Source of the DNA: Oligoflexales bacterium
Lineage (GTDB): Bacteria > Bdellovibrionota_B > Oligoflexia > Oligoflexales > Bog-1112
Length of the DNA: 64,000 bases
NCBI GenBank assembly: GCA_045106415.1
Contig: JBGCEP010000035.1
Location: 1-64,000 of the forward strand
Direction: 5' to 3'
The position numbers and the translations under genes are program-made. Of the stretch, positions 1-64,000 are shown piece after piece. Under the pieces are notes generated by a model. That model was not told the origin of the DNA, searched no databases, and worked only from the letters and a program-made list of their open reading frames with translations. Position 1 is the first letter of the stretch, and each line of letters starts with the position of its first letter.

Positions 1-6
1 TGTGAG

Positions 7-1512
7 ATGGTACAGGTTCGTGTAGAAGAAGTCTCACGGGTCATCCGTGAAAAAATCCACAACTTCGGTGACTCTGCGCAGATGGAAGAGATTGGCTCTG
101 TGTTGAGTGTCGGTGATGGTATTGCTCGAGTTTATGGTCTAGAGAATGCTCTAGCGGGTGAACTTGTGGAGTTTCAGGATGGTACACGTGGTGTTGTTTT
201 AAATCTAGAAAATGACAATGTTGGTATTGCTATTTTTGGCTCCTGTGTGGGAATTCAAGAGGGCCATACGGTAAAGCGTTTGAATGAAATCAACTCTGTT
301 CCTGTCGGGGAAGGGTTGCTTGGTCGAGTTGTGAGTCCTCTCGGAGACCCCTTAGATGGCAAAGGAGAAATAACCTCCTCTGCACCGGGTGTGGTTGAAG
401 TGAAAGCTCCTGGAATTATTGCTCGAAAGTCGGTGCATGAGCCTTTGCAAACAGGTTTGAAATGTATTGATGCCATGACACCTATTGGCCGTGGGCAACG
501 AGAGTTGATTATTGGTGATAGACAAACAGGTAAGACAACAATTGCTGTTGATACAATTATCAACCAAAAAGGCAAAGGTGTTGTTTGTGTGTATGTCTCT
601 ATTGGCCAAAAAGCATCAACAGTTGCCCGGCTTGTTGAGAAATTAACTGAGGCTGGAGCGATGGAGTATACCATTATCGTTTCAGCAACAGCTTTAGATC
701 CTGCTCCTGCGCAGTTTTTGGCACCTTATTCAGGGTGTCGAATGGCAGAGTTTTTTAGAGATAGCGGTCGACATGCGTGCATCGTTTATGATGACTTAAC
801 AAAACAAGCAGCTGCATACCGTGAGCTTTCTCTTCTTCTACGACGTCCGCCAGGGCGTGAAGCTTATCCTGGTGACGTCTTCTATCTTCATAGTCGTTTG
901 TTAGAGCGTAGCTGCAAGCTTAATGATGAATTGGGTTCAGGGTCTATTACAGCCCTACCAATTATTGAAACTCAAGCTGGTGATATTTCAGCATATATTC
1001 CAACGAATGTTATTTCAATTACAGATGGCCAAATTTTCTTAGAGGCTGACTTATTTCATAGTGGTGTTCGCCCCGCGATGAATGCTGGTTTATCAGTTTC
1101 TCGTGTGGGTGGTGCAGCGCAAATCCCAGCAATGAAAGGTGTTGCAGGGACTGTGCGTTTGGAGTTGGCACAATACGCAGAGCTTAAAGCTTTTGCTCAA
1201 TTTGGTTCTGACTTAGATGAAGCAACACAAAAATCCCTTCGGCGTGGCGCAGTTCTTACAGAGATTTTAAAGCAACCACAATACTCCCCTCTTGATGTGG
1301 CTCTTCAGGTTTGTTCGTTGTACGCAGCAACAAAAGGGTTTTTAGATGCTCTTGAGGTAAAGAAGATTCGTGAATGGGAAGAAGGATTTTTTGATTTTCT
1401 TCGTTCTCAACATGCATCCCTACTTGATAGTATTCGAGGAGGGGCGAAGCTGAAAGATGTTGAAGCAGAGCTGAGAACTGCTGCTGATGCGTATACAAAA
1501 AAGGTGGTTTAA
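7..1512 (+). CDS. atpA: F1F0 ATP synthase subunit alpha
   Basis: Motifs [27 protein letters not shown] and [20 protein letters not shown]; first of atpAGDC. Confidence 0.99.
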
Positions 1513-1514
1513 TT

Positions 1515-3814
<2,300 letters not shown>

Positions 3815-3815
3815 T

Positions 3816-4223
3816 ATGAGTTCATTGTCCTTGACTATAGTGACTCCTCACGGGCCTATTGAGAGCGAGTTGGATATTACCGCTCTTACTGTTCCTGGTG
3901 GTGCTGGTGAGATGGGTGTGCTTCCTGGGCATACTTCAATGGCCGCAACCTTAAAGCCAGGTTTAGTGCATTATGATGTCGTGGGTGAAAAGAGCATCTC
4001 TGTATTTACATCTGGCGGATACGTTGATGTTCAAGGTTCAAATGTGACGCTTTTGCTTGATGTTCTAGAAGAAGCAAGTGGTGTTGACTTTCCAAGAGCT
4101 CGCAACGCTCAAAAAAGAGCGATGGAAAGGCTAAGCTCATCAAGTTCTATGGATCTTGATGTTCCAAGAGCATTAGCTTCACTTGAAAGAGCTCAAGCTC
4201 GTCTTCAACTGGAACATCGTTGA
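3816..4223 (+). CDS. atpC: ATP synthase subunit epsilon
   Basis: IVTP, GEMGVLPGH, C-terminal helices; follows atpD. Confidence 0.97.
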   Translation: MSSLSLTIVTPHGPIESELDITALTVPGGAGEMGVLPGHTSMAATLKPGLVHYDVVGEKSISVFTSGGYVDVQGSNVTLLLDVLEEASGVDFPRARNAQKRAMERLSSSSSMDLDVPRALASLERAQARLQLEHR

Positions 4224-5239
4224 GTATTGAGATTTATTGGGAAGGTTTGGGCCTGGGAAACCCTTATAGTGGTATAGGGCGCTACGCTGAAAACATTCGA
4301 TGTGAACTCAAGTGTTTAGGCGTTGTCCCCAAAGTTTTGGGAGTGAAGGCTTCTGGGCGTATTGCAGGTTCAAAACTTTTCCACCCATGGTGGAGCCGTT
4401 TTGAGCTCGCATCTTTTCCTTCTTGTGGTGGCTTGGTACATGGTTTAGCAAACACAAATGTATTGCCTTTGCTGCCATCTCGCTATCGTCAGATTCTAAC
4501 GGTTCACGATGTGATACCCCTTTTTCCAGATGCTGGCGTTTCTCGCTTGAGCGCGTCAGTTTTTTCTTGGGCTTTATCGCAAGCTTTAAAAAGAGCTGAT
4601 CTTATTTTAGTTCCTTCAGAATTAACAAAACGTTATCTTGAGTCTTATGAACCTCAGTTGAAGACAGTGAAAGTGCTTGGGTACGGCTTCCCGAAGCTAC
4701 AACCCCATATTCAGAAAAACTCTGATGAAAAAAGTAAAAAACCTGTGATCTTAACAGTGTCGAGATGGGAACCTTATAAAGGTTTTGAAGACCTTGTTGA
4801 GCTGGTTAAAAGATCTCCAGATTGGGTTTTTCGAGTTGTAACAGATCGTCAAGGAAGTCTCTGGCTAGCACGGCAGTTAGGGCAAAAGCGAAACTTGGAA
4901 GTGTTTTCAGAGGTGTCAAGCGAAGTGCTTCAAGGTTTCTACCGTGAGGCTAGTCTTGTGTTGCAGCCTTCTCGTTATGAGGGGTTTGGCTTGCCAGTTG
5001 CTGAGGCTCTTTCGTTTTGTAAACCTGTCGTTTTTCGGAGAGGAACTGCGGCAGAAGAGTTTGCACCACGTTTCCTTGGGAGTGCTTACTCTTGTCCTGA
5101 GGAAGCTTTTGAAGTGATGAAACGTTTGGTCCAGCAAGATTGGAGCGATGACCTGAAGGTATGGTTTCAAAGTCATGCGAAAACCTGGGAGAACTATGCT
5201 ACAGACTTAGCCTCTGAATATCATGATATGATCAGTTAA
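4220..5239 (+). CDS. Glycosyltransferase family 4
   Basis: LTVHDVIP and PSRYEGFGLPVAEA (EX7E) motifs; GTG start overlaps atpC stop. Confidence 0.9.
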   Translation: MSIEIYWEGLGLGNPYSGIGRYAENIRCELKCLGVVPKVLGVKASGRIAGSKLFHPWWSRFELASFPSCGGLVHGLANTNVLPLLPSRYRQILTVHDVIPLFPDAGVSRLSASVFSWALSQALKRADLILVPSELTKRYLESYEPQLKTVKVLGYGFPKLQPHIQKNSDEKSKKPVILTVSRWEPYKGFEDLVELVKRSPDWVFRVVTDRQGSLWLARQLGQKRNLEVFSEVSSEVLQGFYREASLVLQPSRYEGFGLPVAEALSFCKPVVFRRGTAAEEFAPRFLGSAYSCPEEAFEVMKRLVQQDWSDDLKVWFQSHAKTWENYATDLASEYHDMIS

Positions 5240-5265
5240 GAGATGATTTTCTATCTAGGTGGTCT

Positions 5266-6219
5266 GTGGAATTTTCTAACGAACAAGCAATAATGGTTAC
5301 AGGAAGCTCTGGATGGCTTGGGCGCTCTTTAGTGCAAGAGTTAAGAGCTATGGCTCCTGTGGTTGCTCTTTACAGGCATTGCCTTCCAGAGCCCCAAGAT
5401 CGAGTATACCCGGTTTGGTGTGACCTTCTAAACACAGAACTTATTCCTGCAGCCCTCAGAGGAGTTCAAACGGTTGTTCATTTGGCCTGGGATGATGAAC
5501 ATAATGAGCAGCATACTTCCTTGAATTTACGTGCCACTGAAAACTTAATCAAAGGCATGAAGGACGAAGGAGTTAAGAACCTTATTTTTGTCAGCTCTTT
5601 AGGGGTTTCTAGAGATGCGACGACAGCCTATTTACGCGAAAAATATGAAGCAGAGTGTTGCGCTCTGAACTCTGGTTTAGAGAACGTAGTGATATGGAGG
5701 CCTGCGCCATTGTTTGGAGGCCCGGCTGTTTCAGATCGTTTTCTTAGGTGTTTATATAATGCAGCGCGTATGCCACTTTTTCACCCTGAAGTTGTTTCTG
5801 AAACGTTGAGCCCGCTTCATAAAGATGATTTTATTTGTATGTTGTCTCAAAATTTGCAGCAGACTGCGTCAGCAAATCTATCAGTTTTTGATGCTGTGGG
5901 TCCTGATCGTTATACGGTTGGAGAGCTTCTGTGTGAGGTTGGAGCAGCGATGGGCAAAGGAATGAGCCTAGGGATCCGAGGCCGAGCAGGTCTTTTTTTG
6001 TTAAAGACTCTTGAGAGAAAATCTGGATACATTGGCCGTAAGCTTATAGATTATGCTCATATGTCTACGAGCCATGTTGGTTATGAAGTTAAAAACGGGC
6101 TGCTTGAACTTAAAGAATCCTTGAAAGCTCTGTCTTTTCAAGGTGGCCTTGATGAACAAAAAGCGCTTGCTGTCGATGTCGTCGCGCAATCCACGCCGCA
6201 AGCCCGTCTTGAGTCTTAG
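5266..6219 (+). CDS. NAD(P)-dependent epimerase/dehydratase (atypical SDR, NDUFA9-like)
   Basis: N-terminal VTGSSGWLG, VVHLA, FVSS, YLREK (YxxxK), WRPAPLFG. Confidence 0.8.
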   Translation: MEFSNEQAIMVTGSSGWLGRSLVQELRAMAPVVALYRHCLPEPQDRVYPVWCDLLNTELIPAALRGVQTVVHLAWDDEHNEQHTSLNLRATENLIKGMKDEGVKNLIFVSSLGVSRDATTAYLREKYEAECCALNSGLENVVIWRPAPLFGGPAVSDRFLRCLYNAARMPLFHPEVVSETLSPLHKDDFICMLSQNLQQTASANLSVFDAVGPDRYTVGELLCEVGAAMGKGMSLGIRGRAGLFLLKTLERKSGYIGRKLIDYAHMSTSHVGYEVKNGLLELKESLKALSFQGGLDEQKALAVDVVAQSTPQARLES

Positions 6220-6620
6220 ATTCGACCTTGGTTTTGGAGCATCCGTCTCCAATTATCTCTTCCACCATAGTATGAAAAAATCAGTGAACGTGGGTTTCCT
6301 GTGGCAATAGCGTCAGGGATACTTGCTGGATTGAAGGCTCTTGGGTAAACAGAAAGAGGGAAAGTATATAAAACACGTGCAATGCTGATGCCTGCTCCTG
6401 CAACTCCATATGCAGTTCCTTTTAAGAAGCGCATAGGATTTTTGTGCTTTATTGAGCCAGCAACTCCTCCCGCAATCCCAGCTGGTATCGAAAAGACTCC
6501 TTGTGTAATCGTAGCTGGCAGAGTCAAAAGAGTTCCAAAAAATCCATGACGATGAGTCTTGGCTTCTGCTAAGTGACTTAAAAATAGACATGCAAGAATG
6601 ATTGCTTTTTTAAAGTTCAT
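6216..6620 (-). CDS. Small secreted/membrane hypothetical protein, Gly-rich hydrophobic
   Basis: Start reassigned to ATG at 6620 giving a signal peptide (MNFKKAIILACLFLSHLAEA); AGGA upstream; the longer ORF would run through the ftsZ terminator. Confidence 0.7.
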   Translation of the reverse strand: MNFKKAIILACLFLSHLAEAKTHRHGFFGTLLTLPATITQGVFSIPAGIAGGVAGSIKHKNPMRFLKGTAYGVAGAGISIARVLYTFPLSVYPRAFNPASIPDAIATGNPRSLIFSYYGGRDNWRRMLQNQGRI

Positions 6621-6689
6621 AATAATTCCTGTAAAAAATGATTTGAAATCATTAAAAACTATTTTGAATATAAAGGCTAGTTTTGGTTC

Positions 6690-6733
6690 AAAACAAATAA
6701 AAGCACGCAAGTAGACGTGCTTTTATTTGTTTT
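6690..6733. terminator. Intrinsic terminator downstream of ftsZ (potentially bidirectional)
   Basis: Perfect 18-bp inverted repeat AAAACAAATAAAAGCACG / CGTGCTTTTATTTGTTTT with an 8-nt loop, 10 nt after the ftsZ stop. Confidence 0.85.
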
Positions 6734-6743
6734 TATAGAAAGA

Positions 6744-8303
6744 CTATAAAGTAGGTTCATGCTTTTGTTGGCGGAGAAAAGTCGGAATTTCAAGGTCGTC
6801 ATCTTGAGTATTGAGGCCACGGAGACGATCAGCCATCTCTAGAGCTTCATCTATTTTTTTATCAATATCACTGGTGACATCTGGTTCCTCTACTTTTTTT
6901 ATTTCTACAGCGCCTTCGACCCGATGTGATAACGTTTCAGCATCATTTTGTTCAGTTCTTTGTAGAAGCATTTCACTTGTTGTGATTTCCTCTGAACTCA
7001 TGGATTCTGGCGCACCAGCTTCAGAGTTGGTAGCCATTTCGTCCGCTTGCTCGAGTGTCATCATTGCTAAAGTTTCAATATCGGAGGGTGGAGCCGCTTC
7101 GAAATGTGAAGAGTGATCTTCTTCTTGGCTATCAAAAGGATTCTTAGCCATTTCTGTTATTCTAGGCTGTGGCATAGCCTCGACCGTAGAAGCTGGGGAT
7201 ACAGGATCTTTACGAACAGTTTTTTCAGGTGTGTAGGTTACAACGGGAGCTTTTGCGATTGCTCCGGGCTTTTGTGCGTGAAATGGATCTACAGTTCGTG
7301 AAGATGTTATTTTAGGAGTAGGCTGAAGTTCTTCTTCCACAGGAAACCCAGTCGCAATGACAGTAACTCGAATAGAGTCTCCAAAAGTCTCATCAACAAC
7401 AGCTCCGAAGATAATATTTGCGTCTTCATGAGCTGCTTCTTGAATAGTTGAGCAAGCTTGATTGACTTCCATCAGACCTAGGCTTGATCCTGAGGTGATA
7501 TTGATCAGAATACCTGTTGCGCCTTCGATATCAATGTCTTCAAGGAGAGGAGAAGAAATAGCGGTTGTGGCTGCTTCTTTTGCTCTGCTTGGCCCTGAAG
7601 CTTCACCAACTCCCATAAGCGCTTGACCCATGCTGACCATAATGGATTTGACATCAGCAAAGTCGACATTGATCATTCCTGGAATATTGATGATGTCGCT
7701 GATGCCTCGAACCGCGTTTACAAGAACATTGTCCGCCATGCGAAAAGCATCAACCATGGAAAGGTCAGGGGTTGATATATTAAGGAGTCTTTCGTTAGGG
7801 ATAACAATTAAAGTGTCAACATGTTCTCGGAGACGATCGATACCAGCTTGTGCATGTCGTTGACGTCTTTTGCCCTCAAAACTGAAAGGTCGTGTCACTA
7901 CACCAACTGTTAAAGCACCTTGTTCTCTTGCTATTTGGCTTACAACGGCTGCACCACCAGTTCCAGTGCCTCCACCCATACCGGCTGTAATGAAAACCAT
8001 ATCAGATCCAGCCAGGATTTCTTGAAGCTCGTGGCGATCTTCTAGTGCTGCGTCGCGACCGATATCAGGATTTGCGCCAGCCCCTAGGCCTTTTGTTAGT
8101 TCCTTACCAAGTTGGATTTTGCCTTCAGCTAGGGAAAACTGTAGGGATTGAACATCAGTGTTGGCAGCAATGAATCCTACGCCCTCAATTCCTGCTTTTA
8201 TCATGGTTGTGACAGCGTTTGTGCCGCCACCACCAACTCCAATAACTTTTATGCGTGCATTTGGTGTGTATCCCATAGACTCATCTGTCATGGCGGTCTC
8301 CAT
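6744..8303 (-). CDS. ftsZ: Cell division protein FtsZ with long acidic linker
   Basis: [26 protein letters not shown]-terminal core peptide [13 protein letters not shown]. Confidence 0.99.
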
Positions 8304-8344
8304 TGAAAATCTGTGTCATGATGTTTCGTTATGCTATGAGTATT

Positions 8345-8374
8345 ATTTTATGGGGAGTCCCGTTTCTGCGTCAA
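8345..8374 (-). promoter_or_regulatory. Sigma70-type promoter for ftsZ
   Basis: Minus strand TTGACG-N18-TAAAAT in the ftsA-ftsZ spacer. Confidence 0.55.
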
Positions 8375-8412
8375 CAAAATGACATGAATAATTCTTTGAG
8401 CAAACCCATTTG

Positions 8413-9600
8413 TTAAGACAGTTCTTTGATGAAGTCGAAGAACTGTTTCGCGTAATACGATAATTTAGAAGAGTTTTTCTTGGTCGTTGTGCTCAGTTGA
8501 GCCAAAGAAAGAAGCCCGATAGAAGTTGCAAGTTTTCCTGTGTGATGCTCTTTTGCTTGAGTGGGTCGAACCCTAGAAACATGAATATTGAGTTGATTTT
8601 CCATGAGCTGAGGAAGCCCTTTGAGGTCCGCTCCCCCACCTGTGAGGAAAAGTCCTGTTTCTGGATCGACACCAAGGCGCAGCCGTTGTTGAAGGATGAG
8701 GTGTGAGAGCTCTTCGAGGCGTGGTTTAAGAATTTTTTGAATATCGGATGCTTTAATGTGTTTTAAATCATTATGGATTGTGGAAACTTGAGTTTCTATA
8801 TTTGTATCGAGAACACCGAAAGTATGCTTTAGGTGTTCGGCCTCACTTTTAGAAACACCAAGCCCGATCGCGAGATCGTTTGTAATGATTTCTCCACCCA
8901 CATTAATGGTGAAGCACCCAATAGGTTTGCCTCCTCGAAAACAAATTCCATCGGTCGTGCCTCCGCCAATATCGGCAACAGTGACTCCTGTCTCGGAAGC
9001 TGTTTGGTGAACAGTTGATTGGGCAGAAGCATAAGGTTCTGCGAATAGAGCTTTCACTCTTAACCCACAATCGTTACAAAGTTGAATGACATCTCTGGCG
9101 TAGACAAAGTCTGATCCGATCAGTAAAAATTGCCCATGTAAAAATTGCCCAGAGAGCCCCTGTGGCTCGAGAACTTCAGGGCGTTGGTCAACCTGATAGT
9201 GCATCGGAATTTGGTGGAGAATTTGATGCCCAGAAGAAAGTTTAGAGGGTATTTGGGATTTGAGTTTGTAAATATGTTCAAGATTTACGGTGTGATGATT
9301 GAGGTGAACTTGAGATTCAATTTTACGGCTCCAGAGATGAGCTCCAGCAATGCCAACGTGAACAGTGCTAATGTCTGTAGCAAATTTTTCTTCTGCAGTA
9401 GAAATAAGCTCTAATAGAGCTTTTTTTGTTTCTTGATATGAAGCAACCATCCCACGCTTCATGCCTGCTGCAGGGATGCATACGGTGTCGATTTCATCCG
9501 GTTGAGCTGGATTTAATGTTGCTAGACAAAACTTAGTTGTACCTAGATCTAAAGCAAAGAGCTGCTCCAAATTTGGCCTCTTAGTTGTGTGTGATTTCAT
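8413..9600 (-). CDS. ftsA: Cell division protein FtsA
   Basis: ALDLGTTK, DIGGGTTD, FLTGGGADL, C-terminal amphipathic helix; between ftsQ and ftsZ. Confidence 0.95.
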   Translation of the reverse strand: MKSHTTKRPNLEQLFALDLGTTKFCLATLNPAQPDEIDTVCIPAAGMKRGMVASYQETKKALLELISTAEEKFATDISTVHVGIAGAHLWSRKIESQVHLNHHTVNLEHIYKLKSQIPSKLSSGHQILHQIPMHYQVDQRPEVLEPQGLSGQFLHGQFLLIGSDFVYARDVIQLCNDCGLRVKALFAEPYASAQSTVHQTASETGVTVADIGGGTTDGICFRGGKPIGCFTINVGGEIITNDLAIGLGVSKSEAEHLKHTFGVLDTNIETQVSTIHNDLKHIKASDIQKILKPRLEELSHLILQQRLRLGVDPETGLFLTGGGADLKGLPQLMENQLNIHVSRVRPTQAKEHHTGKLATSIGLLSLAQLSTTTKKNSSKLSYYAKQFFDFIKELS

Positions 9601-9663
9601 AGAAGAATAAGATGTTTTTATTCTAGCATGGAATAAAAAAGGATCTCGTTTTATTGAACTATG

Positions 9664-10494
9664 TTAAGATTTGTACGCAATAAAAACTTTATTTTGAAAA
9701 TCGAGTTCTATTTTTTTGATGTTTGACCATTGAGATCTTTTTGTTTGTTGTAGTCGAGCTAATTTTTCAAGATGATCTTCAAATGGCGCATAGCCAAAAG
9801 TAATCTCAAGGCTGTCGTCAAGCTGGACATGGTAGCCTCGATGTTTTTTGTGAGTAATGTTGGTGACGATGAGGCCTTGAACCTGAAGGGCACGATGGAG
9901 CTGTAAAGCTTCTCCCAGAGTGTTTTTTTCACTGGGTTGTAATTCTAAAGAGTGATTTCGGCGCCATTTTCTTTTTGGATTATTGTCGAGAACTCCCTGC
10001 ATTTCTAGTAATGATTCCCATGTGATATGTTGGTGACCTTTATAAATCTCTGCAGTTGCGGTAATCGGGTATTTTTTTTGGTTATAATTTAAAAAGGCAA
10101 CAGGACTACGGTTTTTGACGCGAATCCATAAATCTTGATGTGGAGTTTGTGTCAAATTGACGGATTCAAAAGCCCATTTTTTTTGAATATAATGCACAAG
10201 GCGTGACAGGCTTGGACTTTTTGATTGCCGATATTGTGTGGAAATATCTTGGAGAAGTGATTCTTTCATTTGGGGGTCAATGGGTTGATGGCTAATAACT
10301 TCTATTTTTTTTGGTTTAAAATGATTTTTTGGAAAAAATGGGTCTATAGAGAGAGATTGCAGCAGAACCAAGAATATAACACAACAAACTAACGGGATAG
10401 ACCATAAAACCCAACGAATATGTGTTTGTTTTTGAGATTTTTTTCTTCGTTTTTTTGGTTTTTGGTGCCGTAAAGGGTTTTTGAATTTCTGCAT
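9664..10494 (-). CDS. ftsQ: Cell division protein FtsQ/DivIB (divergent)
   Basis: Basic N-terminus, single TM helix, POTRA-like region, C-terminal IELDFQNKVFI; position upstream of ftsA. Confidence 0.75.
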   Translation of the reverse strand: MQKFKNPLRHQKPKKRRKKSQKQTHIRWVLWSIPLVCCVIFLVLLQSLSIDPFFPKNHFKPKKIEVISHQPIDPQMKESLLQDISTQYRQSKSPSLSRLVHYIQKKWAFESVNLTQTPHQDLWIRVKNRSPVAFLNYNQKKYPITATAEIYKGHQHITWESLLEMQGVLDNNPKRKWRRNHSLELQPSEKNTLGEALQLHRALQVQGLIVTNITHKKHRGYHVQLDDSLEITFGYAPFEDHLEKLARLQQTKRSQWSNIKKIELDFQNKVFIAYKS

Positions 10495-10549
10495 TCACAT
10501 CCTCTTGTGACATCAAACATGTGTTTGTTCTAAGTGGGATTCAATACAG

Positions 10550-11938
10550 CTATTTTAGCTCATTTTTAAGGGTTGTGCTGAGCTTTGGGCAGATTGAGGT
10601 AAGATCCCCAGCTCCAACTGTGAGGCACAAAAAGGGTTTTTGAGATTTTTGTGCAGTTTTTAGTGTGTGTTTAATTATATGATCAAAGCTGTTAGCCTCA
10701 AACACAGAAGTTTCAGAAGCTTCTGAAATCGCTTTTGTGAGGTTTGCTGGAGTGATATTTGGTAAAGGCTTTTCACCTGCGCTATATATCGGAGTGATGC
10801 AGACAGAATCTGCTGATTGGAAACTTTCAGAAAACTCTTGCCATAAGCTTTCTGTTCTTGTGTACCTATGTGGCTGAAAAATGACGTGCAAATGACGTTC
10901 TGGCCATGCTTGTTTGAGGGCGTCGACAACAGCTGTGATCTTCCCAGGGTTGTGTGCGTAGTCGTCAAAAACAAAAGCTTTATCGGTTTTTAAAATTTGA
11001 TTTAAACGCCTTTGCGTACCAGGAAATAATGCGAGAGCTTGGCAGCTCTTTTTAAAATCTAAGCCAAGACATTGCGCCACACATAACGCTGCAAGTGCAT
11101 TTTGAACATTGTGTAGCCCCACGGTCGGCAGAGAGCATAAAGCTGTTTCGTCTTTTGTATAAAGTTGGATCGACATATGGCCATTATGAACGTCAAAAGT
11201 TTTTTGGTCTGCCCAGATATCAGCTTCCTTCTTGAAGCCGAAGGTTTTTGTTTGCAGTGACGATTGCCTGAGAACTTTAGAATTTGTATCATCGGCATTA
11301 TAAATGAGCCACCCCTTGGGTTTTACTCGGTGGGCGTGCTCCTGAAAAGCAGCTTGAATATGAGCCAGGCTTCCATAATGATCAAGGTGGTCAGCATCAA
11401 TGTTTGTGATGACAGCAATATCTGGTTGATACTTTAAAAAACTTCCATCAGATTCATCTGCTTCGGCTACAAAAAGATTGCTTTGGCCACAGCGTGAAGA
11501 TTGCTGAGAGTGGCACATAATACCACCAATCACAGCACTGGGATCTTGATCGAGTTCTTCTAAAATCCATGTCACCATGGCAGAGGTTGTCGTTTTCCCA
11601 TGAGTTCCTGCGACAGTAATGGCGGTTTGTTTTTCCATGAGAGTGTTGAGTAGATCTGAGCGGTGTAAGATCTTTAAACCATGATTTTTTGCGAAAGCAA
11701 TTTCAGGGTTTGAGTCTTGTACAGCGCTAGAGCGAACAACAGTGACTTTTTGAGGTAAGCGTTCAGAATTGTGTTCTGCGTAAACAGTGGCTCCAAGGCG
11801 CTCAAGGAGCTGAGTTCTGGAGTTTTGGTTAAGGTCGGACCCTAGAACCTTTTGCCCTTGTCGTAGAAGAATTTCAGCGAGTGGAGCCATGCCTGAGCCG
11901 CCAATGCCGACAAAGTAATAAGGGTCATGTTGTGTCAC
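10550..11938 (-). CDS. murC: UDP-N-acetylmuramate--L-alanine ligase
   Basis: FVGIGGSGM, AGTHGKTTT, EADESDGSF, DDYAHNP, FQPHRYTRT; GTG start overlaps ftsW TAG. Confidence 0.97.
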   Translation of the reverse strand: MTQHDPYYFVGIGGSGMAPLAEILLRQGQKVLGSDLNQNSRTQLLERLGATVYAEHNSERLPQKVTVVRSSAVQDSNPEIAFAKNHGLKILHRSDLLNTLMEKQTAITVAGTHGKTTTSAMVTWILEELDQDPSAVIGGIMCHSQQSSRCGQSNLFVAEADESDGSFLKYQPDIAVITNIDADHLDHYGSLAHIQAAFQEHAHRVKPKGWLIYNADDTNSKVLRQSSLQTKTFGFKKEADIWADQKTFDVHNGHMSIQLYTKDETALCSLPTVGLHNVQNALAALCVAQCLGLDFKKSCQALALFPGTQRRLNQILKTDKAFVFDDYAHNPGKITAVVDALKQAWPERHLHVIFQPHRYTRTESLWQEFSESFQSADSVCITPIYSAGEKPLPNITPANLTKAISEASETSVFEANSFDHIIKHTLKTAQKSQKPFLCLTVGAGDLTSICPKLSTTLKNELK

Positions 11939-13026
11939 TAATCGTTCTCCGTCACATTTTGAGCAATTCGGACAAGAACTGCAATACAAAATAAAAACAC
12001 AATGAGTGATGAGGCTCCGCTACTAAGAAAAGGAAGAGTGAGACCTTTTGTGGGAAGAAGGCCCATAGCAACACCCATGTTGAGGGAGGACTGTAAAACA
12101 AGAAGAGTTGTCATAGCAATAGCCAAGTGCTTATAAAATGGGTTCTTCTGTCTTTCTGCAACTTTAAAACCAACGCAACCAATTAAAGTAAATAAGCCTA
12201 AAACACTTAAAACGCCGAGTAGCCCCATTTCTTCACCAACGACAGAGAGCACAAAGTCGGTGTGAGCTTCTGGAAGAAAAAACAGCTTTTGTCTTGAGCC
12301 GCCAAACCCTGTGCCCATGAGAGAGCCGTTTCGGAAAGCCAGATAACTCTGAATGATTTGAAACCCACCTTGCTGAATATCGTCCCATGGGTCTAAGAAA
12401 CTAGCGAGTCGTCTGAGGCGGTACGGCTCTAAGAAAATAGCAAATCCAGCCAGAAAACCTCCGGATAAAGCTAATGTTGTAAGTTTTTTATTTTCTACGC
12501 CTTTAATGTAAAGCATGGCAAAGACTAAGAGGCCTAAAAGCGCTGTTGAGCCAAAATCGGGTTGAAGCATGACAAAGTAGGCAAGGATGCTAAAGACAAA
12601 GAAGTTTGAGGCAATACAGCCCCATGTGTCTTGAAAAGATGAGCGAGCTAGATTTGCAGCTAAAAAAAACGCTAAAGCTGGCTTTGCTAGTTCTGCAGGC
12701 TGAAACCGTAAGGGCCCCAGAGCAAGCCAGCGGGTGGCTCCCCCAGCTGTTTGATAGGCGCCTGGGACGAGGATAAGGGACAGTAAAAAGCAACAAAGCC
12801 CCAGCAGAGGCAGTGTTAATTTTTTGAGCCAGTGGATGGGAGTGTGGCGAATGCCTAAAATGCCACACCATCCTACGATGGCAACAAGAGTTTGTTTCCT
12901 GAAGAAAAAAAGAGGATCATTAAATTGTTCCGCTCCTTTGAGAGAAGACGCTGTGTAGACCATTAAAAGGCCGATGCTAGTGAGTAAAAAAGTAGAGTAG
13001 ACAAGAGTGAACTCGTAAGAATTCAT
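11938..13026 (-). CDS. ftsW: SEDS peptidoglycan polymerase FtsW
   Basis: FQPAELAK, LQPDFG, FLPEAHTDF, LPTKGLTLPFLSSG; ATGA overlap with murD stop. Confidence 0.96.
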   Translation of the reverse strand: MNSYEFTLVYSTFLLTSIGLLMVYTASSLKGAEQFNDPLFFFRKQTLVAIVGWCGILGIRHTPIHWLKKLTLPLLGLCCFLLSLILVPGAYQTAGGATRWLALGPLRFQPAELAKPALAFFLAANLARSSFQDTWGCIASNFFVFSILAYFVMLQPDFGSTALLGLLVFAMLYIKGVENKKLTTLALSGGFLAGFAIFLEPYRLRRLASFLDPWDDIQQGGFQIIQSYLAFRNGSLMGTGFGGSRQKLFFLPEAHTDFVLSVVGEEMGLLGVLSVLGLFTLIGCVGFKVAERQKNPFYKHLAIAMTTLLVLQSSLNMGVAMGLLPTKGLTLPFLSSGASSLIVFLFCIAVLVRIAQNVTEND

Positions 13027-14261
13027 AGGTTTTTTGGCTTGTGTAAGGTGCATGGCGAATCTCCAATTTTCTTATAAACAGTGTGACAGAAAAATTGCCC
13101 TCTGTGTTCAAAGCTCTGAAATTCGTCTTGGCTTGCGCAGCCTGGTGAGAAAAGAATGTTTTCATTCATGTCTTCTGCATGGAGGGCATCTTTTAGAGTG
13201 TTGTAGCAAAAAAGAGGGATATGACTTTGTTGGGAAAGTTGCGAAAAAAGTCGAGTATGTGCTTTGCCAAACAAAATTATTTTTTTGATATGAGTGTGTT
13301 CGGCAAGAAGACTAAAATCTTCTCCTTTATCAAGCCCTCCAATCCAGAGCACTAAAGGAACTTGTGTACTTTTCACAGCTTCGAGAGTGGATTCAAGGTT
13401 TGTTGATTTGCTGTCGTTGATAATATGATTTGCAGGAGGTTGAAGCCTTTCAAAACGGTGAGGCAGTGATGTGTAATCAGCCAGGCTATCTTCCCAGGTA
13501 TATTTTTTCCCAGAAATTAGCTGAGCTGCTAAAAGCGCCCATGCAGCATTTATCTGGTTGTGCTGTTCTGGAAAGCCTGGAGTGGGAGCCGGGCGGTGGA
13601 TGGATAGCTTGGGTGAAAGATGAGGAATCTCACCGACACTGGGTCCTAAAATCGCATGTTTTGTAGTGCTTTGAATGAGTCGTGATTTGAGGTCAAAATA
13701 ATGCTTCATTGTTTTGTGGCGCGCAAGGTGGTCTTCTGAAAATGTTGTCCAAATAGAGACTTCTGATGCAATCGGTCGAGAAAGTTCGAGTTGATAGGAC
13801 GACAGCTCTAGGATGAGGATGTCTGGATGTGGTTTTTCAGCAAGCAATCCACATGGAGAAAGTCCTATATTTCCAGCTGCTTTTGCGAAAAAATCTTTTT
13901 TTAAGATGTGTTCGAGCATATCGACTGTACTGGATTTTCCATTGGTACCAGTGACACCTATGATACGGCCATGAAAATGTTGTAGAGCAAGATCAATTTC
14001 ACTGAGAACAGGAATATGACGCTTTTGTGATTGTAAAATAAGAGGGTGGTTGATGGGCACACTTGGACTGAGGATTAAGGTTTCAGCGTCTTCTGGAAGG
14101 AGCTGAGGCTCTTCAAAGCAATCCACGGGTACTCTTTTGAGAAAGGCTGTGTCTTTTGGTGGTGTTCTAGACAATATTTTAATGTTTTTATGCCCTTGAG
14201 AGGAAAGAAGCTTTGCTGCCCCTATCCCAGAAATACCTGCGCCGAGGATATATAAAGTCAT
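13023..14261 (-). CDS. murD: UDP-N-acetylmuramoyl-L-alanine--D-glutamate ligase
   Basis: ILGAGISG, GVTGTNGKSS, ELSSYQLE, NDSKSTN, FSPGCASQDEF. Confidence 0.95.
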   Translation of the reverse strand: MTLYILGAGISGIGAAKLLSSQGHKNIKILSRTPPKDTAFLKRVPVDCFEEPQLLPEDAETLILSPSVPINHPLILQSQKRHIPVLSEIDLALQHFHGRIIGVTGTNGKSSTVDMLEHILKKDFFAKAAGNIGLSPCGLLAEKPHPDILILELSSYQLELSRPIASEVSIWTTFSEDHLARHKTMKHYFDLKSRLIQSTTKHAILGPSVGEIPHLSPKLSIHRPAPTPGFPEQHNQINAAWALLAAQLISGKKYTWEDSLADYTSLPHRFERLQPPANHIINDSKSTNLESTLEAVKSTQVPLVLWIGGLDKGEDFSLLAEHTHIKKIILFGKAHTRLFSQLSQQSHIPLFCYNTLKDALHAEDMNENILFSPGCASQDEFQSFEHRGQFFCHTVYKKIGDSPCTLHKPKNL

Positions 14262-14265
14262 GAAT

Positions 14266-15342
14266 TTACCGAATTTTAAGGCTAAGAAGACCAATGATAC
14301 TTAGAACGATTGAGATAATCCAAAAGCGAACAATAACCTTAGGCTCAGCCCATCCTTTTAATTCAAAATGATGGTGGAGGGGAGCCATGCGGAAAATGCG
14401 GTTGCCTGTGAGCTTGAAAGAAGCAACTTGAGTGATGACGGACACAGCCTCTGCCACAAAAATGCCACCGATGATAGCGAGTAGAATTTCATGTCGTGAA
14501 AAGATGGCAAGAGCCCCAAGCCCAGCACCCAGTGGGAGAGACCCAATGTCCCCCATAAAGACTTGTGCAGGGTAGGTGTTGTACCAAAGAAAGCCCATTC
14601 CAGCACCAACGATGGCTGCTGCGAAAATAGCAAGTTCTCCGGCTCCAGGAACGTACGGGAACTGGAGGTACTCAGCAATGACTGAGTGCCCTGATACATA
14701 CGATAAGACTGCATAGCAAGCAGCGCTAATCATGACGGGGCCAATAGCAAGTCCATCTAAACCGTCAGTGAGGTTTACAGCATTGCTTGTACCCACAACA
14801 ATAAAAACGCTTAAAGGAATCCACCAAGTGCCAAGCGGCAAGGTGAGGTCTTTGAAAAAAGGAATGGAAAGATTTCCTGTATTTTCTGTAAAGTAAAAAT
14901 GTATTGTGCATGCAAATGTCGCACAAATAATCATCCAGAGCATTTTACCGCGAGCAGAAACACCTTTTGTATTTTTTTTGGTTATTTTTGAATAATCATC
15001 TAAAAAACCTAAAAATCCAAAACTTCCGAAAAGAAAAACTGTGCACCACATGGTGATCTCTGTCCAATCCATCCAAAGTAACGTTGGGACGAGCACAGCG
15101 AATAAAATAAGAGCCCCTCCCATGGTGGGCGTGCCGGCTTTTGATAGGTGAGATTGAGGGCCATCTTGTCGAATCACTTGGCCGAGTTGCTTGATTTGAA
15201 GTGTGCGTATGAGCCAAGGAGAAATCAAGAAAGATAAGAATAAGGAGCTAAGAAGTGCGATCATGCTCCGAAAAGTAATATATCGAGTTACGTTGAGTCC
15301 ACCGAGATCATCGACGAAAATTTGGCTTAAGTGGTAGAGCAT
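14266..15342 (-). CDS. mraY: Phospho-N-acetylmuramoyl-pentapeptide transferase
   Basis: KAGTPTMGG, NLTDGLDGL, FMGDIGS, MAPLHHHFE. Confidence 0.99.
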   Translation of the reverse strand: MLYHLSQIFVDDLGGLNVTRYITFRSMIALLSSLFLSFLISPWLIRTLQIKQLGQVIRQDGPQSHLSKAGTPTMGGALILFAVLVPTLLWMDWTEITMWCTVFLFGSFGFLGFLDDYSKITKKNTKGVSARGKMLWMIICATFACTIHFYFTENTGNLSIPFFKDLTLPLGTWWIPLSVFIVVGTSNAVNLTDGLDGLAIGPVMISAACYAVLSYVSGHSVIAEYLQFPYVPGAGELAIFAAAIVGAGMGFLWYNTYPAQVFMGDIGSLPLGAGLGALAIFSRHEILLAIIGGIFVAEAVSVITQVASFKLTGNRIFRMAPLHHHFELKGWAEPKVIVRFWIISIVLSIIGLLSLKIR

Positions 15343-16688
15343 GATGAATCCTTCATATAAGCATGGAGTCTGTTCAAAACGTTTTTGAGACCAATTCCAT
15401 TGGAAGCCTTTGCATACACTAAAGCATGCTTGGATAAAAGAGAGATGTCGACATTCTTTGCGCAGTCGACATGGATGTGGTTGATTTTTTTTGCAAGTTT
15501 GATGTTTTTTGTTAGTCGACCTACTGTGATGACTTGCTGTGGGTTGAGAGCGTTAATGTCTGCGGCAAGCTCTTGGTGCGCGAGAACTTCATCAGGCCCA
15601 AGTTCCGACATGTCCCCTAAAAGGAGGGTGAGTGGTTGGGGTAACCAGGAGTGGAGAGTTTTTAATCCTGCGCGCATACTTGCGGGACTAGCGTTATAGG
15701 TATCGTCAATGATCGTGTGTGTTTCTGTTTTTGTAATGTGAAACCGGCCTTCAACGCCCTGAAAATGAGCCAGCCCTTTTCGAACTTTTTCTAAGGGAAG
15801 TCCTGCAGCAATAGCTGTGGCGCATACTGCGGCAATATTATGGGACCATGCTTGATGGAAGATTGGGAGTTCGATGTCGAACAGGTCTAGGCTTCCGTAC
15901 ACACTCAATGAGACTTTAAGGCCATGCTGTTCTGTGCGTTTAAAGTTACAGATACGAACATCGCTGAGCAGATGTGTTCCAAATGTGATGACTTGAGCAT
16001 GGGTTGCTTTTGCTTTTTCAACAAGCTCTGCTTGATCCATGGGAACAATCGCAAACTTTGTTTTAGAGTGTTGAAAAATCTGAGATTTTGTACGAACAAG
16101 GTTGTCGTGAGAGCCGAAAATTTCAAGGTGTGAATCTGCGGCTCCTAAGCAAATGCCAATTTCAGCTTCAACAAAAGGAGTGAGAGCTCCAATATCATCC
16201 ACGTGGCGAGCCCCAATTTCAATGAGAACCGTACGATGGTCTTTGTTTATTTCTAAAAGAGTCTTTGGGACTCCAATTTCATTATTATTATTCTCTGATG
16301 TTTTGAGAACAGGTCCTGCTTCTTGAAAAGCGCAGGCTAACATTTCTCGTGTTGTAGTTTTTCCCACAGATCCTGTGAGTGCGATGCATGTTGCAGAACT
16401 TTGGCGGCGCCACGCCAGGGCGGCATTTTGGTAGCTTTGCAATGTGCTTTTAACCAAGACTCCTGTGGGATGCTGGATATCTTGTTCAGAAAAGTAGCCA
16501 CGGCACCCTTTTTGAATAGCTTCAGGTATAAGGGTGTGGCCGTCAAATTTTTTCCCCTTAAGTGGTAAAAACCACTGCCCAGGTCGCAAATTTCTTGTAT
16601 CTGTATTTAGCTCATGAGGTTGAGGGCAATTGAGATTAGGAGTGTCTTGTAATGTATTATCGTAGTCATGCCATGTTAATTTCATCAC
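15327..16688 (-). CDS. murF: UDP-N-acetylmuramoyl-tripeptide--D-alanyl-D-alanine ligase
   Basis: LTGSVGKTTT, NNEIGVP, DDTYNASP, LGDMSELG. Confidence 0.96.
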   Translation of the reverse strand: MMKLTWHDYDNTLQDTPNLNCPQPHELNTDTRNLRPGQWFLPLKGKKFDGHTLIPEAIQKGCRGYFSEQDIQHPTGVLVKSTLQSYQNAALAWRRQSSATCIALTGSVGKTTTREMLACAFQEAGPVLKTSENNNNEIGVPKTLLEINKDHRTVLIEIGARHVDDIGALTPFVEAEIGICLGAADSHLEIFGSHDNLVRTKSQIFQHSKTKFAIVPMDQAELVEKAKATHAQVITFGTHLLSDVRICNFKRTEQHGLKVSLSVYGSLDLFDIELPIFHQAWSHNIAAVCATAIAAGLPLEKVRKGLAHFQGVEGRFHITKTETHTIIDDTYNASPASMRAGLKTLHSWLPQPLTLLLGDMSELGPDEVLAHQELAADINALNPQQVITVGRLTKNIKLAKKINHIHVDCAKNVDISLLSKHALVYAKASNGIGLKNVLNRLHAYMKDSSCSTT

Positions 16689-18066
16689 GATCCTGCTTTT
16701 GTTGAAAATACGATTGAACTATCTTTACATCGTCAAAAGGTGTTCTGCTTCCATTCACTTCTTGGGTAGTTTCATGCCCTTTTCCAGCAAGAATCACGAT
16801 GTCGTTTTTATTTGCAGACTGCAAAGCAAAGTGAATAGCTGCTTTTCTATCTGAGATGCGAGTTATAGGTATTGAGCACCCTTTTTGGATATCATCAAGA
16901 ATACGATCTGGTGATTCACTGCGAGGATTATCGGAGGTCAGAACAGTGGTATCTGCGAGTCGTGTTGCGACTTCACCCATCAAGGCTCTTTTTTCTTGGT
17001 CACGATCTCCGCCGCAACCGAATAAAACGATGATTTTACCTGAAAGCTTTCTTGTAAAACTTTGCAGGGTTTGTTCAAGAGCGTCTGGTGTGTGTGCGTA
17101 ATCTATAAAAACATCGGGACAGTGATGTGCTTTTTGCATGCGCCCTGGGATTGTTGAGCCGTGCCACATTTCAGAGGGTAATATGACGCCAGCAAAAGAA
17201 GCAAGTAGCCAAGCTGCTGCAAAATTTTGCTCAGCAAAAACACCCAGCCATGGGATGTGTGCTTTCCCTTCAAAAAAAGAGCATGAGAGCTGAAGACTTT
17301 CATCATGATGACTAAGGTGAAGGTCTGAAGATTTGTCATAGCCATATGTGACAGCGTGAGGGAGTGTTCTATTCAGTTTTTCAAAAAGAGCAACGTGTTT
17401 TGCTTCTTTTACAAAACTCCATTTTGTGTTCCAGTAATTTTCCATTGTTTCATGGTAGTCGAGGTGATCTTGAGAAAAACTTGTGAAAGCACACCCTGTA
17501 AAGGACAGTGGGATGAGTTTTTTTTGAGCGATACTGTGAGAGGATACTTCCATGACAACGATAGCTTGCTGTTCATAAGCTCTTTGAAGCAAAGGAAATA
17601 AGACATCAGGGTCAGGAGTTGTGTGGATAAGAGGCTCTCTGGTGTGCTCATCAAAAAAAGCACCGAGAGTTCCTATGGTAAGGACCTTGCGACCTGCACT
17701 TCTTAGAAGAGCGCTCGCAATCCAAGCCGTACTTGTTTTGCCATTCGTACCGGTAATACCTAACAGAGTCAGTTTGCGATGTGTGTGTTGGTATGCCGCA
17801 GCACACAGCCATGTCCATGCACTACGGCCACAAGACACTTGAATGTCACAAGTGGGCGAAGAACCAATAACGAGCTGAGCTCCGTTTTTCCGAGCTTCAT
17901 TTTCGTATTGTGTCCAGGTGATAAAGATGTCGCCTGGTTTTACTTTCCGCGAATCAACTTGAATAGATCCTGATCCTTGCTGTAGGAGGTGTTCATTGTG
18001 TACAACTGGGTTGAGTAGCCCTTCATGCAAGGTCTTTAGAATTTGATCGTAAGCAATGTTATTCAC
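16666..18066 (-). CDS. murE: UDP-N-acetylmuramoyl-L-alanyl-D-glutamate--2,6-diaminopimelate ligase
   Basis: GITGTNGKTS, MEVSSH, DYAHTPDAL, DNPR (mDAP-specific motif), AGKGHE. Confidence 0.97.
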   Translation of the reverse strand: MNNIAYDQILKTLHEGLLNPVVHNEHLLQQGSGSIQVDSRKVKPGDIFITWTQYENEARKNGAQLVIGSSPTCDIQVSCGRSAWTWLCAAAYQHTHRKLTLLGITGTNGKTSTAWIASALLRSAGRKVLTIGTLGAFFDEHTREPLIHTTPDPDVLFPLLQRAYEQQAIVVMEVSSHSIAQKKLIPLSFTGCAFTSFSQDHLDYHETMENYWNTKWSFVKEAKHVALFEKLNRTLPHAVTYGYDKSSDLHLSHHDESLQLSCSFFEGKAHIPWLGVFAEQNFAAAWLLASFAGVILPSEMWHGSTIPGRMQKAHHCPDVFIDYAHTPDALEQTLQSFTRKLSGKIIVLFGCGGDRDQEKRALMGEVATRLADTTVLTSDNPRSESPDRILDDIQKGCSIPITRISDRKAAIHFALQSANKNDIVILAGKGHETTQEVNGSRTPFDDVKIVQSYFQQKQDRDEINMA

Positions 18067-19742
18067 GATTGAGAATCTCTTTGTGGTGCAACATTTAGGT
18101 AACGAAGGCTTTGCTCTACAATTTCAGCAAAAACTGGAGCAGCCCATACCCCGCCATAGTAAGGCTTTTTCGATGGTTCGTCGATCACAACATAAACGAC
18201 AATGTGGGGGTCAAGCGCTGGAGCAAAACCAGCAAAGCTGGCGATTCTTTTATTTTCTGAGTATTGACGAGTCTTGAGATCAAATTTTTCTGATGTGCCG
18301 GTTTTGCCTGCAACTTCGTAAGAGGGAGCTTGAGCTCTCTTGCCTGTGCCTCGTTTTACAACCTGATGGAGAGCTCTTCGAATTTGTAAAGCAGTGGCAG
18401 GGCTGACAACTGTTGTGTTGAGCCCTGGCAGGGTGGTTTGAGTGACTCCAGTGTGCGATGACTCAATTGATTTAACAAGACGAGGGGCAACGTATCGGCC
18501 CCCGTTCGCAAGAACGGCATATGCTGTGGCAATTTCTAGTCCTACAGTTGAGAGGCCTTGACCAAAGGCTATATTGGCAAGCTTGAGATCACTCCATGGT
18601 AGGTTCGGAGTTTTTCCGTGAGCCTCTTCAGGTAAGTGAAGACGAGAGTGACCAGAGAGGCCAAAGGCATTGAAGCCTGTTGTGAGAGAGTGAGCACCGA
18701 GACGATTTGCGATTTGGTAGATACCAATATTACTGGAATAAACCAGAACATCTTCGGCAGATAGGCTTGGGTAAGGGTGGTCGTCATGAATACGTCCTTT
18801 TTCTAGTGCGAGCCTACCGTTAAAACATTCAATTTGTTCGTTGATATCAACTTTTCTTTGTTCGAGGGCTTGCGCGAGAACGATGGGTTTTAAGACAGAC
18901 CCTGGTTCGTAGCGATCTGCTAAGGCATGATTACGCGTAGTGCTCCAGTTGATGTGCCGCCAATCGTTGGGATCGAAAGAGGGTTCGTTCGCAAGAGCTA
19001 GAATATTTCCTGTATGAGGGTCTAAGACAATTGCAAATCCACTTTTTGCTTTTGAGGCCTTGACACCCTTTTTGAGCGCTGTTTGAGAAATTTCCTGAAT
19101 CACTTGATCAAGTGTGAGATGGATATTGTGTCCTGGTACTTCTGGCGTTGCAAAAGCAGTACTTAAAAAGATTGGCTTTCCACGAGCGTCACGAGATCTC
19201 ATGATTTTCATGGGCTCTCCCCGGAGGTGGCTCTCATAAGAACTCTCTAATCCTAAGAGCCCTACATTGTCGATACCGACGTACCCAATGAGGTGGGGAG
19301 CAATGCCGTGGTTGGGGTAAAATCGAGAAGGTTCAATAATCTCAAAAACTCCAGGGATGTTGTAACTTTTTATTTTAGATGCGACAGTGTGAGAAACCTT
19401 TCTTTGTAACCATGCGAAATATTTTTCTTTTTTTGAAATTTTCCGTATTTTTCTTTTTGGAATTTTCAAAGCGCGAGCAAGAAGTGTGATATTTCGAGGG
19501 GTAGCGGAGAAAGTTTTTGGGTTCATTGCAATGGAGGGCGAGCGAATACTTATCGCTAGAGGGTTTTTCTTGTGATCAAAAACAGTGCCGCGATATGGAG
19601 CGAGTTCAATACGGGCTTCGTATTGACGATCTGCTAATGACGAGAGCGTGCTAGCCGGAGTCATATGAAGCCATACGGCACGAAATGCGAGTATAGAATA
19701 AACAAAGCAAGTTAGATAAATAGCTGTTTTGATAGGTCTCAA
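18063..19742 (-). CDS. ftsI: Peptidoglycan D,D-transpeptidase FtsI (PBP3)
   Basis: SxxK (GSVLK), SxN (SSN), KTG motifs; dcw position. Confidence 0.95.
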   Translation of the reverse strand: MRPIKTAIYLTCFVYSILAFRAVWLHMTPASTLSSLADRQYEARIELAPYRGTVFDHKKNPLAISIRSPSIAMNPKTFSATPRNITLLARALKIPKRKIRKISKKEKYFAWLQRKVSHTVASKIKSYNIPGVFEIIEPSRFYPNHGIAPHLIGYVGIDNVGLLGLESSYESHLRGEPMKIMRSRDARGKPIFLSTAFATPEVPGHNIHLTLDQVIQEISQTALKKGVKASKAKSGFAIVLDPHTGNILALANEPSFDPNDWRHINWSTTRNHALADRYEPGSVLKPIVLAQALEQRKVDINEQIECFNGRLALEKGRIHDDHPYPSLSAEDVLVYSSNIGIYQIANRLGAHSLTTGFNAFGLSGHSRLHLPEEAHGKTPNLPWSDLKLANIAFGQGLSTVGLEIATAYAVLANGGRYVAPRLVKSIESSHTGVTQTTLPGLNTTVVSPATALQIRRALHQVVKRGTGKRAQAPSYEVAGKTGTSEKFDLKTRQYSENKRIASFAGFAPALDPHIVVYVVIDEPSKKPYYGGVWAAPVFAEIVEQSLRYLNVAPQRDSQS

Positions 19743-19984
19743 AGTGCTTTCACCTCATTGTTTGTTTGTGCAAGTTTTGTAAGCGAGGTTCGAGAAGTGA
19801 TTTGTGCAAGTTTCGCGGTGAGCGAACTCCTAAGCTCTAAAAGTTGAGATTCATCAGATTTTAAACGCCCAATTTTATAACCTACGAGTGTTGTTTGTAC
19901 ACTGATGTGTACTTTTAAGAAGGCTAAGAGGAGTAAACAACAGGTACCAAAGACAAACACGAGCCTTTGTTTTTGGTTAGCCAT
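19739..19984 (-). CDS. ftsL: FtsL-like cell division protein
   Basis: 81 aa, TM helix plus leucine-zipper-like coiled coil, between rsmH and ftsI, GGAGG RBS. Confidence 0.7.
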   Translation of the reverse strand: MANQKQRLVFVFGTCCLLLLAFLKVHISVQTTLVGYKIGRLKSDESQLLELRSSLTAKLAQITSRTSLTKLAQTNNEVKAL

Positions 19985-20040
19985 AAATCCTCCGTATAAA
20001 GGTTCTCTATAGACTAACCTGCGTCACGGCAGGATCCAAG

Positions 20041-20988
20041 CTAGAGCTTAGGGAGTTTTTCGATGACACGAAGTTTAGCGCTACGTGCCCGAGGGTTTTC
20101 TTGAATCTCTTCATCAGGGGGGATGAGCGGAAATGGCTTTATAATTTTCCCCTCTGGTGCAAAGTCTTTACTGATTTGTGCTTGCGTCATTGGAAGGCCG
20201 CGTGGAAGTTTCGGAGTTGAGGACCATTTTTGGAATTGTTTCTTAATAATACGGTCTTCGAGTGAGTGAAATGTGATCATCGCCATTCTCCCTCCGGGTT
20301 TCAGTGCTGCCCAGGCTTGTTCAAGGAGTGTTTCGATTTCTGCTAATTCTTGGTTGATGTGAATGCGAAGAGCTTGAAAACAGCGAGTGGCAGGGTGTGT
20401 TCGGCTGTTGTAGTATCCTGATGCATTTGCGATAAAGTCAGCAAGTTGTTTTGTTCGAGTGAATGGAGCTTCAGCTTGTGATTTAAGAACGGCTTTTGCA
20501 ATTCTTAGGGCACGAGGCTCTTCGCCGTAAACTCTAAAAACACGAGCAAGATCAGAAACTCCAACACTTGCTAGGTATTCATCTGCACGTAAACCTGTAT
20601 CGCTCATCCTCATATCGAGTGGGCCATCATGAGAAAAAGAAAACCCTCGCTCACCCTGATCAATCTGTGGAGACGAAACGCCAAAGTCTGCACCAATGGC
20701 ATCTACTTGACCTACAAGGTCGAGGTTTTGCAGCTGCGCTGTAAGAGTTGAGAAGGGGGCTTCAATAAGTTCAGGCTTAAGAGAGCTCTCTGCGAAGCGG
20801 CCTTGAAGATGACGAATGGCTTGAGAATCACGATCAAAAGTGATCACGCGCCCGCTTTGATCAACTTGACTAAGCATAAGTGCGGTGTGACCACCTCCAC
20901 CACCTGTGCAGTCAACGGCGATCTGACCAGGCTTGAGTTGAAGACCTTGTACAAGTTGATTAGACAAAACAGTAATATGATGAAACAT
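20041..20988 (-). CDS. rsmH: 16S rRNA (C1402-N4)-methyltransferase
   Basis: DCTGGGGGH, DFGVSSPQID, GPLDMRM, FHSLEDR, NPRARSAKLR. Confidence 0.98.
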   Translation of the reverse strand: MFHHITVLSNQLVQGLQLKPGQIAVDCTGGGGGHTALMLSQVDQSGRVITFDRDSQAIRHLQGRFAESSLKPELIEAPFSTLTAQLQNLDLVGQVDAIGADFGVSSPQIDQGERGFSFSHDGPLDMRMSDTGLRADEYLASVGVSDLARVFRVYGEEPRALRIAKAVLKSQAEAPFTRTKQLADFIANASGYYNSRTHPATRCFQALRIHINQELAEIETLLEQAWAALKPGGRMAMITFHSLEDRIIKKQFQKWSSTPKLPRGLPMTQAQISKDFAPEGKIIKPFPLIPPDEEIQENPRARSAKLRVIEKLPKL

Positions 20989-21009
20989 GATTGGTGGTCG
21001 CTCCCGTAA

Positions 21010-21093
21010 ATACAGCTATCAGGGGGTTATTCCCGCTGTATAGGCGGATAAACATATATGCTTAGGCATAAAATGTCATGGGTGTTTCCGCCC
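21010..21093 (-). promoter_or_regulatory. Putative structured 5' leader of the dcw operon
   Basis: Adjacent nested stems (ATACAGC/GCTGTAT; GGCGG..AAACA/TGTTTCCGCC; TATGC/GCATA) directly upstream of the rsmH RBS. Confidence 0.35.
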
Positions 21094-21308
21094 TCTATTC
21101 ATGTTGTGGTGGATAAACAGAGACCTACCCTTTTCTAGTGATCTGATGTTTTCTGTTGTCAGAGCCCTGCCATTGCTGTGTTTGAGTTTTCTTGAGTTGT
21201 TCAGGAGAACTCTGCCCATTGGCTCACATGTCTTTTTTGTCCGATAGTTTAGAAAACAGTTGGATGTGCCGATTGTTTTATAGAACCAAACTTTTAAAGG
21301 GAGTTTTT

Positions 21309-22154
21309 ATGAGAGTAGGATGGCGGCATAAAGCCGTCGCATTAGCTCTTTCTCTGGGGTTTCTAGGTATAGGTTGTTCTGATGATCAGCAGAATCAAGA
21401 ACAAGAAGACTTAGAGGTGTCTCAAGAAGAGATTGATGGCGAGGGTGAGGTCACAGCTGAAGGAGAAGGAAACCTTTTTCCTGAGCAGCAAAATGACGGT
21501 TTAAATGGTTTTGAGGGGCTTGATAATGGAGTGATCCAGGAGCAAGCTTCACTTGACAACGGTTTTGGCGGTGAAGGTAATGCAAGTGAGGCAGTGGCTT
21601 CAGGAGCAGGGATGATGGTTCCCGTTATGGCTGAAGGAGGCTATGTTGGTGGTCCTGCCGGTCTTCCTGCTGCGCAGGGCTTGCCTGAGATGGGAACAAA
21701 GCTGCATTACGTGGTTGAGTCAGGAGATACTCTTTCAGGGATTGCTAAAAAGATTTTTGGCGATATGAAACGATATCCAGAACTTGCAAATTTGACTGGG
21801 ATTTCAAACCCAGAGCGTATTTATCCAGGTGACTTGATTTATTATCAATTGACTCCTGAGACAGTTGATTTTGCGTCAAACTATGAATCAAGAACTAGAG
21901 AAGAAATCACAGTTCAGCCGGGTGACACATTGGCATCTATCGCAGAACGTGTTTATGGAAATTCAGAATACTGGAAAAATATTTGGCGTGAAAACGACCG
22001 AGTTCAAGATCCAAATAACCTAGAAGCCGGAATGGTTCTGTATTATGTACCAGCAGGCAGCGCAGTCGCAACAGCGTCTATACAACAAACTGATGATGCA
22101 ATGTTGAGTGATGAGACAAGAAGAAAAATGAACGTAGAAGTCGGTTCAGTGTGA
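21309..22154 (+). CDS. Lipoprotein with two LysM peptidoglycan-binding domains
   Basis: Start at ATG 21309 (AAGGGAG RBS); lipobox-like LGIGC; LysM repeats HYVVESGDTLSGIA and ITVQPGDTLASIA. Confidence 0.85.
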   Translation: MRVGWRHKAVALALSLGFLGIGCSDDQQNQEQEDLEVSQEEIDGEGEVTAEGEGNLFPEQQNDGLNGFEGLDNGVIQEQASLDNGFGGEGNASEAVASGAGMMVPVMAEGGYVGGPAGLPAAQGLPEMGTKLHYVVESGDTLSGIAKKIFGDMKRYPELANLTGISNPERIYPGDLIYYQLTPETVDFASNYESRTREEITVQPGDTLASIAERVYGNSEYWKNIWRENDRVQDPNNLEAGMVLYYVPAGSAVATASIQQTDDAMLSDETRRKMNVEVGSV

Positions 22155-22293
22155 ACCATGTAAAGAAGTGGAGTTGTTCGTGAGAACAAAGAGTATCGAA
22201 GTGTTTAGAAAATGACGATAACGTGGCATGTTTTGAGATGTAGCGAGTTTGTTTGATTCCAACAGAAATAAACAAATACGCCAACAACACAAA

Positions 22294-23250
22294 CTAAAGC
22301 GCGATAGAGATATTTTGACAACGAATTTGATTGTCTATGCTTTCAGCATCTTTACAAAAGGTCTTCGGCAACAGAAGACTTTGAGAAACCGTAGAACCTG
22401 AGAGTTGGCACCCTGGATAGATAATGCTTCCGGGGCCGACAGTTCCATTAGTTTTCTTCAAGACATCTTTAGAAATATAGCTCGGGCCGTGTAAGGTGAG
22501 CGCATGAATATGCTCTGTTATACCTTTGGGCACGTGGTGCCATTCATTGCAGGAGTCATGGAATCTTAAAAAATGAGCTTTGTAGTAGTCTTGGGGGGTT
22601 CCTAGGTCTATCCAGCGGCCTTGGCTTGGTAGAGTGTTGATCTTTTTTCCAGCAACAAGCCATTGGTTGTATGTTGTTGCCAGTTCTTGTGTGCCGGCAG
22701 GGATGCTCTGAAGAGTGCGGTGGTTTAAAATTTGTGCACAAGCAAAACTGTGAGGTTGTGTCTGTTTAGGTTGTGAGCCACCAATCTTTATCAGAGTGTG
22801 ATCGTTTTGAACCCACAAAGGATTTGCACCAGCATGACTTGGGGAACGAGTGCTCATCAGAATGTCTGGTTTTTCTCTAGAGTAGTGTGCAATAAAATTT
22901 GTGAGAGGTTCTGAGTGATAAATATCACTATTGACGACAATAAGGTCAGATGTACCTCGCCACTCTGTCATCGGAGAAAAAGCGCCTAAGGTTCCGAGAA
23001 GCTTAGGCTCGTAAAAAACACTGACACCTTCTTGTTGGTCTGCCCAGAGTTTAAGTTTTTGCGAAAGGTGGTGTGTGTTTACTGCTATTTTTTCAACGCC
23101 AACTTCTCTGAGTTTTTGCAACGCAAGATCAATTAAGAAATGCTCACCGAGAGGTAAAAGTGGTTTGGGTGTTGTGTTTGTAAGTGGTGCCATGCGAGAG
23201 CCAAAACCTGCGGCTAAAATCACTCCTTTTAAAGGAAAAGAGTCAGGCAT
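22294..23250 (-). CDS. murU: Nucleotidyltransferase, MurU-like (MurNAc-1-P uridylyltransferase)
   Basis: ILAAGFGSRMAPLT..PKPL, VNTHH, WIDLGTP; overlaps an AmgK-like kinase gene. Confidence 0.75.
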   Translation of the reverse strand: MPDSFPLKGVILAAGFGSRMAPLTNTTPKPLLPLGEHFLIDLALQKLREVGVEKIAVNTHHLSQKLKLWADQQEGVSVFYEPKLLGTLGAFSPMTEWRGTSDLIVVNSDIYHSEPLTNFIAHYSREKPDILMSTRSPSHAGANPLWVQNDHTLIKIGGSQPKQTQPHSFACAQILNHRTLQSIPAGTQELATTYNQWLVAGKKINTLPSQGRWIDLGTPQDYYKAHFLRFHDSCNEWHHVPKGITEHIHALTLHGPSYISKDVLKKTNGTVGPGSIIYPGCQLSGSTVSQSLLLPKTFCKDAESIDNQIRCQNISIAL

Positions 23251-24229
23251 GATCAGCCTCTTTGACAGCAGCTTCTAAAAAAGGCCAGGGGCTCATATCA
23301 AGATGTTTTAAAATTTCGCAAGAAACAGGAATATATGGGGTGTAATCACCTCTTTTAAGTTGCGTGAGGTAGTAGAAGCTTCCAAGAGCTTTCATAAGCC
23401 TTTGAATAGCAACAGGTCTCCAGGAGTTCAAAATCTCTTTAGAGTGTTCAAAGTGAAGGCAGTTTTCTTCGAGGAGTTGAACGCGTTCATCAAAGTTTTT
23501 AGAAACATAAGGGTCGAAGCAGAGTGAGACAAGATCGTAAGCAGCAGGACCCATTCGTGCATCTTGAAAATCAATCAGAATCCACTCATTCTGACTGGTC
23601 ACCATAATGTTTCGGCTGTGAAAATCTCGGTGAGTGATCACCTGAGGGCTTTGCATGATGTCGTGGCAGAGGCGTTGAGCATCTTCTTTGAAGGATTGCA
23701 GCGGGATAGTGATTTTTGCGTGGCTGTGAAAGAAAAGAAGTTCGTTATAAAAGGTTTCGCTGCTAAAATCTTGATTAGGAGTAGGCGTTGACGTTTGGTT
23801 GATGCGGGAGCATAGTAGCGAAGCTTGATGATATAATGACCTGAAGTCTGTTGGATTTTCTTCAAGTTGTTTTGAAAGGGTTGTGTCCCCACAGTCTTCA
23901 ACCAGTAAGCATGCGCTATCGTGTAGAACCGAGTGAATCTTGGGGGTTCGGATACCAGATTGCCGGAAACTTTCACAGAGAGTAACCCATGTGTGCTCTT
24001 TGAGTTTGAGTTGCTCTTTTTCTTCTTCTGGTAGCACCATAAGAACTTGACTGGGGAGTGTGTGTGAGAGCCGATAAAATTGACGACCTGAGCCGTCTCC
24101 AGCAATTTTACTAATATGCTGTCTATCGAGGCAGACGCTTTGCCGGATTTCAGTAATAATTGAAGGAAGGTATGCTTGGTGTTTGTTCAAATTTAAGGTT
24201 GAATTTGTTAAGGTTTCGGACCCGGGCAT
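23243..24229 (-). CDS. amgK: Anomeric MurNAc/GlcNAc kinase, AmgK-like (APH-fold phosphotransferase)
   Basis: IAGDGSGRQFYRL, HRDFHSRNIM, IDFQDARMGP..YDLVSL. Confidence 0.8.
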   Translation of the reverse strand: MPGSETLTNSTLNLNKHQAYLPSIITEIRQSVCLDRQHISKIAGDGSGRQFYRLSHTLPSQVLMVLPEEEKEQLKLKEHTWVTLCESFRQSGIRTPKIHSVLHDSACLLVEDCGDTTLSKQLEENPTDFRSLYHQASLLCSRINQTSTPTPNQDFSSETFYNELLFFHSHAKITIPLQSFKEDAQRLCHDIMQSPQVITHRDFHSRNIMVTSQNEWILIDFQDARMGPAAYDLVSLCFDPYVSKNFDERVQLLEENCLHFEHSKEILNSWRPVAIQRLMKALGSFYYLTQLKRGDYTPYIPVSCEILKHLDMSPWPFLEAAVKEADHA

Positions 24230-24279
24230 GGGTGATCCCCTTCCTGTGGTTCTTGAGGTTGAGATGAGGTCAGACGAAC

Positions 24280-25173
24280 GTGGGTAAATTAATTCCAGCG
24301 CCAGAGCGATCCCCAGCTACTGTATCACCTCTCCAAAGGTATTTGAAAGAGATCTCTAGGTATGATCTTTTGGAGCCAGAAGAAGAATTGAAATTGGCGA
24401 CAGAGCATTATGAGGCTGGAGATGTAGATGCGGCACATCGTTTAATTACTGCAAATCTCCGACTTGTTGTGAAAATTGCGAATGATTTTAGTAGAACTCA
24501 AGCCCATATGATGGACCTGATCCAAGAGGGGAATTATGGTTTGATGCAAGCTGTTAAAAAGTTTAATCCGTACAAAGGCGTTAAACTTTCAAGTTATGCA
24601 GCTTGGTGGATCAAGGCTTATATATTGAAGTACCTCATGGACAATAGAGGGCAAGTGCGTATTGCAACCACTGCTAATCAAAGAAAGGTTTTCTACAACC
24701 TACAAAAAGAGACGCAAAAACTGCTAGAAGAATATGACACTGCTGACACAAGGCTTTTGGCTGCTCGCATGGATGTTCCAGAAGAAGATGTGATTGAAAT
24801 GCAGATGAGGCTTGGAGGTGGAGAAGTTTCTTTGGATGAGCAAGTCTCCTTTGGTGATCAAGGTTCTTCGGTGTCACGTGGTGAACGCATGGCAGATGAG
24901 AATCTTCCAAGTCTTGAAGATTGGGTAGCTCAAAAAGAATTGCAAGAACTGTTCTTTGTTCATATTGAAGAATTTAGAAAAACTCTTTCAGAGCGTGATG
25001 CAGATATTTTTGCAAATAGATTACTGAGCGATGAGCCACAGACTTTACAAGAAATAGGAAACCGTTACAGTGTGTCACGAGAAAGAGCGCGGCAGCTAGA
25101 GGTTCGTATTATGAAAAATTTTAGACAGTTTGTAGAAGATAAAGGTGTTTTAGATCCTCAGGAAGGCTTATGA
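24280..25173 (+). CDS. RNA polymerase sigma factor, RpoH/sigma32-like
   Basis: NLRLVVKIA, DLIQEGNYGLM, YAAWWIKAYI, RpoH-box-like QRKVFYNL, region 4 TLQEIG..SRERARQLE. Confidence 0.9.
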   Translation: MGKLIPAPERSPATVSPLQRYLKEISRYDLLEPEEELKLATEHYEAGDVDAAHRLITANLRLVVKIANDFSRTQAHMMDLIQEGNYGLMQAVKKFNPYKGVKLSSYAAWWIKAYILKYLMDNRGQVRIATTANQRKVFYNLQKETQKLLEEYDTADTRLLAARMDVPEEDVIEMQMRLGGGEVSLDEQVSFGDQGSSVSRGERMADENLPSLEDWVAQKELQELFFVHIEEFRKTLSERDADIFANRLLSDEPQTLQEIGNRYSVSRERARQLEVRIMKNFRQFVEDKGVLDPQEGL

Positions 25174-25754
25174 AGTGGGAAGTGAAATCAAAAGAAGTTG
25201 TTCTTGATACGATTCCTTTTCAAGTCGAAAAACTTTATCTTTCTAAGGATCAAGAAGAGATCCCAGAACCATACCATCGTTTATTAGCACCAGATTGGGT
25301 GAATGTTTTAGCGATAACAACAGATGGGCAAGCGGTACTGATTCGACAATATCGTGCAGGTGTCCATGACTATTGCTTGGAGACACCCGGAGGCTGTGTT
25401 GATAAGAATGATGCTGGGGCGTTCAAGCAAGCTGCTTGTCGTGAGCTAGAAGAAGAAACGGGCTATCGGGTTGGAATCGAAAATTTAGAACTATTGGGTG
25501 CCGTGTCACCAAATCCCGCTATTCAAGATAATCGTATTCATTTTTACATGGCTCAAAATGTGTATCTCCCGAAAAAAAGAGTTCATTTTCCAGATGAAAA
25601 TGAAGATATTGAAGTTGTGTTGATGCCATTGGAAGAATTGTACCAGAGCATTGTAAACGGCCGAATGCAGCATGGTTTATGTACACTGTGTGTATTCATG
25701 GGTATTGAGCGATTATTTCCGCGGGGTAAATTTTTTAAAAAACAGAGTATCTAG
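25170..25754 (+). CDS. NUDIX hydrolase (ADP-ribose pyrophosphatase-like)
   Basis: LIRQYR, PGG...AACRELEEETGY Nudix box. Confidence 0.88.
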   Translation: MKWEVKSKEVVLDTIPFQVEKLYLSKDQEEIPEPYHRLLAPDWVNVLAITTDGQAVLIRQYRAGVHDYCLETPGGCVDKNDAGAFKQAACRELEEETGYRVGIENLELLGAVSPNPAIQDNRIHFYMAQNVYLPKKRVHFPDENEDIEVVLMPLEELYQSIVNGRMQHGLCTLCVFMGIERLFPRGKFFKKQSI

Positions 25755-25785
25755 TAGATTTTTAATGATTTTATAAGGTGTTGCG

Positions 25786-25814
25786 TTGACATCGTATGAG
25801 ACATGAATGATCAT
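25786..25814 (+). promoter_or_regulatory. Possible sigma70 promoter for the methyltransferase-glycosyltransferase genes
   Basis: TTGACA-N17-GATCAT in the intergenic region. Confidence 0.4.
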
Positions 25815-25867
25815 TTAGGTGCTTGATCTTATAGAAAGTCACTGAAAGTCCATACATCATTGCTGCT

Positions 25868-26839
25868 ATGGAAGTCATGAGAACAGGAGCGATTTTGTTT
25901 CGCAGTCAGTATCTTAAAATGAAAGCATATATCCGTCTTCGCCTTCAGATGTGGCTCGGACTTAACCAAGTACAACAGAGTTTAACTCGTCACGAAAAAG
26001 ACCTTAATGTGGTGCAGCTTCTACATAAAAGTTGGGAGCAAGAAAGCGTTGGGATGCGTTTGGAATCGCTTGAAGTAAAAATTAATCAAGCTTTAGCTTC
26101 TAAACGTTTAGGTTCATCAGCGATACAACACCAAGATCGATCAAAAGTGGATTGGGATCATTTATACGATCGCTTTGAAAGCTATTTTCGTGGAGGGGTG
26201 GATCTGGTTTTAGAGCGTATCCGAGAACGCTATGCTGGCCGCTTGAGCCAGCTAGCTTCACAGTGGGAACGGCCAGTATTTTTAGATTTAGGCTGTGGTC
26301 GTGCTGAACTACTGGATGTTGCAAAAGGGTGTGGGTATGAAACGCGAGGTGTTGACTTATCGCGAGTGGCTGCGCAACAAGCAAAAGAAAAAGGTCATCA
26401 GGTTGTTGATGGAGATCTTTTGGAAGAGCTCCGCCGTATGCCTGAAAATAGTGCTCATGTTATTGGGTTTTTGCATGTGATAGAGCATTGTGAACCGAAG
26501 TATATTGCAGAAGTTTTTCATGAAGTTGAGCGAGTTGCTGTTGATGATGGTGTTTTTATCGTAGAAACGCCTTCGTTATTTTCGATTTGGGCTGGTATGC
26601 GACAGTTTTATTTGGACCCAACACATGTGAGGCCGGTCCACCCTGAGTATATCCTTTTTTTAGGTAGAGAATTTGGCTTTGTGCATGGCGAGCTTTTAGA
26701 GTTTGCAGATGTTGAACACCCACAGCGACCACAATTTGGTGGCGATACTGCCCTTGAGAAAAAACTTCAAAAAATGGAATCTTGGATGTTTGGACATATG
26801 GATATGACGTGCTGGATGAGTAAAACGTCGCTTCCTTAG
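25868..26839 (+). CDS. Class I SAM-dependent methyltransferase, surface-glycan associated
   Basis: LDLGCGRAE, HVIEH, FYLDPTHVRP; N-terminal coiled coil; next to a GT4 gene; exact start uncertain. Confidence 0.85.
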   Translation: MEVMRTGAILFRSQYLKMKAYIRLRLQMWLGLNQVQQSLTRHEKDLNVVQLLHKSWEQESVGMRLESLEVKINQALASKRLGSSAIQHQDRSKVDWDHLYDRFESYFRGGVDLVLERIRERYAGRLSQLASQWERPVFLDLGCGRAELLDVAKGCGYETRGVDLSRVAAQQAKEKGHQVVDGDLLEELRRMPENSAHVIGFLHVIEHCEPKYIAEVFHEVERVAVDDGVFIVETPSLFSIWAGMRQFYLDPTHVRPVHPEYILFLGREFGFVHGELLEFADVEHPQRPQFGGDTALEKKLQKMESWMFGHMDMTCWMSKTSLP

Positions 26840-26852
26840 CGTTGAGAGTATT

Positions 26853-28049
26853 ATGAAAATTGCGTTTGTAGTCCAAAGATACGGTGAAGATGTTTTGGGC
26901 GGAGCTGAAAATCAAGCGCGTTTTGTAGCGGAAAGGCTCGTCCGACAAGGCTTAGATGTCACGGTACTCACAACCACATCGAAGGACCACTTGAAGTGGG
27001 ATGATTTTTTTCCGGCAGGGCATTCTACTTTGAACGGTGTGAAAATCCAGAGATTCTTGGTCACAAAACGTAAACAATTCTTTTTTAAGTTATATCACCA
27101 TGGTGTCAGATTTTTTTTGAAAAGGCACCGATTTTTCGATGGTTTCAAGCCTCTCGTACAGGCTATAGATGCTCTGTGGTTTGTTTTGCAGGGGCCTGTG
27201 ATGCAAGGTTTGTCGCCAATTCTTAAAGATTATGATTGTTTATTTTTCTTTACTTATCTCTATGCGCCGACTGTTTTTGGCTTGCCTCAAGTTTATGAAA
27301 AAGCAGTATTAGTACCTGAAGCTCATGATGAAGACCCATTTTATTTTCCTTCTATCGCATCTCTTTTTCAGTATAGTAAATATGTTTTTTTTAATACAAA
27401 TGCAGAACGAGATTTAGCTACAGGGTGCGGATATCTTTTTTCTTCACAATCCTGGGTCGTGGGATGTGGTGTTGATATTGAGGAGCGATGTTTGCAAACT
27501 TCTGTGAAGCCAGGGCAAAAAAGATCTCGTAAATTTTTGCTTTTTATGGGGCGCTTTGACGAAAAAAAAGGGGTTTCAAAACTTTTATCTTTTTATCAAT
27601 CTTACCGAGATCTGGCTAACGACCCGTTGGACTTAGTGATGATAGGGGATGGTGTTGAAAAGTTAGGTCATGAGATTCCGGGCGTTAAAACTCTTGGGTT
27701 TGTGTCTGCGGAAACTAGAAATGGTTTGCTCGCTGAAGCTCAAGCGGTTGTGAGCTTCTCTCAGCAGGAAAGTTTGTCGCTTGTTGTGTTAGAAGCTTTA
27801 TCAGTGGGAACGCCTGTTCTGTTGGGTGCGACCTGTCAGGTATTTGAAGACTACTCTAAACAGGTTCCTCTTGTGCGCCTTTGCAGAACAGCTGACATTT
27901 TTTGCGCAGAGGTACAAGGCCTTCATAGTTCTTTTTCGAAGGAACAAATTCTCTTTTCTCAAGAGTGGGTTCAAAAAAACTATGGCTGGAATCGAGTTTT
28001 AGAAATGTATAAAACTTTAGCGAAGCACTGTATGAATGTTGCCGGATAA
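26853..28049 (+). CDS. Glycosyltransferase family 4
   Basis: MKIAFVVQRYG..GGAE, FMGRFDEKKG, ESLSLVVLEA. Confidence 0.9.
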   Translation: MKIAFVVQRYGEDVLGGAENQARFVAERLVRQGLDVTVLTTTSKDHLKWDDFFPAGHSTLNGVKIQRFLVTKRKQFFFKLYHHGVRFFLKRHRFFDGFKPLVQAIDALWFVLQGPVMQGLSPILKDYDCLFFFTYLYAPTVFGLPQVYEKAVLVPEAHDEDPFYFPSIASLFQYSKYVFFNTNAERDLATGCGYLFSSQSWVVGCGVDIEERCLQTSVKPGQKRSRKFLLFMGRFDEKKGVSKLLSFYQSYRDLANDPLDLVMIGDGVEKLGHEIPGVKTLGFVSAETRNGLLAEAQAVVSFSQQESLSLVVLEALSVGTPVLLGATCQVFEDYSKQVPLVRLCRTADIFCAEVQGLHSSFSKEQILFSQEWVQKNYGWNRVLEMYKTLAKHCMNVAG

Positions 28050-28079
28050 AGATTTGAAAATCTGAGCTATGATGCAGCT

Positions 28080-28838
28080 ATGAAGACTTTAAAGATTCAA
28101 TCTTATGGCCTTACCGACACAGGAACTGTTCGATCTTCGAATCAGGATGCGTTCTGTTGTGATGAAGCGGCTTTGTTATTTGGTGTTGCTGATGGAATGG
28201 GCGGGCACCGAGGTGGTGAAGTTGCGAGTCATCTATCTTTAAAGGCGATTTCCGATTTTTTACAACCTTATCAAAATGCGCCTAAAGAGAATTGGTCTCA
28301 TCTTATGCGCACTTCTGTGCAGATAGCTTGCAGAGAAGTTTATGATCGTTCGCTAGAAGAAATTTCTTTATTTGGGATGGGAACAACAGCGACGATTATG
28401 AAGATTTTTGATTCTCATGCGTGTATTGCGCATGTTGGTGATTCACGTTTGCACCTTGTGCGAGCAGGATTTTTATATCAAATCACAAAAGATCACTCTC
28501 TTGTGCAGGAGCAAGTCGATGCCGGTTTATTGACTCAAGAAGAAGCGTCTCATCATAGATTGAGGCATGTTGTGAGTCGATGTGTAGGGTATCAGCCAGA
28601 TGAATTAGTTGATGTATATACACTGAAACTTGAAAACTCTGACAGAATTCTCATCACAAGTGATGGTTTGCATCAGTATGTCAGCGATGAATTTATAATT
28701 GATATGGTACAAAGTTCTCCGAAAGAGGCGTGTCAAAAAAGTATATCGAGAGCGACAGAGGCGGGGAGTGATGATAATATGACGGCGGTCGTCGTCGCTT
28801 TTGATCGTGAAATACCTGAAAAAAAGAGGGCAGTGTGA
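28080..28838 (+). CDS. PP2C-family Ser/Thr protein phosphatase (Stp1/PrpC-like)
   Basis: RSSNQD, VADGMGGH, HVGDSR, SDGL, DDNMT. Confidence 0.93.
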   Translation: MKTLKIQSYGLTDTGTVRSSNQDAFCCDEAALLFGVADGMGGHRGGEVASHLSLKAISDFLQPYQNAPKENWSHLMRTSVQIACREVYDRSLEEISLFGMGTTATIMKIFDSHACIAHVGDSRLHLVRAGFLYQITKDHSLVQEQVDAGLLTQEEASHHRLRHVVSRCVGYQPDELVDVYTLKLENSDRILITSDGLHQYVSDEFIIDMVQSSPKEACQKSISRATEAGSDDNMTAVVVAFDREIPEKKRAV

Positions 28839-29797
28839 GACGAACAACAATTATGATTGTGCCGAGTGGTTATCACAAGGTCTTGCAATTCTCGATTCCG
28901 CAATTTTATTTTAAATTACTATCGCCTCTTTTGTTGTTCTTAGGTTTTTTGATTGGTGGTGGTTTTGCCGATTATCTACGCCTTCGAGAAGTTCAGTCAT
29001 CATTTAATAGTTTGCAGGTCGAGAATAGAGATTTAAAGGGCGAGGCCAAAATGTTGGTGTCGCGCCTGAAAACTGTAAAATTAGATCTTGCTAAAATTCA
29101 AGATTATACTGAAAAACTTAGTGAAATGATGTCGCTGCCGGTGAATCAGGTGAGTCAAAAAACAGGCATAGGGCCTCTGGTGCAAGAAGATTATCATATG
29201 ACCCCATCGGGAGTTGATGTCATGAGGATGCCAGCTGCCTTAAAGGTGGATGAATTGAAGTTTCGGAATTTATTTGATGAATTAAACGATCTAGGGAGAG
29301 AATCTTCCTTACAGGCGATGAGTCTGCAAAAGTTAATGTCGACGTTGACGACAAAGCGGTCCTTGTTAAATCATATTCCGACGATGGCGCCTGTGAAAGG
29401 TTGGGTTGCCAGTCGCTTTGGCATGAGAACATCCCCATTTACAGGGCGGCAAACGATGCATAAAGGGATGGATATTGCTGCAAATATAGGAACCCCAATT
29501 CGGGCTCCAGCTGATGGTGTTGTCGTTTTTTCTGGAAAAAAATCAGGCTTTGGTAATTTTGTTGTGATTGCTCATGAATTTGGTGTGGTGAGCCGTTATG
29601 GGCATAATGCTCAAAACACTGTGCGTGCTGGCCAACGAGTTCGAAGAGGTGAGCAAATTGCAACAGTTGGAATGACAGGAAGAACCACAGGGCCTCACCT
29701 GCACTATGAAGTTTGGGTGAATAGTCAGCCAGTCAATCCAAATCGTTTCATTTTTAATTCAGATCATCCACTTCTAGCATTTCGTTCAGATCTTTAA
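28835..29797 (+). CDS. M23 family metallopeptidase
   Basis: HKGMD, YGH, TGPHLHYEV; N-terminal TM and coiled coil; upstream of secA. Confidence 0.93.
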   Translation: MRRTTIMIVPSGYHKVLQFSIPQFYFKLLSPLLLFLGFLIGGGFADYLRLREVQSSFNSLQVENRDLKGEAKMLVSRLKTVKLDLAKIQDYTEKLSEMMSLPVNQVSQKTGIGPLVQEDYHMTPSGVDVMRMPAALKVDELKFRNLFDELNDLGRESSLQAMSLQKLMSTLTTKRSLLNHIPTMAPVKGWVASRFGMRTSPFTGRQTMHKGMDIAANIGTPIRAPADGVVVFSGKKSGFGNFVVIAHEFGVVSRYGHNAQNTVRAGQRVRRGEQIATVGMTGRTTGPHLHYEVWVNSQPVNPNRFIFNSDHPLLAFRSDL

Positions 29798-29909
29798 ATG
29801 TTAATGTTGCTGGTTTTGTAAGCCTTCTCGGCGTAGAATGGGTGCGTCTCCAAATCAATTGAAGAAAATCAATGATTTGTGAGATGAGTCGCACAATGGA
29901 GAAAATACG

Positions 29910-32516
29910 ATGAAGATTTTGACAAAAATATTTGGGACACGCAACGATAAGACAATTAAAAGTTTGCAGCCTATTGTTGCGAAAATTAATTCCTTAGAGC
30001 CTCGTTTTCAAGCTATGACAGATGAAGAACTTAGAGGGTGTACAGCGGACTATCGTCGTCGCTTTGAAGGAGGTGAGTCATTAGATCTTATCCTTCCGGA
30101 AGCGTTTGCAACATGCCGAGAAGCTTCTCAGAGAGCTTTGGGGCAGAGGCATTATGATGTCCAACTCCTTGGTGGAATTGTGTTGCACCAAGGCCGTATT
30201 GCAGAAATGAAAACCGGTGAAGGGAAGACTCTTACAGCAACGCTTCCTGCTTATTTACATGGTTTGAGTGGGCAAGGTGCGCATGTTGTTACAGTAAATG
30301 AATATCTTGCAACTCGAGACGCAGAGTGGATGGGGAAAGTTTTTGAATTTCTCGGTTTAACGACTGGAGTGATTTGCAATGGCGCTTCACCTGAAGAAAG
30401 GCGAGACGCTTATGCTGCGGATGTTACTTACGGCACGAATAATGAATTTGGGTTTGATTATTTGCGCGATAACATGGCTGCAGAAAGAGAGAGACTAGTG
30501 CAACGAGGGCATAGTTTTGCCATTGTTGATGAAGTTGATTCTATTTTAATTGATGAAGCTCGAACTCCCCTTATTATTTCAGGGCCTGCTGAGACACAAA
30601 CAGAGCGTTACGGAGTTGTTAATACTGCAATTGCAGGTGTCCAAAAAGATAGTGATTATGTTGTTGATGAAAAAAGCCGTAATGTCAGCCTTACAGAAGA
30701 CGGTGTTGCTAAAATGGAGAAACGGCTACGTATTCATAATTTATACGAGCCAGAGCATGTAGAGTGGTTACATCATATTCAGCAAGCCTTAAAAGCGCAT
30801 GTTTTATTCAAAAAAGATGTTGATTATGTTGTTCGTGATAATCAAGTCATTATTGTTGATGAGTTTACGGGTCGTTTGATGGCAGGTCGCCGTTATAGTG
30901 ATGGGTTGCATGGAGCTCTTGAAGCCAAAGAACATGTTCCGATTCAGCGAGAGACACAAACTCTTGCAACGATTACATTCCAAAACTATTTCAGACTTTA
31001 TCAAACTTTGTCTGGCATGACAGGAACAGCAGACACAGAGGCTGTTGAATTTAAGAAAATTTATAATCTTGACGTTGTTGTGATGCCAACCAACAGGCCT
31101 CTTGTTCGTGAAGATCTTGAAGATGTGATTTATCGAACAGCAAGAGAAAAGTATGAGGCAATCGCAGCTGAAATTCAAAAAGCTCAAGCGAAAGGCCAGC
31201 CTGTTTTGGTAGGGACAGCATCTGTTGAGCGCTCTGAATTATTATCACGTTTGTTGAATCAGCTAAAAGTTCCTCATGAAGTTTTGAATGCAAAACAGCA
31301 CGCAAGAGAAGCGGGTATTATTGCGACGGCTGGCCATAAAGGCCGAGTAACTATTGCAACGAATATGGCAGGCCGAGGAACGGATATTGGACTTGGTGAT
31401 GGTGTTAGAGAGCTTGGGGGACTTTATGTTGTTGCGACTGAGAGAAATGAATCTCGTCGTATTGATAATCAATTGCGAGGTCGCTCAGGCCGTCAAGGAG
31501 ACCCAGGGAAATCACAATTTTTCTTGTCCTTAGAAGATGACCTTATGCGAATTTTTGCATCTGATCGTATGTCGGCCATTATGAGCCGTTTAGGAATGGA
31601 AGAAGGTGAGGCTATTGTCGCTCCGATGGTGACGCGTGCTATCGAACGCGCACAAAAACGAGTTGAAGAGCAAAATTTCTCAAGTCGTAAAAATGTTCTG
31701 GAATATGATGACGTTATGAGTCAACAGCGACAGGTTGTTTATACGTCGCGGCGCAAAGCTCTCTACGGAGAGAAGAGTGTCGACTTTATGGAAGATTGTC
31801 TTCATCGTATGTTTCATACTCTTGTGTCTCACTTTTCTCCAGAGAATGCAGACACTCTAGGGTGGGATCTTCAAGGTGTCGAGAACGAAGTTAAAAAAGA
31901 ATTAGGTATTTCGGTTTCTTTAAAAGAGTCTTTAGATGAGCAAAACTGTGGAATGGATCAAATTTTAGATGCTCTACAAGATCAGGTGATGACTCATTAT
32001 GAAAAGAAATGTTCTGCTTTAACGAATGAGCAGTTAGCCGAATTAGAAGCTTTCTTATTCTTACAGATTGTTGACTCGAATTGGAAAGATCATCTTTTAA
32101 GCATGGATGCTTTAAAAGATTCTGTGAGTTTGAGAGGGTATGGCCAAAGAGATCCTTTACAAGAGTATAAAAAAGAAGCTTTCAACCTGTTTACTGGCAT
32201 GATGCATCAAATCGAAGAACAAACATGTTTAACGCTTATCAAAATGCCGACGCCAACATTAAAGAGTGTAGAAGAAGCTGAGCTGAATCAGCGGGATATT
32301 GACATGGAAGAGCTTGATTATCAGCATCCAACTGCAGAATTGCCGCAAAATTCCGATGATGACAATATGGTCTATCACGGTAGCCAAGTATCGAACCGTG
32401 AAAAACCACGAGCTCAAACGATTCGTAGAGATCATGAGAAGGTTGGGCGAAATGATCCTTGCCCGTGTGGCTCGGGTAAGAAGTTTAAAAAGTGTCATGG
32501 AATTAATACAAAATAA
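29910..32516 (+). CDS. secA: Preprotein translocase ATPase SecA
   Basis: [31 protein letters not shown]-terminal [19 protein letters not shown]. Confidence 0.99.
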
Positions 32517-32525
32517 GGTGAGTTC

Positions 32526-32843
32526 ATGGGGAAGCTGCAAGAATATGAGATGCGCTCAAAAGATATTGTTCTTGAAAGAATAGTGAGTCAGCTAGAGCAC
32601 CGATTGTTAAAAGCTTCTCATGACCCTGATACAGCCTTAATGCCAAAAGAGAAATCTGAGCAAAATACCCCTATGATAGAAGAAATCGCTGATACCAGAG
32701 AGCCTGTGTCTCGTCCGGTATCAGCGATTACTCCACCTAAAAGTCCGTTAGAAGAGAGCTCACGGTTGTGGAGTCTTTTTTCGATCGTTGCGGGCATTGT
32801 GGGTGGGTGGTTTGTGTGGTACGCAGCCAACCACTTTGTTTAA
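32526..32843 (+). CDS. Hypothetical protein with C-terminal TM anchor
   Basis: AAGGTGAG RBS; fills the gap between secA and convergent rph; single hydrophobic C-terminal helix. Confidence 0.6.
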   Translation: MGKLQEYEMRSKDIVLERIVSQLEHRLLKASHDPDTALMPKEKSEQNTPMIEEIADTREPVSRPVSAITPPKSPLEESSRLWSLFSIVAGIVGGWFVWYAANHFV

Positions 32844-33580
32844 CTCTCTACACACTCGCCATCTGCAGCAAGTTGTTGAAGTTCGTAGATAGGTTCAAGC
32901 GCACCACCTGCAGCATCAATGATTTGGCTAACTTGTTCTTTATTAAAAACAGCGCCTTCACCAGTCCCTTGAATTTCCATGAGAGCCATCCCTGGACACA
33001 TGACGATATTCATATCAAGGTCTGCTTCACTGTCTTCAGTGTAGTCAGGATCGACGCGGAGTTCTCCATTTTTCAATGCAACCCCTACGGCGGCAACCTG
33101 ATTTTTAATTGGGTTGTGCTGAAGTCGTCCTGCTTTCATTAATTTGTCGACTGCGAGCTTTAAAGAAATCCATGCTCCGGTGATAGCTGCTGTGCGAGTT
33201 CCTGCATCAGCTTGTAAAACATCACAGTCGATCATGAAGGTTTTGTCTGGACATAGTGATAAGTCGACAACCCCACGAAGACTTCTTCCGATAAGTCTTT
33301 GAATTTCTTGCGTTCTGCCGCTTGTGTGAGAGCGTTCTCTACGGACTCTTTCAGGGCTTGATCCTGGCAGCATACTGTATTCTGCTGTGAGCCACCCTCG
33401 TGAGTGGCGTTGAGATCTCATCCATCCTGGCACACCGTCATCGACAGATGTGGTGCAAAGAACACGGGTGTCACCCGTTTCGATCAGGACACTACCAGTT
33501 GGATTCGATGTGTAGTGAGGAGTGATTCGAATAGGTCTCATTTCAATAGAAGATCTACCATTTTTTCGCATAATATTCAC
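32840..33580 (-). CDS. rph: Ribonuclease PH
   Basis: GWLTAEYSMLP, GRTQEIQRLIGRSLR, DCDVLQADAGTRTA. Confidence 0.97.
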   Translation of the reverse strand: MNIMRKNGRSSIEMRPIRITPHYTSNPTGSVLIETGDTRVLCTTSVDDGVPGWMRSQRHSRGWLTAEYSMLPGSSPERVRRERSHTSGRTQEIQRLIGRSLRGVVDLSLCPDKTFMIDCDVLQADAGTRTAAITGAWISLKLAVDKLMKAGRLQHNPIKNQVAAVGVALKNGELRVDPDYTEDSEADLDMNIVMCPGMALMEIQGTGEGAVFNKEQVSQIIDAAGGALEPIYELQQLAADGECVES

Positions 33581-33707
33581 CTTGAACTGACGGTCGTTAC
33601 AGCGTTAGCGGACACCATAACGAATGGATTCTCTTGTGTCTAGAATTTGTCATCGTTTCATAACTTCAGCGCTATTATAAGCTTTACCATCACCATGAAT
33701 TTTCGTA

Positions 33708-34139
33708 TTAGGAGCGATAAAAATGATATTTTCTTTGCTCTCCGTGGTTAGCGAGGTCTATTTTTAAAATATGAGTTGGTGGGATGAAGTCGTCGCTCTT
33801 ATTTGGCGGCCATTCAAGAAAAATTCCATTAAATTTTCTGTCAAGGACCCACTCAAGGTCATCTTGAAACCCGTCTTCACCAATTCGATATAAGTCCATA
33901 TGTGCAAAAATTTGGTCACCCACAGCATATTCATTAATATATGTGTAGGTTGGCGACTGCACAGGCATTCTGCGATCAAGCCCGAGTTGATAAAGAAGAG
34001 TCCGTGTTATTGTGCTTTTCCCTGCACCTGGTTCACCGTGAAGCCATAAGCAAAACGGGTCAGAAAGTTCTTTTAAAATATTTGTTCCAAGTTCTTCAAG
34101 TGCGCTGGCTGCTTTAGTTTTCTGCCATAGGAGTGTCAT
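33708..34139 (-). CDS. tsaE: tRNA threonylcarbamoyladenosine biosynthesis ATPase
   Basis: LHGEPGAGKS, SPTY, HMDLYR, LEWP; start reassigned to ATG 34139. Confidence 0.9.
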   Translation of the reverse strand: MTLLWQKTKAASALEELGTNILKELSDPFCLWLHGEPGAGKSTITRTLLYQLGLDRRMPVQSPTYTYINEYAVGDQIFAHMDLYRIGEDGFQDDLEWVLDRKFNGIFLEWPPNKSDDFIPPTHILKIDLANHGEQRKYHFYRS

Positions 34140-35514
34140 TATTTTTTCGTCCCCCGGTATATTGACGGATAGATTCCATTGTTTCATGAATGATTTTTGA
34201 TGCCATATTTTCAATAACATCTTGGTTTGCACCTTCAACCATTACGCGTGCTTTATGTTCTGTGCCTGAGTACCGAAATAAGACGCGTCCATGGTCACCA
34301 AGAGATTTTTCACACTCTTGGATGAGCTTTTTTAAGCTCGGAAGCTCTTGTACAGGAACTTTCTCAATAACGTCAACGTTTCTTAAAACTTGCGGCATGA
34401 GCTCCATGCATTGTTTGAGCTCATAGACGCTTTTTCCTTTTTCGATAATAATTTCGAGTAATGAAAGAGCTGCTAAAAGACCGTCACCAGTTGTAGCGCA
34501 ATCATGAAAAATAAGATGCCCAGATTGTTCACCTCCTAAGTTATAAGCTCCTTTGCGCATTTCTGCGACGACATTACGGTCGCCAACAGCTGTGCGAACG
34601 ACTCGTCCCCCAAGGTCGGAAAGACACCGGTCAAGTCCCATATTACTCATAATGGTGGCAACAAGTGTTTGCTCTGCGAGGCGTTTTTCTTCTAAGTAGT
34701 GCTGTGCACAAATCGCGAGTATTTGATCGCCGTCGACGATTTGAGCTTTATTATCTACAACGATGAGTCGGTCAGCGTCACCATCGAGAGCAATGCCTAT
34801 ATCAGCTTTATAGAGACTGACTTTTTCGACGAGGTCTTGAGGGTGTAATGCACCGCATTGATCGTTAATATTTGTTCCATCAGGTTGATTTCCGAGCACG
34901 AAGACCTCAGCGCCTAACTCTTCGAACACCTTTGGTGCAACGCGATAAGCAGCACCGTGAGCACAATCAAGCACGATGCGAAAACCTTCCAAAGTAAGAT
35001 GTTTTGGGAATTGTTCTTTTAGAAAGACTGCGTATTGGCCCATGGCGTCATCAATCCGGCGGCTTGTTCCAACAGCTCGACCTGTGGGTAAGTTTATAGC
35101 AAGATCTTTCGAGAAAACTTTCTCTGTGAGAGCAATCTCAGCGGAGTCAGGGAGTTTGTAGCCGTCGGAAGAAAAAATTTTGATACCGTTATCATAGTAA
35201 GGATTGTGCGACGCTGATAAAACAATACCGGCGCTGGCTCGCATCCCTCGTGTAAGATAGGCAATTCCTGGGGTTGGGAGAGGGCCAAGAAGAGCAGTGT
35301 CAACACCAACGCTACAAATGCCAGCCGAGAGAGCTTGCTCTAATAGATACCCGCTACGCCGTGTATCTTTACCAATAAGAACCCGTGGTTTTTGATGATT
35401 TTGTTTGAGTGAGAGACCAATGGCTTGTCCGAGTTTTAAGACCATATCAGGAGAAATTGGGTAATGGTTGGCGCGTCCACGAATACCATCTGTTCCAAAA
35501 ATTTTCTCAGCCAT
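34114..35514 (-). CDS. glmM: Phosphoglucosamine mutase
   Basis: FGTDGIRG, SASHNP, DGDADR, GGEQSGH, RYSGTE. Confidence 0.98.
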   Translation of the reverse strand: MAEKIFGTDGIRGRANHYPISPDMVLKLGQAIGLSLKQNHQKPRVLIGKDTRRSGYLLEQALSAGICSVGVDTALLGPLPTPGIAYLTRGMRASAGIVLSASHNPYYDNGIKIFSSDGYKLPDSAEIALTEKVFSKDLAINLPTGRAVGTSRRIDDAMGQYAVFLKEQFPKHLTLEGFRIVLDCAHGAAYRVAPKVFEELGAEVFVLGNQPDGTNINDQCGALHPQDLVEKVSLYKADIGIALDGDADRLIVVDNKAQIVDGDQILAICAQHYLEEKRLAEQTLVATIMSNMGLDRCLSDLGGRVVRTAVGDRNVVAEMRKGAYNLGGEQSGHLIFHDCATTGDGLLAALSLLEIIIEKGKSVYELKQCMELMPQVLRNVDVIEKVPVQELPSLKKLIQECEKSLGDHGRVLFRYSGTEHKARVMVEGANQDVIENMASKIIHETMESIRQYTGGRKNNDTPMAEN

Positions 35515-35590
35515 GTATGAACTCCATCCATTGATTTTCTAAGTGTGAATGTCTATTGAGTATTGAAAAAACTTATTTTCAATAGATCAG

Positions 35591-36544
35591 CTATTCTACA
35601 CGGGATTCGTCTAGAATTTCTACTATTGCATTTTCTGGTGTTGTTTCAATTAAAACTGTATCTGGAGGGATTTTAATTTGAATTTTTTTCTCATGTTTGC
35701 CTGGTGGTAAATCCCTGATGTCGATAAAAGCACGTAAGTCGCTGCGACGTACGAAGCTGAGGACTCCTGGAGTTCCTTGGATAATAATTGAAGCATACCG
35801 AGGGCGAACAATGACAGGCGATGTTGTTTCCACTTCAATAGGTATAGAGCGAAAACGTCTGTTGATTTTTCGGTCTCCAACACGGAGATTGACTTTGACT
35901 GTGTCGAAACCAAGTTGTAATGGAGATTTGAGTTGCGCTTCAAAACTAGCTGTTTTTTGAAGGCCAGAAATATCAATAAGATTTGTTTCAATGTGGGTTG
36001 TCGAGGCAAGTTTTGATTCCATACCTGTCACCTCCACTTCAGATGGAGTGATAGAGATTTCTGTGATCATATAACCTTCTGCAGGCACGCCTTTCAGATT
36101 TTCTTGAATGGGGATGGTGCGTTTGACTTCTTGATCAACATAAACCACTACGTAAGGATCGTGAATAGTCATTCGAACTCTTCTGTCCAGGTTTTGAAAG
36201 TATTTTTTACTAATGAGATAACGAATCTGGCCATTGCGTGTTGTTGGTATTTGAATATTTGCAGTGAGCTTATCTTGAGGTGCAAGCAGGCCTCGAGGCC
36301 CAGATAAGGTAACATCTTTGTCGCAAACGATAGAAGAAGTGACGTCTGGTTGTTCTCTGCAACCATTAACTCCTTGAATTAAATAGCCATTAGGAACTGT
36401 GATCGTAACCTTAGCGCGTTTGTTAAGCTCGAGGGTCTCCTCTCCTTGGACGCCATACCAAATCAAAGCAGAGGTGGTGAGAGCTGCAAATTTATATTGG
36501 AGATTGTGAAAAAAAAAGGATGTCATTTTGTTTTGGTGCATCAT
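35591..36544 (-). CDS. cdaR: YbbR/CdaR-like regulator of diadenylate cyclase
   Basis: N-terminal TM (NLQYKFAAL..IWY), repeated beta-rich YbbR-like units; between cdaA and glmM. Confidence 0.8.
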   Translation of the reverse strand: MMHQNKMTSFFFHNLQYKFAALTTSALIWYGVQGEETLELNKRAKVTITVPNGYLIQGVNGCREQPDVTSSIVCDKDVTLSGPRGLLAPQDKLTANIQIPTTRNGQIRYLISKKYFQNLDRRVRMTIHDPYVVVYVDQEVKRTIPIQENLKGVPAEGYMITEISITPSEVEVTGMESKLASTTHIETNLIDISGLQKTASFEAQLKSPLQLGFDTVKVNLRVGDRKINRRFRSIPIEVETTSPVIVRPRYASIIIQGTPGVLSFVRRSDLRAFIDIRDLPPGKHEKKIQIKIPPDTVLIETTPENAIVEILDESRVE

Positions 36545-36545
36545 G

Positions 36546-37382
36546 TTATTTTCCTATCCACTGTTTGCGGATACGTTCTAATATTTTTTCTGATTGAGTT
36601 GGTCTTGCTGTATCAACAGTGGCATATTCTGGTTCATCAATAAGGTGTCGGTGTAGAGATTTTTTTAATTCCGTAGCAGAGTTTTTCGTAAAGACTGTTC
36701 CGTCGACAACAATAGAATATTCTCCTGTTTCTTCTGAAACCAAAAGAACAACAGCATCAGTTTCTTGCGACATTCCAATCGCAGCTCGGTGTCGTGTTCC
36801 CATATGATTTCCTAAATTGGGGTCACGTGTTAGGGGTAAAAAACATCCCGCAGCGGATACTCGGCCTTGCTGAATAATAATGGCTCCGTCATGGATAGGG
36901 GATGTTGGATGAAAAATGGCCATGAGAAGTTCTCGAGAAATTCTTGCATCAACTAAAACACCAATATCGACATAGCGATTTAAAATAATGTTGCGCTCTA
37001 GCACAATTAGAGCGCCAACTTTTTGTGCAGCTAAAGAAAGAGTAACTCGTGTGATTTCGTCTAAAAGTTGATTGGAAGAAACTGTTTCCGAGCCAGAAAT
37101 AAGAGGTTTTTGGCCAATTCGGCTTAATGCATCACGGATATCATCTTGAAATAAAATCACAATAATAAGCATCAAAGATGATGAAAATTTATTGATGAGC
37201 CAATGCAGTGTGGTTAAAGGAAGAATGGAAGAAAGCAAAAATGTTAAAGTTACAAATCCAATTCCTGTCAGAATTTGAGCTGAGCGTGTTCCTCGAATGA
37301 GCAATAGGACGTGATAAATCAGGATTGCAATTAATAGAATATCGAGGATAGCCCATCGGTCTATCTGTTCGATAATCCACAT
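36546..37382 (-). CDS. cdaA: Diadenylate cyclase CdaA
   Basis: Three N-terminal TM helices, HDGA, GTRHRAA, VSEETG. Confidence 0.95.
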   Translation of the reverse strand: MWIIEQIDRWAILDILLIAILIYHVLLLIRGTRSAQILTGIGFVTLTFLLSSILPLTTLHWLINKFSSSLMLIIVILFQDDIRDALSRIGQKPLISGSETVSSNQLLDEITRVTLSLAAQKVGALIVLERNIILNRYVDIGVLVDARISRELLMAIFHPTSPIHDGAIIIQQGRVSAAGCFLPLTRDPNLGNHMGTRHRAAIGMSQETDAVVLLVSEETGEYSIVVDGTVFTKNSATELKKSLHRHLIDEPEYATVDTARPTQSEKILERIRKQWIGK

Positions 37383-37397
37383 GATGTACGCTCCTTA

Positions 37398-38177
37398 TTA
37401 TAGTGAGGTCTTTAACATGCTGCGAATGTTATTTAAAACTTTAACATCATGCGCACGAATCATTTGTGTACCGGCAAAAACGAGCCCTATCTCAAGCATT
37501 CGACTCGAAGAATCCCTTTTGATGGGGTCTTCAATATTTAGGACATGGCCGAGCCAAGATTTTCGAGATATCCCAGTAACTATTTGATATTGAGATGAAT
37601 GTTTTTTGGTCGCTGCCATAAGGTGCGTTTGTGCGGAAATATCTTTTCCAAATCCGTAGCCTGGGTCTAACCAAATTTTTCCTGGTGAGAATCCTGCCGA
37701 GTGCAAATTTTTCCATGATTTTGCATAGAATAATTCTATCGAATTTAGAACAGCAGATCCAGATAAAGGTTTTTGCTGCATTGTGGCAGAACAGCCGTGA
37801 CGGTGCATGGCGATATAATGTGTGCCGTGCTTGGCTAGGGTTGTGAGTGTTTCTGTATCAACGGTACCGTTGGTGCAGTTGATCATGCCGACCCCATAGT
37901 CGAGAGCTCTTTTCATAATAATGGGGTTTGCTGTATCTATACTGATAGAAGCAGTGCTGAGGGTTGCTAAGACAGGTTGAAGCCGCCCCCACTCTTCTTC
38001 AGTGGAGAGAGCTTTAGAGCCAGGGCGTGTGGATTCAGCGCCAATATCAATCCAGTCAGCACCTTGTTCTAAAAGTTCATCCGCACGAGCTTTTGCGGTG
38101 TCTTGAGATGTGTAAAAACCCCCGTCAGAAAATGAGTCGGGGGTTATATTTAGAATTCCGAGAATTCGAAAGGTCAT
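37398..38177 (-). CDS. folP: Dihydropteroate synthase
   Basis: GILNITPDSFSDGG, DIGAESTRPG, DPGYGFGK, SRKS, RAHDV. Confidence 0.96.
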   Translation of the reverse strand: MTFRILGILNITPDSFSDGGFYTSQDTAKARADELLEQGADWIDIGAESTRPGSKALSTEEEWGRLQPVLATLSTASISIDTANPIIMKRALDYGVGMINCTNGTVDTETLTTLAKHGTHYIAMHRHGCSATMQQKPLSGSAVLNSIELFYAKSWKNLHSAGFSPGKIWLDPGYGFGKDISAQTHLMAATKKHSSQYQIVTGISRKSWLGHVLNIEDPIKRDSSSRMLEIGLVFAGTQMIRAHDVKVLNNIRSMLKTSL

Positions 38178-40117
38178 GAAGGTTGAGGCTCCGGGTTAAG
38201 AGGTGCTTCATCGATATCACGGCCTTCTTCTCGCCAAACTCGACTTGCTTCGAGTCTTTGCGCATAAGCTTTAGAGTCTTCTTCAGAAACGATGTTTTCA
38301 CCATTTAAGACCATGTTCATTTCTTTTGCGTCGAGAGTTTCTTTGATGAGTAAGGCTTCTGCTATTTTTTCGAGCTCACTCTTGTACTCTTTGAGTGTGT
38401 TCATTGCTTTATCATAGCCTTCTTTGAGAAGACGTTGGACCTCAGCATCAACTAATTGAGATGTTTGCTCAGAACACTCGTCGCCAGAAGATGTTCCGCG
38501 ACCGACAAAAACTTCTTCTCCATCTCGACGGCCAATTGCAACTGGGCCAATGGTTTCACTCATGCCCCATTGGCAGATCATTTTTCTTGCGATGTCGGTT
38601 GCTTGTCTAATATCGTCGCCTGCACCAGTTGTGTGTTCTTGGAATATAAGTTCTTCAGCTGCTCTGCCACCCATTGCGTATGCGATACGACCTTCAGCGT
38701 ATTCTTTGCTCATCGTGAAACGCTCTGATTCAGGAAGCATAATTGTAACCCCTAATGCGCGTCCACGTGGAATAATGCTGACTTTATGGACTGGGTCGAG
38801 AGCTTTTTGTTTGAGGCCCACGAGAGCATGTCCTGCTTCATGATAGGCTGTGCTGCGTTTTTCGTCTTCGCTCATGATCATGGATCTACGTTCTGCGCCC
38901 ATAATGACTTTGTCTTTTGCGAGCTCAAAATGGTTCATAGAGACTTCTGTACAGTTTTTACGAGCAGCTATAAGAGCAGATTCGTTAATGAGATTTTCAA
39001 GGTCAGCACCTGTGAACCCAGGTGTTCCTTGAGCGATTTTTGCAATATCAACATCATTCGCCATGGGTGTTTTGCGGCTATGTACTTTAAGAATGGCTTT
39101 GCGACCCTTGATGTCAGGGGCGGGCACATGAACTCTTCTATCAAAACGACCTGGGCGTAAAAGCGCTGGATCAAGAACATCTGCTCGGTTTGTAGCTGCC
39201 ACAACAATCACACCTTCGTTGGCGTCAAATCCATCCATCTCCACGAGAAGCTGGTTTAGAGTCTGTTCTCGTTCATCGTGTCCGCCACCCATTCCGGCAC
39301 CACGGTGGCGACCGACAGCATCAATCTCATCTATGAAAACGATACAAGGAGCATTCTTTTTTGCTTGTTCAAAAAGATCTCGAACACGACTGGCGCCGAC
39401 CCCAACAAACATTTCTACAAAATCAGAACCTGAAATACTGAAAAAAGGAACTTCAGCTTCTCCTGCAACACCTTTTGCGAGAATTGTTTTTCCGGTACCT
39501 GGGCCACCGACCAATAAAACACCTTTAGGAATTCGACCTCCTAATTTTGTGAATTTTTTGGGTTCTCTCAAGAATTCAATGATTTCTTGAAGCTCTTGTT
39601 TGGCTTCGTCAATACCAGCGATATCAGAAAATGTGACTTTTGGTTTGTGGTCTGTAGTGAGCCTTGCGCGGCTTTTGCCGAAAGACATAGCGCGTCCACC
39701 ACCAGCCTGTAAAGATCTCATAAAGAAAATAAAAATCCCAAGAATAAGCAGCATAGGGACAGCTTGAATTAGTGCAGATTTCCACCAACTGAGCTGATCT
39801 GGGCTCTCGAAGTTAAGGACAATACTGTGGTCGGATAGATATTTCCGGGTATCGACATCATTGGGTACGTATGTATGAACCTTACTTCTATCAACCCGAA
39901 CACCTGTTAAGGTGTTTTCTTTGAAAGAAGCTTCAATGATTTTATCAGGGCTACTGGAAGGAAGTTCAATCGCGCTTTGAAATTCAGAGTAAGTGATTTC
40001 AGAAACTTCGTCTATTTCAGGGCTCAGCATGTGCATGAGGCTAAAAAACATAAGAATGACGACGACAAGTGCGACGGCCTTCATGTTCTGAGACTGGTGT
40101 GGGGGCTTCATCGACAT
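38174..40117 (-). CDS. ftsH: ATP-dependent zinc metalloprotease FtsH
   Basis: Two TM helices, [32 protein letters not shown] 40117 with AGAGGAG RBS. Confidence 0.99.
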
Positions 40118-40492
40118 TAGAACTCCTCTATTTGCTACCACTGAATGTTAGCAACTTGTTTGACTCGTCAGGAAGTTAATCCTGATGAAAATATACCGTA
40201 TCTTTTTTTCGGTCGTCTTCTTTCAAACCTAAAGATATCCGTTGGAAGAATATGACTCAACTTTATGCTGCTTAAAGTAAATCATTTTCTGAGTTTTGAT
40301 GACACGCTTTTGATAAATCTATGTGATTTATCAACGGGAATTCGTTTGTAAACTTGAATCTCATGAAAAAGATCATTGAATTCAGTGTGAACGAATACTT
40401 GTAAACAAGTGCCTGCAAATCAAAACCAACACTATGGTTAATATAGATGCTTGATACTCTCAAGTAAAACCTTAAAAGAAGTGAAAGTTGTT

Positions 40493-41416
40493 TTAAAGAA
40501 GAGTCAATGTTTTATTTTTGATGATGCATCTTTTTTGATCTGGACGAGTCCAGCAACTTTGCTTATTTTTGAGGAGAGCAGCATGCATCTGATCGAGTAT
40601 TTTTTCGGAGAGCCATTGTTCCTGAGGGCTCACGATAGCGCTGATAATTTCTCTCGCGACAGACGGCGGTGCTGAACGGATCTCATCAACATGAATGGAT
40701 GTTCTTCCTTTATACGGAGCTCGCACCCAATCGCATATTTCTTGTGCTTGCTGTGCAGTTCGAGCAATACGCTTGCTTGCCCCAGGGTGCATTTTTTCTA
40801 ATTTTGGTAGAATTTGATGTCGAATAACATTTCTTGTGTAGTCGTCTTTTTGGTTGCTACTGTCTTCTCGATAATTTTGCTGATGAAGTTGAAGGTAGCT
40901 CAAGAGATCTTGTTTGCTGAGCTTTAAGAGGGGCCTCCAGTAAGGTGGGCTATAGGTTCGAAGGCCAGCCATATGACCAGCACTCGTTCCTCGACTTAGT
41001 CTTAATAAAGTGTTTTCTGCAATATCATTGCGATGGTGTGCAAGAGCGATAACCCAACCTTGTTGAGCCCATTCTTGAAACCACTGTCTTCTAACTGCAC
41101 GTGCCCAGGCCTGTATATTGCTTTTTGGAGGGGGTGATGCTTTTAAAATATGAGCTTCAACTTTATTTTGAAACGCAAAATCTTTGATGAAATCCTCATC
41201 CTCATCAGACTCTAAACCTCGAAGTTGGTAGTTTACGTGCAAAATACAAATTTTTTTTATGTGCTCGTTGTGTTGAAGTTTGAGAATCCGATGAGCAAGA
41301 CTGATAGAGTCAGCTCCTCCAGAGCAAGCGATTGCAATATGCTGAAAAGATGTCTTAATTTTTAATTCAAACAAAGAGTTTGAGGAATGTGAAATTTCTT
41401 TTTGGCTCAATTTCAA
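40493..41416 (-). CDS. tilS: tRNA(Ile)-lysidine synthetase (short form)
   Basis: ACSGGADS PP-loop, AHHRND, RPLL, EDSSN, RNVIR. Confidence 0.93.
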   Translation of the reverse strand: MKLSQKEISHSSNSLFELKIKTSFQHIAIACSGGADSISLAHRILKLQHNEHIKKICILHVNYQLRGLESDEDEDFIKDFAFQNKVEAHILKASPPPKSNIQAWARAVRRQWFQEWAQQGWVIALAHHRNDIAENTLLRLSRGTSAGHMAGLRTYSPPYWRPLLKLSKQDLLSYLQLHQQNYREDSSNQKDDYTRNVIRHQILPKLEKMHPGASKRIARTAQQAQEICDWVRAPYKGRTSIHVDEIRSAPPSVAREIISAIVSPQEQWLSEKILDQMHAALLKNKQSCWTRPDQKRCIIKNKTLTLL

Positions 41417-41470
41417 AAGTCTCTTTTGGTGAAAAGTAAAGTCTTCTTTTAATAAAGATACAAAAAAAAT

Positions 41471-41497
41471 TTATGCATCTAACCAAAGTGTCGATGT
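41471..41497 (+). promoter_or_regulatory. Candidate sigma28 (FliA) promoter of the flagellin pair
   Basis: TTAT-N15-GTCGATGT versus consensus TAAA-N15-GCCGATAA. Confidence 0.5.
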
Positions 41498-41578
41498 CTA
41501 AAGGGCAAGTTCCAGGTGGAACATGCGCCCGGGAATTTACCACGGGGAACAAAAAGAACCAAGGATCGGAGGTCTAAG

Positions 41579-42460
41579 ATGGGAATGCGTATTCGCACCA
41601 ATGTTGAGAGCATGAGAGCTCAACGTCATTTGTCTAACAACAACCAAGCAATGGGCAATAGCCTGGAGAAATTATCTTCAGGGTATCGAATTAACAAGTC
41701 AGCAGATGATGCGGCGGGTCTTGCTGTATCTGAAAACATGCGAGGCAAGATTAGAGGTTTAAGCCAAGCAAAAAGAAACGCAATGGATGCAAACTCAATG
41801 CTGCAAGTTGCAGAAGGTGCGATGAATGAGATGACGAACATCTTTGTCCGCATGAGAGAACTCACTGTTCAAGCAGCGACTGATACTCTTGGAGATCGAG
41901 ATCGTTCGTTTTTGAATAAAGAATATACACAACTTGCATCGGAAATTGACCGAATTGCCCAGACGACAGAGTTTAATGAAAATAAGTTTTTCGTATCTGA
42001 CGATGATCGAACTCACTACACAATTCAAGTTGGTACAAATGGTACACCTGTTGATGCCAATATGGACACACTATCGATTGATTTGTCTGGATTAAAATTT
42101 ACGACAGAAGATTTAGGTATTGGTAAAGGTGCTGAGATTGGGCCGGACATTGATGATTTGTCTTCAGCTCCAGCTCGAGATGAAATTGCAGATAAGTTAG
42201 GTGTTTTAGATAAAGCGTTAGGCCGAATTGCTTCAGAGCGCTCTACATTAGGTGCTTTGCAGAGTCGTCTAGGCTCAACTGTGAACAATCTATCTATTTC
42301 TATCGAGAACTTAGGGACTGCAAGAAGTCGTATTAAAGATGTCGATTTTGCGAAAGAAACAGCTGAGTTAGCGTCTAATAGAATGATGACTCAATCAAGT
42401 CTTTCTGTGCTCTCACAAGCTAACACAATTCCAGATATGGCTCTCAACCTTCTTCGATAA
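41579..42460 (+). CDS. fliC: Flagellin (short, minimal variable domain)
   Basis: MGMRIRTNV, LSSGYRINKSADDAAGLA, RSRIKDVDFA; GGAGG RBS before ATG 41579. Confidence 0.97.
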   Translation: MGMRIRTNVESMRAQRHLSNNNQAMGNSLEKLSSGYRINKSADDAAGLAVSENMRGKIRGLSQAKRNAMDANSMLQVAEGAMNEMTNIFVRMRELTVQAATDTLGDRDRSFLNKEYTQLASEIDRIAQTTEFNENKFFVSDDDRTHYTIQVGTNGTPVDANMDTLSIDLSGLKFTTEDLGIGKGAEIGPDIDDLSSAPARDEIADKLGVLDKALGRIASERSTLGALQSRLGSTVNNLSISIENLGTARSRIKDVDFAKETAELASNRMMTQSSLSVLSQANTIPDMALNLLR

Positions 42461-42488
42461 GAAGAGTTGATGATAAAGGAGGATACTT

Positions 42489-43415
42489 ATGGGCTTACAT
42501 ATTAAGACCAACATGGTTGCAGCAAAAACACAAAGACAGTTCGCGATGTCGAATAAGAAGCTCGAAGATTCGATGGAAAGATTGTCTTCAGGACAAAGAA
42601 TTAATAAATCTGCAGATGATGCAGCGGGTTTGGCGGTTTCTGAGCGTTTAAGGTCAAGAATTCGTTCTCTTGATGTTGCGAAAAGAAACGCAAGTGATGG
42701 TGTGAGTTATATTCAAACTGCCGAAGGTGGTTTGAATGAAATTACCAACATTACAATTCGTCTTCGTGAACTGACGTCGCAGGCTGCATCGGATACGCTA
42801 GGCAATAGAGAGCGTTCGTTTTTGGATAAAGAGTTTCAACAGCTCCGCCAAGAAGTTAAGAGAATTGTTGATACAACGGAATTTAATGGTACTAAGGTTC
42901 TTTCTTCTGAAGACGCTGAGTCTGAAGGAAATATTCAAATCTTTGTTGGTGCCTCAAACAGAGGGAATGACATAGAGGGAAATACTCCAGAGTTTGACGA
43001 TAACGATCCAGATGTTTTAAATATTGATTTATCTGATCTCCAAAAACTCAACGATGCGATTGGGCGTGTGACCGAAGAAGATATTTCTATTATTCCTCCA
43101 AGCAGTGATGGTGGGGCGCAAGACTTAGGCCCAACAGGAACCCATGACTTGATGAATAGGTTGGATAATGCAGTGAATTCAATCTCTTCGTATAGGGCGA
43201 CTTTAGGTTCTGTACAGGCACGATTGAATTCAACAATTGCAAATATCGAGGTGTCATCTGAAAACTTGAGTGCTGCTCGTAGTCGAATTGTAGATGTTGA
43301 CTACGCTGGAGAAACAGCCGAGTTTACGAAAGCTCAGATTCTTACAAGAGCTGGTTTGTCGGTGCAATCTCATGCGAATTCTTATCCAGAAATGGTTTTA
43401 TCTTTGCTCAGATAA
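42489..43415 (+). CDS. fliC: Flagellin paralog 2
   Basis: LSSGQRINKSADDAAGLA, RSRIVDVDYA; AAGGAGG RBS. Confidence 0.97.
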   Translation: MGLHIKTNMVAAKTQRQFAMSNKKLEDSMERLSSGQRINKSADDAAGLAVSERLRSRIRSLDVAKRNASDGVSYIQTAEGGLNEITNITIRLRELTSQAASDTLGNRERSFLDKEFQQLRQEVKRIVDTTEFNGTKVLSSEDAESEGNIQIFVGASNRGNDIEGNTPEFDDNDPDVLNIDLSDLQKLNDAIGRVTEEDISIIPPSSDGGAQDLGPTGTHDLMNRLDNAVNSISSYRATLGSVQARLNSTIANIEVSSENLSAARSRIVDVDYAGETAEFTKAQILTRAGLSVQSHANSYPEMVLSLLR

Positions 43416-44062
43416 AAAAACAGCAATGGTATCAAAAAAAACCAAGACCACCCCTTTAAGGGGTGGTTTTTTGTTCCAATACCACAACCAGGAGGAAGTT
43501 GAGGATTTTCTCCATTATTGGGATATAAGCGGTTAATGACAGCTTCGTCATCAATACTGAGGGCAAATGTATTGCTCTCAATTTGATAGCTCATAATAGA
43601 TTCTGGAACCATAGAGTGCCCTAAGCCTAAGCAGTGTCCAATTTCATGTAAAATTGTTTTCGCTGTGGCAAGGCTCATATCTTTTGCTTCCACCACAGCT
43701 GTGCAGTGAAGAGGTTCGCCTGTGAGAGAATCGATCTTATCAAAAGTTGCATACCCAGAAGAAAAGTCTCCTGTTGATGCTTCCTGGAGCTGAATTGTGA
43801 TGGGAGAAGGAGTACTCTGATGCAAGAGTCTAAGTCGGCTGCCATCAATACTTCCCCATAAAGCAGCAGCAACTTGTACTGTTGGAGTATAGAACGATAC
43901 TAAGTTCGTATTTCCTTCAATATTATAGAGTATTCCTTGGGGGTATTTCTCGAGGTTCCAAGCTAGAGGGTTTCCGCTAAAATCGACAGGAGTGGGATAC
44001 GCGTAGACTTGAAAACTTAAGAAAGAACCCATGAAAATCCAACCCAAAAAGGGTAGTGCCAA
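43382..44062 (-). CDS. Matrixin-like (metzincin) zinc metalloprotease with C-terminal membrane/sorting tail
   Basis: HEIGHCLGLGHS zinc motif and Met-turn SIMSY; likely signal peptide (start TTG 44062 or ATG 44032); tail PGCG...WSWFFLIPLLFFYLSKDK. Confidence 0.85.
   Translation of the reverse strand: MALPFLGWIFMGSFLSFQVYAYPTPVDFSGNPLAWNLEKYPQGILYNIEGNTNLVSFYTPTVQVAAALWGSIDGSRLRLLHQSTPSPITIQLQEASTGDFSSGYATFDKIDSLTGEPLHCTAVVEAKDMSLATAKTILHEIGHCLGLGHSMVPESIMSYQIESNTFALSIDDEAVINRLYPNNGENPQLPPGCGIGTKNHPLKGWSWFFLIPLLFFYLSKDKTISG
43447..43475 (+). terminator. Intrinsic terminator of the flagellin operon
   Basis: ACCACCCC-TTTAA-GGGGTGGT hairpin followed by TTTTTGTT. Confidence 0.8.
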
Positions 44063-44532
44063 ACTGTAATTCTTTCTGGTGTGACATAAAAATGTGTTGT
44101 CATATCGACCCGAAGGCTCCAGGCAAGCTGAAACCCCCATGTTGTTTCGAGGACAGCACCTCCGGTGGAAAGTCCTACTCCAGATTGAAAGAAAGGATGA
44201 AAAGGCCATCGTGTATCTCCAATGGGAAAACGTTTGCTTATTAAGGCTCCAACGAGAGGGTAGGATCCCGCAAGTAAAAAGCTATTGCCAAAAATAGAGT
44301 ACTCATAATTTTTATGTGCTAGTCGAGCCACTGGAGCAAATTGTCCCCCTGCATTTGGAGCATAGGCATCGACTTGAATGGTCATGACAGTGTCAGAAGG
44401 GAGTTGAGAAAGATTATATAAAGCGCCTACTACTAAGTATGGGGCTGCAGCGGTTATTGTTCTGTGTGGTGGTATAGGGTTTGCGGTTGCTTTAAAATGA
44501 TACAAAAAAAAGAGGATCCATGTGTTTTTCAT
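44017..44532 (-). CDS. Secreted hypothetical protein, probable small outer-membrane beta-barrel
   Basis: Signal-like N-terminus, alternating aromatic/hydrophobic strands, ends WVGFSWVLS; ATGA overlap with upstream gene. Confidence 0.55.
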   Translation of the reverse strand: MKNTWILFFLYHFKATANPIPPHRTITAAAPYLVVGALYNLSQLPSDTVMTIQVDAYAPNAGGQFAPVARLAHKNYEYSIFGNSFLLAGSYPLVGALISKRFPIGDTRWPFHPFFQSGVGLSTGGAVLETTWGFQLAWSLRVDMTTHFYVTPERITVWHYPFWVGFSWVLS

Positions 44533-45059
44533 ATTTCATAACCTAATTGAATGCTGGTTACTGAAAATGGCCATAAGACTTTAGCGTCGAGTTCAAGTTG
44601 AGATCGTCTTCCTATAAACAAAAGATGTTCTATTGAAGCAGTAAAATTTTCAAATTTATATTGGACCTGGATAGTTGATGTGGATCCAAAAACTTGAAAT
44701 GATGTTTTGGACTGATCAATTTTTCTTTGAACCCAACCGTGAATTTCACCAACGCCAAAGTAAAGATTACAAAAAATTTGTTTATAAGATTGAAAACGAT
44801 AACCTGCCATAAGATGCTCGCCTGTATCTTGATCTTGAAAATGGGTTGTGTCAAAGAGAGGTCTTTGCCAAATGTATGCGCGAATTGAGAGAGTGTCCTC
44901 GTATAAATAAAGAGTCGAAGATACATTATAAGTATAGTGAAAGTATTGACTTGCTGGTTGAGTCATAACTCCATAGCCGGCAGATGTCACTATGGACATC
45001 GCAAATGATTGCGCAGCAACCATGAACACACAAATAGTGGTGAAGGTTATTTTTGCCAT
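44529..45059 (-). CDS. Secreted hypothetical protein, probable small outer-membrane beta-barrel
   Basis: Signal peptide ending AQSFA, amphipathic strands (MAGYRF, LYFGVG), BAM-like C-terminal strand SIQLGYEI. Confidence 0.6.
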   Translation of the reverse strand: MAKITFTTICVFMVAAQSFAMSIVTSAGYGVMTQPASQYFHYTYNVSSTLYLYEDTLSIRAYIWQRPLFDTTHFQDQDTGEHLMAGYRFQSYKQIFCNLYFGVGEIHGWVQRKIDQSKTSFQVFGSTSTIQVQYKFENFTASIEHLLFIGRRSQLELDAKVLWPFSVTSIQLGYEI

Positions 45060-45076
45060 AAGGACCTTTGATTGTT

Positions 45077-45103
45077 TTGTCTATGATCTCAGATCATAGA
45101 CAA
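45077..45103. repeat. Perfect 13-1-13 palindrome
   Basis: TTGTCTATGATCT-C-AGATCATAGACAA between the HDOD stop and the barrel gene start. Confidence 0.9.
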
Positions 45104-45126
45104 GAGAACAAATCTGGTCTTAGGTT

Positions 45127-46173
45127 CTAATCAAGAAGGTCTGAGATTTGAGATTTAATGCTTTCGGCGAGCTCAAATACATCTTCGTCACTTAGTTTAA
45201 AAAATTGTTTGAGCATTTCGAACTTACGTTCATGAATTCTATGGGGATGTAGCATCACCCAATGGGTGAGATAATTTGCAAAAGAAACAACTTCGATCAG
45301 GCCCTCATGTGGTTCTAAATCTTGAGATTGCCGTGCCTGCCTATGATGAAAGCGACAAGTTTCTAAGACAAAATCAGGTAAACCCCAAAGAGCTGCGCCA
45401 ACCTCACCTAAAACAGAATGATCGGTAAGTCCATATTGAATTTCAACTGCAGACCATGTTTTTAAACTGCTATGTGAATACACTTCCTGTGAAATTTGAT
45501 CTACCTTTTCTGGGAAGCAAAGAGCTGCGACAATTTTTCCTATGTTGGCTAAATATCCCGCTAAGTAAGCTTCGTCTTTAGATATTTGTGGTCGATATCT
45601 TTTAGCGACTTCTTCGGCAATTGCAGCACAAATAGCAGAAGGCTTCCAAACAAGGTCAGGGTGAAAGTTTTTTGTTGGAAATTCGAATGTATGAAGAGAT
45701 GCAGATAAGACAATATCACCAAGAGACTTGGTTCCAATGAAAACCATAGCATGTTCGAGAGATTGAAATGGAGGAGCATGCCGGTCACGGGTTGCTTTGA
45801 TTCGATTTGCTGTTTTAAAAACATTACTCGCAACAATGGGCTCTTGCTTGACTGTATTTGCAAGAGCTTTTACTGGAGTATCAGGGTCTTGTAAAAGTTG
45901 TTGAACCTTCATCACAATAGAGGGGATATGAGGCAGTTGATTTTTCTGTGAAATGAGATTGAAAACACTTCCAGCATCTTTAGACATATGTTTTTCTGGA
46001 GAGTACCAATCGAATTTTCCGGCGGGGATCATAAGTGTAGAGTTGCAATCACAGTTAAACCATAAGTTTTTCCCTGAGCAAACTCGCCATCTAGAAGTCC
46101 CTGTTAAATAATCAGACTCTGTGCGAAAAACTCTTCCACAGCTTTTACAATCTTTTTGTATAGTCGTAGACAA
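45127..46173 (-). CDS. HDOD domain protein with N-terminal Cys-rich (Zn-ribbon-like) domain
   Basis: LPHIP, EPIVA..FKTAN, AYLAGYLANIGK, DHSVLG..WGLP..FHH; N-terminal CKSC..C..CDC; GGAGG RBS favours TTG start at 46173. Confidence 0.88.
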   Translation of the reverse strand: MSTTIQKDCKSCGRVFRTESDYLTGTSRWRVCSGKNLWFNCDCNSTLMIPAGKFDWYSPEKHMSKDAGSVFNLISQKNQLPHIPSIVMKVQQLLQDPDTPVKALANTVKQEPIVASNVFKTANRIKATRDRHAPPFQSLEHAMVFIGTKSLGDIVLSASLHTFEFPTKNFHPDLVWKPSAICAAIAEEVAKRYRPQISKDEAYLAGYLANIGKIVAALCFPEKVDQISQEVYSHSSLKTWSAVEIQYGLTDHSVLGEVGAALWGLPDFVLETCRFHHRQARQSQDLEPHEGLIEVVSFANYLTHWVMLHPHRIHERKFEMLKQFFKLSDEDVFELAESIKSQISDLLD

Positions 46174-46192
46174 AGCGACCTCCATAGCTACG

Positions 46193-46219
46193 TCATCGGG
46201 TATTTTTACTATGGGCTGA
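46193..46219 (-). promoter_or_regulatory. Candidate sigma28 promoter of the HDOD gene
   Basis: Minus strand TCAG-N15-CCCGATGA. Confidence 0.5.
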
Positions 46220-46344
46220 GCTTTTGTTCGCTAAGTTTCTGAAAAGATAAAACTTTATTTCCCAAACTTTAAACAGCACTTGGTGTTTGTAAATGTTTTC
46301 TCATGTTAAAGTGATTTTAGTGCTTGCTCTTTAAAGGAGATGCT

Positions 46345-47013
46345 GTGAAATTTTTGAAAAAAAGTATGTTTTTATCTTTTGTTACTAGTTTGTTATGTTT
46401 TTTGCTTTCTCAAATAAGCGTTGCTAGCTCAGTGCCTGTAGCGCAAGCGCTGCAAAAATTAAAATTATATGGAAAAAAATTAGAAGATAAAGAATACGTA
46501 AATTTTGAATTTCAGCAAGAAGTTTATCGTGCAAGCCGCAAACGTACGGTAAAAAGTAGTGGGCGTGCTTTATTTGCAAAACCGAATAAATTTCGATGGA
46601 CTTTTGATAAACCGGGCATGGGGGAATGGATATTTGATGGGAAAATGCTATTTCATCACCATGCGGAACAAAAAAAAGCAAAATCTTACAGCTTAACTTC
46701 AGGTCATATGCATGAATTTAAAAGGTTAGTGCACATGGTGCTGGATACAACTCAACTTTTAAAGGAGTTTGAATTAAGGTCAGCAAATGAAAAATCAGGA
46801 CTTTTTAGTTTTTTTCTTGTGCCTTATAAGAAGAAAAATATGGATTCGCTTGAGCTGAAATATGATCACAATCAGAGTTATCTTAAGGAGGTTGTTATGA
46901 TACTAAATGGTGGTAATACAACAACTTTATTTTTCTCAAAACCAGATTTCAAGCCTTTTTCAGTCTCAAAATTTGATTTGGATAAACGAGTGAAAATTAT
47001 AAAATCTTTATGA
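46345..47013 (+). CDS. lolA: Outer-membrane lipoprotein carrier LolA family protein
   Basis: Signal peptide, FQQ, SSGRALFAKPNKFRW, IFDGK; GTG start with AAAGGAG RBS. Confidence 0.82.
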   Translation: MKFLKKSMFLSFVTSLLCFLLSQISVASSVPVAQALQKLKLYGKKLEDKEYVNFEFQQEVYRASRKRTVKSSGRALFAKPNKFRWTFDKPGMGEWIFDGKMLFHHHAEQKKAKSYSLTSGHMHEFKRLVHMVLDTTQLLKEFELRSANEKSGLFSFFLVPYKKKNMDSLELKYDHNQSYLKEVVMILNGGNTTTLFFSKPDFKPFSVSKFDLDKRVKIIKSL

Positions 47014-47030
47014 TGGTGTAAAAAAAATTG

Positions 47031-47057
47031 TCAAGTTGTGTGATTTTTATCCGATTC
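47031..47057 (+). promoter_or_regulatory. Candidate sigma28 promoter of the PocR-sigma54 activator gene
   Basis: TCAA-N15-TCCGATTC, 30 nt upstream of the ATG. Confidence 0.5.
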
Positions 47058-47087
47058 TTTTTAAGTTGTTTTTAGAAAGAGGTCGAG

Positions 47088-48668
47088 ATGGACCATCAGC
47101 AAGTTGTTCGTTGGGAAGAGTTTGATAAAATTCATGTTGTTCGCCGTTTAAAACAACTTATAGCACGTTGGTGGCGAGTTCAGATTAACTTTACAGATGA
47201 AAAAGGTTTTTTGAGAGGTGTCCCAGAAGGGAGATTTTTTAACCCTTTGAATGATGTCTGTCAAAAGTTTACCGATGATGTTAAGGGATATCAGCACTGT
47301 ATAGGAAGTGTTCGTGATACAGCTGCTCACACACGGGCATCGAAAACAACTCGTATGGATACTTGCCATGCAGGATTTTCGACTCTATCTGTTCCTATTG
47401 AAATTGAAAACCAATATCTTGGGTGTGTTTTTGGAGATGGGTTTTTAATCGAAGAGTCAAAAACTTCTCAAATTATTAAAATTAAAAATGCATTTTTAAA
47501 ATCATTTCCGACTGAGCTCGATTGCGATAAATGGATTGATTCTATTCCTATTCTTTCGTCAAAAGATGTTGAGAATCTCACTGAATTAATTCATATGGTT
47601 GTTGAAGAAATTTTAATGGCTCAAGTCAATATTCATTACGCTGAAGAAAAAGTAGAAAAATTACAGTCGGAATTAGGAGAGAGATATAGTTTCCACAGTA
47701 TGGTTGGAAAATCATCACCTATGCAACAGCTGTACAAATTAATAGAAAGAGTTTGTGAATCGAGCGCAATTGTTCTTATACAAGGTGAAAATGGAACAGG
47801 GAAAGAACTGATAGCAAAAGCTTTGCATTATAATTCACCACGAAAAAAAGAAAATTTTCTTGCTGTGAATTGTGGGGCTTTCAATGAAAATTTACTAGAA
47901 TCAGAATTATTCGGGCATGCAAAAGGCGCGTTTACTGGTGCTATCAAAGAAAAACAGGGTTTGTTTGCTTCTGCGCATAAAGGAACTCTTTTTTTAGATG
48001 AAATTGGAGAAACATCTCTTTCAATGCAGGTAAAACTTCTACGTGTTCTGCAAGAAGGCACTTATACTCCAGTAGGAAGCACGCAAACTTTAAAGTCTCA
48101 AGCCAGGATTGTGTGCGCTACAAATAGAGATTTGCAAGCAATGGTTGTAGATAAAACATTTCGTGAAGACTTATTTTATAGATTAAATGTGATTAATTTA
48201 TCTGTGCCAGCTTTAAGAGATCGATCTGAAGATATTCCTTTGTTGACAGAAAAATTTTTGAAAAATTATGCAGAAAAAAATAAAGAAGAACAGAGACGTT
48301 TAGATCAAAGCTGCGTGCAAATTTTTTTAAGTTACGAATGGCCGGGTAACGTGCGAGAGCTAGAAAATGAGATAGAAAGATTATGTGTATTATCTCAATC
48401 AGGAGAAGAATTGAGTAAAGATCTCATTTCCCCGCGGATTTTAACTTATAAGTCCTCTTTGTCTGCAGGAAAAAAAGAAAGAGATCATAAATTTCTTTCT
48501 TTGAAAGATGCTATACAAGACTTAGAAAAAGAAATGATTGAATCAGGCCTACAAAGAACTCGTTATAATAAATCACAGTTAGCACGAGAATTAGGTATTA
48601 GTAGAGCTTCTTTGATTACAAAAGTAGAACGTTATGGGTTAGATAAAAGAAATTTTTCAGAAAAGTAA
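47088..48668 (+). CDS. Sigma54-dependent enhancer-binding protein with PocR-like sensor domain
   Basis: GENGTGKE, ESELFGHAKGAFTGA, FLDEIGE, WPGNVRELEN, Fis HTH; N-terminal C..C..CHAG PocR-like pattern. Confidence 0.9.
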   Translation: MDHQQVVRWEEFDKIHVVRRLKQLIARWWRVQINFTDEKGFLRGVPEGRFFNPLNDVCQKFTDDVKGYQHCIGSVRDTAAHTRASKTTRMDTCHAGFSTLSVPIEIENQYLGCVFGDGFLIEESKTSQIIKIKNAFLKSFPTELDCDKWIDSIPILSSKDVENLTELIHMVVEEILMAQVNIHYAEEKVEKLQSELGERYSFHSMVGKSSPMQQLYKLIERVCESSAIVLIQGENGTGKELIAKALHYNSPRKKENFLAVNCGAFNENLLESELFGHAKGAFTGAIKEKQGLFASAHKGTLFLDEIGETSLSMQVKLLRVLQEGTYTPVGSTQTLKSQARIVCATNRDLQAMVVDKTFREDLFYRLNVINLSVPALRDRSEDIPLLTEKFLKNYAEKNKEEQRRLDQSCVQIFLSYEWPGNVRELENEIERLCVLSQSGEELSKDLISPRILTYKSSLSAGKKERDHKFLSLKDAIQDLEKEMIESGLQRTRYNKSQLARELGISRASLITKVERYGLDKRNFSEK

Positions 48669-49865
48669 GCATGTTGTTTTTTTAAATATTTTTTCTTTAG
48701 AGAAAAGATAAATCCTAGGGGATGACTGCAAAAATTCACCTGATTTCGCAGGCCTTAAAAGTATCGATTCTCCTTTTTTAACAGAATTATTTTTGTCAAA
48801 AAGTGGAGTTTGTACTTCACCAAAACCTTCTTGTTTTAAAGGTCTCAAATGACAAGGATATGCAACAACTGGCGTTCGATCTTCTCCAATGGCTCCGCTG
48901 GCTGTATACCCTCCACCTTGGCAAGTAATTATACCTGACGAGGGGGTTCTTGTGGCTGTTACTCCACAAAAAACAGCAGGTTTCCCCCATCTGTGTCGAT
49001 AACGATCAAATAAATGAGGTTGCAATAACCCTGATCCAATGGTGATTTCATTAATAGAAGTGTCCTTTAATGATTGAATCAAACTTCCTGTCCCACCTCC
49101 GTTGTGAATGAAATTATCATTGCGGCAAGGTGATTCGTTTTTTATAAGATCTCTTATTTCTTTTGCATGTTTTTTTGCGTAAATTTTGAACAATCCCAGA
49201 GCTAGAGATTTTGTTTTTTGATTCTTATTAAAATCTGTTAACCCTGCGATGTGTGCGTCATAGGTCATGACACCTTTTAATTCTAATTTTTTATATTTTT
49301 TTAGTTCTTTAAGTAGATTTTTAAAACCGATCAATGCGTGAGCGGGGGATCTACGTACGCCTAGATGGATAGTATGATTAAGAATCTTTTTACGGATAGA
49401 AATATCAATATCAAAGCAAATATGAAGACTTTCCTCTAATGTCCACCATTTTTGATAGGCTCGCATTCCCTCAGGATCATCGATCATCACGATAACTTTA
49501 ACACCTTTTTCATAGCATTGAATGATGGCTTCCATAGCTTTTTGAGAGTGTAATGGATATGCGAGTAAAATATTCTGAAAACCATTTTCTACGAGTTTCA
49601 AAGTTTCCCATGGATCATAACTCATAATTCCGATGACCTCAGGGCGTTGCAATGCTTTTTCTAAAAGAAGGGGAATGCGTATGGATTTAGATGCTATGCG
49701 TATTTTTTTATTAAATTTATTTGCATGCTCACAGCAAAAATCTAGGTTTTCTTCAAATATTTCTTCACTTATAATTGCAGAGGGAAGAGGGATAGAAGAA
49801 GAATTTTTTGATAAATCTTTTAAGAAATCATTATGAGTTTTTGTTTTTTGAGGCCAAATATTCAA
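48657..49865 (-). CDS. Fold-type III PLP enzyme (DSD1/D-threonine aldolase-like, amino acid deaminase/aldolase)
   Basis: IRIASKSIR (PLP lysine), GVRRSP, GVMTYDAHIAG, NGGGTGS, EITIGSG, GFGEVQTP. Confidence 0.82.
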   Translation of the reverse strand: MNIWPQKTKTHNDFLKDLSKNSSSIPLPSAIISEEIFEENLDFCCEHANKFNKKIRIASKSIRIPLLLEKALQRPEVIGIMSYDPWETLKLVENGFQNILLAYPLHSQKAMEAIIQCYEKGVKVIVMIDDPEGMRAYQKWWTLEESLHICFDIDISIRKKILNHTIHLGVRRSPAHALIGFKNLLKELKKYKKLELKGVMTYDAHIAGLTDFNKNQKTKSLALGLFKIYAKKHAKEIRDLIKNESPCRNDNFIHNGGGTGSLIQSLKDTSINEITIGSGLLQPHLFDRYRHRWGKPAVFCGVTATRTPSSGIITCQGGGYTASGAIGEDRTPVVAYPCHLRPLKQEGFGEVQTPLFDKNNSVKKGESILLRPAKSGEFLQSSPRIYLFSKEKIFKKTTCLLF

Positions 49866-51762
49866 GATATATCCCGTGTTTTATAAATTTTAATTTAGAT
49901 AAAAATTGTTTCCCATAATAACCTGTAAGCATATATTTGGAGTGTTTGAATTGCTGAGGAGTTGAGGGAAACCAATTAACTTCAGTTTTTTTAGAATTTG
50001 AGTCTTTTAATATTGATTTGATATGTGTGAATCCATGCAGCCCATGCAAGCCTTTGTGTCGCCCAAACCCACTTCTTCGAGTGCCGCCAAAGGGAAGATT
50101 ATGATTACCTTCTGATGCCATAACATTATTTATAGAAAGGCTTCCTACTTTTAATCTTCTAGAAAAATAATTTATTTTTTCTTTATTTGATCCCCAAATA
50201 CTAGCAGATAAGCCATAGTGAGTGCTGTGAATATGTTTAATAACTTCTTCTGATGATTGAAAAGAGATAAGTGGAATTATAGGACCAAAAGTTTCCTCTT
50301 TCATGATCAACATATCAAAAGAAATATTCTCAATAATAATAGGATGTATAAGAGGGTTTTTTTTATCCCATTCTTTCCCGTATAAAATATGAGCGCCTTT
50401 TTTTATAGCGTCTTCAAGTTGAATACGAATTTTTTCTATCTGTTTAGGAAGTAATATGGGTCCATAGTCATAAGTGTGATTTTTGTTATGTCGTTCATCT
50501 CCAACTTGAATTAATTTTGCTTGATGAATAATTTTATTTTTAAATTCATTGAAGATATTTTGATGAATAAAAACAATTTCTACGGACGAGCAAGCTTGCC
50601 CTGATGTGACGCAACTTCCCCATAAAATCCCAGGAACAGCCCTAGATAGTTGAGCATCGGATAAGACAATAGCAGCGTCTTTACCACCAAGTTCAAGTTC
50701 TACTGGTATAAGTTTTTCGCTAGCTTGTTTTAATATTTTTGTGGCAGTGGACTCACTGCCAGTAAAAAATATTTTTTCAGGTCGAGATGCGATGATTTCT
50801 TCAGCAACATGGCCATCTCCATAGAAAAAATAGGCAGAGTTCTTTGGTAATATATTTATTATTTCATTCATCAGGCTTTGTAAAGGAGTCCACTCTGATG
50901 GTTTGACAAGAGTTTGGTTCCCGCATAAAAAAGAAGTTGTGAGAGTTTGTATAGCTTGATAAAAAGGGTAGTTCCAAGCTGTTATGATCAAAACTCTTCC
51001 AAGAGGTTCGAAAGATATCGATGAAGTCTTGCCAAACATCATCATTGGTGTAGCAACTTTTTTAGTTTTTAATTGGTTTTTAACTCCAATAAGCCACTTT
51101 ATATTTTCTAGAGCAGAAAATATTTCTGTAAAGACAATCTCATTGCGACTTTTACCAGTTTCTTTTTGGATGTGGTTGATAATATGATCCATGTTTTCTA
51201 GGATCCATGTGTGAATAATTTGTAAATATTGGACACGTTGAGACAAAGATGGGGGGGTGTATGGCTCTATAGAAAATTTTTCTAACAAAAAATTGTTTTT
51301 TTCTTGAGAGTGAGGATTAAGATCTTTTTTTATAGCGTTACTATATTTATTTTCACTTTTTTGTGTTGTTTGAATGCTCGATTCCCATCCCATTTTTTTA
51401 TAAATTTTATCATGAGCTTTTGAGTGTGGCTGATGAGTATAATAAAGGGTGTAGGTCACTCCTCGGAGACCCATTAAAATTTTACGAGACGTAACTCCTA
51501 TAATATCTTCTCTTTTCCTTTTTCGATGCAATGATTTTAAGGTAGAGTGTAAAATAAACATAGGTATAAAAGATAAGGTGAAGAGTAAAATCTTTAGCCC
51601 AAATCTATCAGTAGAGTTCATTGCATTGAGCATAGTTTCAATTGAAGATTGTTTTTCAGCTTCTTGAAAAGAGGGCATTGATTTGTTTGTTGGGAGTAAA
51701 CATTGTCCAACTTTACATAGACCAAGATGTTGTCTTTGGCTGAAAAGATGTAATTTTTTCAT
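49831..51762 (-). CDS. Aldehyde dehydrogenase with extra N-terminal domain of about 150 aa
   Basis: WNYPF, KPSE, FFTGS, LELGGKD, GQAC (catalytic Cys), EETFGP, PFGG; ATGA overlap with GMC stop. Confidence 0.9.
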   Translation of the reverse strand: MKKLHLFSQRQHLGLCKVGQCLLPTNKSMPSFQEAEKQSSIETMLNAMNSTDRFGLKILLFTLSFIPMFILHSTLKSLHRKRKREDIIGVTSRKILMGLRGVTYTLYYTHQPHSKAHDKIYKKMGWESSIQTTQKSENKYSNAIKKDLNPHSQEKNNFLLEKFSIEPYTPPSLSQRVQYLQIIHTWILENMDHIINHIQKETGKSRNEIVFTEIFSALENIKWLIGVKNQLKTKKVATPMMMFGKTSSISFEPLGRVLIITAWNYPFYQAIQTLTTSFLCGNQTLVKPSEWTPLQSLMNEIINILPKNSAYFFYGDGHVAEEIIASRPEKIFFTGSESTATKILKQASEKLIPVELELGGKDAAIVLSDAQLSRAVPGILWGSCVTSGQACSSVEIVFIHQNIFNEFKNKIIHQAKLIQVGDERHNKNHTYDYGPILLPKQIEKIRIQLEDAIKKGAHILYGKEWDKKNPLIHPIIIENISFDMLIMKEETFGPIIPLISFQSSEEVIKHIHSTHYGLSASIWGSNKEKINYFSRRLKVGSLSINNVMASEGNHNLPFGGTRRSGFGRHKGLHGLHGFTHIKSILKDSNSKKTEVNWFPSTPQQFKHSKYMLTGYYGKQFLSKLKFIKHGIYLEYLASKNKNS

Positions 51763-53147
51763 GAAAAACTCCTGATAACAGATTGTGAAGCCATCGATGA
51801 TAAAGCCATGACAGTAAGGCTGGGATTTATACCTGGAGCGCAAGGGAAAATACTTGAATCTGCGCAAAAAATATTCTTATGATGATGCAATTGGAAATTT
51901 TCATTAACAACCGATTGTTGATCATCTGATCCTATGCGACACCCGCCCATGAGATGAAGGCTGATAGCCATATCACTTTTGGTTGTTTGTAAACATCCTG
52001 ATTCATGATAAATTTTATCAATAATTTTAAATCCTTCATTGCGTTTTTTTAAGTCTTCATTTGAGATGTTTTTTAGTATCGTGACTTTTCCGCGATGTGT
52101 TTTGATTTCCCCAGGAGTCGTGTCTCTTATTGCAACTTCAATACAAGCTGTGTGAGAAAGATGAGTCATCCATTCTTGATGGTTAAGCCCATGTTTTGGT
52201 ATGATCATCGAAAGAGCAACAGGTCCTGCAAAAACATTTTCGAGTTTAAAGCCTTTTTCACGGAACTGAGGATCGTTAGATTTGTATGTCTGAAGAGGTC
52301 CCTCAAAAGACCTTATTTTTTCTGCATATCGAGCTAATGTAAGCCATTGTGGGTGATTATAAAAATGGTGGCCTATACTTTTTATTTTTTTATTGAAATG
52401 AGACGATTGTAATATTTTAGTATTTCCAATTGAACCTGCTGCAAGAATGAGCCGAGGAGCAGTAAATTCTTCAGTGTGACCAAGAGAGTTTCTTCCTTGG
52501 ACGGTCACGTGATCTTGATAATGCTTAATGTTGGAGACTGTAAACCCTGTATATAACCAAGAATGCGATGAAAGAGCTTCTCCTAATACAGAGTCGAGCA
52601 TAGACTGCTTGCTGCCAATTTTACAGCCACCAAGACATTCTATGCAATCATTACCATCTTGATATTGGCAATTTTTTTGAGCTCTTAATAGTGAGCCATA
52701 TTTATACCCTTGACTTTTTAGGCCTTCTTTAAAAATAGAAGCGTTTTTATTTGCGTATTTTTCGGGAATAGTCTCAGTGTGGATTTGGTTGAGTACTTTT
52801 TTGTAATATGGATCTATGGATTTAGAATTAAAAAAAGAGATGCCAGAATCTTCAGTAAATAGCTCCCATGCCATTTGATCAAAACGGTCTAAAAGACCTC
52901 CGTTAATTACAGATCCACCACCTACAACTTTGGGTCTAAGGAGTGCTAAATTCATATCTGAATTAAATTCAGCGCCTCCATCCCAAAACATATGGCTATT
53001 CATTTCCAGTTCATGTTTGGGGTATGTACGCGGCGTATAAGCAAGGCCTGATTCAAGAATAAGGCACCTCAGCCCAGCCTCAGTCAACTCTCTTGCAAAA
53101 AAAGACCCAGATATTCCGGAACCAATGATAATGGCATCCCATTGCAT
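51759..53147 (-). CDS. GMC family FAD oxidoreductase (long-chain alcohol oxidase-like)
   Basis: IIIGSGISG, VGGGSVING, CIECLGGC..GSKQS, LAAGSIG, HLMGGCRIG, ADSSIFP, GINP. Confidence 0.9.
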   Translation of the reverse strand: MQWDAIIIGSGISGSFFARELTEAGLRCLILESGLAYTPRTYPKHELEMNSHMFWDGGAEFNSDMNLALLRPKVVGGGSVINGGLLDRFDQMAWELFTEDSGISFFNSKSIDPYYKKVLNQIHTETIPEKYANKNASIFKEGLKSQGYKYGSLLRAQKNCQYQDGNDCIECLGGCKIGSKQSMLDSVLGEALSSHSWLYTGFTVSNIKHYQDHVTVQGRNSLGHTEEFTAPRLILAAGSIGNTKILQSSHFNKKIKSIGHHFYNHPQWLTLARYAEKIRSFEGPLQTYKSNDPQFREKGFKLENVFAGPVALSMIIPKHGLNHQEWMTHLSHTACIEVAIRDTTPGEIKTHRGKVTILKNISNEDLKKRNEGFKIIDKIYHESGCLQTTKSDMAISLHLMGGCRIGSDDQQSVVNENFQLHHHKNIFCADSSIFPCAPGINPSLTVMALSSMASQSVIRSFS

Positions 53148-53278
53148 AGTATGGCTCTTTATAATGAATGATCGTTGCATTTTAACATGGACTTACCATT
53201 GTGTGTATCTTTGCAAAACCTTTTTTATATGATGATCTTTTGTCTGCTATTCTTGAGAAGACTATAAAGGGGTTTATA

Positions 53279-55111
53279 ATGATGTCGTCTCAATCTTTCT
53301 GGAGTGTCATTCCTCGATTAGGATCTTGGAAACTGTGTTTAAGAGCGAGTGTTTTTTTATTTTGGGTTTATTTTATTGTTTCTCTTCTCTCTTTTCATCC
53401 CTTGGATAGTTCGTATTTTAGTGTTTCATATCCGATAAGAGACACCATGAATTATGGAGGGGTGCTAGGCGCTTGGTTGGCATCGTGGGTTGTTTATACA
53501 ACTGGCTTTTCTATATTTTTATTTTTATTAGCAATTCCTGGAATGATGATCAGAAAATATAGAAAAATATCAATCACCTTTTATCTTAGTGTCCCATTTG
53601 TTTTTATGTTTATAACGAGTTTGTTTCAATTCTCTTTTTTATATCGTGGGTACCCAATTTTATTGGGAGGTGTTTATGGGTATGAAGCCTCAAAAAATTT
53701 AGTGCATATATTGGGTTTTTTCGGTTTTTGGATTTTTAATATGACGATTTTTATTTTACCTTGGATTTTTTGCTATAAAAATAATCTTAAAAAAATTCTT
53801 ATAAAAACTTTCCAATTTTCAACAAGAAGGCCACATCTTTTGCAGAAAAGTTCAACTGTGCCCACTGAAAATATTGTACAACCTTATTCAAAAGATGATT
53901 ATTGGTCAGGGCCAAGGCAAATGCTGAAAAAATCAGAAACAACCTCTGTTCAAAATCGATCAGAGCTTGAGCAAACAAGTCAAAAAATTGTTGAAATATT
54001 AAAAGATTTTAATATAGAAGGAGAAGTCATTGGCTATGAGTGTGGGCCTGTTGTTGCAACATATCATTTTCAGCTTGCTCCAGGTATAAGGCAAGCCAAG
54101 GTTCAGACAATTTCTGATGATTTGGCTCTTTGTTTAAGAGTTGAATCTGTTTTTATATCTGCATTAGCTGAAAAAAAATCAATAGGTATTCAAGTCCCTC
54201 ATCAGCAAAGAGAACTGGTGTGTTTAGGTGATTTATTGGATATTGCTGACTTTGATCATGGTTCTCCATTATTAGTATGCTTAGGACGAGCAGCAAGCGG
54301 CAAACCTGTGACCGTTGATTTAGCTGAAATGCCGCATTTATTGATTGCTGGAGCAACAGGTTCAGGGAAATCAGTAGGGATTAATACTCTTTTAATTAGT
54401 TTATTGATGAGGGCTTCCCCTGAAGATCTTCAGATGATTCTCATTGATCCTAAACAGCTTGAACTTGCTATGTATGAGGGAATTCCTCATTTGCTTATGC
54501 CCGTATTAACAGATCCACAAAAAGCAACCGTTGCATTAAGATGGGTCGTGAAAGAAATGGAAAGAAGATATAGTGTCTTACAACAAGCGGGTGTTCGCAA
54601 TATACAATCATTTAAAACAAACCCCACAGAATCTATGCCATATTTATTGGTTGTCATTGATGAGCTCGCAGATTTGATGTTAACTGCTTCTGCAGACATT
54701 GAGCTCTTGATTCAAAGATTAGCTCAAAAAGCGAGAGCTTGTGGTATTCATATGGTGCTTGCAACACAAAGACCCTCTGTGGATGTTATTACAGGTGTGA
54801 TTAAAGCAAATCTACCATCAAGAATTGCGTATCAAGTTTTTTCTAGGCATGACAGTCGAACTATTTTAGATCAAATAGGAGCAGAGAACTTACTGGGTAA
54901 AGGAGATCTCTTGCTTATGACCCCAGGGAAAAAGAATCCTGAAAGGATTCAAAGTGCTTTTGTATCAGATGAAGAAGTTTTAAAGGTGATAGGTGAGCTT
55001 AAAACGTCTGAAATGAAGGCTGAATCTGAAGCTCTGCAGTGGATTGAGAAATATGAAGACCAAAGTGGTAAAAAATCTAAATCAAAATTAAATTCTGCAG
55101 ATATTGAGTGA
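53279..55111 (+). CDS. ftsK: DNA translocase FtsK (no C-terminal gamma domain)
   Basis: N-terminal TM region with NYGGVLGA, PHLLIAGATGSGKS, VVIDELADLM, ATQRPSVDVITG, GAENLLGKGDLL. Confidence 0.93.
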   Translation: MMSSQSFWSVIPRLGSWKLCLRASVFLFWVYFIVSLLSFHPLDSSYFSVSYPIRDTMNYGGVLGAWLASWVVYTTGFSIFLFLLAIPGMMIRKYRKISITFYLSVPFVFMFITSLFQFSFLYRGYPILLGGVYGYEASKNLVHILGFFGFWIFNMTIFILPWIFCYKNNLKKILIKTFQFSTRRPHLLQKSSTVPTENIVQPYSKDDYWSGPRQMLKKSETTSVQNRSELEQTSQKIVEILKDFNIEGEVIGYECGPVVATYHFQLAPGIRQAKVQTISDDLALCLRVESVFISALAEKKSIGIQVPHQQRELVCLGDLLDIADFDHGSPLLVCLGRAASGKPVTVDLAEMPHLLIAGATGSGKSVGINTLLISLLMRASPEDLQMILIDPKQLELAMYEGIPHLLMPVLTDPQKATVALRWVVKEMERRYSVLQQAGVRNIQSFKTNPTESMPYLLVVIDELADLMLTASADIELLIQRLAQKARACGIHMVLATQRPSVDVITGVIKANLPSRIAYQVFSRHDSRTILDQIGAENLLGKGDLLLMTPGKKNPERIQSAFVSDEEVLKVIGELKTSEMKAESEALQWIEKYEDQSGKKSKSKLNSADIE

Positions 55112-55116
55112 TGTCG

Positions 55117-56154
55117 TCATTGAAGAGATTTTAAAATTCTTTCAGAGAACTTTTCTAATGAAAAATTTTCTTGTGCTTGACTTGCTCTTTCATTACGTGT
55201 TTCCAAGTTCTCTTGTTGATATTTATGAAAATAATCTGCTATAAACATAGCTCTTTCGTGGTGCGGGATATGTTTCCATGATGCTCCAAAATCTTTTTCT
55301 ATAAGCGTTTCTTCTAAGCTTCCGACCCCTGAAGTTAAGACTGGGCAACCGCACATTAAAAATTCTTGAGCAACGCGGCATATGACTTCAGATCCAAGGC
55401 TGGAGACAACTCCAACAACAGCATTTCTCATGATTTCATTTTTATTTTCAATAATTTTTGTCGTAATGACTACGTTCTGAGCAATATTAAGATCATTAGA
55501 TTTTTTGATAATTTCATTTGCTGTTGTGTTTTTCTCTTCTCCAATAATTTTTAGGATTGTATTTTTTGGCATTCCAAATTTAAAGCTTTGAGCAAATATT
55601 TCTAAAAATTCTTTATGACCTTTCACTGGATCGAGGCGTCCAAAGATTAAAAGATAAGGAGGGTGTTGTTTCTTCTGTGTGAAAGTGTGCAAATTTTGAA
55701 CATCAAGGCCTAGAGGAATTGAAATAACTCTTTCTGGATAAGGATCGATGCCTTTTATTTTTTCAGCAATAGCATTTGATGGTGTTATTAATCTTCTTGT
55801 TTTTATATGGGATAAGAAATGTCTAATTTTATTTTGCTTGCGATCTTCACCGATAAATCTGATGATGTGCTGGTGATTTGTTATGTGTGCTAAAAATTCT
55901 TCTTGCCCTCCATAAGTAAATACAAGATCGGATTTAGTTTTGCGAATTTGAAAAAAAGAATATAGTCGTGGATTAAAGTTTTTGAGTTCTTTGACTTCAA
56001 TTTTTAATTCTTTAAAGCGTTTCGCAGCAGGTGATTTTTCTAAACAAAATACGACTTGATGATGTTGTGTTTTGAGTAAAGATTGAGCGCAGCGCACCGC
56101 ATATTCTGTGATAGCGGAATTCCATCTATTTGAAATTAAATGAAGTATTTTCAT
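55117..56154 (-). CDS. Glycosyltransferase family 4
   Basis: MKILHL, FGRLDPVKGH, SSLGSEVICRVAQE. Confidence 0.85.
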   Translation of the reverse strand: MKILHLISNRWNSAITEYAVRCAQSLLKTQHHQVVFCLEKSPAAKRFKELKIEVKELKNFNPRLYSFFQIRKTKSDLVFTYGGQEEFLAHITNHQHIIRFIGEDRKQNKIRHFLSHIKTRRLITPSNAIAEKIKGIDPYPERVISIPLGLDVQNLHTFTQKKQHPPYLLIFGRLDPVKGHKEFLEIFAQSFKFGMPKNTILKIIGEEKNTTANEIIKKSNDLNIAQNVVITTKIIENKNEIMRNAVVGVVSSLGSEVICRVAQEFLMCGCPVLTSGVGSLEETLIEKDFGASWKHIPHHERAMFIADYFHKYQQENLETRNERASQAQENFSLEKFSERILKSLQ

Positions 56155-56903
56155 AGATATCTTTCCATTTCATGAAGTTTTGAAAATTTAGTCCAGGCAT
56201 AAAAACTACTAATCATGGCATAAGTATAGCCACGAGAACCGTCAAGAAAACCCAAACGAAGAATGTATCTATTGATAAATTCAATCCAAAATCTTAGCCA
56301 AAAATTTACTGTTGTGCATTTTCTTTTGTTTGTATAGTGATTTTTTGCGACAAGTTGTGTGTATTTATTAAATCTTTCAAAGTAGTCGCAGAGATTTGTA
56401 TAACTATAATGCCATAGAACACCTTGAATATGAGATATTTTCCCAGATATGATAAGTTTTTCATGAATAGGATGTTGATAAAGGCTATTTTCTTTTTTAA
56501 AAAGTCGTATAACAAGATCTGAAGTCCTACCAAAGTTCATTTTTTTTCCTTGGAAAACTAATTTTCTTTTAATACTAAATCCTTGAAGGTGTATAGGAGG
56601 ATTTGACATGATTTTTGCAATTGATTTTTTGAGTTGATCATCTAAAACTTCGTCGGCATCAATCATAAAAATCCAGGGTGTTTTTGCTATTTTTATTGCT
56701 GCGTTTCTTTGTTGTGAGTAATCATCAAATTTACGTTTTCTGATATGTGCAGAGAATTTGGCAGCAATATGTGTTGTTTGATCTGTACTTCCAGAGTCAA
56801 GTATTAAGATGTTACTTCCAGAAGGTAAAGAAGATAGGCATCTTTCGATATTACGTTGTTCATTATATGTGATTAATACAAATGTAAGATTAGAGAAACT
56901 CAT
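56151..56903 (-). CDS. Glycosyltransferase family 2 (LPS core beta-1,4-glucosyltransferase-like)
   Basis: ITYNEQ, DSGSTD, QRN, IDADE, IHE, LGFLDG. Confidence 0.88.
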   Translation of the reverse strand: MSFSNLTFVLITYNEQRNIERCLSSLPSGSNILILDSGSTDQTTHIAAKFSAHIRKRKFDDYSQQRNAAIKIAKTPWIFMIDADEVLDDQLKKSIAKIMSNPPIHLQGFSIKRKLVFQGKKMNFGRTSDLVIRLFKKENSLYQHPIHEKLIISGKISHIQGVLWHYSYTNLCDYFERFNKYTQLVAKNHYTNKRKCTTVNFWLRFWIEFINRYILRLGFLDGSRGYTYAMISSFYAWTKFSKLHEMERYL

Positions 56904-57244
56904 GTGTCATACCTCATCTTATGGATTTTTTGAGGTTATCATATATTTGATTTTTTTCGTCGAAAAGTATCTTGGTTTAAAAAATGATAAAAACACATTT
57001 CGTTTTAGAATAAATTATTTTTTAGAATGTTATTTAAAAAATTTCACATGGGTGAAAATATTGCACGTTTTTAGATGTTGTTTTCTAATAGAAATTATTT
57101 TGATCTCATTTTTTTAAAAAATGCCTAGACTCTTTGTTTTCTTAAATGCTTTTGGTATGGCTTGCAGTTTTTAGCTGCTCATCATACTTTTGTTGAGGAT
57201 ATAGAGAAAAGAGTCTAAATAGCCTCGATAAAGGATATAGCGTT

Positions 57245-58321
57245 ATGAACCAGCTTAAAAAAACAGCATTAACAGATTGGCATACAAAAGAAGGAGCTGT
57301 GATGGCTCCATTTGCTGGTTGGAATATGCCGTTGCGTTATTCAAGTGTAATTAAAGAGCATCACGCTGTGCGTCAAAACGCTGGGGTTTTTGATGTTAGT
57401 CATATGGGTGAATTTATTGTCTCAGGTGATGATACTATGCGTTTTTTACAGAGCGTGACTATCAATGATATTACCAAGCTCAGTGTTGGTGAGGGGCAAT
57501 ACACAGCGATGTGCCAACAAGATGGAGGTATGATTGATGATTTGATTTTATATCGTGTCGCATGTAATGAAGTCTTATTGTGTGTGAATGCAAGTAATAT
57601 TCAAAAAGATTTTGATTGGTTACAGAGTCATATTAAGTCTTTTAATGTTTCTTTAAAGGATGAGTCACCTGAGTGGTCTCAAATTGCTTTGCAAGGACCC
57701 GCGAGTATTGAGTGTCTTCAAAAAGCAACAGGTATGCAAGCTGAATTGAAGTATATGGAAATTCAAAATTTCACTTGGAATCAAGAAAATACTTTCATAG
57801 CACGTACAGGTTACACCGGAGAGCAAGGTATAGAATGGTATCTTCCTCATAGTGTCGCGCTGGCAGCTTGGGAAGCTCTTGTTGGAGCGGGAGCTTCTCC
57901 AATTGGTTTAGGTGCTCGCGACACACTCCGCTTAGAAGCTTGTTACTTGCTGTATGGACAAGATATGAACGAAGCAACCTCAGCATTAGAGGCTGGTCTT
58001 GGATGGGCAACAAAGCTCGAGTATGATTTTGTAGGGCAAGCAACCTTAAAAAAGCAAAAAGAAGAAGGTGTTAGGAGGCGTATTGTCGCGTTCCAAATGC
58101 AAGACAGAGGAGTTCCTCGGGCTGGTATGGAGGTCTATCAAGGTATGGAAAAAGTTGGTGTCGTGACGAGTGGATCTGTGTTACCAAGCTTAGATGCTTT
58201 TGGTGGGTTATTGATGTTGGACCGTTCTGTTAAGATAAATGAAGACGTTTTGGTTGATGTTCGTGGTCGAAAAATAAGTGCCAAAATCATGAAAAAACCG
58301 ATGTATCAAGCTCGATTGTAA
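57245..58321 (+). CDS. gcvT: Glycine cleavage system aminomethyltransferase T
   Basis: FAGWNMP, FDVSHMGE, RTGYTGE, GLGARDTLRLEA. Confidence 0.98.
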   Translation: MNQLKKTALTDWHTKEGAVMAPFAGWNMPLRYSSVIKEHHAVRQNAGVFDVSHMGEFIVSGDDTMRFLQSVTINDITKLSVGEGQYTAMCQQDGGMIDDLILYRVACNEVLLCVNASNIQKDFDWLQSHIKSFNVSLKDESPEWSQIALQGPASIECLQKATGMQAELKYMEIQNFTWNQENTFIARTGYTGEQGIEWYLPHSVALAAWEALVGAGASPIGLGARDTLRLEACYLLYGQDMNEATSALEAGLGWATKLEYDFVGQATLKKQKEEGVRRRIVAFQMQDRGVPRAGMEVYQGMEKVGVVTSGSVLPSLDAFGGLLMLDRSVKINEDVLVDVRGRKISAKIMKKPMYQARL

Positions 58322-58331
58322 GGAGAGAACA

Positions 58332-58709
58332 ATGAATTTACCAACTGAACTACACTACACAAAAGATCATGAGTGGGTGAGTGCAACTTCTGGTGAAGTT
58401 ATGATTGGTGTTTCAGCATTTGCTATTGAACAGCTCGGCGATATTGTCCATGTGGATTTGCCGTCGGTTGGAGATGAGCTTGTGGCTGGAGACCCTTTTG
58501 GAAGTATTGAATCGACTAAAACGGTTTCAGATCTTTACTCCCCGGGAAATGGTATTGTGACAGCGGTTCACGATAGTATTTTAGAAAATCCTGAAAAATT
58601 ACAAGAAGACGCCTATCATGAAGGCTGGCTTGTTAAAATTAAGCTTTCAGAATCTATTGATGGCGCTATGTCATCAACAGATTATGAAGCTTATCTACAA
58701 GATTCTTAA
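58332..58709 (+). CDS. gcvH: Glycine cleavage system H protein
   Basis: YTKDHEW, LGDIV, IESTKTVSD (lipoyl lysine), GWL. Confidence 0.97.
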   Translation: MNLPTELHYTKDHEWVSATSGEVMIGVSAFAIEQLGDIVHVDLPSVGDELVAGDPFGSIESTKTVSDLYSPGNGIVTAVHDSILENPEKLQEDAYHEGWLVKIKLSESIDGAMSSTDYEAYLQDS

Positions 58710-58724
58710 ATTGCGTTGTGCAAT

Positions 58725-61538
58725 TTAAGAATCCTCATGAAGAATCGAGTCGTCACAAGAACAAATAAGGTTTCGATCACCGTAAGCTTCGTCTATTCGT
58801 GCGCAGCTTGGCCAGACTTTATGAGTTTTTGTAGACTCGGTAGGAAAAACAGCTGTTTCACGACTGTAGCTATGCTTCCAATCTTGAACAAGAGAATGTA
58901 AGGTATGAGGTGCGTTGACCAGCACGTTGTCGTCTTTTGCAGCTCGGCCTTCTTCAATCTCTTTTATTTCTTTTCTAATTTGAATCATGGCATCACAGAA
59001 TCGGTCGATTTCTTCAAGGTTCTCACTTTCTGTAGGTTCAACCATCATGGTGCCAGCAACAGGAAAAGATACTGTTGGTGCGTGAAAACCATAGTCCATC
59101 AGTCGTTTTGCAATGTCTGTGACTTGAATGTTTGCTGTTTTTTGGAAAGGCCGCATATCTAAAATGCATTCGTGAGCGACGCGATTGTTTTTTCCTGTGA
59201 ATAACAAATCATAGTGTTTTTTCAGTCGATTGGCCATGTAGTTTGCGCTAAGTATAGAGATTTGAGATGCTTTTTTAAGCCCATCAGCACCCATCATACG
59301 AATATAAGACCAACTAATAGGTAGGACACCAGCACTTCCAAAAGGAGCTGATGTGATTGGTGCAATAGCTTGGTTGTTTGGAGTGATTTCTGTAGTGGGA
59401 AGAAAAGGTTGTAAATGCTTTTTAACACCGACAGGCCCAACGCCGGGCCCACCACCCCCGTGAGGGATACTAAAAGTTTTATGGAGATTAAGGTGACAAA
59501 CGTCAGCGCCGTAATGACCAGGAAAGCAAAGTCCGACTTGTGCATTCATGTTTGCCCCATCTAAGTATACTTGCCCACCATGCTGATGAATTAATTCACA
59601 CACTTCAGTGATATGTTCTTCAAAAACACCGTGGGTAGATGGATAGGTGATCATGAGAGCGCCAAGAGAATCATGATACTTTACGCAGAGGCTTTGGAGG
59701 TGCTTAAGGTCGATATTTCCATTGTCTTCACATTGTATGGGGATCACCTTAAACCCCGCCATCATAGCACTGGCAGGGTTAGTTCCGTGTGCTGATTTAG
59801 GGATGAGGCAGATGTTTCTTTGGTGTTGTCCTTGTGATTGTTGCCAAGCCTTGATCATGAGAAGGCCTGTGTATTCGCCTTGAGCCCCAGAGTTAGGTTG
59901 AATACTCATGGCGTCAAACCCAGTAATCGCTGCTAGGTCGTTTTCGAGCTCTTGGATTAACTGGAGCCATCCTTTCGTTTGTGAACGAGGAGCATATGGG
60001 TGGATGTTGCAAAGCTCTGGCCAAGTGATTGGTGTGAGTGCAGCTGCAGGGTTGAGTTTCATGGTACAAGATCCTAGTGGGATCATACTATGTGTCAGAG
60101 AGATATCTTTATTCTCAAGGTGTTTGAGATATCTCATCATGGCTGTTTCGCTTTGGTGTTTGTGAAAAACGTGTTGAGTGAGAAAAGCCGAAGATCTTTG
60201 ATGTTTAATGTCTACATTTTGAGGTTCTGGCGGTGTTTGTGTGGTTTTAATATTAAAAATATTTAAAATTTGACATAAATCTTCAAAAGTCGTGGTTTCA
60301 TCGACAGAAATACTGACAGCTTTTTCAAAGTATCTAAAATTAAAACCATGCTGTTCTGCGATGGTTTGTAGGACTGCAGTGTTTTTATATGGAATATAAA
60401 CTGTGTCGAAAAATTGAGTGTGTTGACAAGGGATGTGATGATGCTCTAGTTGATCAGCTAAAAATTTTGCATAACTGTGAATGCGTAGAGCAATGTTTTT
60501 TAATCCCTTTGGTCCATGCCAGACTGCATACATACCTGCGATGTTTGCAAGCAAAGCCTGAGCTGTGCAGATGTTGCTTGTCGCTTTCTCACGGCGAATG
60601 TGTTGCTCACGAGTTTGCAAAGCAAGTCTGCGTGCAGGTTTCCCTTCTCTATCCTTAGAGAGTCCTACAATGCGGCCGGGTATAAGGCGTTTGTGGGCCT
60701 CTTTTGTAGCAAAATAAGCAGCGTGAGGTCCTCCGAAGCCATAAGGGACTCCAAATCTTTGTGTGTTGCCTACAGCGATATCCGCTCCTAGCTCAGCAGG
60801 GCTTTTTATCAGCGTGAGAGCAAGAATATCTGCTACGAGGATAACGAAGCAGTCATGATTTTTTGCTTGCTCAATGAGTAAGTGGAGGTCTTCAATAGAT
60901 CCTTCGGTGTCAGGGTATTGAATCACAATACTGTCGTATTTTTCTGCTTGAAAGTTGTGAAAATTATCTACATCACAGGCAATATCAGCTCCGTCACATC
61001 TTCCTTGGGTGACTGCTATATTTTGAGGATGAAGCTTATCTGATAAAAAGGTTCGGCCCTTTGACTTTTTTTTGGCTCTTTGTGCTAGAAACACCGCTTC
61101 GGCAGTAGCTGTGCCCTCATCGAGTAAAGAGGCGTTTGCAATTGGAAGGCCTGTAAGCTCGGTAATCACAGTTTGAAAGTTCATTAAAGCTTCAAGGCGC
61201 CCTTGGGCGATTTCAGCTTGATATGGAGTATATTGTGTGTACCACCCTGGATTTTCCAGAAGATTTCGGCGGATGACAGCAGGAGTTTCTGTGCCAGAAT
61301 AACCTTGGCCGATAAAGTTTTTAAAATTTTCATTTTGACTGGCTCTATCTCGAATCGCTGCCATGGATTCTTCTTCTGAGAGTGCTGTGATCTGAGGTTG
61401 ATGATCTGTTTGGATGCTTTTAGGGAGTGTTTGGGTAACAAGCTCTGCAAGTGAATTTATACCCAAGGATTGAAGCATCTTGCTTTGTTCTTCGGAAGAA
61501 GGGCCAATATGTCTTGTTTCAAAAGATCGATATGTCAT
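58725..61538 (-). CDS. gcvP: Glycine dehydrogenase (decarboxylating), single-chain P protein
   Basis: RHIGP, YTPYQAEIAQGRLE, TSNICTAQ, PLGSCTMK, LNLHKTF, HGGGGPG. Confidence 0.99.
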   Translation of the reverse strand: MTYRSFETRHIGPSSEEQSKMLQSLGINSLAELVTQTLPKSIQTDHQPQITALSEEESMAAIRDRASQNENFKNFIGQGYSGTETPAVIRRNLLENPGWYTQYTPYQAEIAQGRLEALMNFQTVITELTGLPIANASLLDEGTATAEAVFLAQRAKKKSKGRTFLSDKLHPQNIAVTQGRCDGADIACDVDNFHNFQAEKYDSIVIQYPDTEGSIEDLHLLIEQAKNHDCFVILVADILALTLIKSPAELGADIAVGNTQRFGVPYGFGGPHAAYFATKEAHKRLIPGRIVGLSKDREGKPARRLALQTREQHIRREKATSNICTAQALLANIAGMYAVWHGPKGLKNIALRIHSYAKFLADQLEHHHIPCQHTQFFDTVYIPYKNTAVLQTIAEQHGFNFRYFEKAVSISVDETTTFEDLCQILNIFNIKTTQTPPEPQNVDIKHQRSSAFLTQHVFHKHQSETAMMRYLKHLENKDISLTHSMIPLGSCTMKLNPAAALTPITWPELCNIHPYAPRSQTKGWLQLIQELENDLAAITGFDAMSIQPNSGAQGEYTGLLMIKAWQQSQGQHQRNICLIPKSAHGTNPASAMMAGFKVIPIQCEDNGNIDLKHLQSLCVKYHDSLGALMITYPSTHGVFEEHITEVCELIHQHGGQVYLDGANMNAQVGLCFPGHYGADVCHLNLHKTFSIPHGGGGPGVGPVGVKKHLQPFLPTTEITPNNQAIAPITSAPFGSAGVLPISWSYIRMMGADGLKKASQISILSANYMANRLKKHYDLLFTGKNNRVAHECILDMRPFQKTANIQVTDIAKRLMDYGFHAPTVSFPVAGTMMVEPTESENLEEIDRFCDAMIQIRKEIKEIEEGRAAKDDNVLVNAPHTLHSLVQDWKHSYSRETAVFPTESTKTHKVWPSCARIDEAYGDRNLICSCDDSILHEDS

Positions 61539-61625
61539 GAAGTCCGCCTACAGCTAAAAATTAGCTTTATCATACAGCCTTGCGCTTAGACATGGAAACC
61601 TTGGGGTCGATTGAATTCGTAAGAT

Positions 61626-63080
61626 TTAAAAAATGCGTTTTTTGCGCTTAGAGGAAGGTAAAATTTTGAGTTGTTCACGATATTTGGCAACAGTTCTACG
61701 TGCTATTTCCAAGCCTTGCTCTTTAAGGTGATTGGAAATCCATTGATCAGAGTAGGGTTTTTGTGAGTTTTCTTTTTGTATGACAAGTCGAATCATTTCT
61801 CGAATAGATTCGCTTGCAACTTCTGTTCCATCTGTACGACTTGTTCCCCCTCCAAAAAAGTATTTAAGTTCAAAAACACCCCGTGGTGTGTGAATATACT
61901 TATGGCTGGTGACACGACTGACAGTAGATTCATGCATTTCTATGTCGTCGGCCACATCCTTAAGAATCATCGGTGAGAGAAATTGAATACCATGTTCGAA
62001 GAACTTTTCTTGTCGCTCGACAATTCGAGTTGCAACTTTAAAAATTGTTTGTTGGCGCTGTTCTAAGCTTTTAATAAGCCAATTTGCTGATTTAACTTTT
62101 TCATTGATAAATGTTTTGTCGTCTTTATTTTTAGGATTTAACTTATCAAAATACTCACTGATTCTGAGGTGTGGTAAACCGTCATCGTTTAAAGACACGA
62201 CCCATTGTCCACTGAGTTTAAAAACATAAACATCTGGAATGATGTAAAGTGTTGGATCTTTTTGAAAGTCCCTACCTGGGAAAGGATCTAAATCTGCAAG
62301 CAACCCAAGAGCTTCAGTAAGTTCGCTATCTGAGATTTGGAGTGGTTTTTTTAAGTTTTGCAGGCACCCAGATTCGATGTCTGTCATGTGGTGTTCTAAG
62401 AGAAGATGAACTAAAGGGTTACGAATTTGAAAGTGACGAGCTTGATTTTTTAAGCATTCTTGCAAGTTGCGAGCGGCAATTCCTGGAGGGTCAAATCTTT
62501 GAATTGTATCTAGAACACCTTCAACTGAGACGAGATTTTGGTGGCATGTTTTGCAGAGCTCTTCTGTGGTCATATCGAGATAACCACGCTCATTGATATT
62601 GCCTATGACCATCTCAGCGATTTTTAATTCGTCGTCAGAGAAATCAATTTCAGCTAATTGATCCTGTAGGTATTCACTGAGATTTTTGCCTCTTGTGACG
62701 ACATTTTCATAATTAAAGGTTTCGTCATTATTGTTGGATTTTTGAGAAGCAGGAGCCACGTTTTCTTTGATACGAGCGAGAGCTTCCCAGTCGACTTCAT
62801 TTGGTTTGTCATCTGCCGAATCCATCATAGTTGACGCAGAAGCGAGGTTTTCGCTCATGATCTCTTCGGTGGTGCGTTCTTTTAAAATTTCAGTTTGTCG
62901 AATCTCTTCATTAGATTCTTGAAAACCTTCTTCTAACGCAGGGTTCTCAAGAAGTTGCTCATTGATGTATTGTTCGAGTTCGAGGCGAGAGAGCTGCAAA
63001 AGCTTGATGGCTTGCTGTAGCTGTGGAGTCATTAAAAGCTGTTGACCAAGCTTTAAATTTTGACGAATATCCAAAACCAT
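61626..63080 (-). CDS. rpoN: RNA polymerase sigma-54 factor
   Basis: MTPQLQQAIKLLQL, HESTVSR, RpoN box ARRTVAKYRE. Confidence 0.98.
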   Translation of the reverse strand: MVLDIRQNLKLGQQLLMTPQLQQAIKLLQLSRLELEQYINEQLLENPALEEGFQESNEEIRQTEILKERTTEEIMSENLASASTMMDSADDKPNEVDWEALARIKENVAPASQKSNNNDETFNYENVVTRGKNLSEYLQDQLAEIDFSDDELKIAEMVIGNINERGYLDMTTEELCKTCHQNLVSVEGVLDTIQRFDPPGIAARNLQECLKNQARHFQIRNPLVHLLLEHHMTDIESGCLQNLKKPLQISDSELTEALGLLADLDPFPGRDFQKDPTLYIIPDVYVFKLSGQWVVSLNDDGLPHLRISEYFDKLNPKNKDDKTFINEKVKSANWLIKSLEQRQQTIFKVATRIVERQEKFFEHGIQFLSPMILKDVADDIEMHESTVSRVTSHKYIHTPRGVFELKYFFGGGTSRTDGTEVASESIREMIRLVIQKENSQKPYSDQWISNHLKEQGLEIARRTVAKYREQLKILPSSKRKKRIF

Positions 63081-63083
63081 AAG

Positions 63084-63812
63084 TTACCTTTGAAAATTAG
63101 AACCGAGATAAGTTTCTTGCACAATCGGACTTGCGTAAATATCTTCAGGGCTACCTTCAGCTATGATTTTTCCAGCCGACAATACGTATGAACGATCACA
63201 ACTGCCAAGAGTTTCACGAACATTATGATCTGTGATTAGAATCCCCATCCCATCATCTCTTAAGTTTCGAATAATGTTTTGAATTTCCTGTACAGTGAGA
63301 GGGTCAACCCCAGCAAAAGGCTCGTCTAATAACAAAAACGAGGGGTTGATGATCAAGGAGCGAGCAATTTCCACGCGACGTCTTTCTCCACCGGATAATG
63401 CAGCGCCAAGGCTTTGTGCTACGTGTTCAATTTGGAATTTTTGCAGCAGGTCTTGCACACGAGGTTTTTGTTCAGATTTTGGAAGCCCAACGACTTGTGT
63501 GATGGCTAAAAGATTATCGTATACAGTAAGCTTTTTAAAAATAGAGCTATTTTGTGGGAGATAACTAATTCCGTGTTTTGCCCGTGTATGCATAGGAAGG
63601 CTTGTGAGGAGCTTGTCGCCTAAAGTGACCTTTCCTTGGTCGGGAAAAAGGAGCCCGACGACCATATAAAAACTAGTTGTTTTGCCAGCGCCATTTGGTC
63701 CAAGAAGGCCCACGACTTCACCCTCGTGAACATGAAAAGAGACGTGATTGACAACGGTGCGATTTTTAAACGTCTTGCATAATGAATGTGCTTCGAGTTT
63801 TGTTTGAGGCAT
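63084..63812 (-). CDS. lptB: LPS export ABC transporter ATPase
   Basis: GPNGAGKTT, LSGGERRRVEIAR, LLDEPFAGVDP, TDHNVRETL; start reassigned to ATG 63812. Confidence 0.96.
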   Translation of the reverse strand: MPQTKLEAHSLCKTFKNRTVVNHVSFHVHEGEVVGLLGPNGAGKTTSFYMVVGLLFPDQGKVTLGDKLLTSLPMHTRAKHGISYLPQNSSIFKKLTVYDNLLAITQVVGLPKSEQKPRVQDLLQKFQIEHVAQSLGAALSGGERRRVEIARSLIINPSFLLLDEPFAGVDPLTVQEIQNIIRNLRDDGMGILITDHNVRETLGSCDRSYVLSAGKIIAEGSPEDIYASPIVQETYLGSNFQR

Positions 63813-63813
63813 T

Positions 63814-64000
63814 TTATTTTGCCTTTTCTGTTGTATGGAGTTGTCCTTTAACCTTTTGGACTTTGATCCATCCTGTGTCCAGGTTGTACTGAATGACTTG
63901 CCCTTGAAGCATATCGTCGCCTCGCCATAGTTTTGCGTGACCACTCAGGGTTATGATGCGGTCTTGTTCGTGATATGTGAGCTCATCGCTGTGAGCGCGG
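63814..64000 (-). CDS. lptA: LptA/OstA-like protein, C-terminal part (truncated by window edge)
   Basis: Manual translation RAHSDELTYHEQDRIITLSGHAKLWRGDDMLQGQVIQYNLDTGWIKV...EKAK*; directly upstream of lptB; absent from the ORF track. Confidence 0.8.
   Translation of the reverse strand, partial: RAHSDELTYHEQDRIITLSGHAKLWRGDDMLQGQVIQYNLDTGWIKVQKVKGQLHTTEKAK

Follow-up and report, generated by a model that had tools for sequence, protein, structure and literature searches.

What does an operon joining a GMC flavoenzyme, an aldehyde dehydrogenase (ALDH) and a fold-type-III PLP protein do in an Oligoflexales bacterium, when a bacterial breakdown pathway for sphingolipid-type amino alcohols has not yet been worked out? 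The favoured answer, which we hold tentatively and at somewhat less than even confidence, is that a long-chain 2-amino-1,3-diol, for instance a sphingoid base of the sphinganine/sphingosine type, is degraded or detoxified by the operon. The three genes lie on the minus strand of a stretch of 64,000 nucleotides (hereafter, the window) and comprise the following features:

51759..53180, minus strand: GMC-family FAD dehydrogenase, 473 aa (462 aa from the ATG at 53147)
49831..51867, minus strand: ORF of the ALDH gene, 643 aa from the ATG at 51762
51358..51762, minus strand: N-terminal helical domain of the ALDH gene, ~135 aa, homologous to free small ORFs after GMC genes
49831..51237, minus strand: ALDH catalytic core, residues ~176-643 of the 643-aa protein (Pfam Aldedh, 6.2e-99)
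48657..49865, minus strand: PLP enzyme of fold-type III, 402 aa, TTG start
51759..51762, minus strand: ATGA start/stop overlap of the GMC and ALDH genes, read directly
49831..49865, minus strand: 35-nt overlap of the ALDH 3' end and the PLP TTG start, read directly

Both overlaps announced by an earlier, sequence-only reading of this DNA were thus present. The first is formed by the TGA stop of the GMC gene and the ATG of the ALDH gene, and the second is real if the PLP gene begins at its TTG, the sole in-frame ATG, GTG or TTG upstream of K60. The ATG at 53147, the end coordinate of the same reading, gives a protein starting with MQWDAIIIGSG, which matches the N-termini of GMC homologues. The AT-rich stretch that it described was also recovered (GC 0.34-0.36 over 46-58 kb versus 0.40-0.455 in the rest of the window) but is unremarkable given the spread of GC along the genome (mean 0.398, sd 0.030, with 164 of 1346 4-kb windows below 0.36). 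This block also contains LolA, FtsK and glycosyltransferase genes.

The family assignments of the three proteins held, by Pfam for the GMC and ALDH proteins and by a family profile for the PLP protein. The GMC protein, encoded by a gene present in single copy in the genome, matched GMC_oxred_N (1.2e-22) and GMC_oxred_C (2.6e-18) and exhibited an N-terminal GxGxxG and a His409/Asn452 pair; its matches in the PDB included large subunits of FAD-dependent dehydrogenase complexes. Four cysteines (C171, C179, C182 and C186) were invariant in an alignment with 16 homologues, and the segment that bears them aligned with the cysteine segment of a GMC enzyme neighbouring a PF13618 small subunit (hhalign probability 99.4). 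These cysteines probably carry an Fe-S cluster, and the enzyme probably hands its electrons to a respiratory acceptor and not to O2.

The Aldedh match of the ALDH protein covered ORF residues 207-619, and the translation contains ELGGK and GQAC, which we take to be ALDH motifs. The nearest solved relatives were the pea aminoaldehyde dehydrogenase 3iwk (1.3e-57) and betaine aldehyde dehydrogenases. The first ~175 residues from the ATG onwards had no Pfam match even at E<=1; they correspond to the additional ~135-aa domain followed by a low-confidence linker (residues ~136-175). This domain is homologous to free ORFs of 127-156 aa located directly after the GMC gene in other loci, and a small protein or domain occupied this place in all 14 genome loci with downstream DNA present and in all 65 metagenome loci whose downstream flank of the GMC gene reaches at least 500 bp. 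Judging from this homology, the N-terminal domain of the ALDH is a fused form of the small protein that partners the GMC enzyme. The "fused ALDH" of the earlier reading is thus more than a simple fusion, the domain being the partner of the GMC enzyme and a free ORF elsewhere. It was found fused to ALDH in ORFs at 17 metagenome loci and alone in 37 ORFs, and 119 of the best 120 database clusters covered at least 91% of the 643-aa fusion. In the AF2 model, pLDDT exceeded 80 over most of residues 9-110, and the domain contains a conserved hydrophobic segment (FGLKILLFTLSFIPMFILH) whose 19-residue Kyte-Doolittle maximum was 1.84 in the window and 1.25-2.33 in 15 homologues.

The PLP protein alone remained under the Pfam cut-off (Ala_racemase_N, 18.5 bits versus 24.1), and the profile of its family, named "amino acid deaminase/aldolase" by NCBI, matched beta-hydroxyaspartate aldolase (1.6e-23) and D-threonine aldolase (2.4e-21). 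It lies on a very long branch of the PLP tree (1.61 versus a median of 0.38) and lacks a near-invariant C-terminal T-Y-R-G motif of the family; it keeps all 47 invariant columns of the family alignment. In line with the aldolase-like label of the sequence-only reading, the fold is nearest to that of aldolases specific for D-beta-hydroxy amino acids: with the AF2 model (pLDDT 91.2), both Foldseek and VIA placed D-threonine aldolases and BhcC first. Residues were mapped onto D-threonine aldolase for Lys59, Arg157 and His193, the metal ligands His347/Asp349 being left unmapped. The PLP lysine K60 aligned with Lys59 of 4v15 and R172 with Arg157, both invariant in the family; since Arg157 binds the carboxylate, the invariant Arg172 suggests an amino-acid substrate. 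At the position of His193, the proposed base, the family has a glycine, so that the aldol cleavage proposed for the PLP enzyme agrees with the fold but not with this residue.

The missing base opens another possibility for the same class of substrates, in which the PLP enzyme would be a dehydratase/deaminase that eliminates the 3-OH, forming ammonia and a 2-oxo fatty acid but no glycine. The available text of the study of these enzymes describes His193 as kept in D-threonine aldolases and missing from D-serine dehydratase (PMC4401734). The NCBI family name is compatible with deamination, and dehydratases of the same fold scored only ~3 Z units below the aldolases. However, all four solved aldolases outranked every dehydratase in both structure comparisons, and a fatty aldehyde product would explain the frequent presence of ALDH in the gene set. 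Glycine cleavage genes argue in the same direction: gcvT, gcvH and gcvP are indeed located at 57245-61538, ~4.1 kb from the GMC start, although the proximity noted by the earlier reading, taken as gcv genes within 7 kb, recurred near the PLP gene in just 2 of 109 other loci. We thus consider dehydration rather improbable.

The preferred reading, with aldol cleavage, can be laid out as a pathway, which would be cytoplasmic and membrane-associated. The GMC flavoprotein would oxidise the C1 primary alcohol to an alpha-amino aldehyde, and the ALDH would turn this unstable compound directly into the acid. The fusion of the ALDH to the small domain suggests that the GMC product is an aldehyde passed on to it; we propose that fusion to the obligate partner of the GMC enzyme keeps the ALDH attached to that enzyme in a physical complex, and the hydrophobic helix of this partner may be inserted in the membrane. 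By CIP rules the product would be the (2R,3R), D-erythro, 2-amino-3-hydroxy fatty acid. The PLP enzyme, acting on D-amino acids, would then cut the C2-C3 bond to yield glycine and a fatty aldehyde two carbons shorter; the latter would be converted to the fatty acid and the glycine could feed the glycine cleavage system encoded close by.

The gene set is conserved across phyla, in agreement with the triad expected in other genomes. A GMC homologue adjoined the PLP gene in 15 of the best 80 related genome loci. Of the metagenome GMC loci, 26 were well flanked, with at least 3.5 kb to either side of the gene. All 26 had the small protein, 20 the PLP gene and 15 the ALDH gene; 12 had both PLP and ALDH and 3 had neither. 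One same-order relative exhibited the unfused order GMC-small-ALDH-PLP. Among relatives, the set is nevertheless rare (PLP in 6 of 41 genomes, GMC in 2 of 131 genomes of the phylum). The ALDH was absent from 11 of the 26 loci with long flanks, including 8 of the 20 with a PLP gene, and from nearly all loci in which an ALO-type oxidase accompanies the PLP gene. The core chemistry must therefore work with the oxidase and the PLP enzyme alone.

This minimal pair would also fit a scheme in which the secondary alcohol at C3 is the target of the flavoenzyme, or in which the PLP enzyme takes the first step, on the amino diol itself, the ALDH just clearing the fatty aldehyde; many GMC enzymes oxidise secondary alcohols, and the PDB matches included cholesterol and pyranose oxidases. 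The fusion of the ALDH to the small partner and the invariant Arg172 argue against this order of steps, which we regard as improbable.

As previously suggested, an ALO (lactone-oxidase-type, FAD_binding_4) enzyme is the usual partner of the PLP family, present in 39 of 85 loci. None of the 15 GMC-bearing PLP loci contained it, and the two types excluded each other. They were interspersed on the PLP tree, where well-supported branches force at least four switches. The oxidase partner of the PLP family is thus interchangeable.

The link to sphingoid bases suggested earlier is backed by ceramidase genes, which adjoin the PLP gene at 15 of the 85 loci: neutral ceramidase (PF04734) in 11, membrane alkaline ceramidase (PF05875) in 3 and one further case after a flank was lengthened. 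Several phyla are involved, the loci being named Bacteroidia, Chitinophagales, Saprospira, Bacteriovoracia, Bdellovibrionales, Parachitinimonas, Sericytochromatia and Nitrospirae, and five are of the GMC type (L008, L028, L030, L073 and L084). PLP, ALO and ceramidase genes were side by side in 3 of the 5 same-order relatives having the PLP gene. In addition, a Shewanella locus had a FadL/TodX channel upstream, Bacteroidota loci had TonB receptors and an Oligoflexia locus had an HlyIII/PAQR protein. The gene set probably degrades sphingolipid-type amino alcohols.

The same enzyme logic could apply to a soluble substrate, serinol, threoninol or another 2-amino-1,3-diol or aminopolyol, converted to D-serine-like or D-threonine-like acids. 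Polyol oxidases are found in the ALO family, the closest solved relatives of the ALDH are aminoaldehyde and betaine-aldehyde dehydrogenases, and the PLP protein of the window is strongly diverged. No ceramidase homologue was found in this genome (93.8% complete): tblastn with the ceramidase ORFs of 14 related loci returned no match at E<=1e-3. Searches with the ceramidase Pfam families had no match here but none in any of 14 control genomes either, and carry little weight. Only 1 of 80 metagenome GMC loci had an adjacent ceramidase, and in a five-locus subgroup devoid of ALDH, a Peripla_BP_6 solute-binding protein is encoded upstream of the PLP gene, which suggests a soluble substrate in those loci. 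The ceramidases flanking the PLP family across phyla, GMC-type loci included, the hydrophobic segment conserved in the small partner and the FadL and TonB outer-membrane uptake genes all speak against it, and we consider a soluble substrate unlikely, albeit the most serious alternative. The first interpretation is supported in part: the families, the conservation of the gene set and the ALO partner stand, whereas the ALDH is no simple fusion and the gcv proximity is seldom repeated in other loci.

The closest parallel is the sphBCD genes of Pseudomonas aeruginosa (SphR regulon), which, as in the window, combine a flavin oxidoreductase with a PLP "threonine-aldolase-like" protein. In the text available from LaBauve and Wargo (2014; PMC3900636), C1 oxidation of sphingosine by SphC followed by aldol cleavage by SphD into glycine plus an aldehyde with a long chain is put forward as a proposal. 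DiGianivittorio et al. (2025; PMC11893366), in the portion available, report that sphBC promote sphingosine metabolism, that sphD is dispensable for growth with sphingosine and that SphC is Tat-exported and SphB Sec-exported. The sphBCD regulon is tied to the neutral ceramidase cerN, and the PLP family of the window mostly pairs with ALO oxidase and ceramidases. Unlike sphBCD, the window has a GMC enzyme with a small partner as oxidase, an extra ALDH and no adjacent cytochrome c gene. No N-terminal signal sequences were visible in its three proteins, so the system looks cytoplasmic or membrane-bound, in contrast to the periplasmic SphC and SphB. In the order that contains a Psychrobacter carrier, true members of the window's PLP family were present in only 2 of 151 genomes; a remoter relative of ~420 aa occurred in 48 further genomes, in one case next to an ALO oxidase. 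SphD, a candidate for this sister group, probably belongs to it. The operon might thus be a new GMC/ALDH version of the sphCD-like idea of sphingoid-base oxidation and cleavage, a suggestion to which we give slightly less than even weight.

Compared with the fold-type-III enzymes D-threonine aldolase, BhcC (D-3-hydroxyaspartate aldolase) and DSD1 D-serine dehydratase, the PLP family of the window shows an identity of just 12-17%, and the sequence alignments end at ~residue 272. It has a glycine at the His193 position, a Pfam search of the PLP protein gave no PF14031 match, and in the C-terminal domain the family shows an invariant motif of its own, EGxGEVQTP. The GMC enzyme resembles the catalytic subunits of FAD-dependent dehydrogenase complexes with a small subunit, namely FAD-glucose dehydrogenase (gamma-alpha-beta), fructose dehydrogenase and gluconate 2-dehydrogenase, in its His/Asn pair, its cysteine-rich loop and the obligate small subunit encoded alongside. 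For the Burkholderia cepacia FAD-glucose dehydrogenase (BcGDH), the text available describes a 3Fe-4S cluster in the cysteine-rich loop (PMC6719666).

BetA/BetB, which convert choline to glycine betaine, likewise pair a GMC alcohol dehydrogenase with a subsequent ALDH whose substrate is an intermediate of the amino-aldehyde type. Since GMC and ALDH pairs of this kind exist, and BetA and BADH were among the weak NCBIfam matches, the three genes could be unrelated neighbours, a choline/betaine-type alcohol oxidation pair next to a D-amino-acid racemase or dehydratase, an explanation that we find very improbable. The scores against BetA and BADH are far under the equivalog cut-offs, and BetA has neither a small partner nor a PLP step. 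In eukaryotes, sphingoid bases are degraded by sphingosine kinase and then sphingosine-1-phosphate lyase: C1 is phosphorylated, and a fold-type-I lyase gives phosphoethanolamine and a long-chain aldehyde, on which an ALDH then acts. The pathway proposed for the window would share the PLP-dependent C2-C3 cut and the oxidation by ALDH of the resulting long-chain aldehyde but, in contrast to the eukaryotic route, would activate C1 by oxidation, use a fold-type-III enzyme and yield glycine.

The arrangement described in the sequence-only reading, three minus-strand genes with overlapping ends, was recovered here. The GMC stop and the ALDH start have an ATGA in common at 51759-51762, and the 3' end of the ALDH gene overlaps by 35 nt the TTG start of the gene for the fold-type-III PLP protein, this TTG being the sole in-frame ATG, GTG or TTG before the PLP lysine. 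The genes discussed below are the following:

51759-53180, minus strand: GMC gene, 473 aa, Pfam GMC_oxred_N and GMC_oxred_C
49831-51762 (counted from the ATG), minus strand: ALDH gene, 643 aa
48657-49865, minus strand: PLP gene, 402 aa, TTG start
47088-48668, plus strand: sigma-54 activator with a PocR sensory domain (PF10114, 1.3e-14)
57245-61538: gcvT, gcvH and gcvP, about 4 kb from the operon

HMM searches assigned the GMC enzyme and the ALDH, whose Pfam Aldedh match (6.2e-99) corresponded to ORF residues 207-619 of the second gene, to their families. The PLP protein taken alone gave only a sub-threshold Ala_racemase_N match (18.5 bits vs. a cut-off of 24.1), PF01168 being found on most of its homologues. 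NCBIfam gave no equivalog for any of the three window proteins. Our main reading is that the operon would oxidise C1 of a sphingoid base to the acid, which the PLP enzyme would then cleave to glycine and a fatty aldehyde.

The stretch is AT-rich, as had been noted from the sequence alone, with a GC content of 0.34-0.36 over 46-58 kb, though this lies within the spread of the genome (mean 0.398, sd 0.030; 164 of 1346 4-kb windows below 0.36). The low-GC 12-kb block (46000-58000 of the window) comprises lolA, the activator, the three genes, ftsK and two glycosyltransferase genes. Because of this composition and gene content, the block is not an obvious island, and we rejected a genomic island as an explanation. 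The longest ftsK ORF has a GTG start at 53201, on the opposite strand and 20 nt from the GMC ATG at 53180. A strong sigma-70-like site (11/12 positions) is located at 53253-53280 (+), within the 5' end of this ORF, so that the true ftsK start is probably further downstream.

The sigma-54 activator and PLP genes are convergent, sharing 12 nt at their 3' ends (48657-48668). Control of the operon by this adjacent PocR activator was considered and rejected: of the 5 matches to TGGC-N8-TGC in the whole window (7.4 expected), none lay near 53.2 kb, ahead of the GMC gene; with three mismatches the motif gave 193 matches vs. 180 expected, none of them upstream of GMC on the minus strand; and of 109 loci only one has a homologue of the activator close to the PLP gene.

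The neighbourhood survey showed that the gene set is conserved in other genomes. In the PLP-seeded survey of species genomes (562 related stretches, of which the best 80 were kept), a GMC homologue was present in 15 of these best 80 PLP loci, with one further instance in locus L087. The GMC-seeded survey of metagenomes provided 26 loci with at least 3.5 kb on both sides.

Table. Partner genes in the 26 well-flanked GMC metagenome loci
PLP: 20/26
ALDH (at least 33% identity): 15/26
PLP and ALDH both: 12/26
Neither PLP nor ALDH: 3/26

The absence of the ALDH from 11 of these 26 loci counts against the main reading. No other neighbouring family recurred in more than five of the 80 metagenome GMC loci. 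The named carriers were Bdellovibrionales, Bacteriovoracaceae, Oligoflexia, Bacteroidetes, Cytophagales, Gammaproteobacteria (including Shewanella), Parachitinimonas and Nitrospirae. The gene set is rare in the window's own lineage. Searches recovered the PLP gene from 6 of 41 relatives (0 of 15 genomes of the same family, 5 of 25 others in the order) and the GMC enzyme from 2 of 131 genomes of the phylum. The second carrier in the phylum has the same order, GMC-small-ALDH-PLP, but unfused, its proteins being 33-46% identical to those of the window. Five metagenome loci devoid of ALDH (L145:4148-5590 (+) and four similar ones) have a Peripla_BP_6 solute-binding protein directly upstream of PLP-GMC-small; this subgroup suggests a soluble substrate there and was counted against the main reading.

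Clustering the ORFs of 85 PLP loci showed that the most frequent neighbour of the PLP gene is a lactone-oxidase-type FAD oxidase (FAD_binding_4 + ALO, hereafter ALO), present in 39 of the 85 loci, usually directly downstream, and in none of the 15 GMC loci, in agreement with the earlier suggestion that the GMC enzyme stands in place of this partner. The two partner types were interspersed in the PLP tree, whose well-supported branches force at least four switches. Since they are interspersed and never occur together, the ALO and GMC oxidase modules look functionally interchangeable. In the window's own genome PF04030 was not found, and tblastn with ALO ORFs gave only weak FAD-domain matches on other contigs. 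Two same-order relatives exhibited a 443-450-aa ORF after the PLP gene (L003:2673-4025 (-) and L004:2707-4038 (-)), with neither ALO nor GMC there; this ORF had no Pfam match and no Atlas match above 0.83, and may be a third partner type or spurious.

The next recurrent neighbours of the PLP gene were ceramidases, with the neutral/alkaline type (PF04734) in 11 loci and the membrane alkaline type (PF05875) in 3. Including one seen after lengthening the flank of a relative, ceramidases were found in 15 of the 85 loci, in at least five named groups, and in 5 of the 15 GMC-type loci (L008, L028, L030, L073 and L084). PLP, ALO and ceramidase genes were side by side in three of the five same-order relatives having the PLP gene. 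As a rough estimate, assuming one ceramidase gene per few thousand, chance adjacency would concern well under one locus in 85, related genomes not being independent. Other lipid-type neighbours were a FadL/TodX channel (Shewanella), TonB receptors (Bacteroidota) and an HlyIII/PAQR protein (Oligoflexia). The HlyIII/PAQR-family membrane protein adjoins the fused ALDH in an Oligoflexia MAG (L013:11097-11750 (-)); we take this family to be grouped with alkaline ceramidases. Two results on ceramidases count against the main reading: none was found by tblastn in the window's genome (93.8% complete), and only 1 of the 80 metagenome GMC loci had one. Since searches with the two Pfam ceramidase families detected nothing in any of 14 control genomes, the tblastn negative is the only one to be counted.

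The fused ALDH recognised from the sequence alone is present in the window, but its extra domain turned out to be the small partner of the GMC gene, often free elsewhere: ALDH residues 1 to about 135 are homologous to free ORFs of 127-156 aa directly after the GMC gene in other genomes. We recovered this small ORF or domain in 14 of the 14 PLP-seeded GMC loci with downstream DNA visible and in 65 of the 65 GMC-seeded metagenome loci with at least 500 bp downstream. A single ORF joined this domain to the ALDH core in 17 metagenome loci, and 37 ORFs corresponded to the small domain alone; 119 of the best 120 database clusters cover at least 91% of the 643-aa fusion. The small domain had no Pfam match even at E<=1. 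Its model is a helical bundle (residues 9-110 mostly with pLDDT >80) for which no convincing structural neighbour was found, and one segment of it is conserved, hydrophobic and contains proline (in 15 homologues the Kyte-Doolittle maximum over 19 residues ranges from 1.25 to 2.33). A language-model search retrieved “gluconate 2-dehydrogenase subunit 3” clusters at 0.92-0.93 but the profile comparison with two PF13618 proteins was not significant; a possible relationship to the small subunits of FAD-dehydrogenase complexes is thus only a lead.

The ALDH itself (PF00171, 332 bits) contains ELGGK and GQAC, which we take to be the Aldedh motifs with the catalytic Glu and Cys. Its nearest solved relatives were aminoaldehyde and betaine-aldehyde dehydrogenases (1.3e-57 vs. 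1.3e-48 for class 3), which gives mild support to an amino aldehyde as the putative substrate. The usual place of the ALDH, after the small partner gene, is taken by a gamma-glutamyltranspeptidase gene in two loci of the GMC type (L022:3326-5014 (+) and L035:10041-11750 (+)).

Homologues of the PLP protein are numerous, with 33-39% identity over about 90% of the length, and are named in the sources “amino acid deaminase/aldolase”, “D-serine deaminase-like” or “alanine racemase”. A profile search among 1.84 billion representatives recovered 856 clusters (at 50% identity) at E<=1e-30 and 3190 at E<=1e-10. The window protein keeps 47 of the 47 invariant columns of a 31-sequence alignment, including K60, R172 and the C-terminal EGxGEVQTP. 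The proposed likeness to DSD1 and D-threonine aldolases stood for the two-domain fold (barrel and C-terminal beta domain), for the Schiff-base lysine K60, which aligns with Lys59 of the solved D-threonine aldolase 4v15 and is invariant in the 31 family members, and for R172, which corresponds to Arg157 in the HMM alignment and is invariant across the family. Work on D-threonine aldolase describes Arg157 as binding PLP O3' and the substrate carboxylate, and His193 as the proposed catalytic base of these enzymes (PMC4401734). The likeness did not extend to His193: in the HMM alignment the near-invariant G208 occupies this position throughout the PLP family, whereas 3 of 3 aligned aldolases have ..QH, and this counts against the main reading. 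Neither was PF14031 (D-ser_dehydrat), presumably the C-terminal domain of the DSD1/D-threonine aldolase family, matched in the window protein at E<=0.01, the homologues listing PF01168 only.

Sequence alignments with the solved enzymes end around residue 272, short of the C-terminal metal ligands (His347/Asp349; His/Cys in dehydratases); E346, E350 and Q352 are invariant in the C-terminal domain of the family. Over the barrel part only, the family profile matched beta-hydroxyaspartate aldolase at 1.6e-23 and D-threonine aldolases at 2.4e-21 to 3.9e-18.

Table. Structure comparison of the PLP protein model
Four aldolases: 36.3-37.1, rmsd 2.2-2.3 over about 346 residues
D-hydroxyaspartate and D-serine dehydratases: 32.7-33.9
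Alanine racemases: about 25

Considering the K60 and R172 matches together with the glycine at the His193 position, the window PLP protein is a distinct relative of the D-beta-hydroxy-amino-acid aldolase/dehydratase family, not a strict member. Its branch length of 1.61, vs. a median of 0.38, also counts against the main reading. The T-Y-R-G motif, near-invariant at the family C-terminus, is missing from the window protein (48657-48690; columns 484-487 of the PLP family alignment A1). We rejected a frameshift as the cause, since no other frame encodes the motif.

The GMC enzyme is remote from solved structures (best match 6.5e-11), and its matches include the large subunits of fructose and glucose dehydrogenases as well as cholesterol and pyranose oxidases. 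The FAD-binding glycines, a His409/Asn452 pair and four invariant cysteines (C-x7-C-x2-C-x3-C) were common to 16 GMC homologues. The GMC profile aligned with a GMC enzyme adjoining a true PF13618 small subunit (prob 99.4, E 1.8e-21), the Cys motifs falling in the same segment. The His/Asn pair is described for the GMC catalytic subunits of FAD-dependent dehydrogenase complexes, and such a Cys loop in the B. cepacia FAD-glucose dehydrogenase holds a 3Fe-4S cluster taking electrons from FAD (PMC6719666). We infer from its sequence that the window GMC enzyme would be an Fe-S dehydrogenase rather than an oxidase. The protein begins directly with the FAD-binding GxGxxG. No hydrophobic N-termini were seen, the strongest segments of the GMC (1.07) and PLP (1.08) proteins being both inside the chains, and no cytochrome c or multihaem cytochrome c gene was found among the adjacent ORFs, the neighbours being the sigma-54 activator, LolA and FtsK. 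The GMC/ALDH/PLP set is apparently cytoplasmic or membrane-located, as far as can be judged from these sequences.

In the proposed route, the GMC dehydrogenase would produce an alpha-amino aldehyde from the sphingoid base, the ALDH, tethered via the partner domain, would convert it to the acid, the PLP enzyme would cleave this acid, and the glycine could enter the gcv system. The glycine cleavage genes are indeed where the sequence-only reading had placed them; of 109 other loci, however, just 2 have gcv genes at 7 kb or less from the PLP gene, so this proximity is weak support for the last step. By our own reasoning from CIP rules, C1 oxidation of a (2S,3R) sphingoid base would give the (2R,3R), D-erythro (D-allo-threonine-like) 2-amino-3-hydroxy acid, which is the stereochemistry handled by the fold-type-III family. 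We hold the sphingoid-base reading of the window locus as a tentative one, slightly more doubtful than probable, and consider it more likely for the PLP family as a whole. A broader scenario, in which bacteria of many phyla would have in common a kinase- and S1P-lyase-free destruction of sphingoid bases, appears rather unlikely. In this scenario, C1 would be brought to the carboxylate either by an ALO-type oxidase or by an Fe-S GMC dehydrogenase held to the membrane and to the ALDH by the small helical partner, the distinct fold-type-III PLP clade would split the D-erythro-2-amino-3-hydroxy fatty acid into glycine and fatty aldehyde, and the window would represent the most integrated form, its partner-ALDH fusion channelling the reactive amino aldehyde.

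Sphingoid bases are host antimicrobial lipids; Bacteroidota, myxobacteria and some predatory bacteria also have them as lipids of their membranes. To our knowledge, their breakdown or detoxification by bacteria is unsolved, P. aeruginosa sphBCD being the sole genetic lead. Full-text literature searches (subscription journals outside scope) turned up no GMC/ALDH/PLP gene set described as acting on sphingoid bases; the idea of an oxidase acting with an aldolase is already in print, unproven. What is new here is the non-orthologous oxidase module, the obligate and previously undescribed small partner, often fused to the ALDH, the apparent cytoplasmic or membrane location, and the distinct PLP clade. 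A well-populated, uncharacterised PLP family is tied to ceramidases across phyla and occurs with two seemingly interchangeable oxidase modules, and a conserved small protein always accompanies this GMC subfamily. Expressible enzyme sets, some from cultured strains, are at hand for the long-proposed oxidise-then-aldol-cleave pathway and, if the reading is true, could be a source of D-selective aldolases for long-chain beta-hydroxy amino acids.

In P. aeruginosa, sphBC were shown to promote the metabolism of sphingosine, the product being unknown, and sphD was dispensable (PMC11893366). In SphBCD, a SphC-type FAD oxidase adjoins the PLP gene, whereas the window has the GMC enzyme there, and the cytochrome c partner and periplasmic export signals of SphBCD were not seen among the adjacent ORFs and N-termini of the window. 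In the order holding a Psychrobacter carrier, 2 of 151 genomes had the window's PLP family and 48 a more distant relative of about 420 aa. One of these relatives, a PLP protein of 421 aa whose N-terminus is signal-like (MRRRSVIFSGLGL...), is encoded directly after an ALO-type oxidase in a locus of this order (L101:1174-3776 (-)). Its match to the window's family profile spans 350 columns (prob 99.5, E 4.8e-23), and it fell in a separate group. This pair looks like a sphCD-type one, its PLP protein being a full-length but distant relative of the window's family, and SphD probably belongs to this sister group. The window GMC enzyme has the His/Asn pair of the catalytic subunits of FAD-dependent dehydrogenase complexes (H409 and N452, invariant in 16 sequences), but their multihaem cytochrome c subunit has no counterpart among the adjacent ORFs. 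The window proteins also differ from BetA/BetB, missing the NCBIfam equivalog cut-offs (TIGR01810, 48.5 vs. 732.1; TIGR01804, 233.5 vs. 668.6). The window gene set is in line with the oxidise-then-cleave logic proposed for SphBCD and adds to it.
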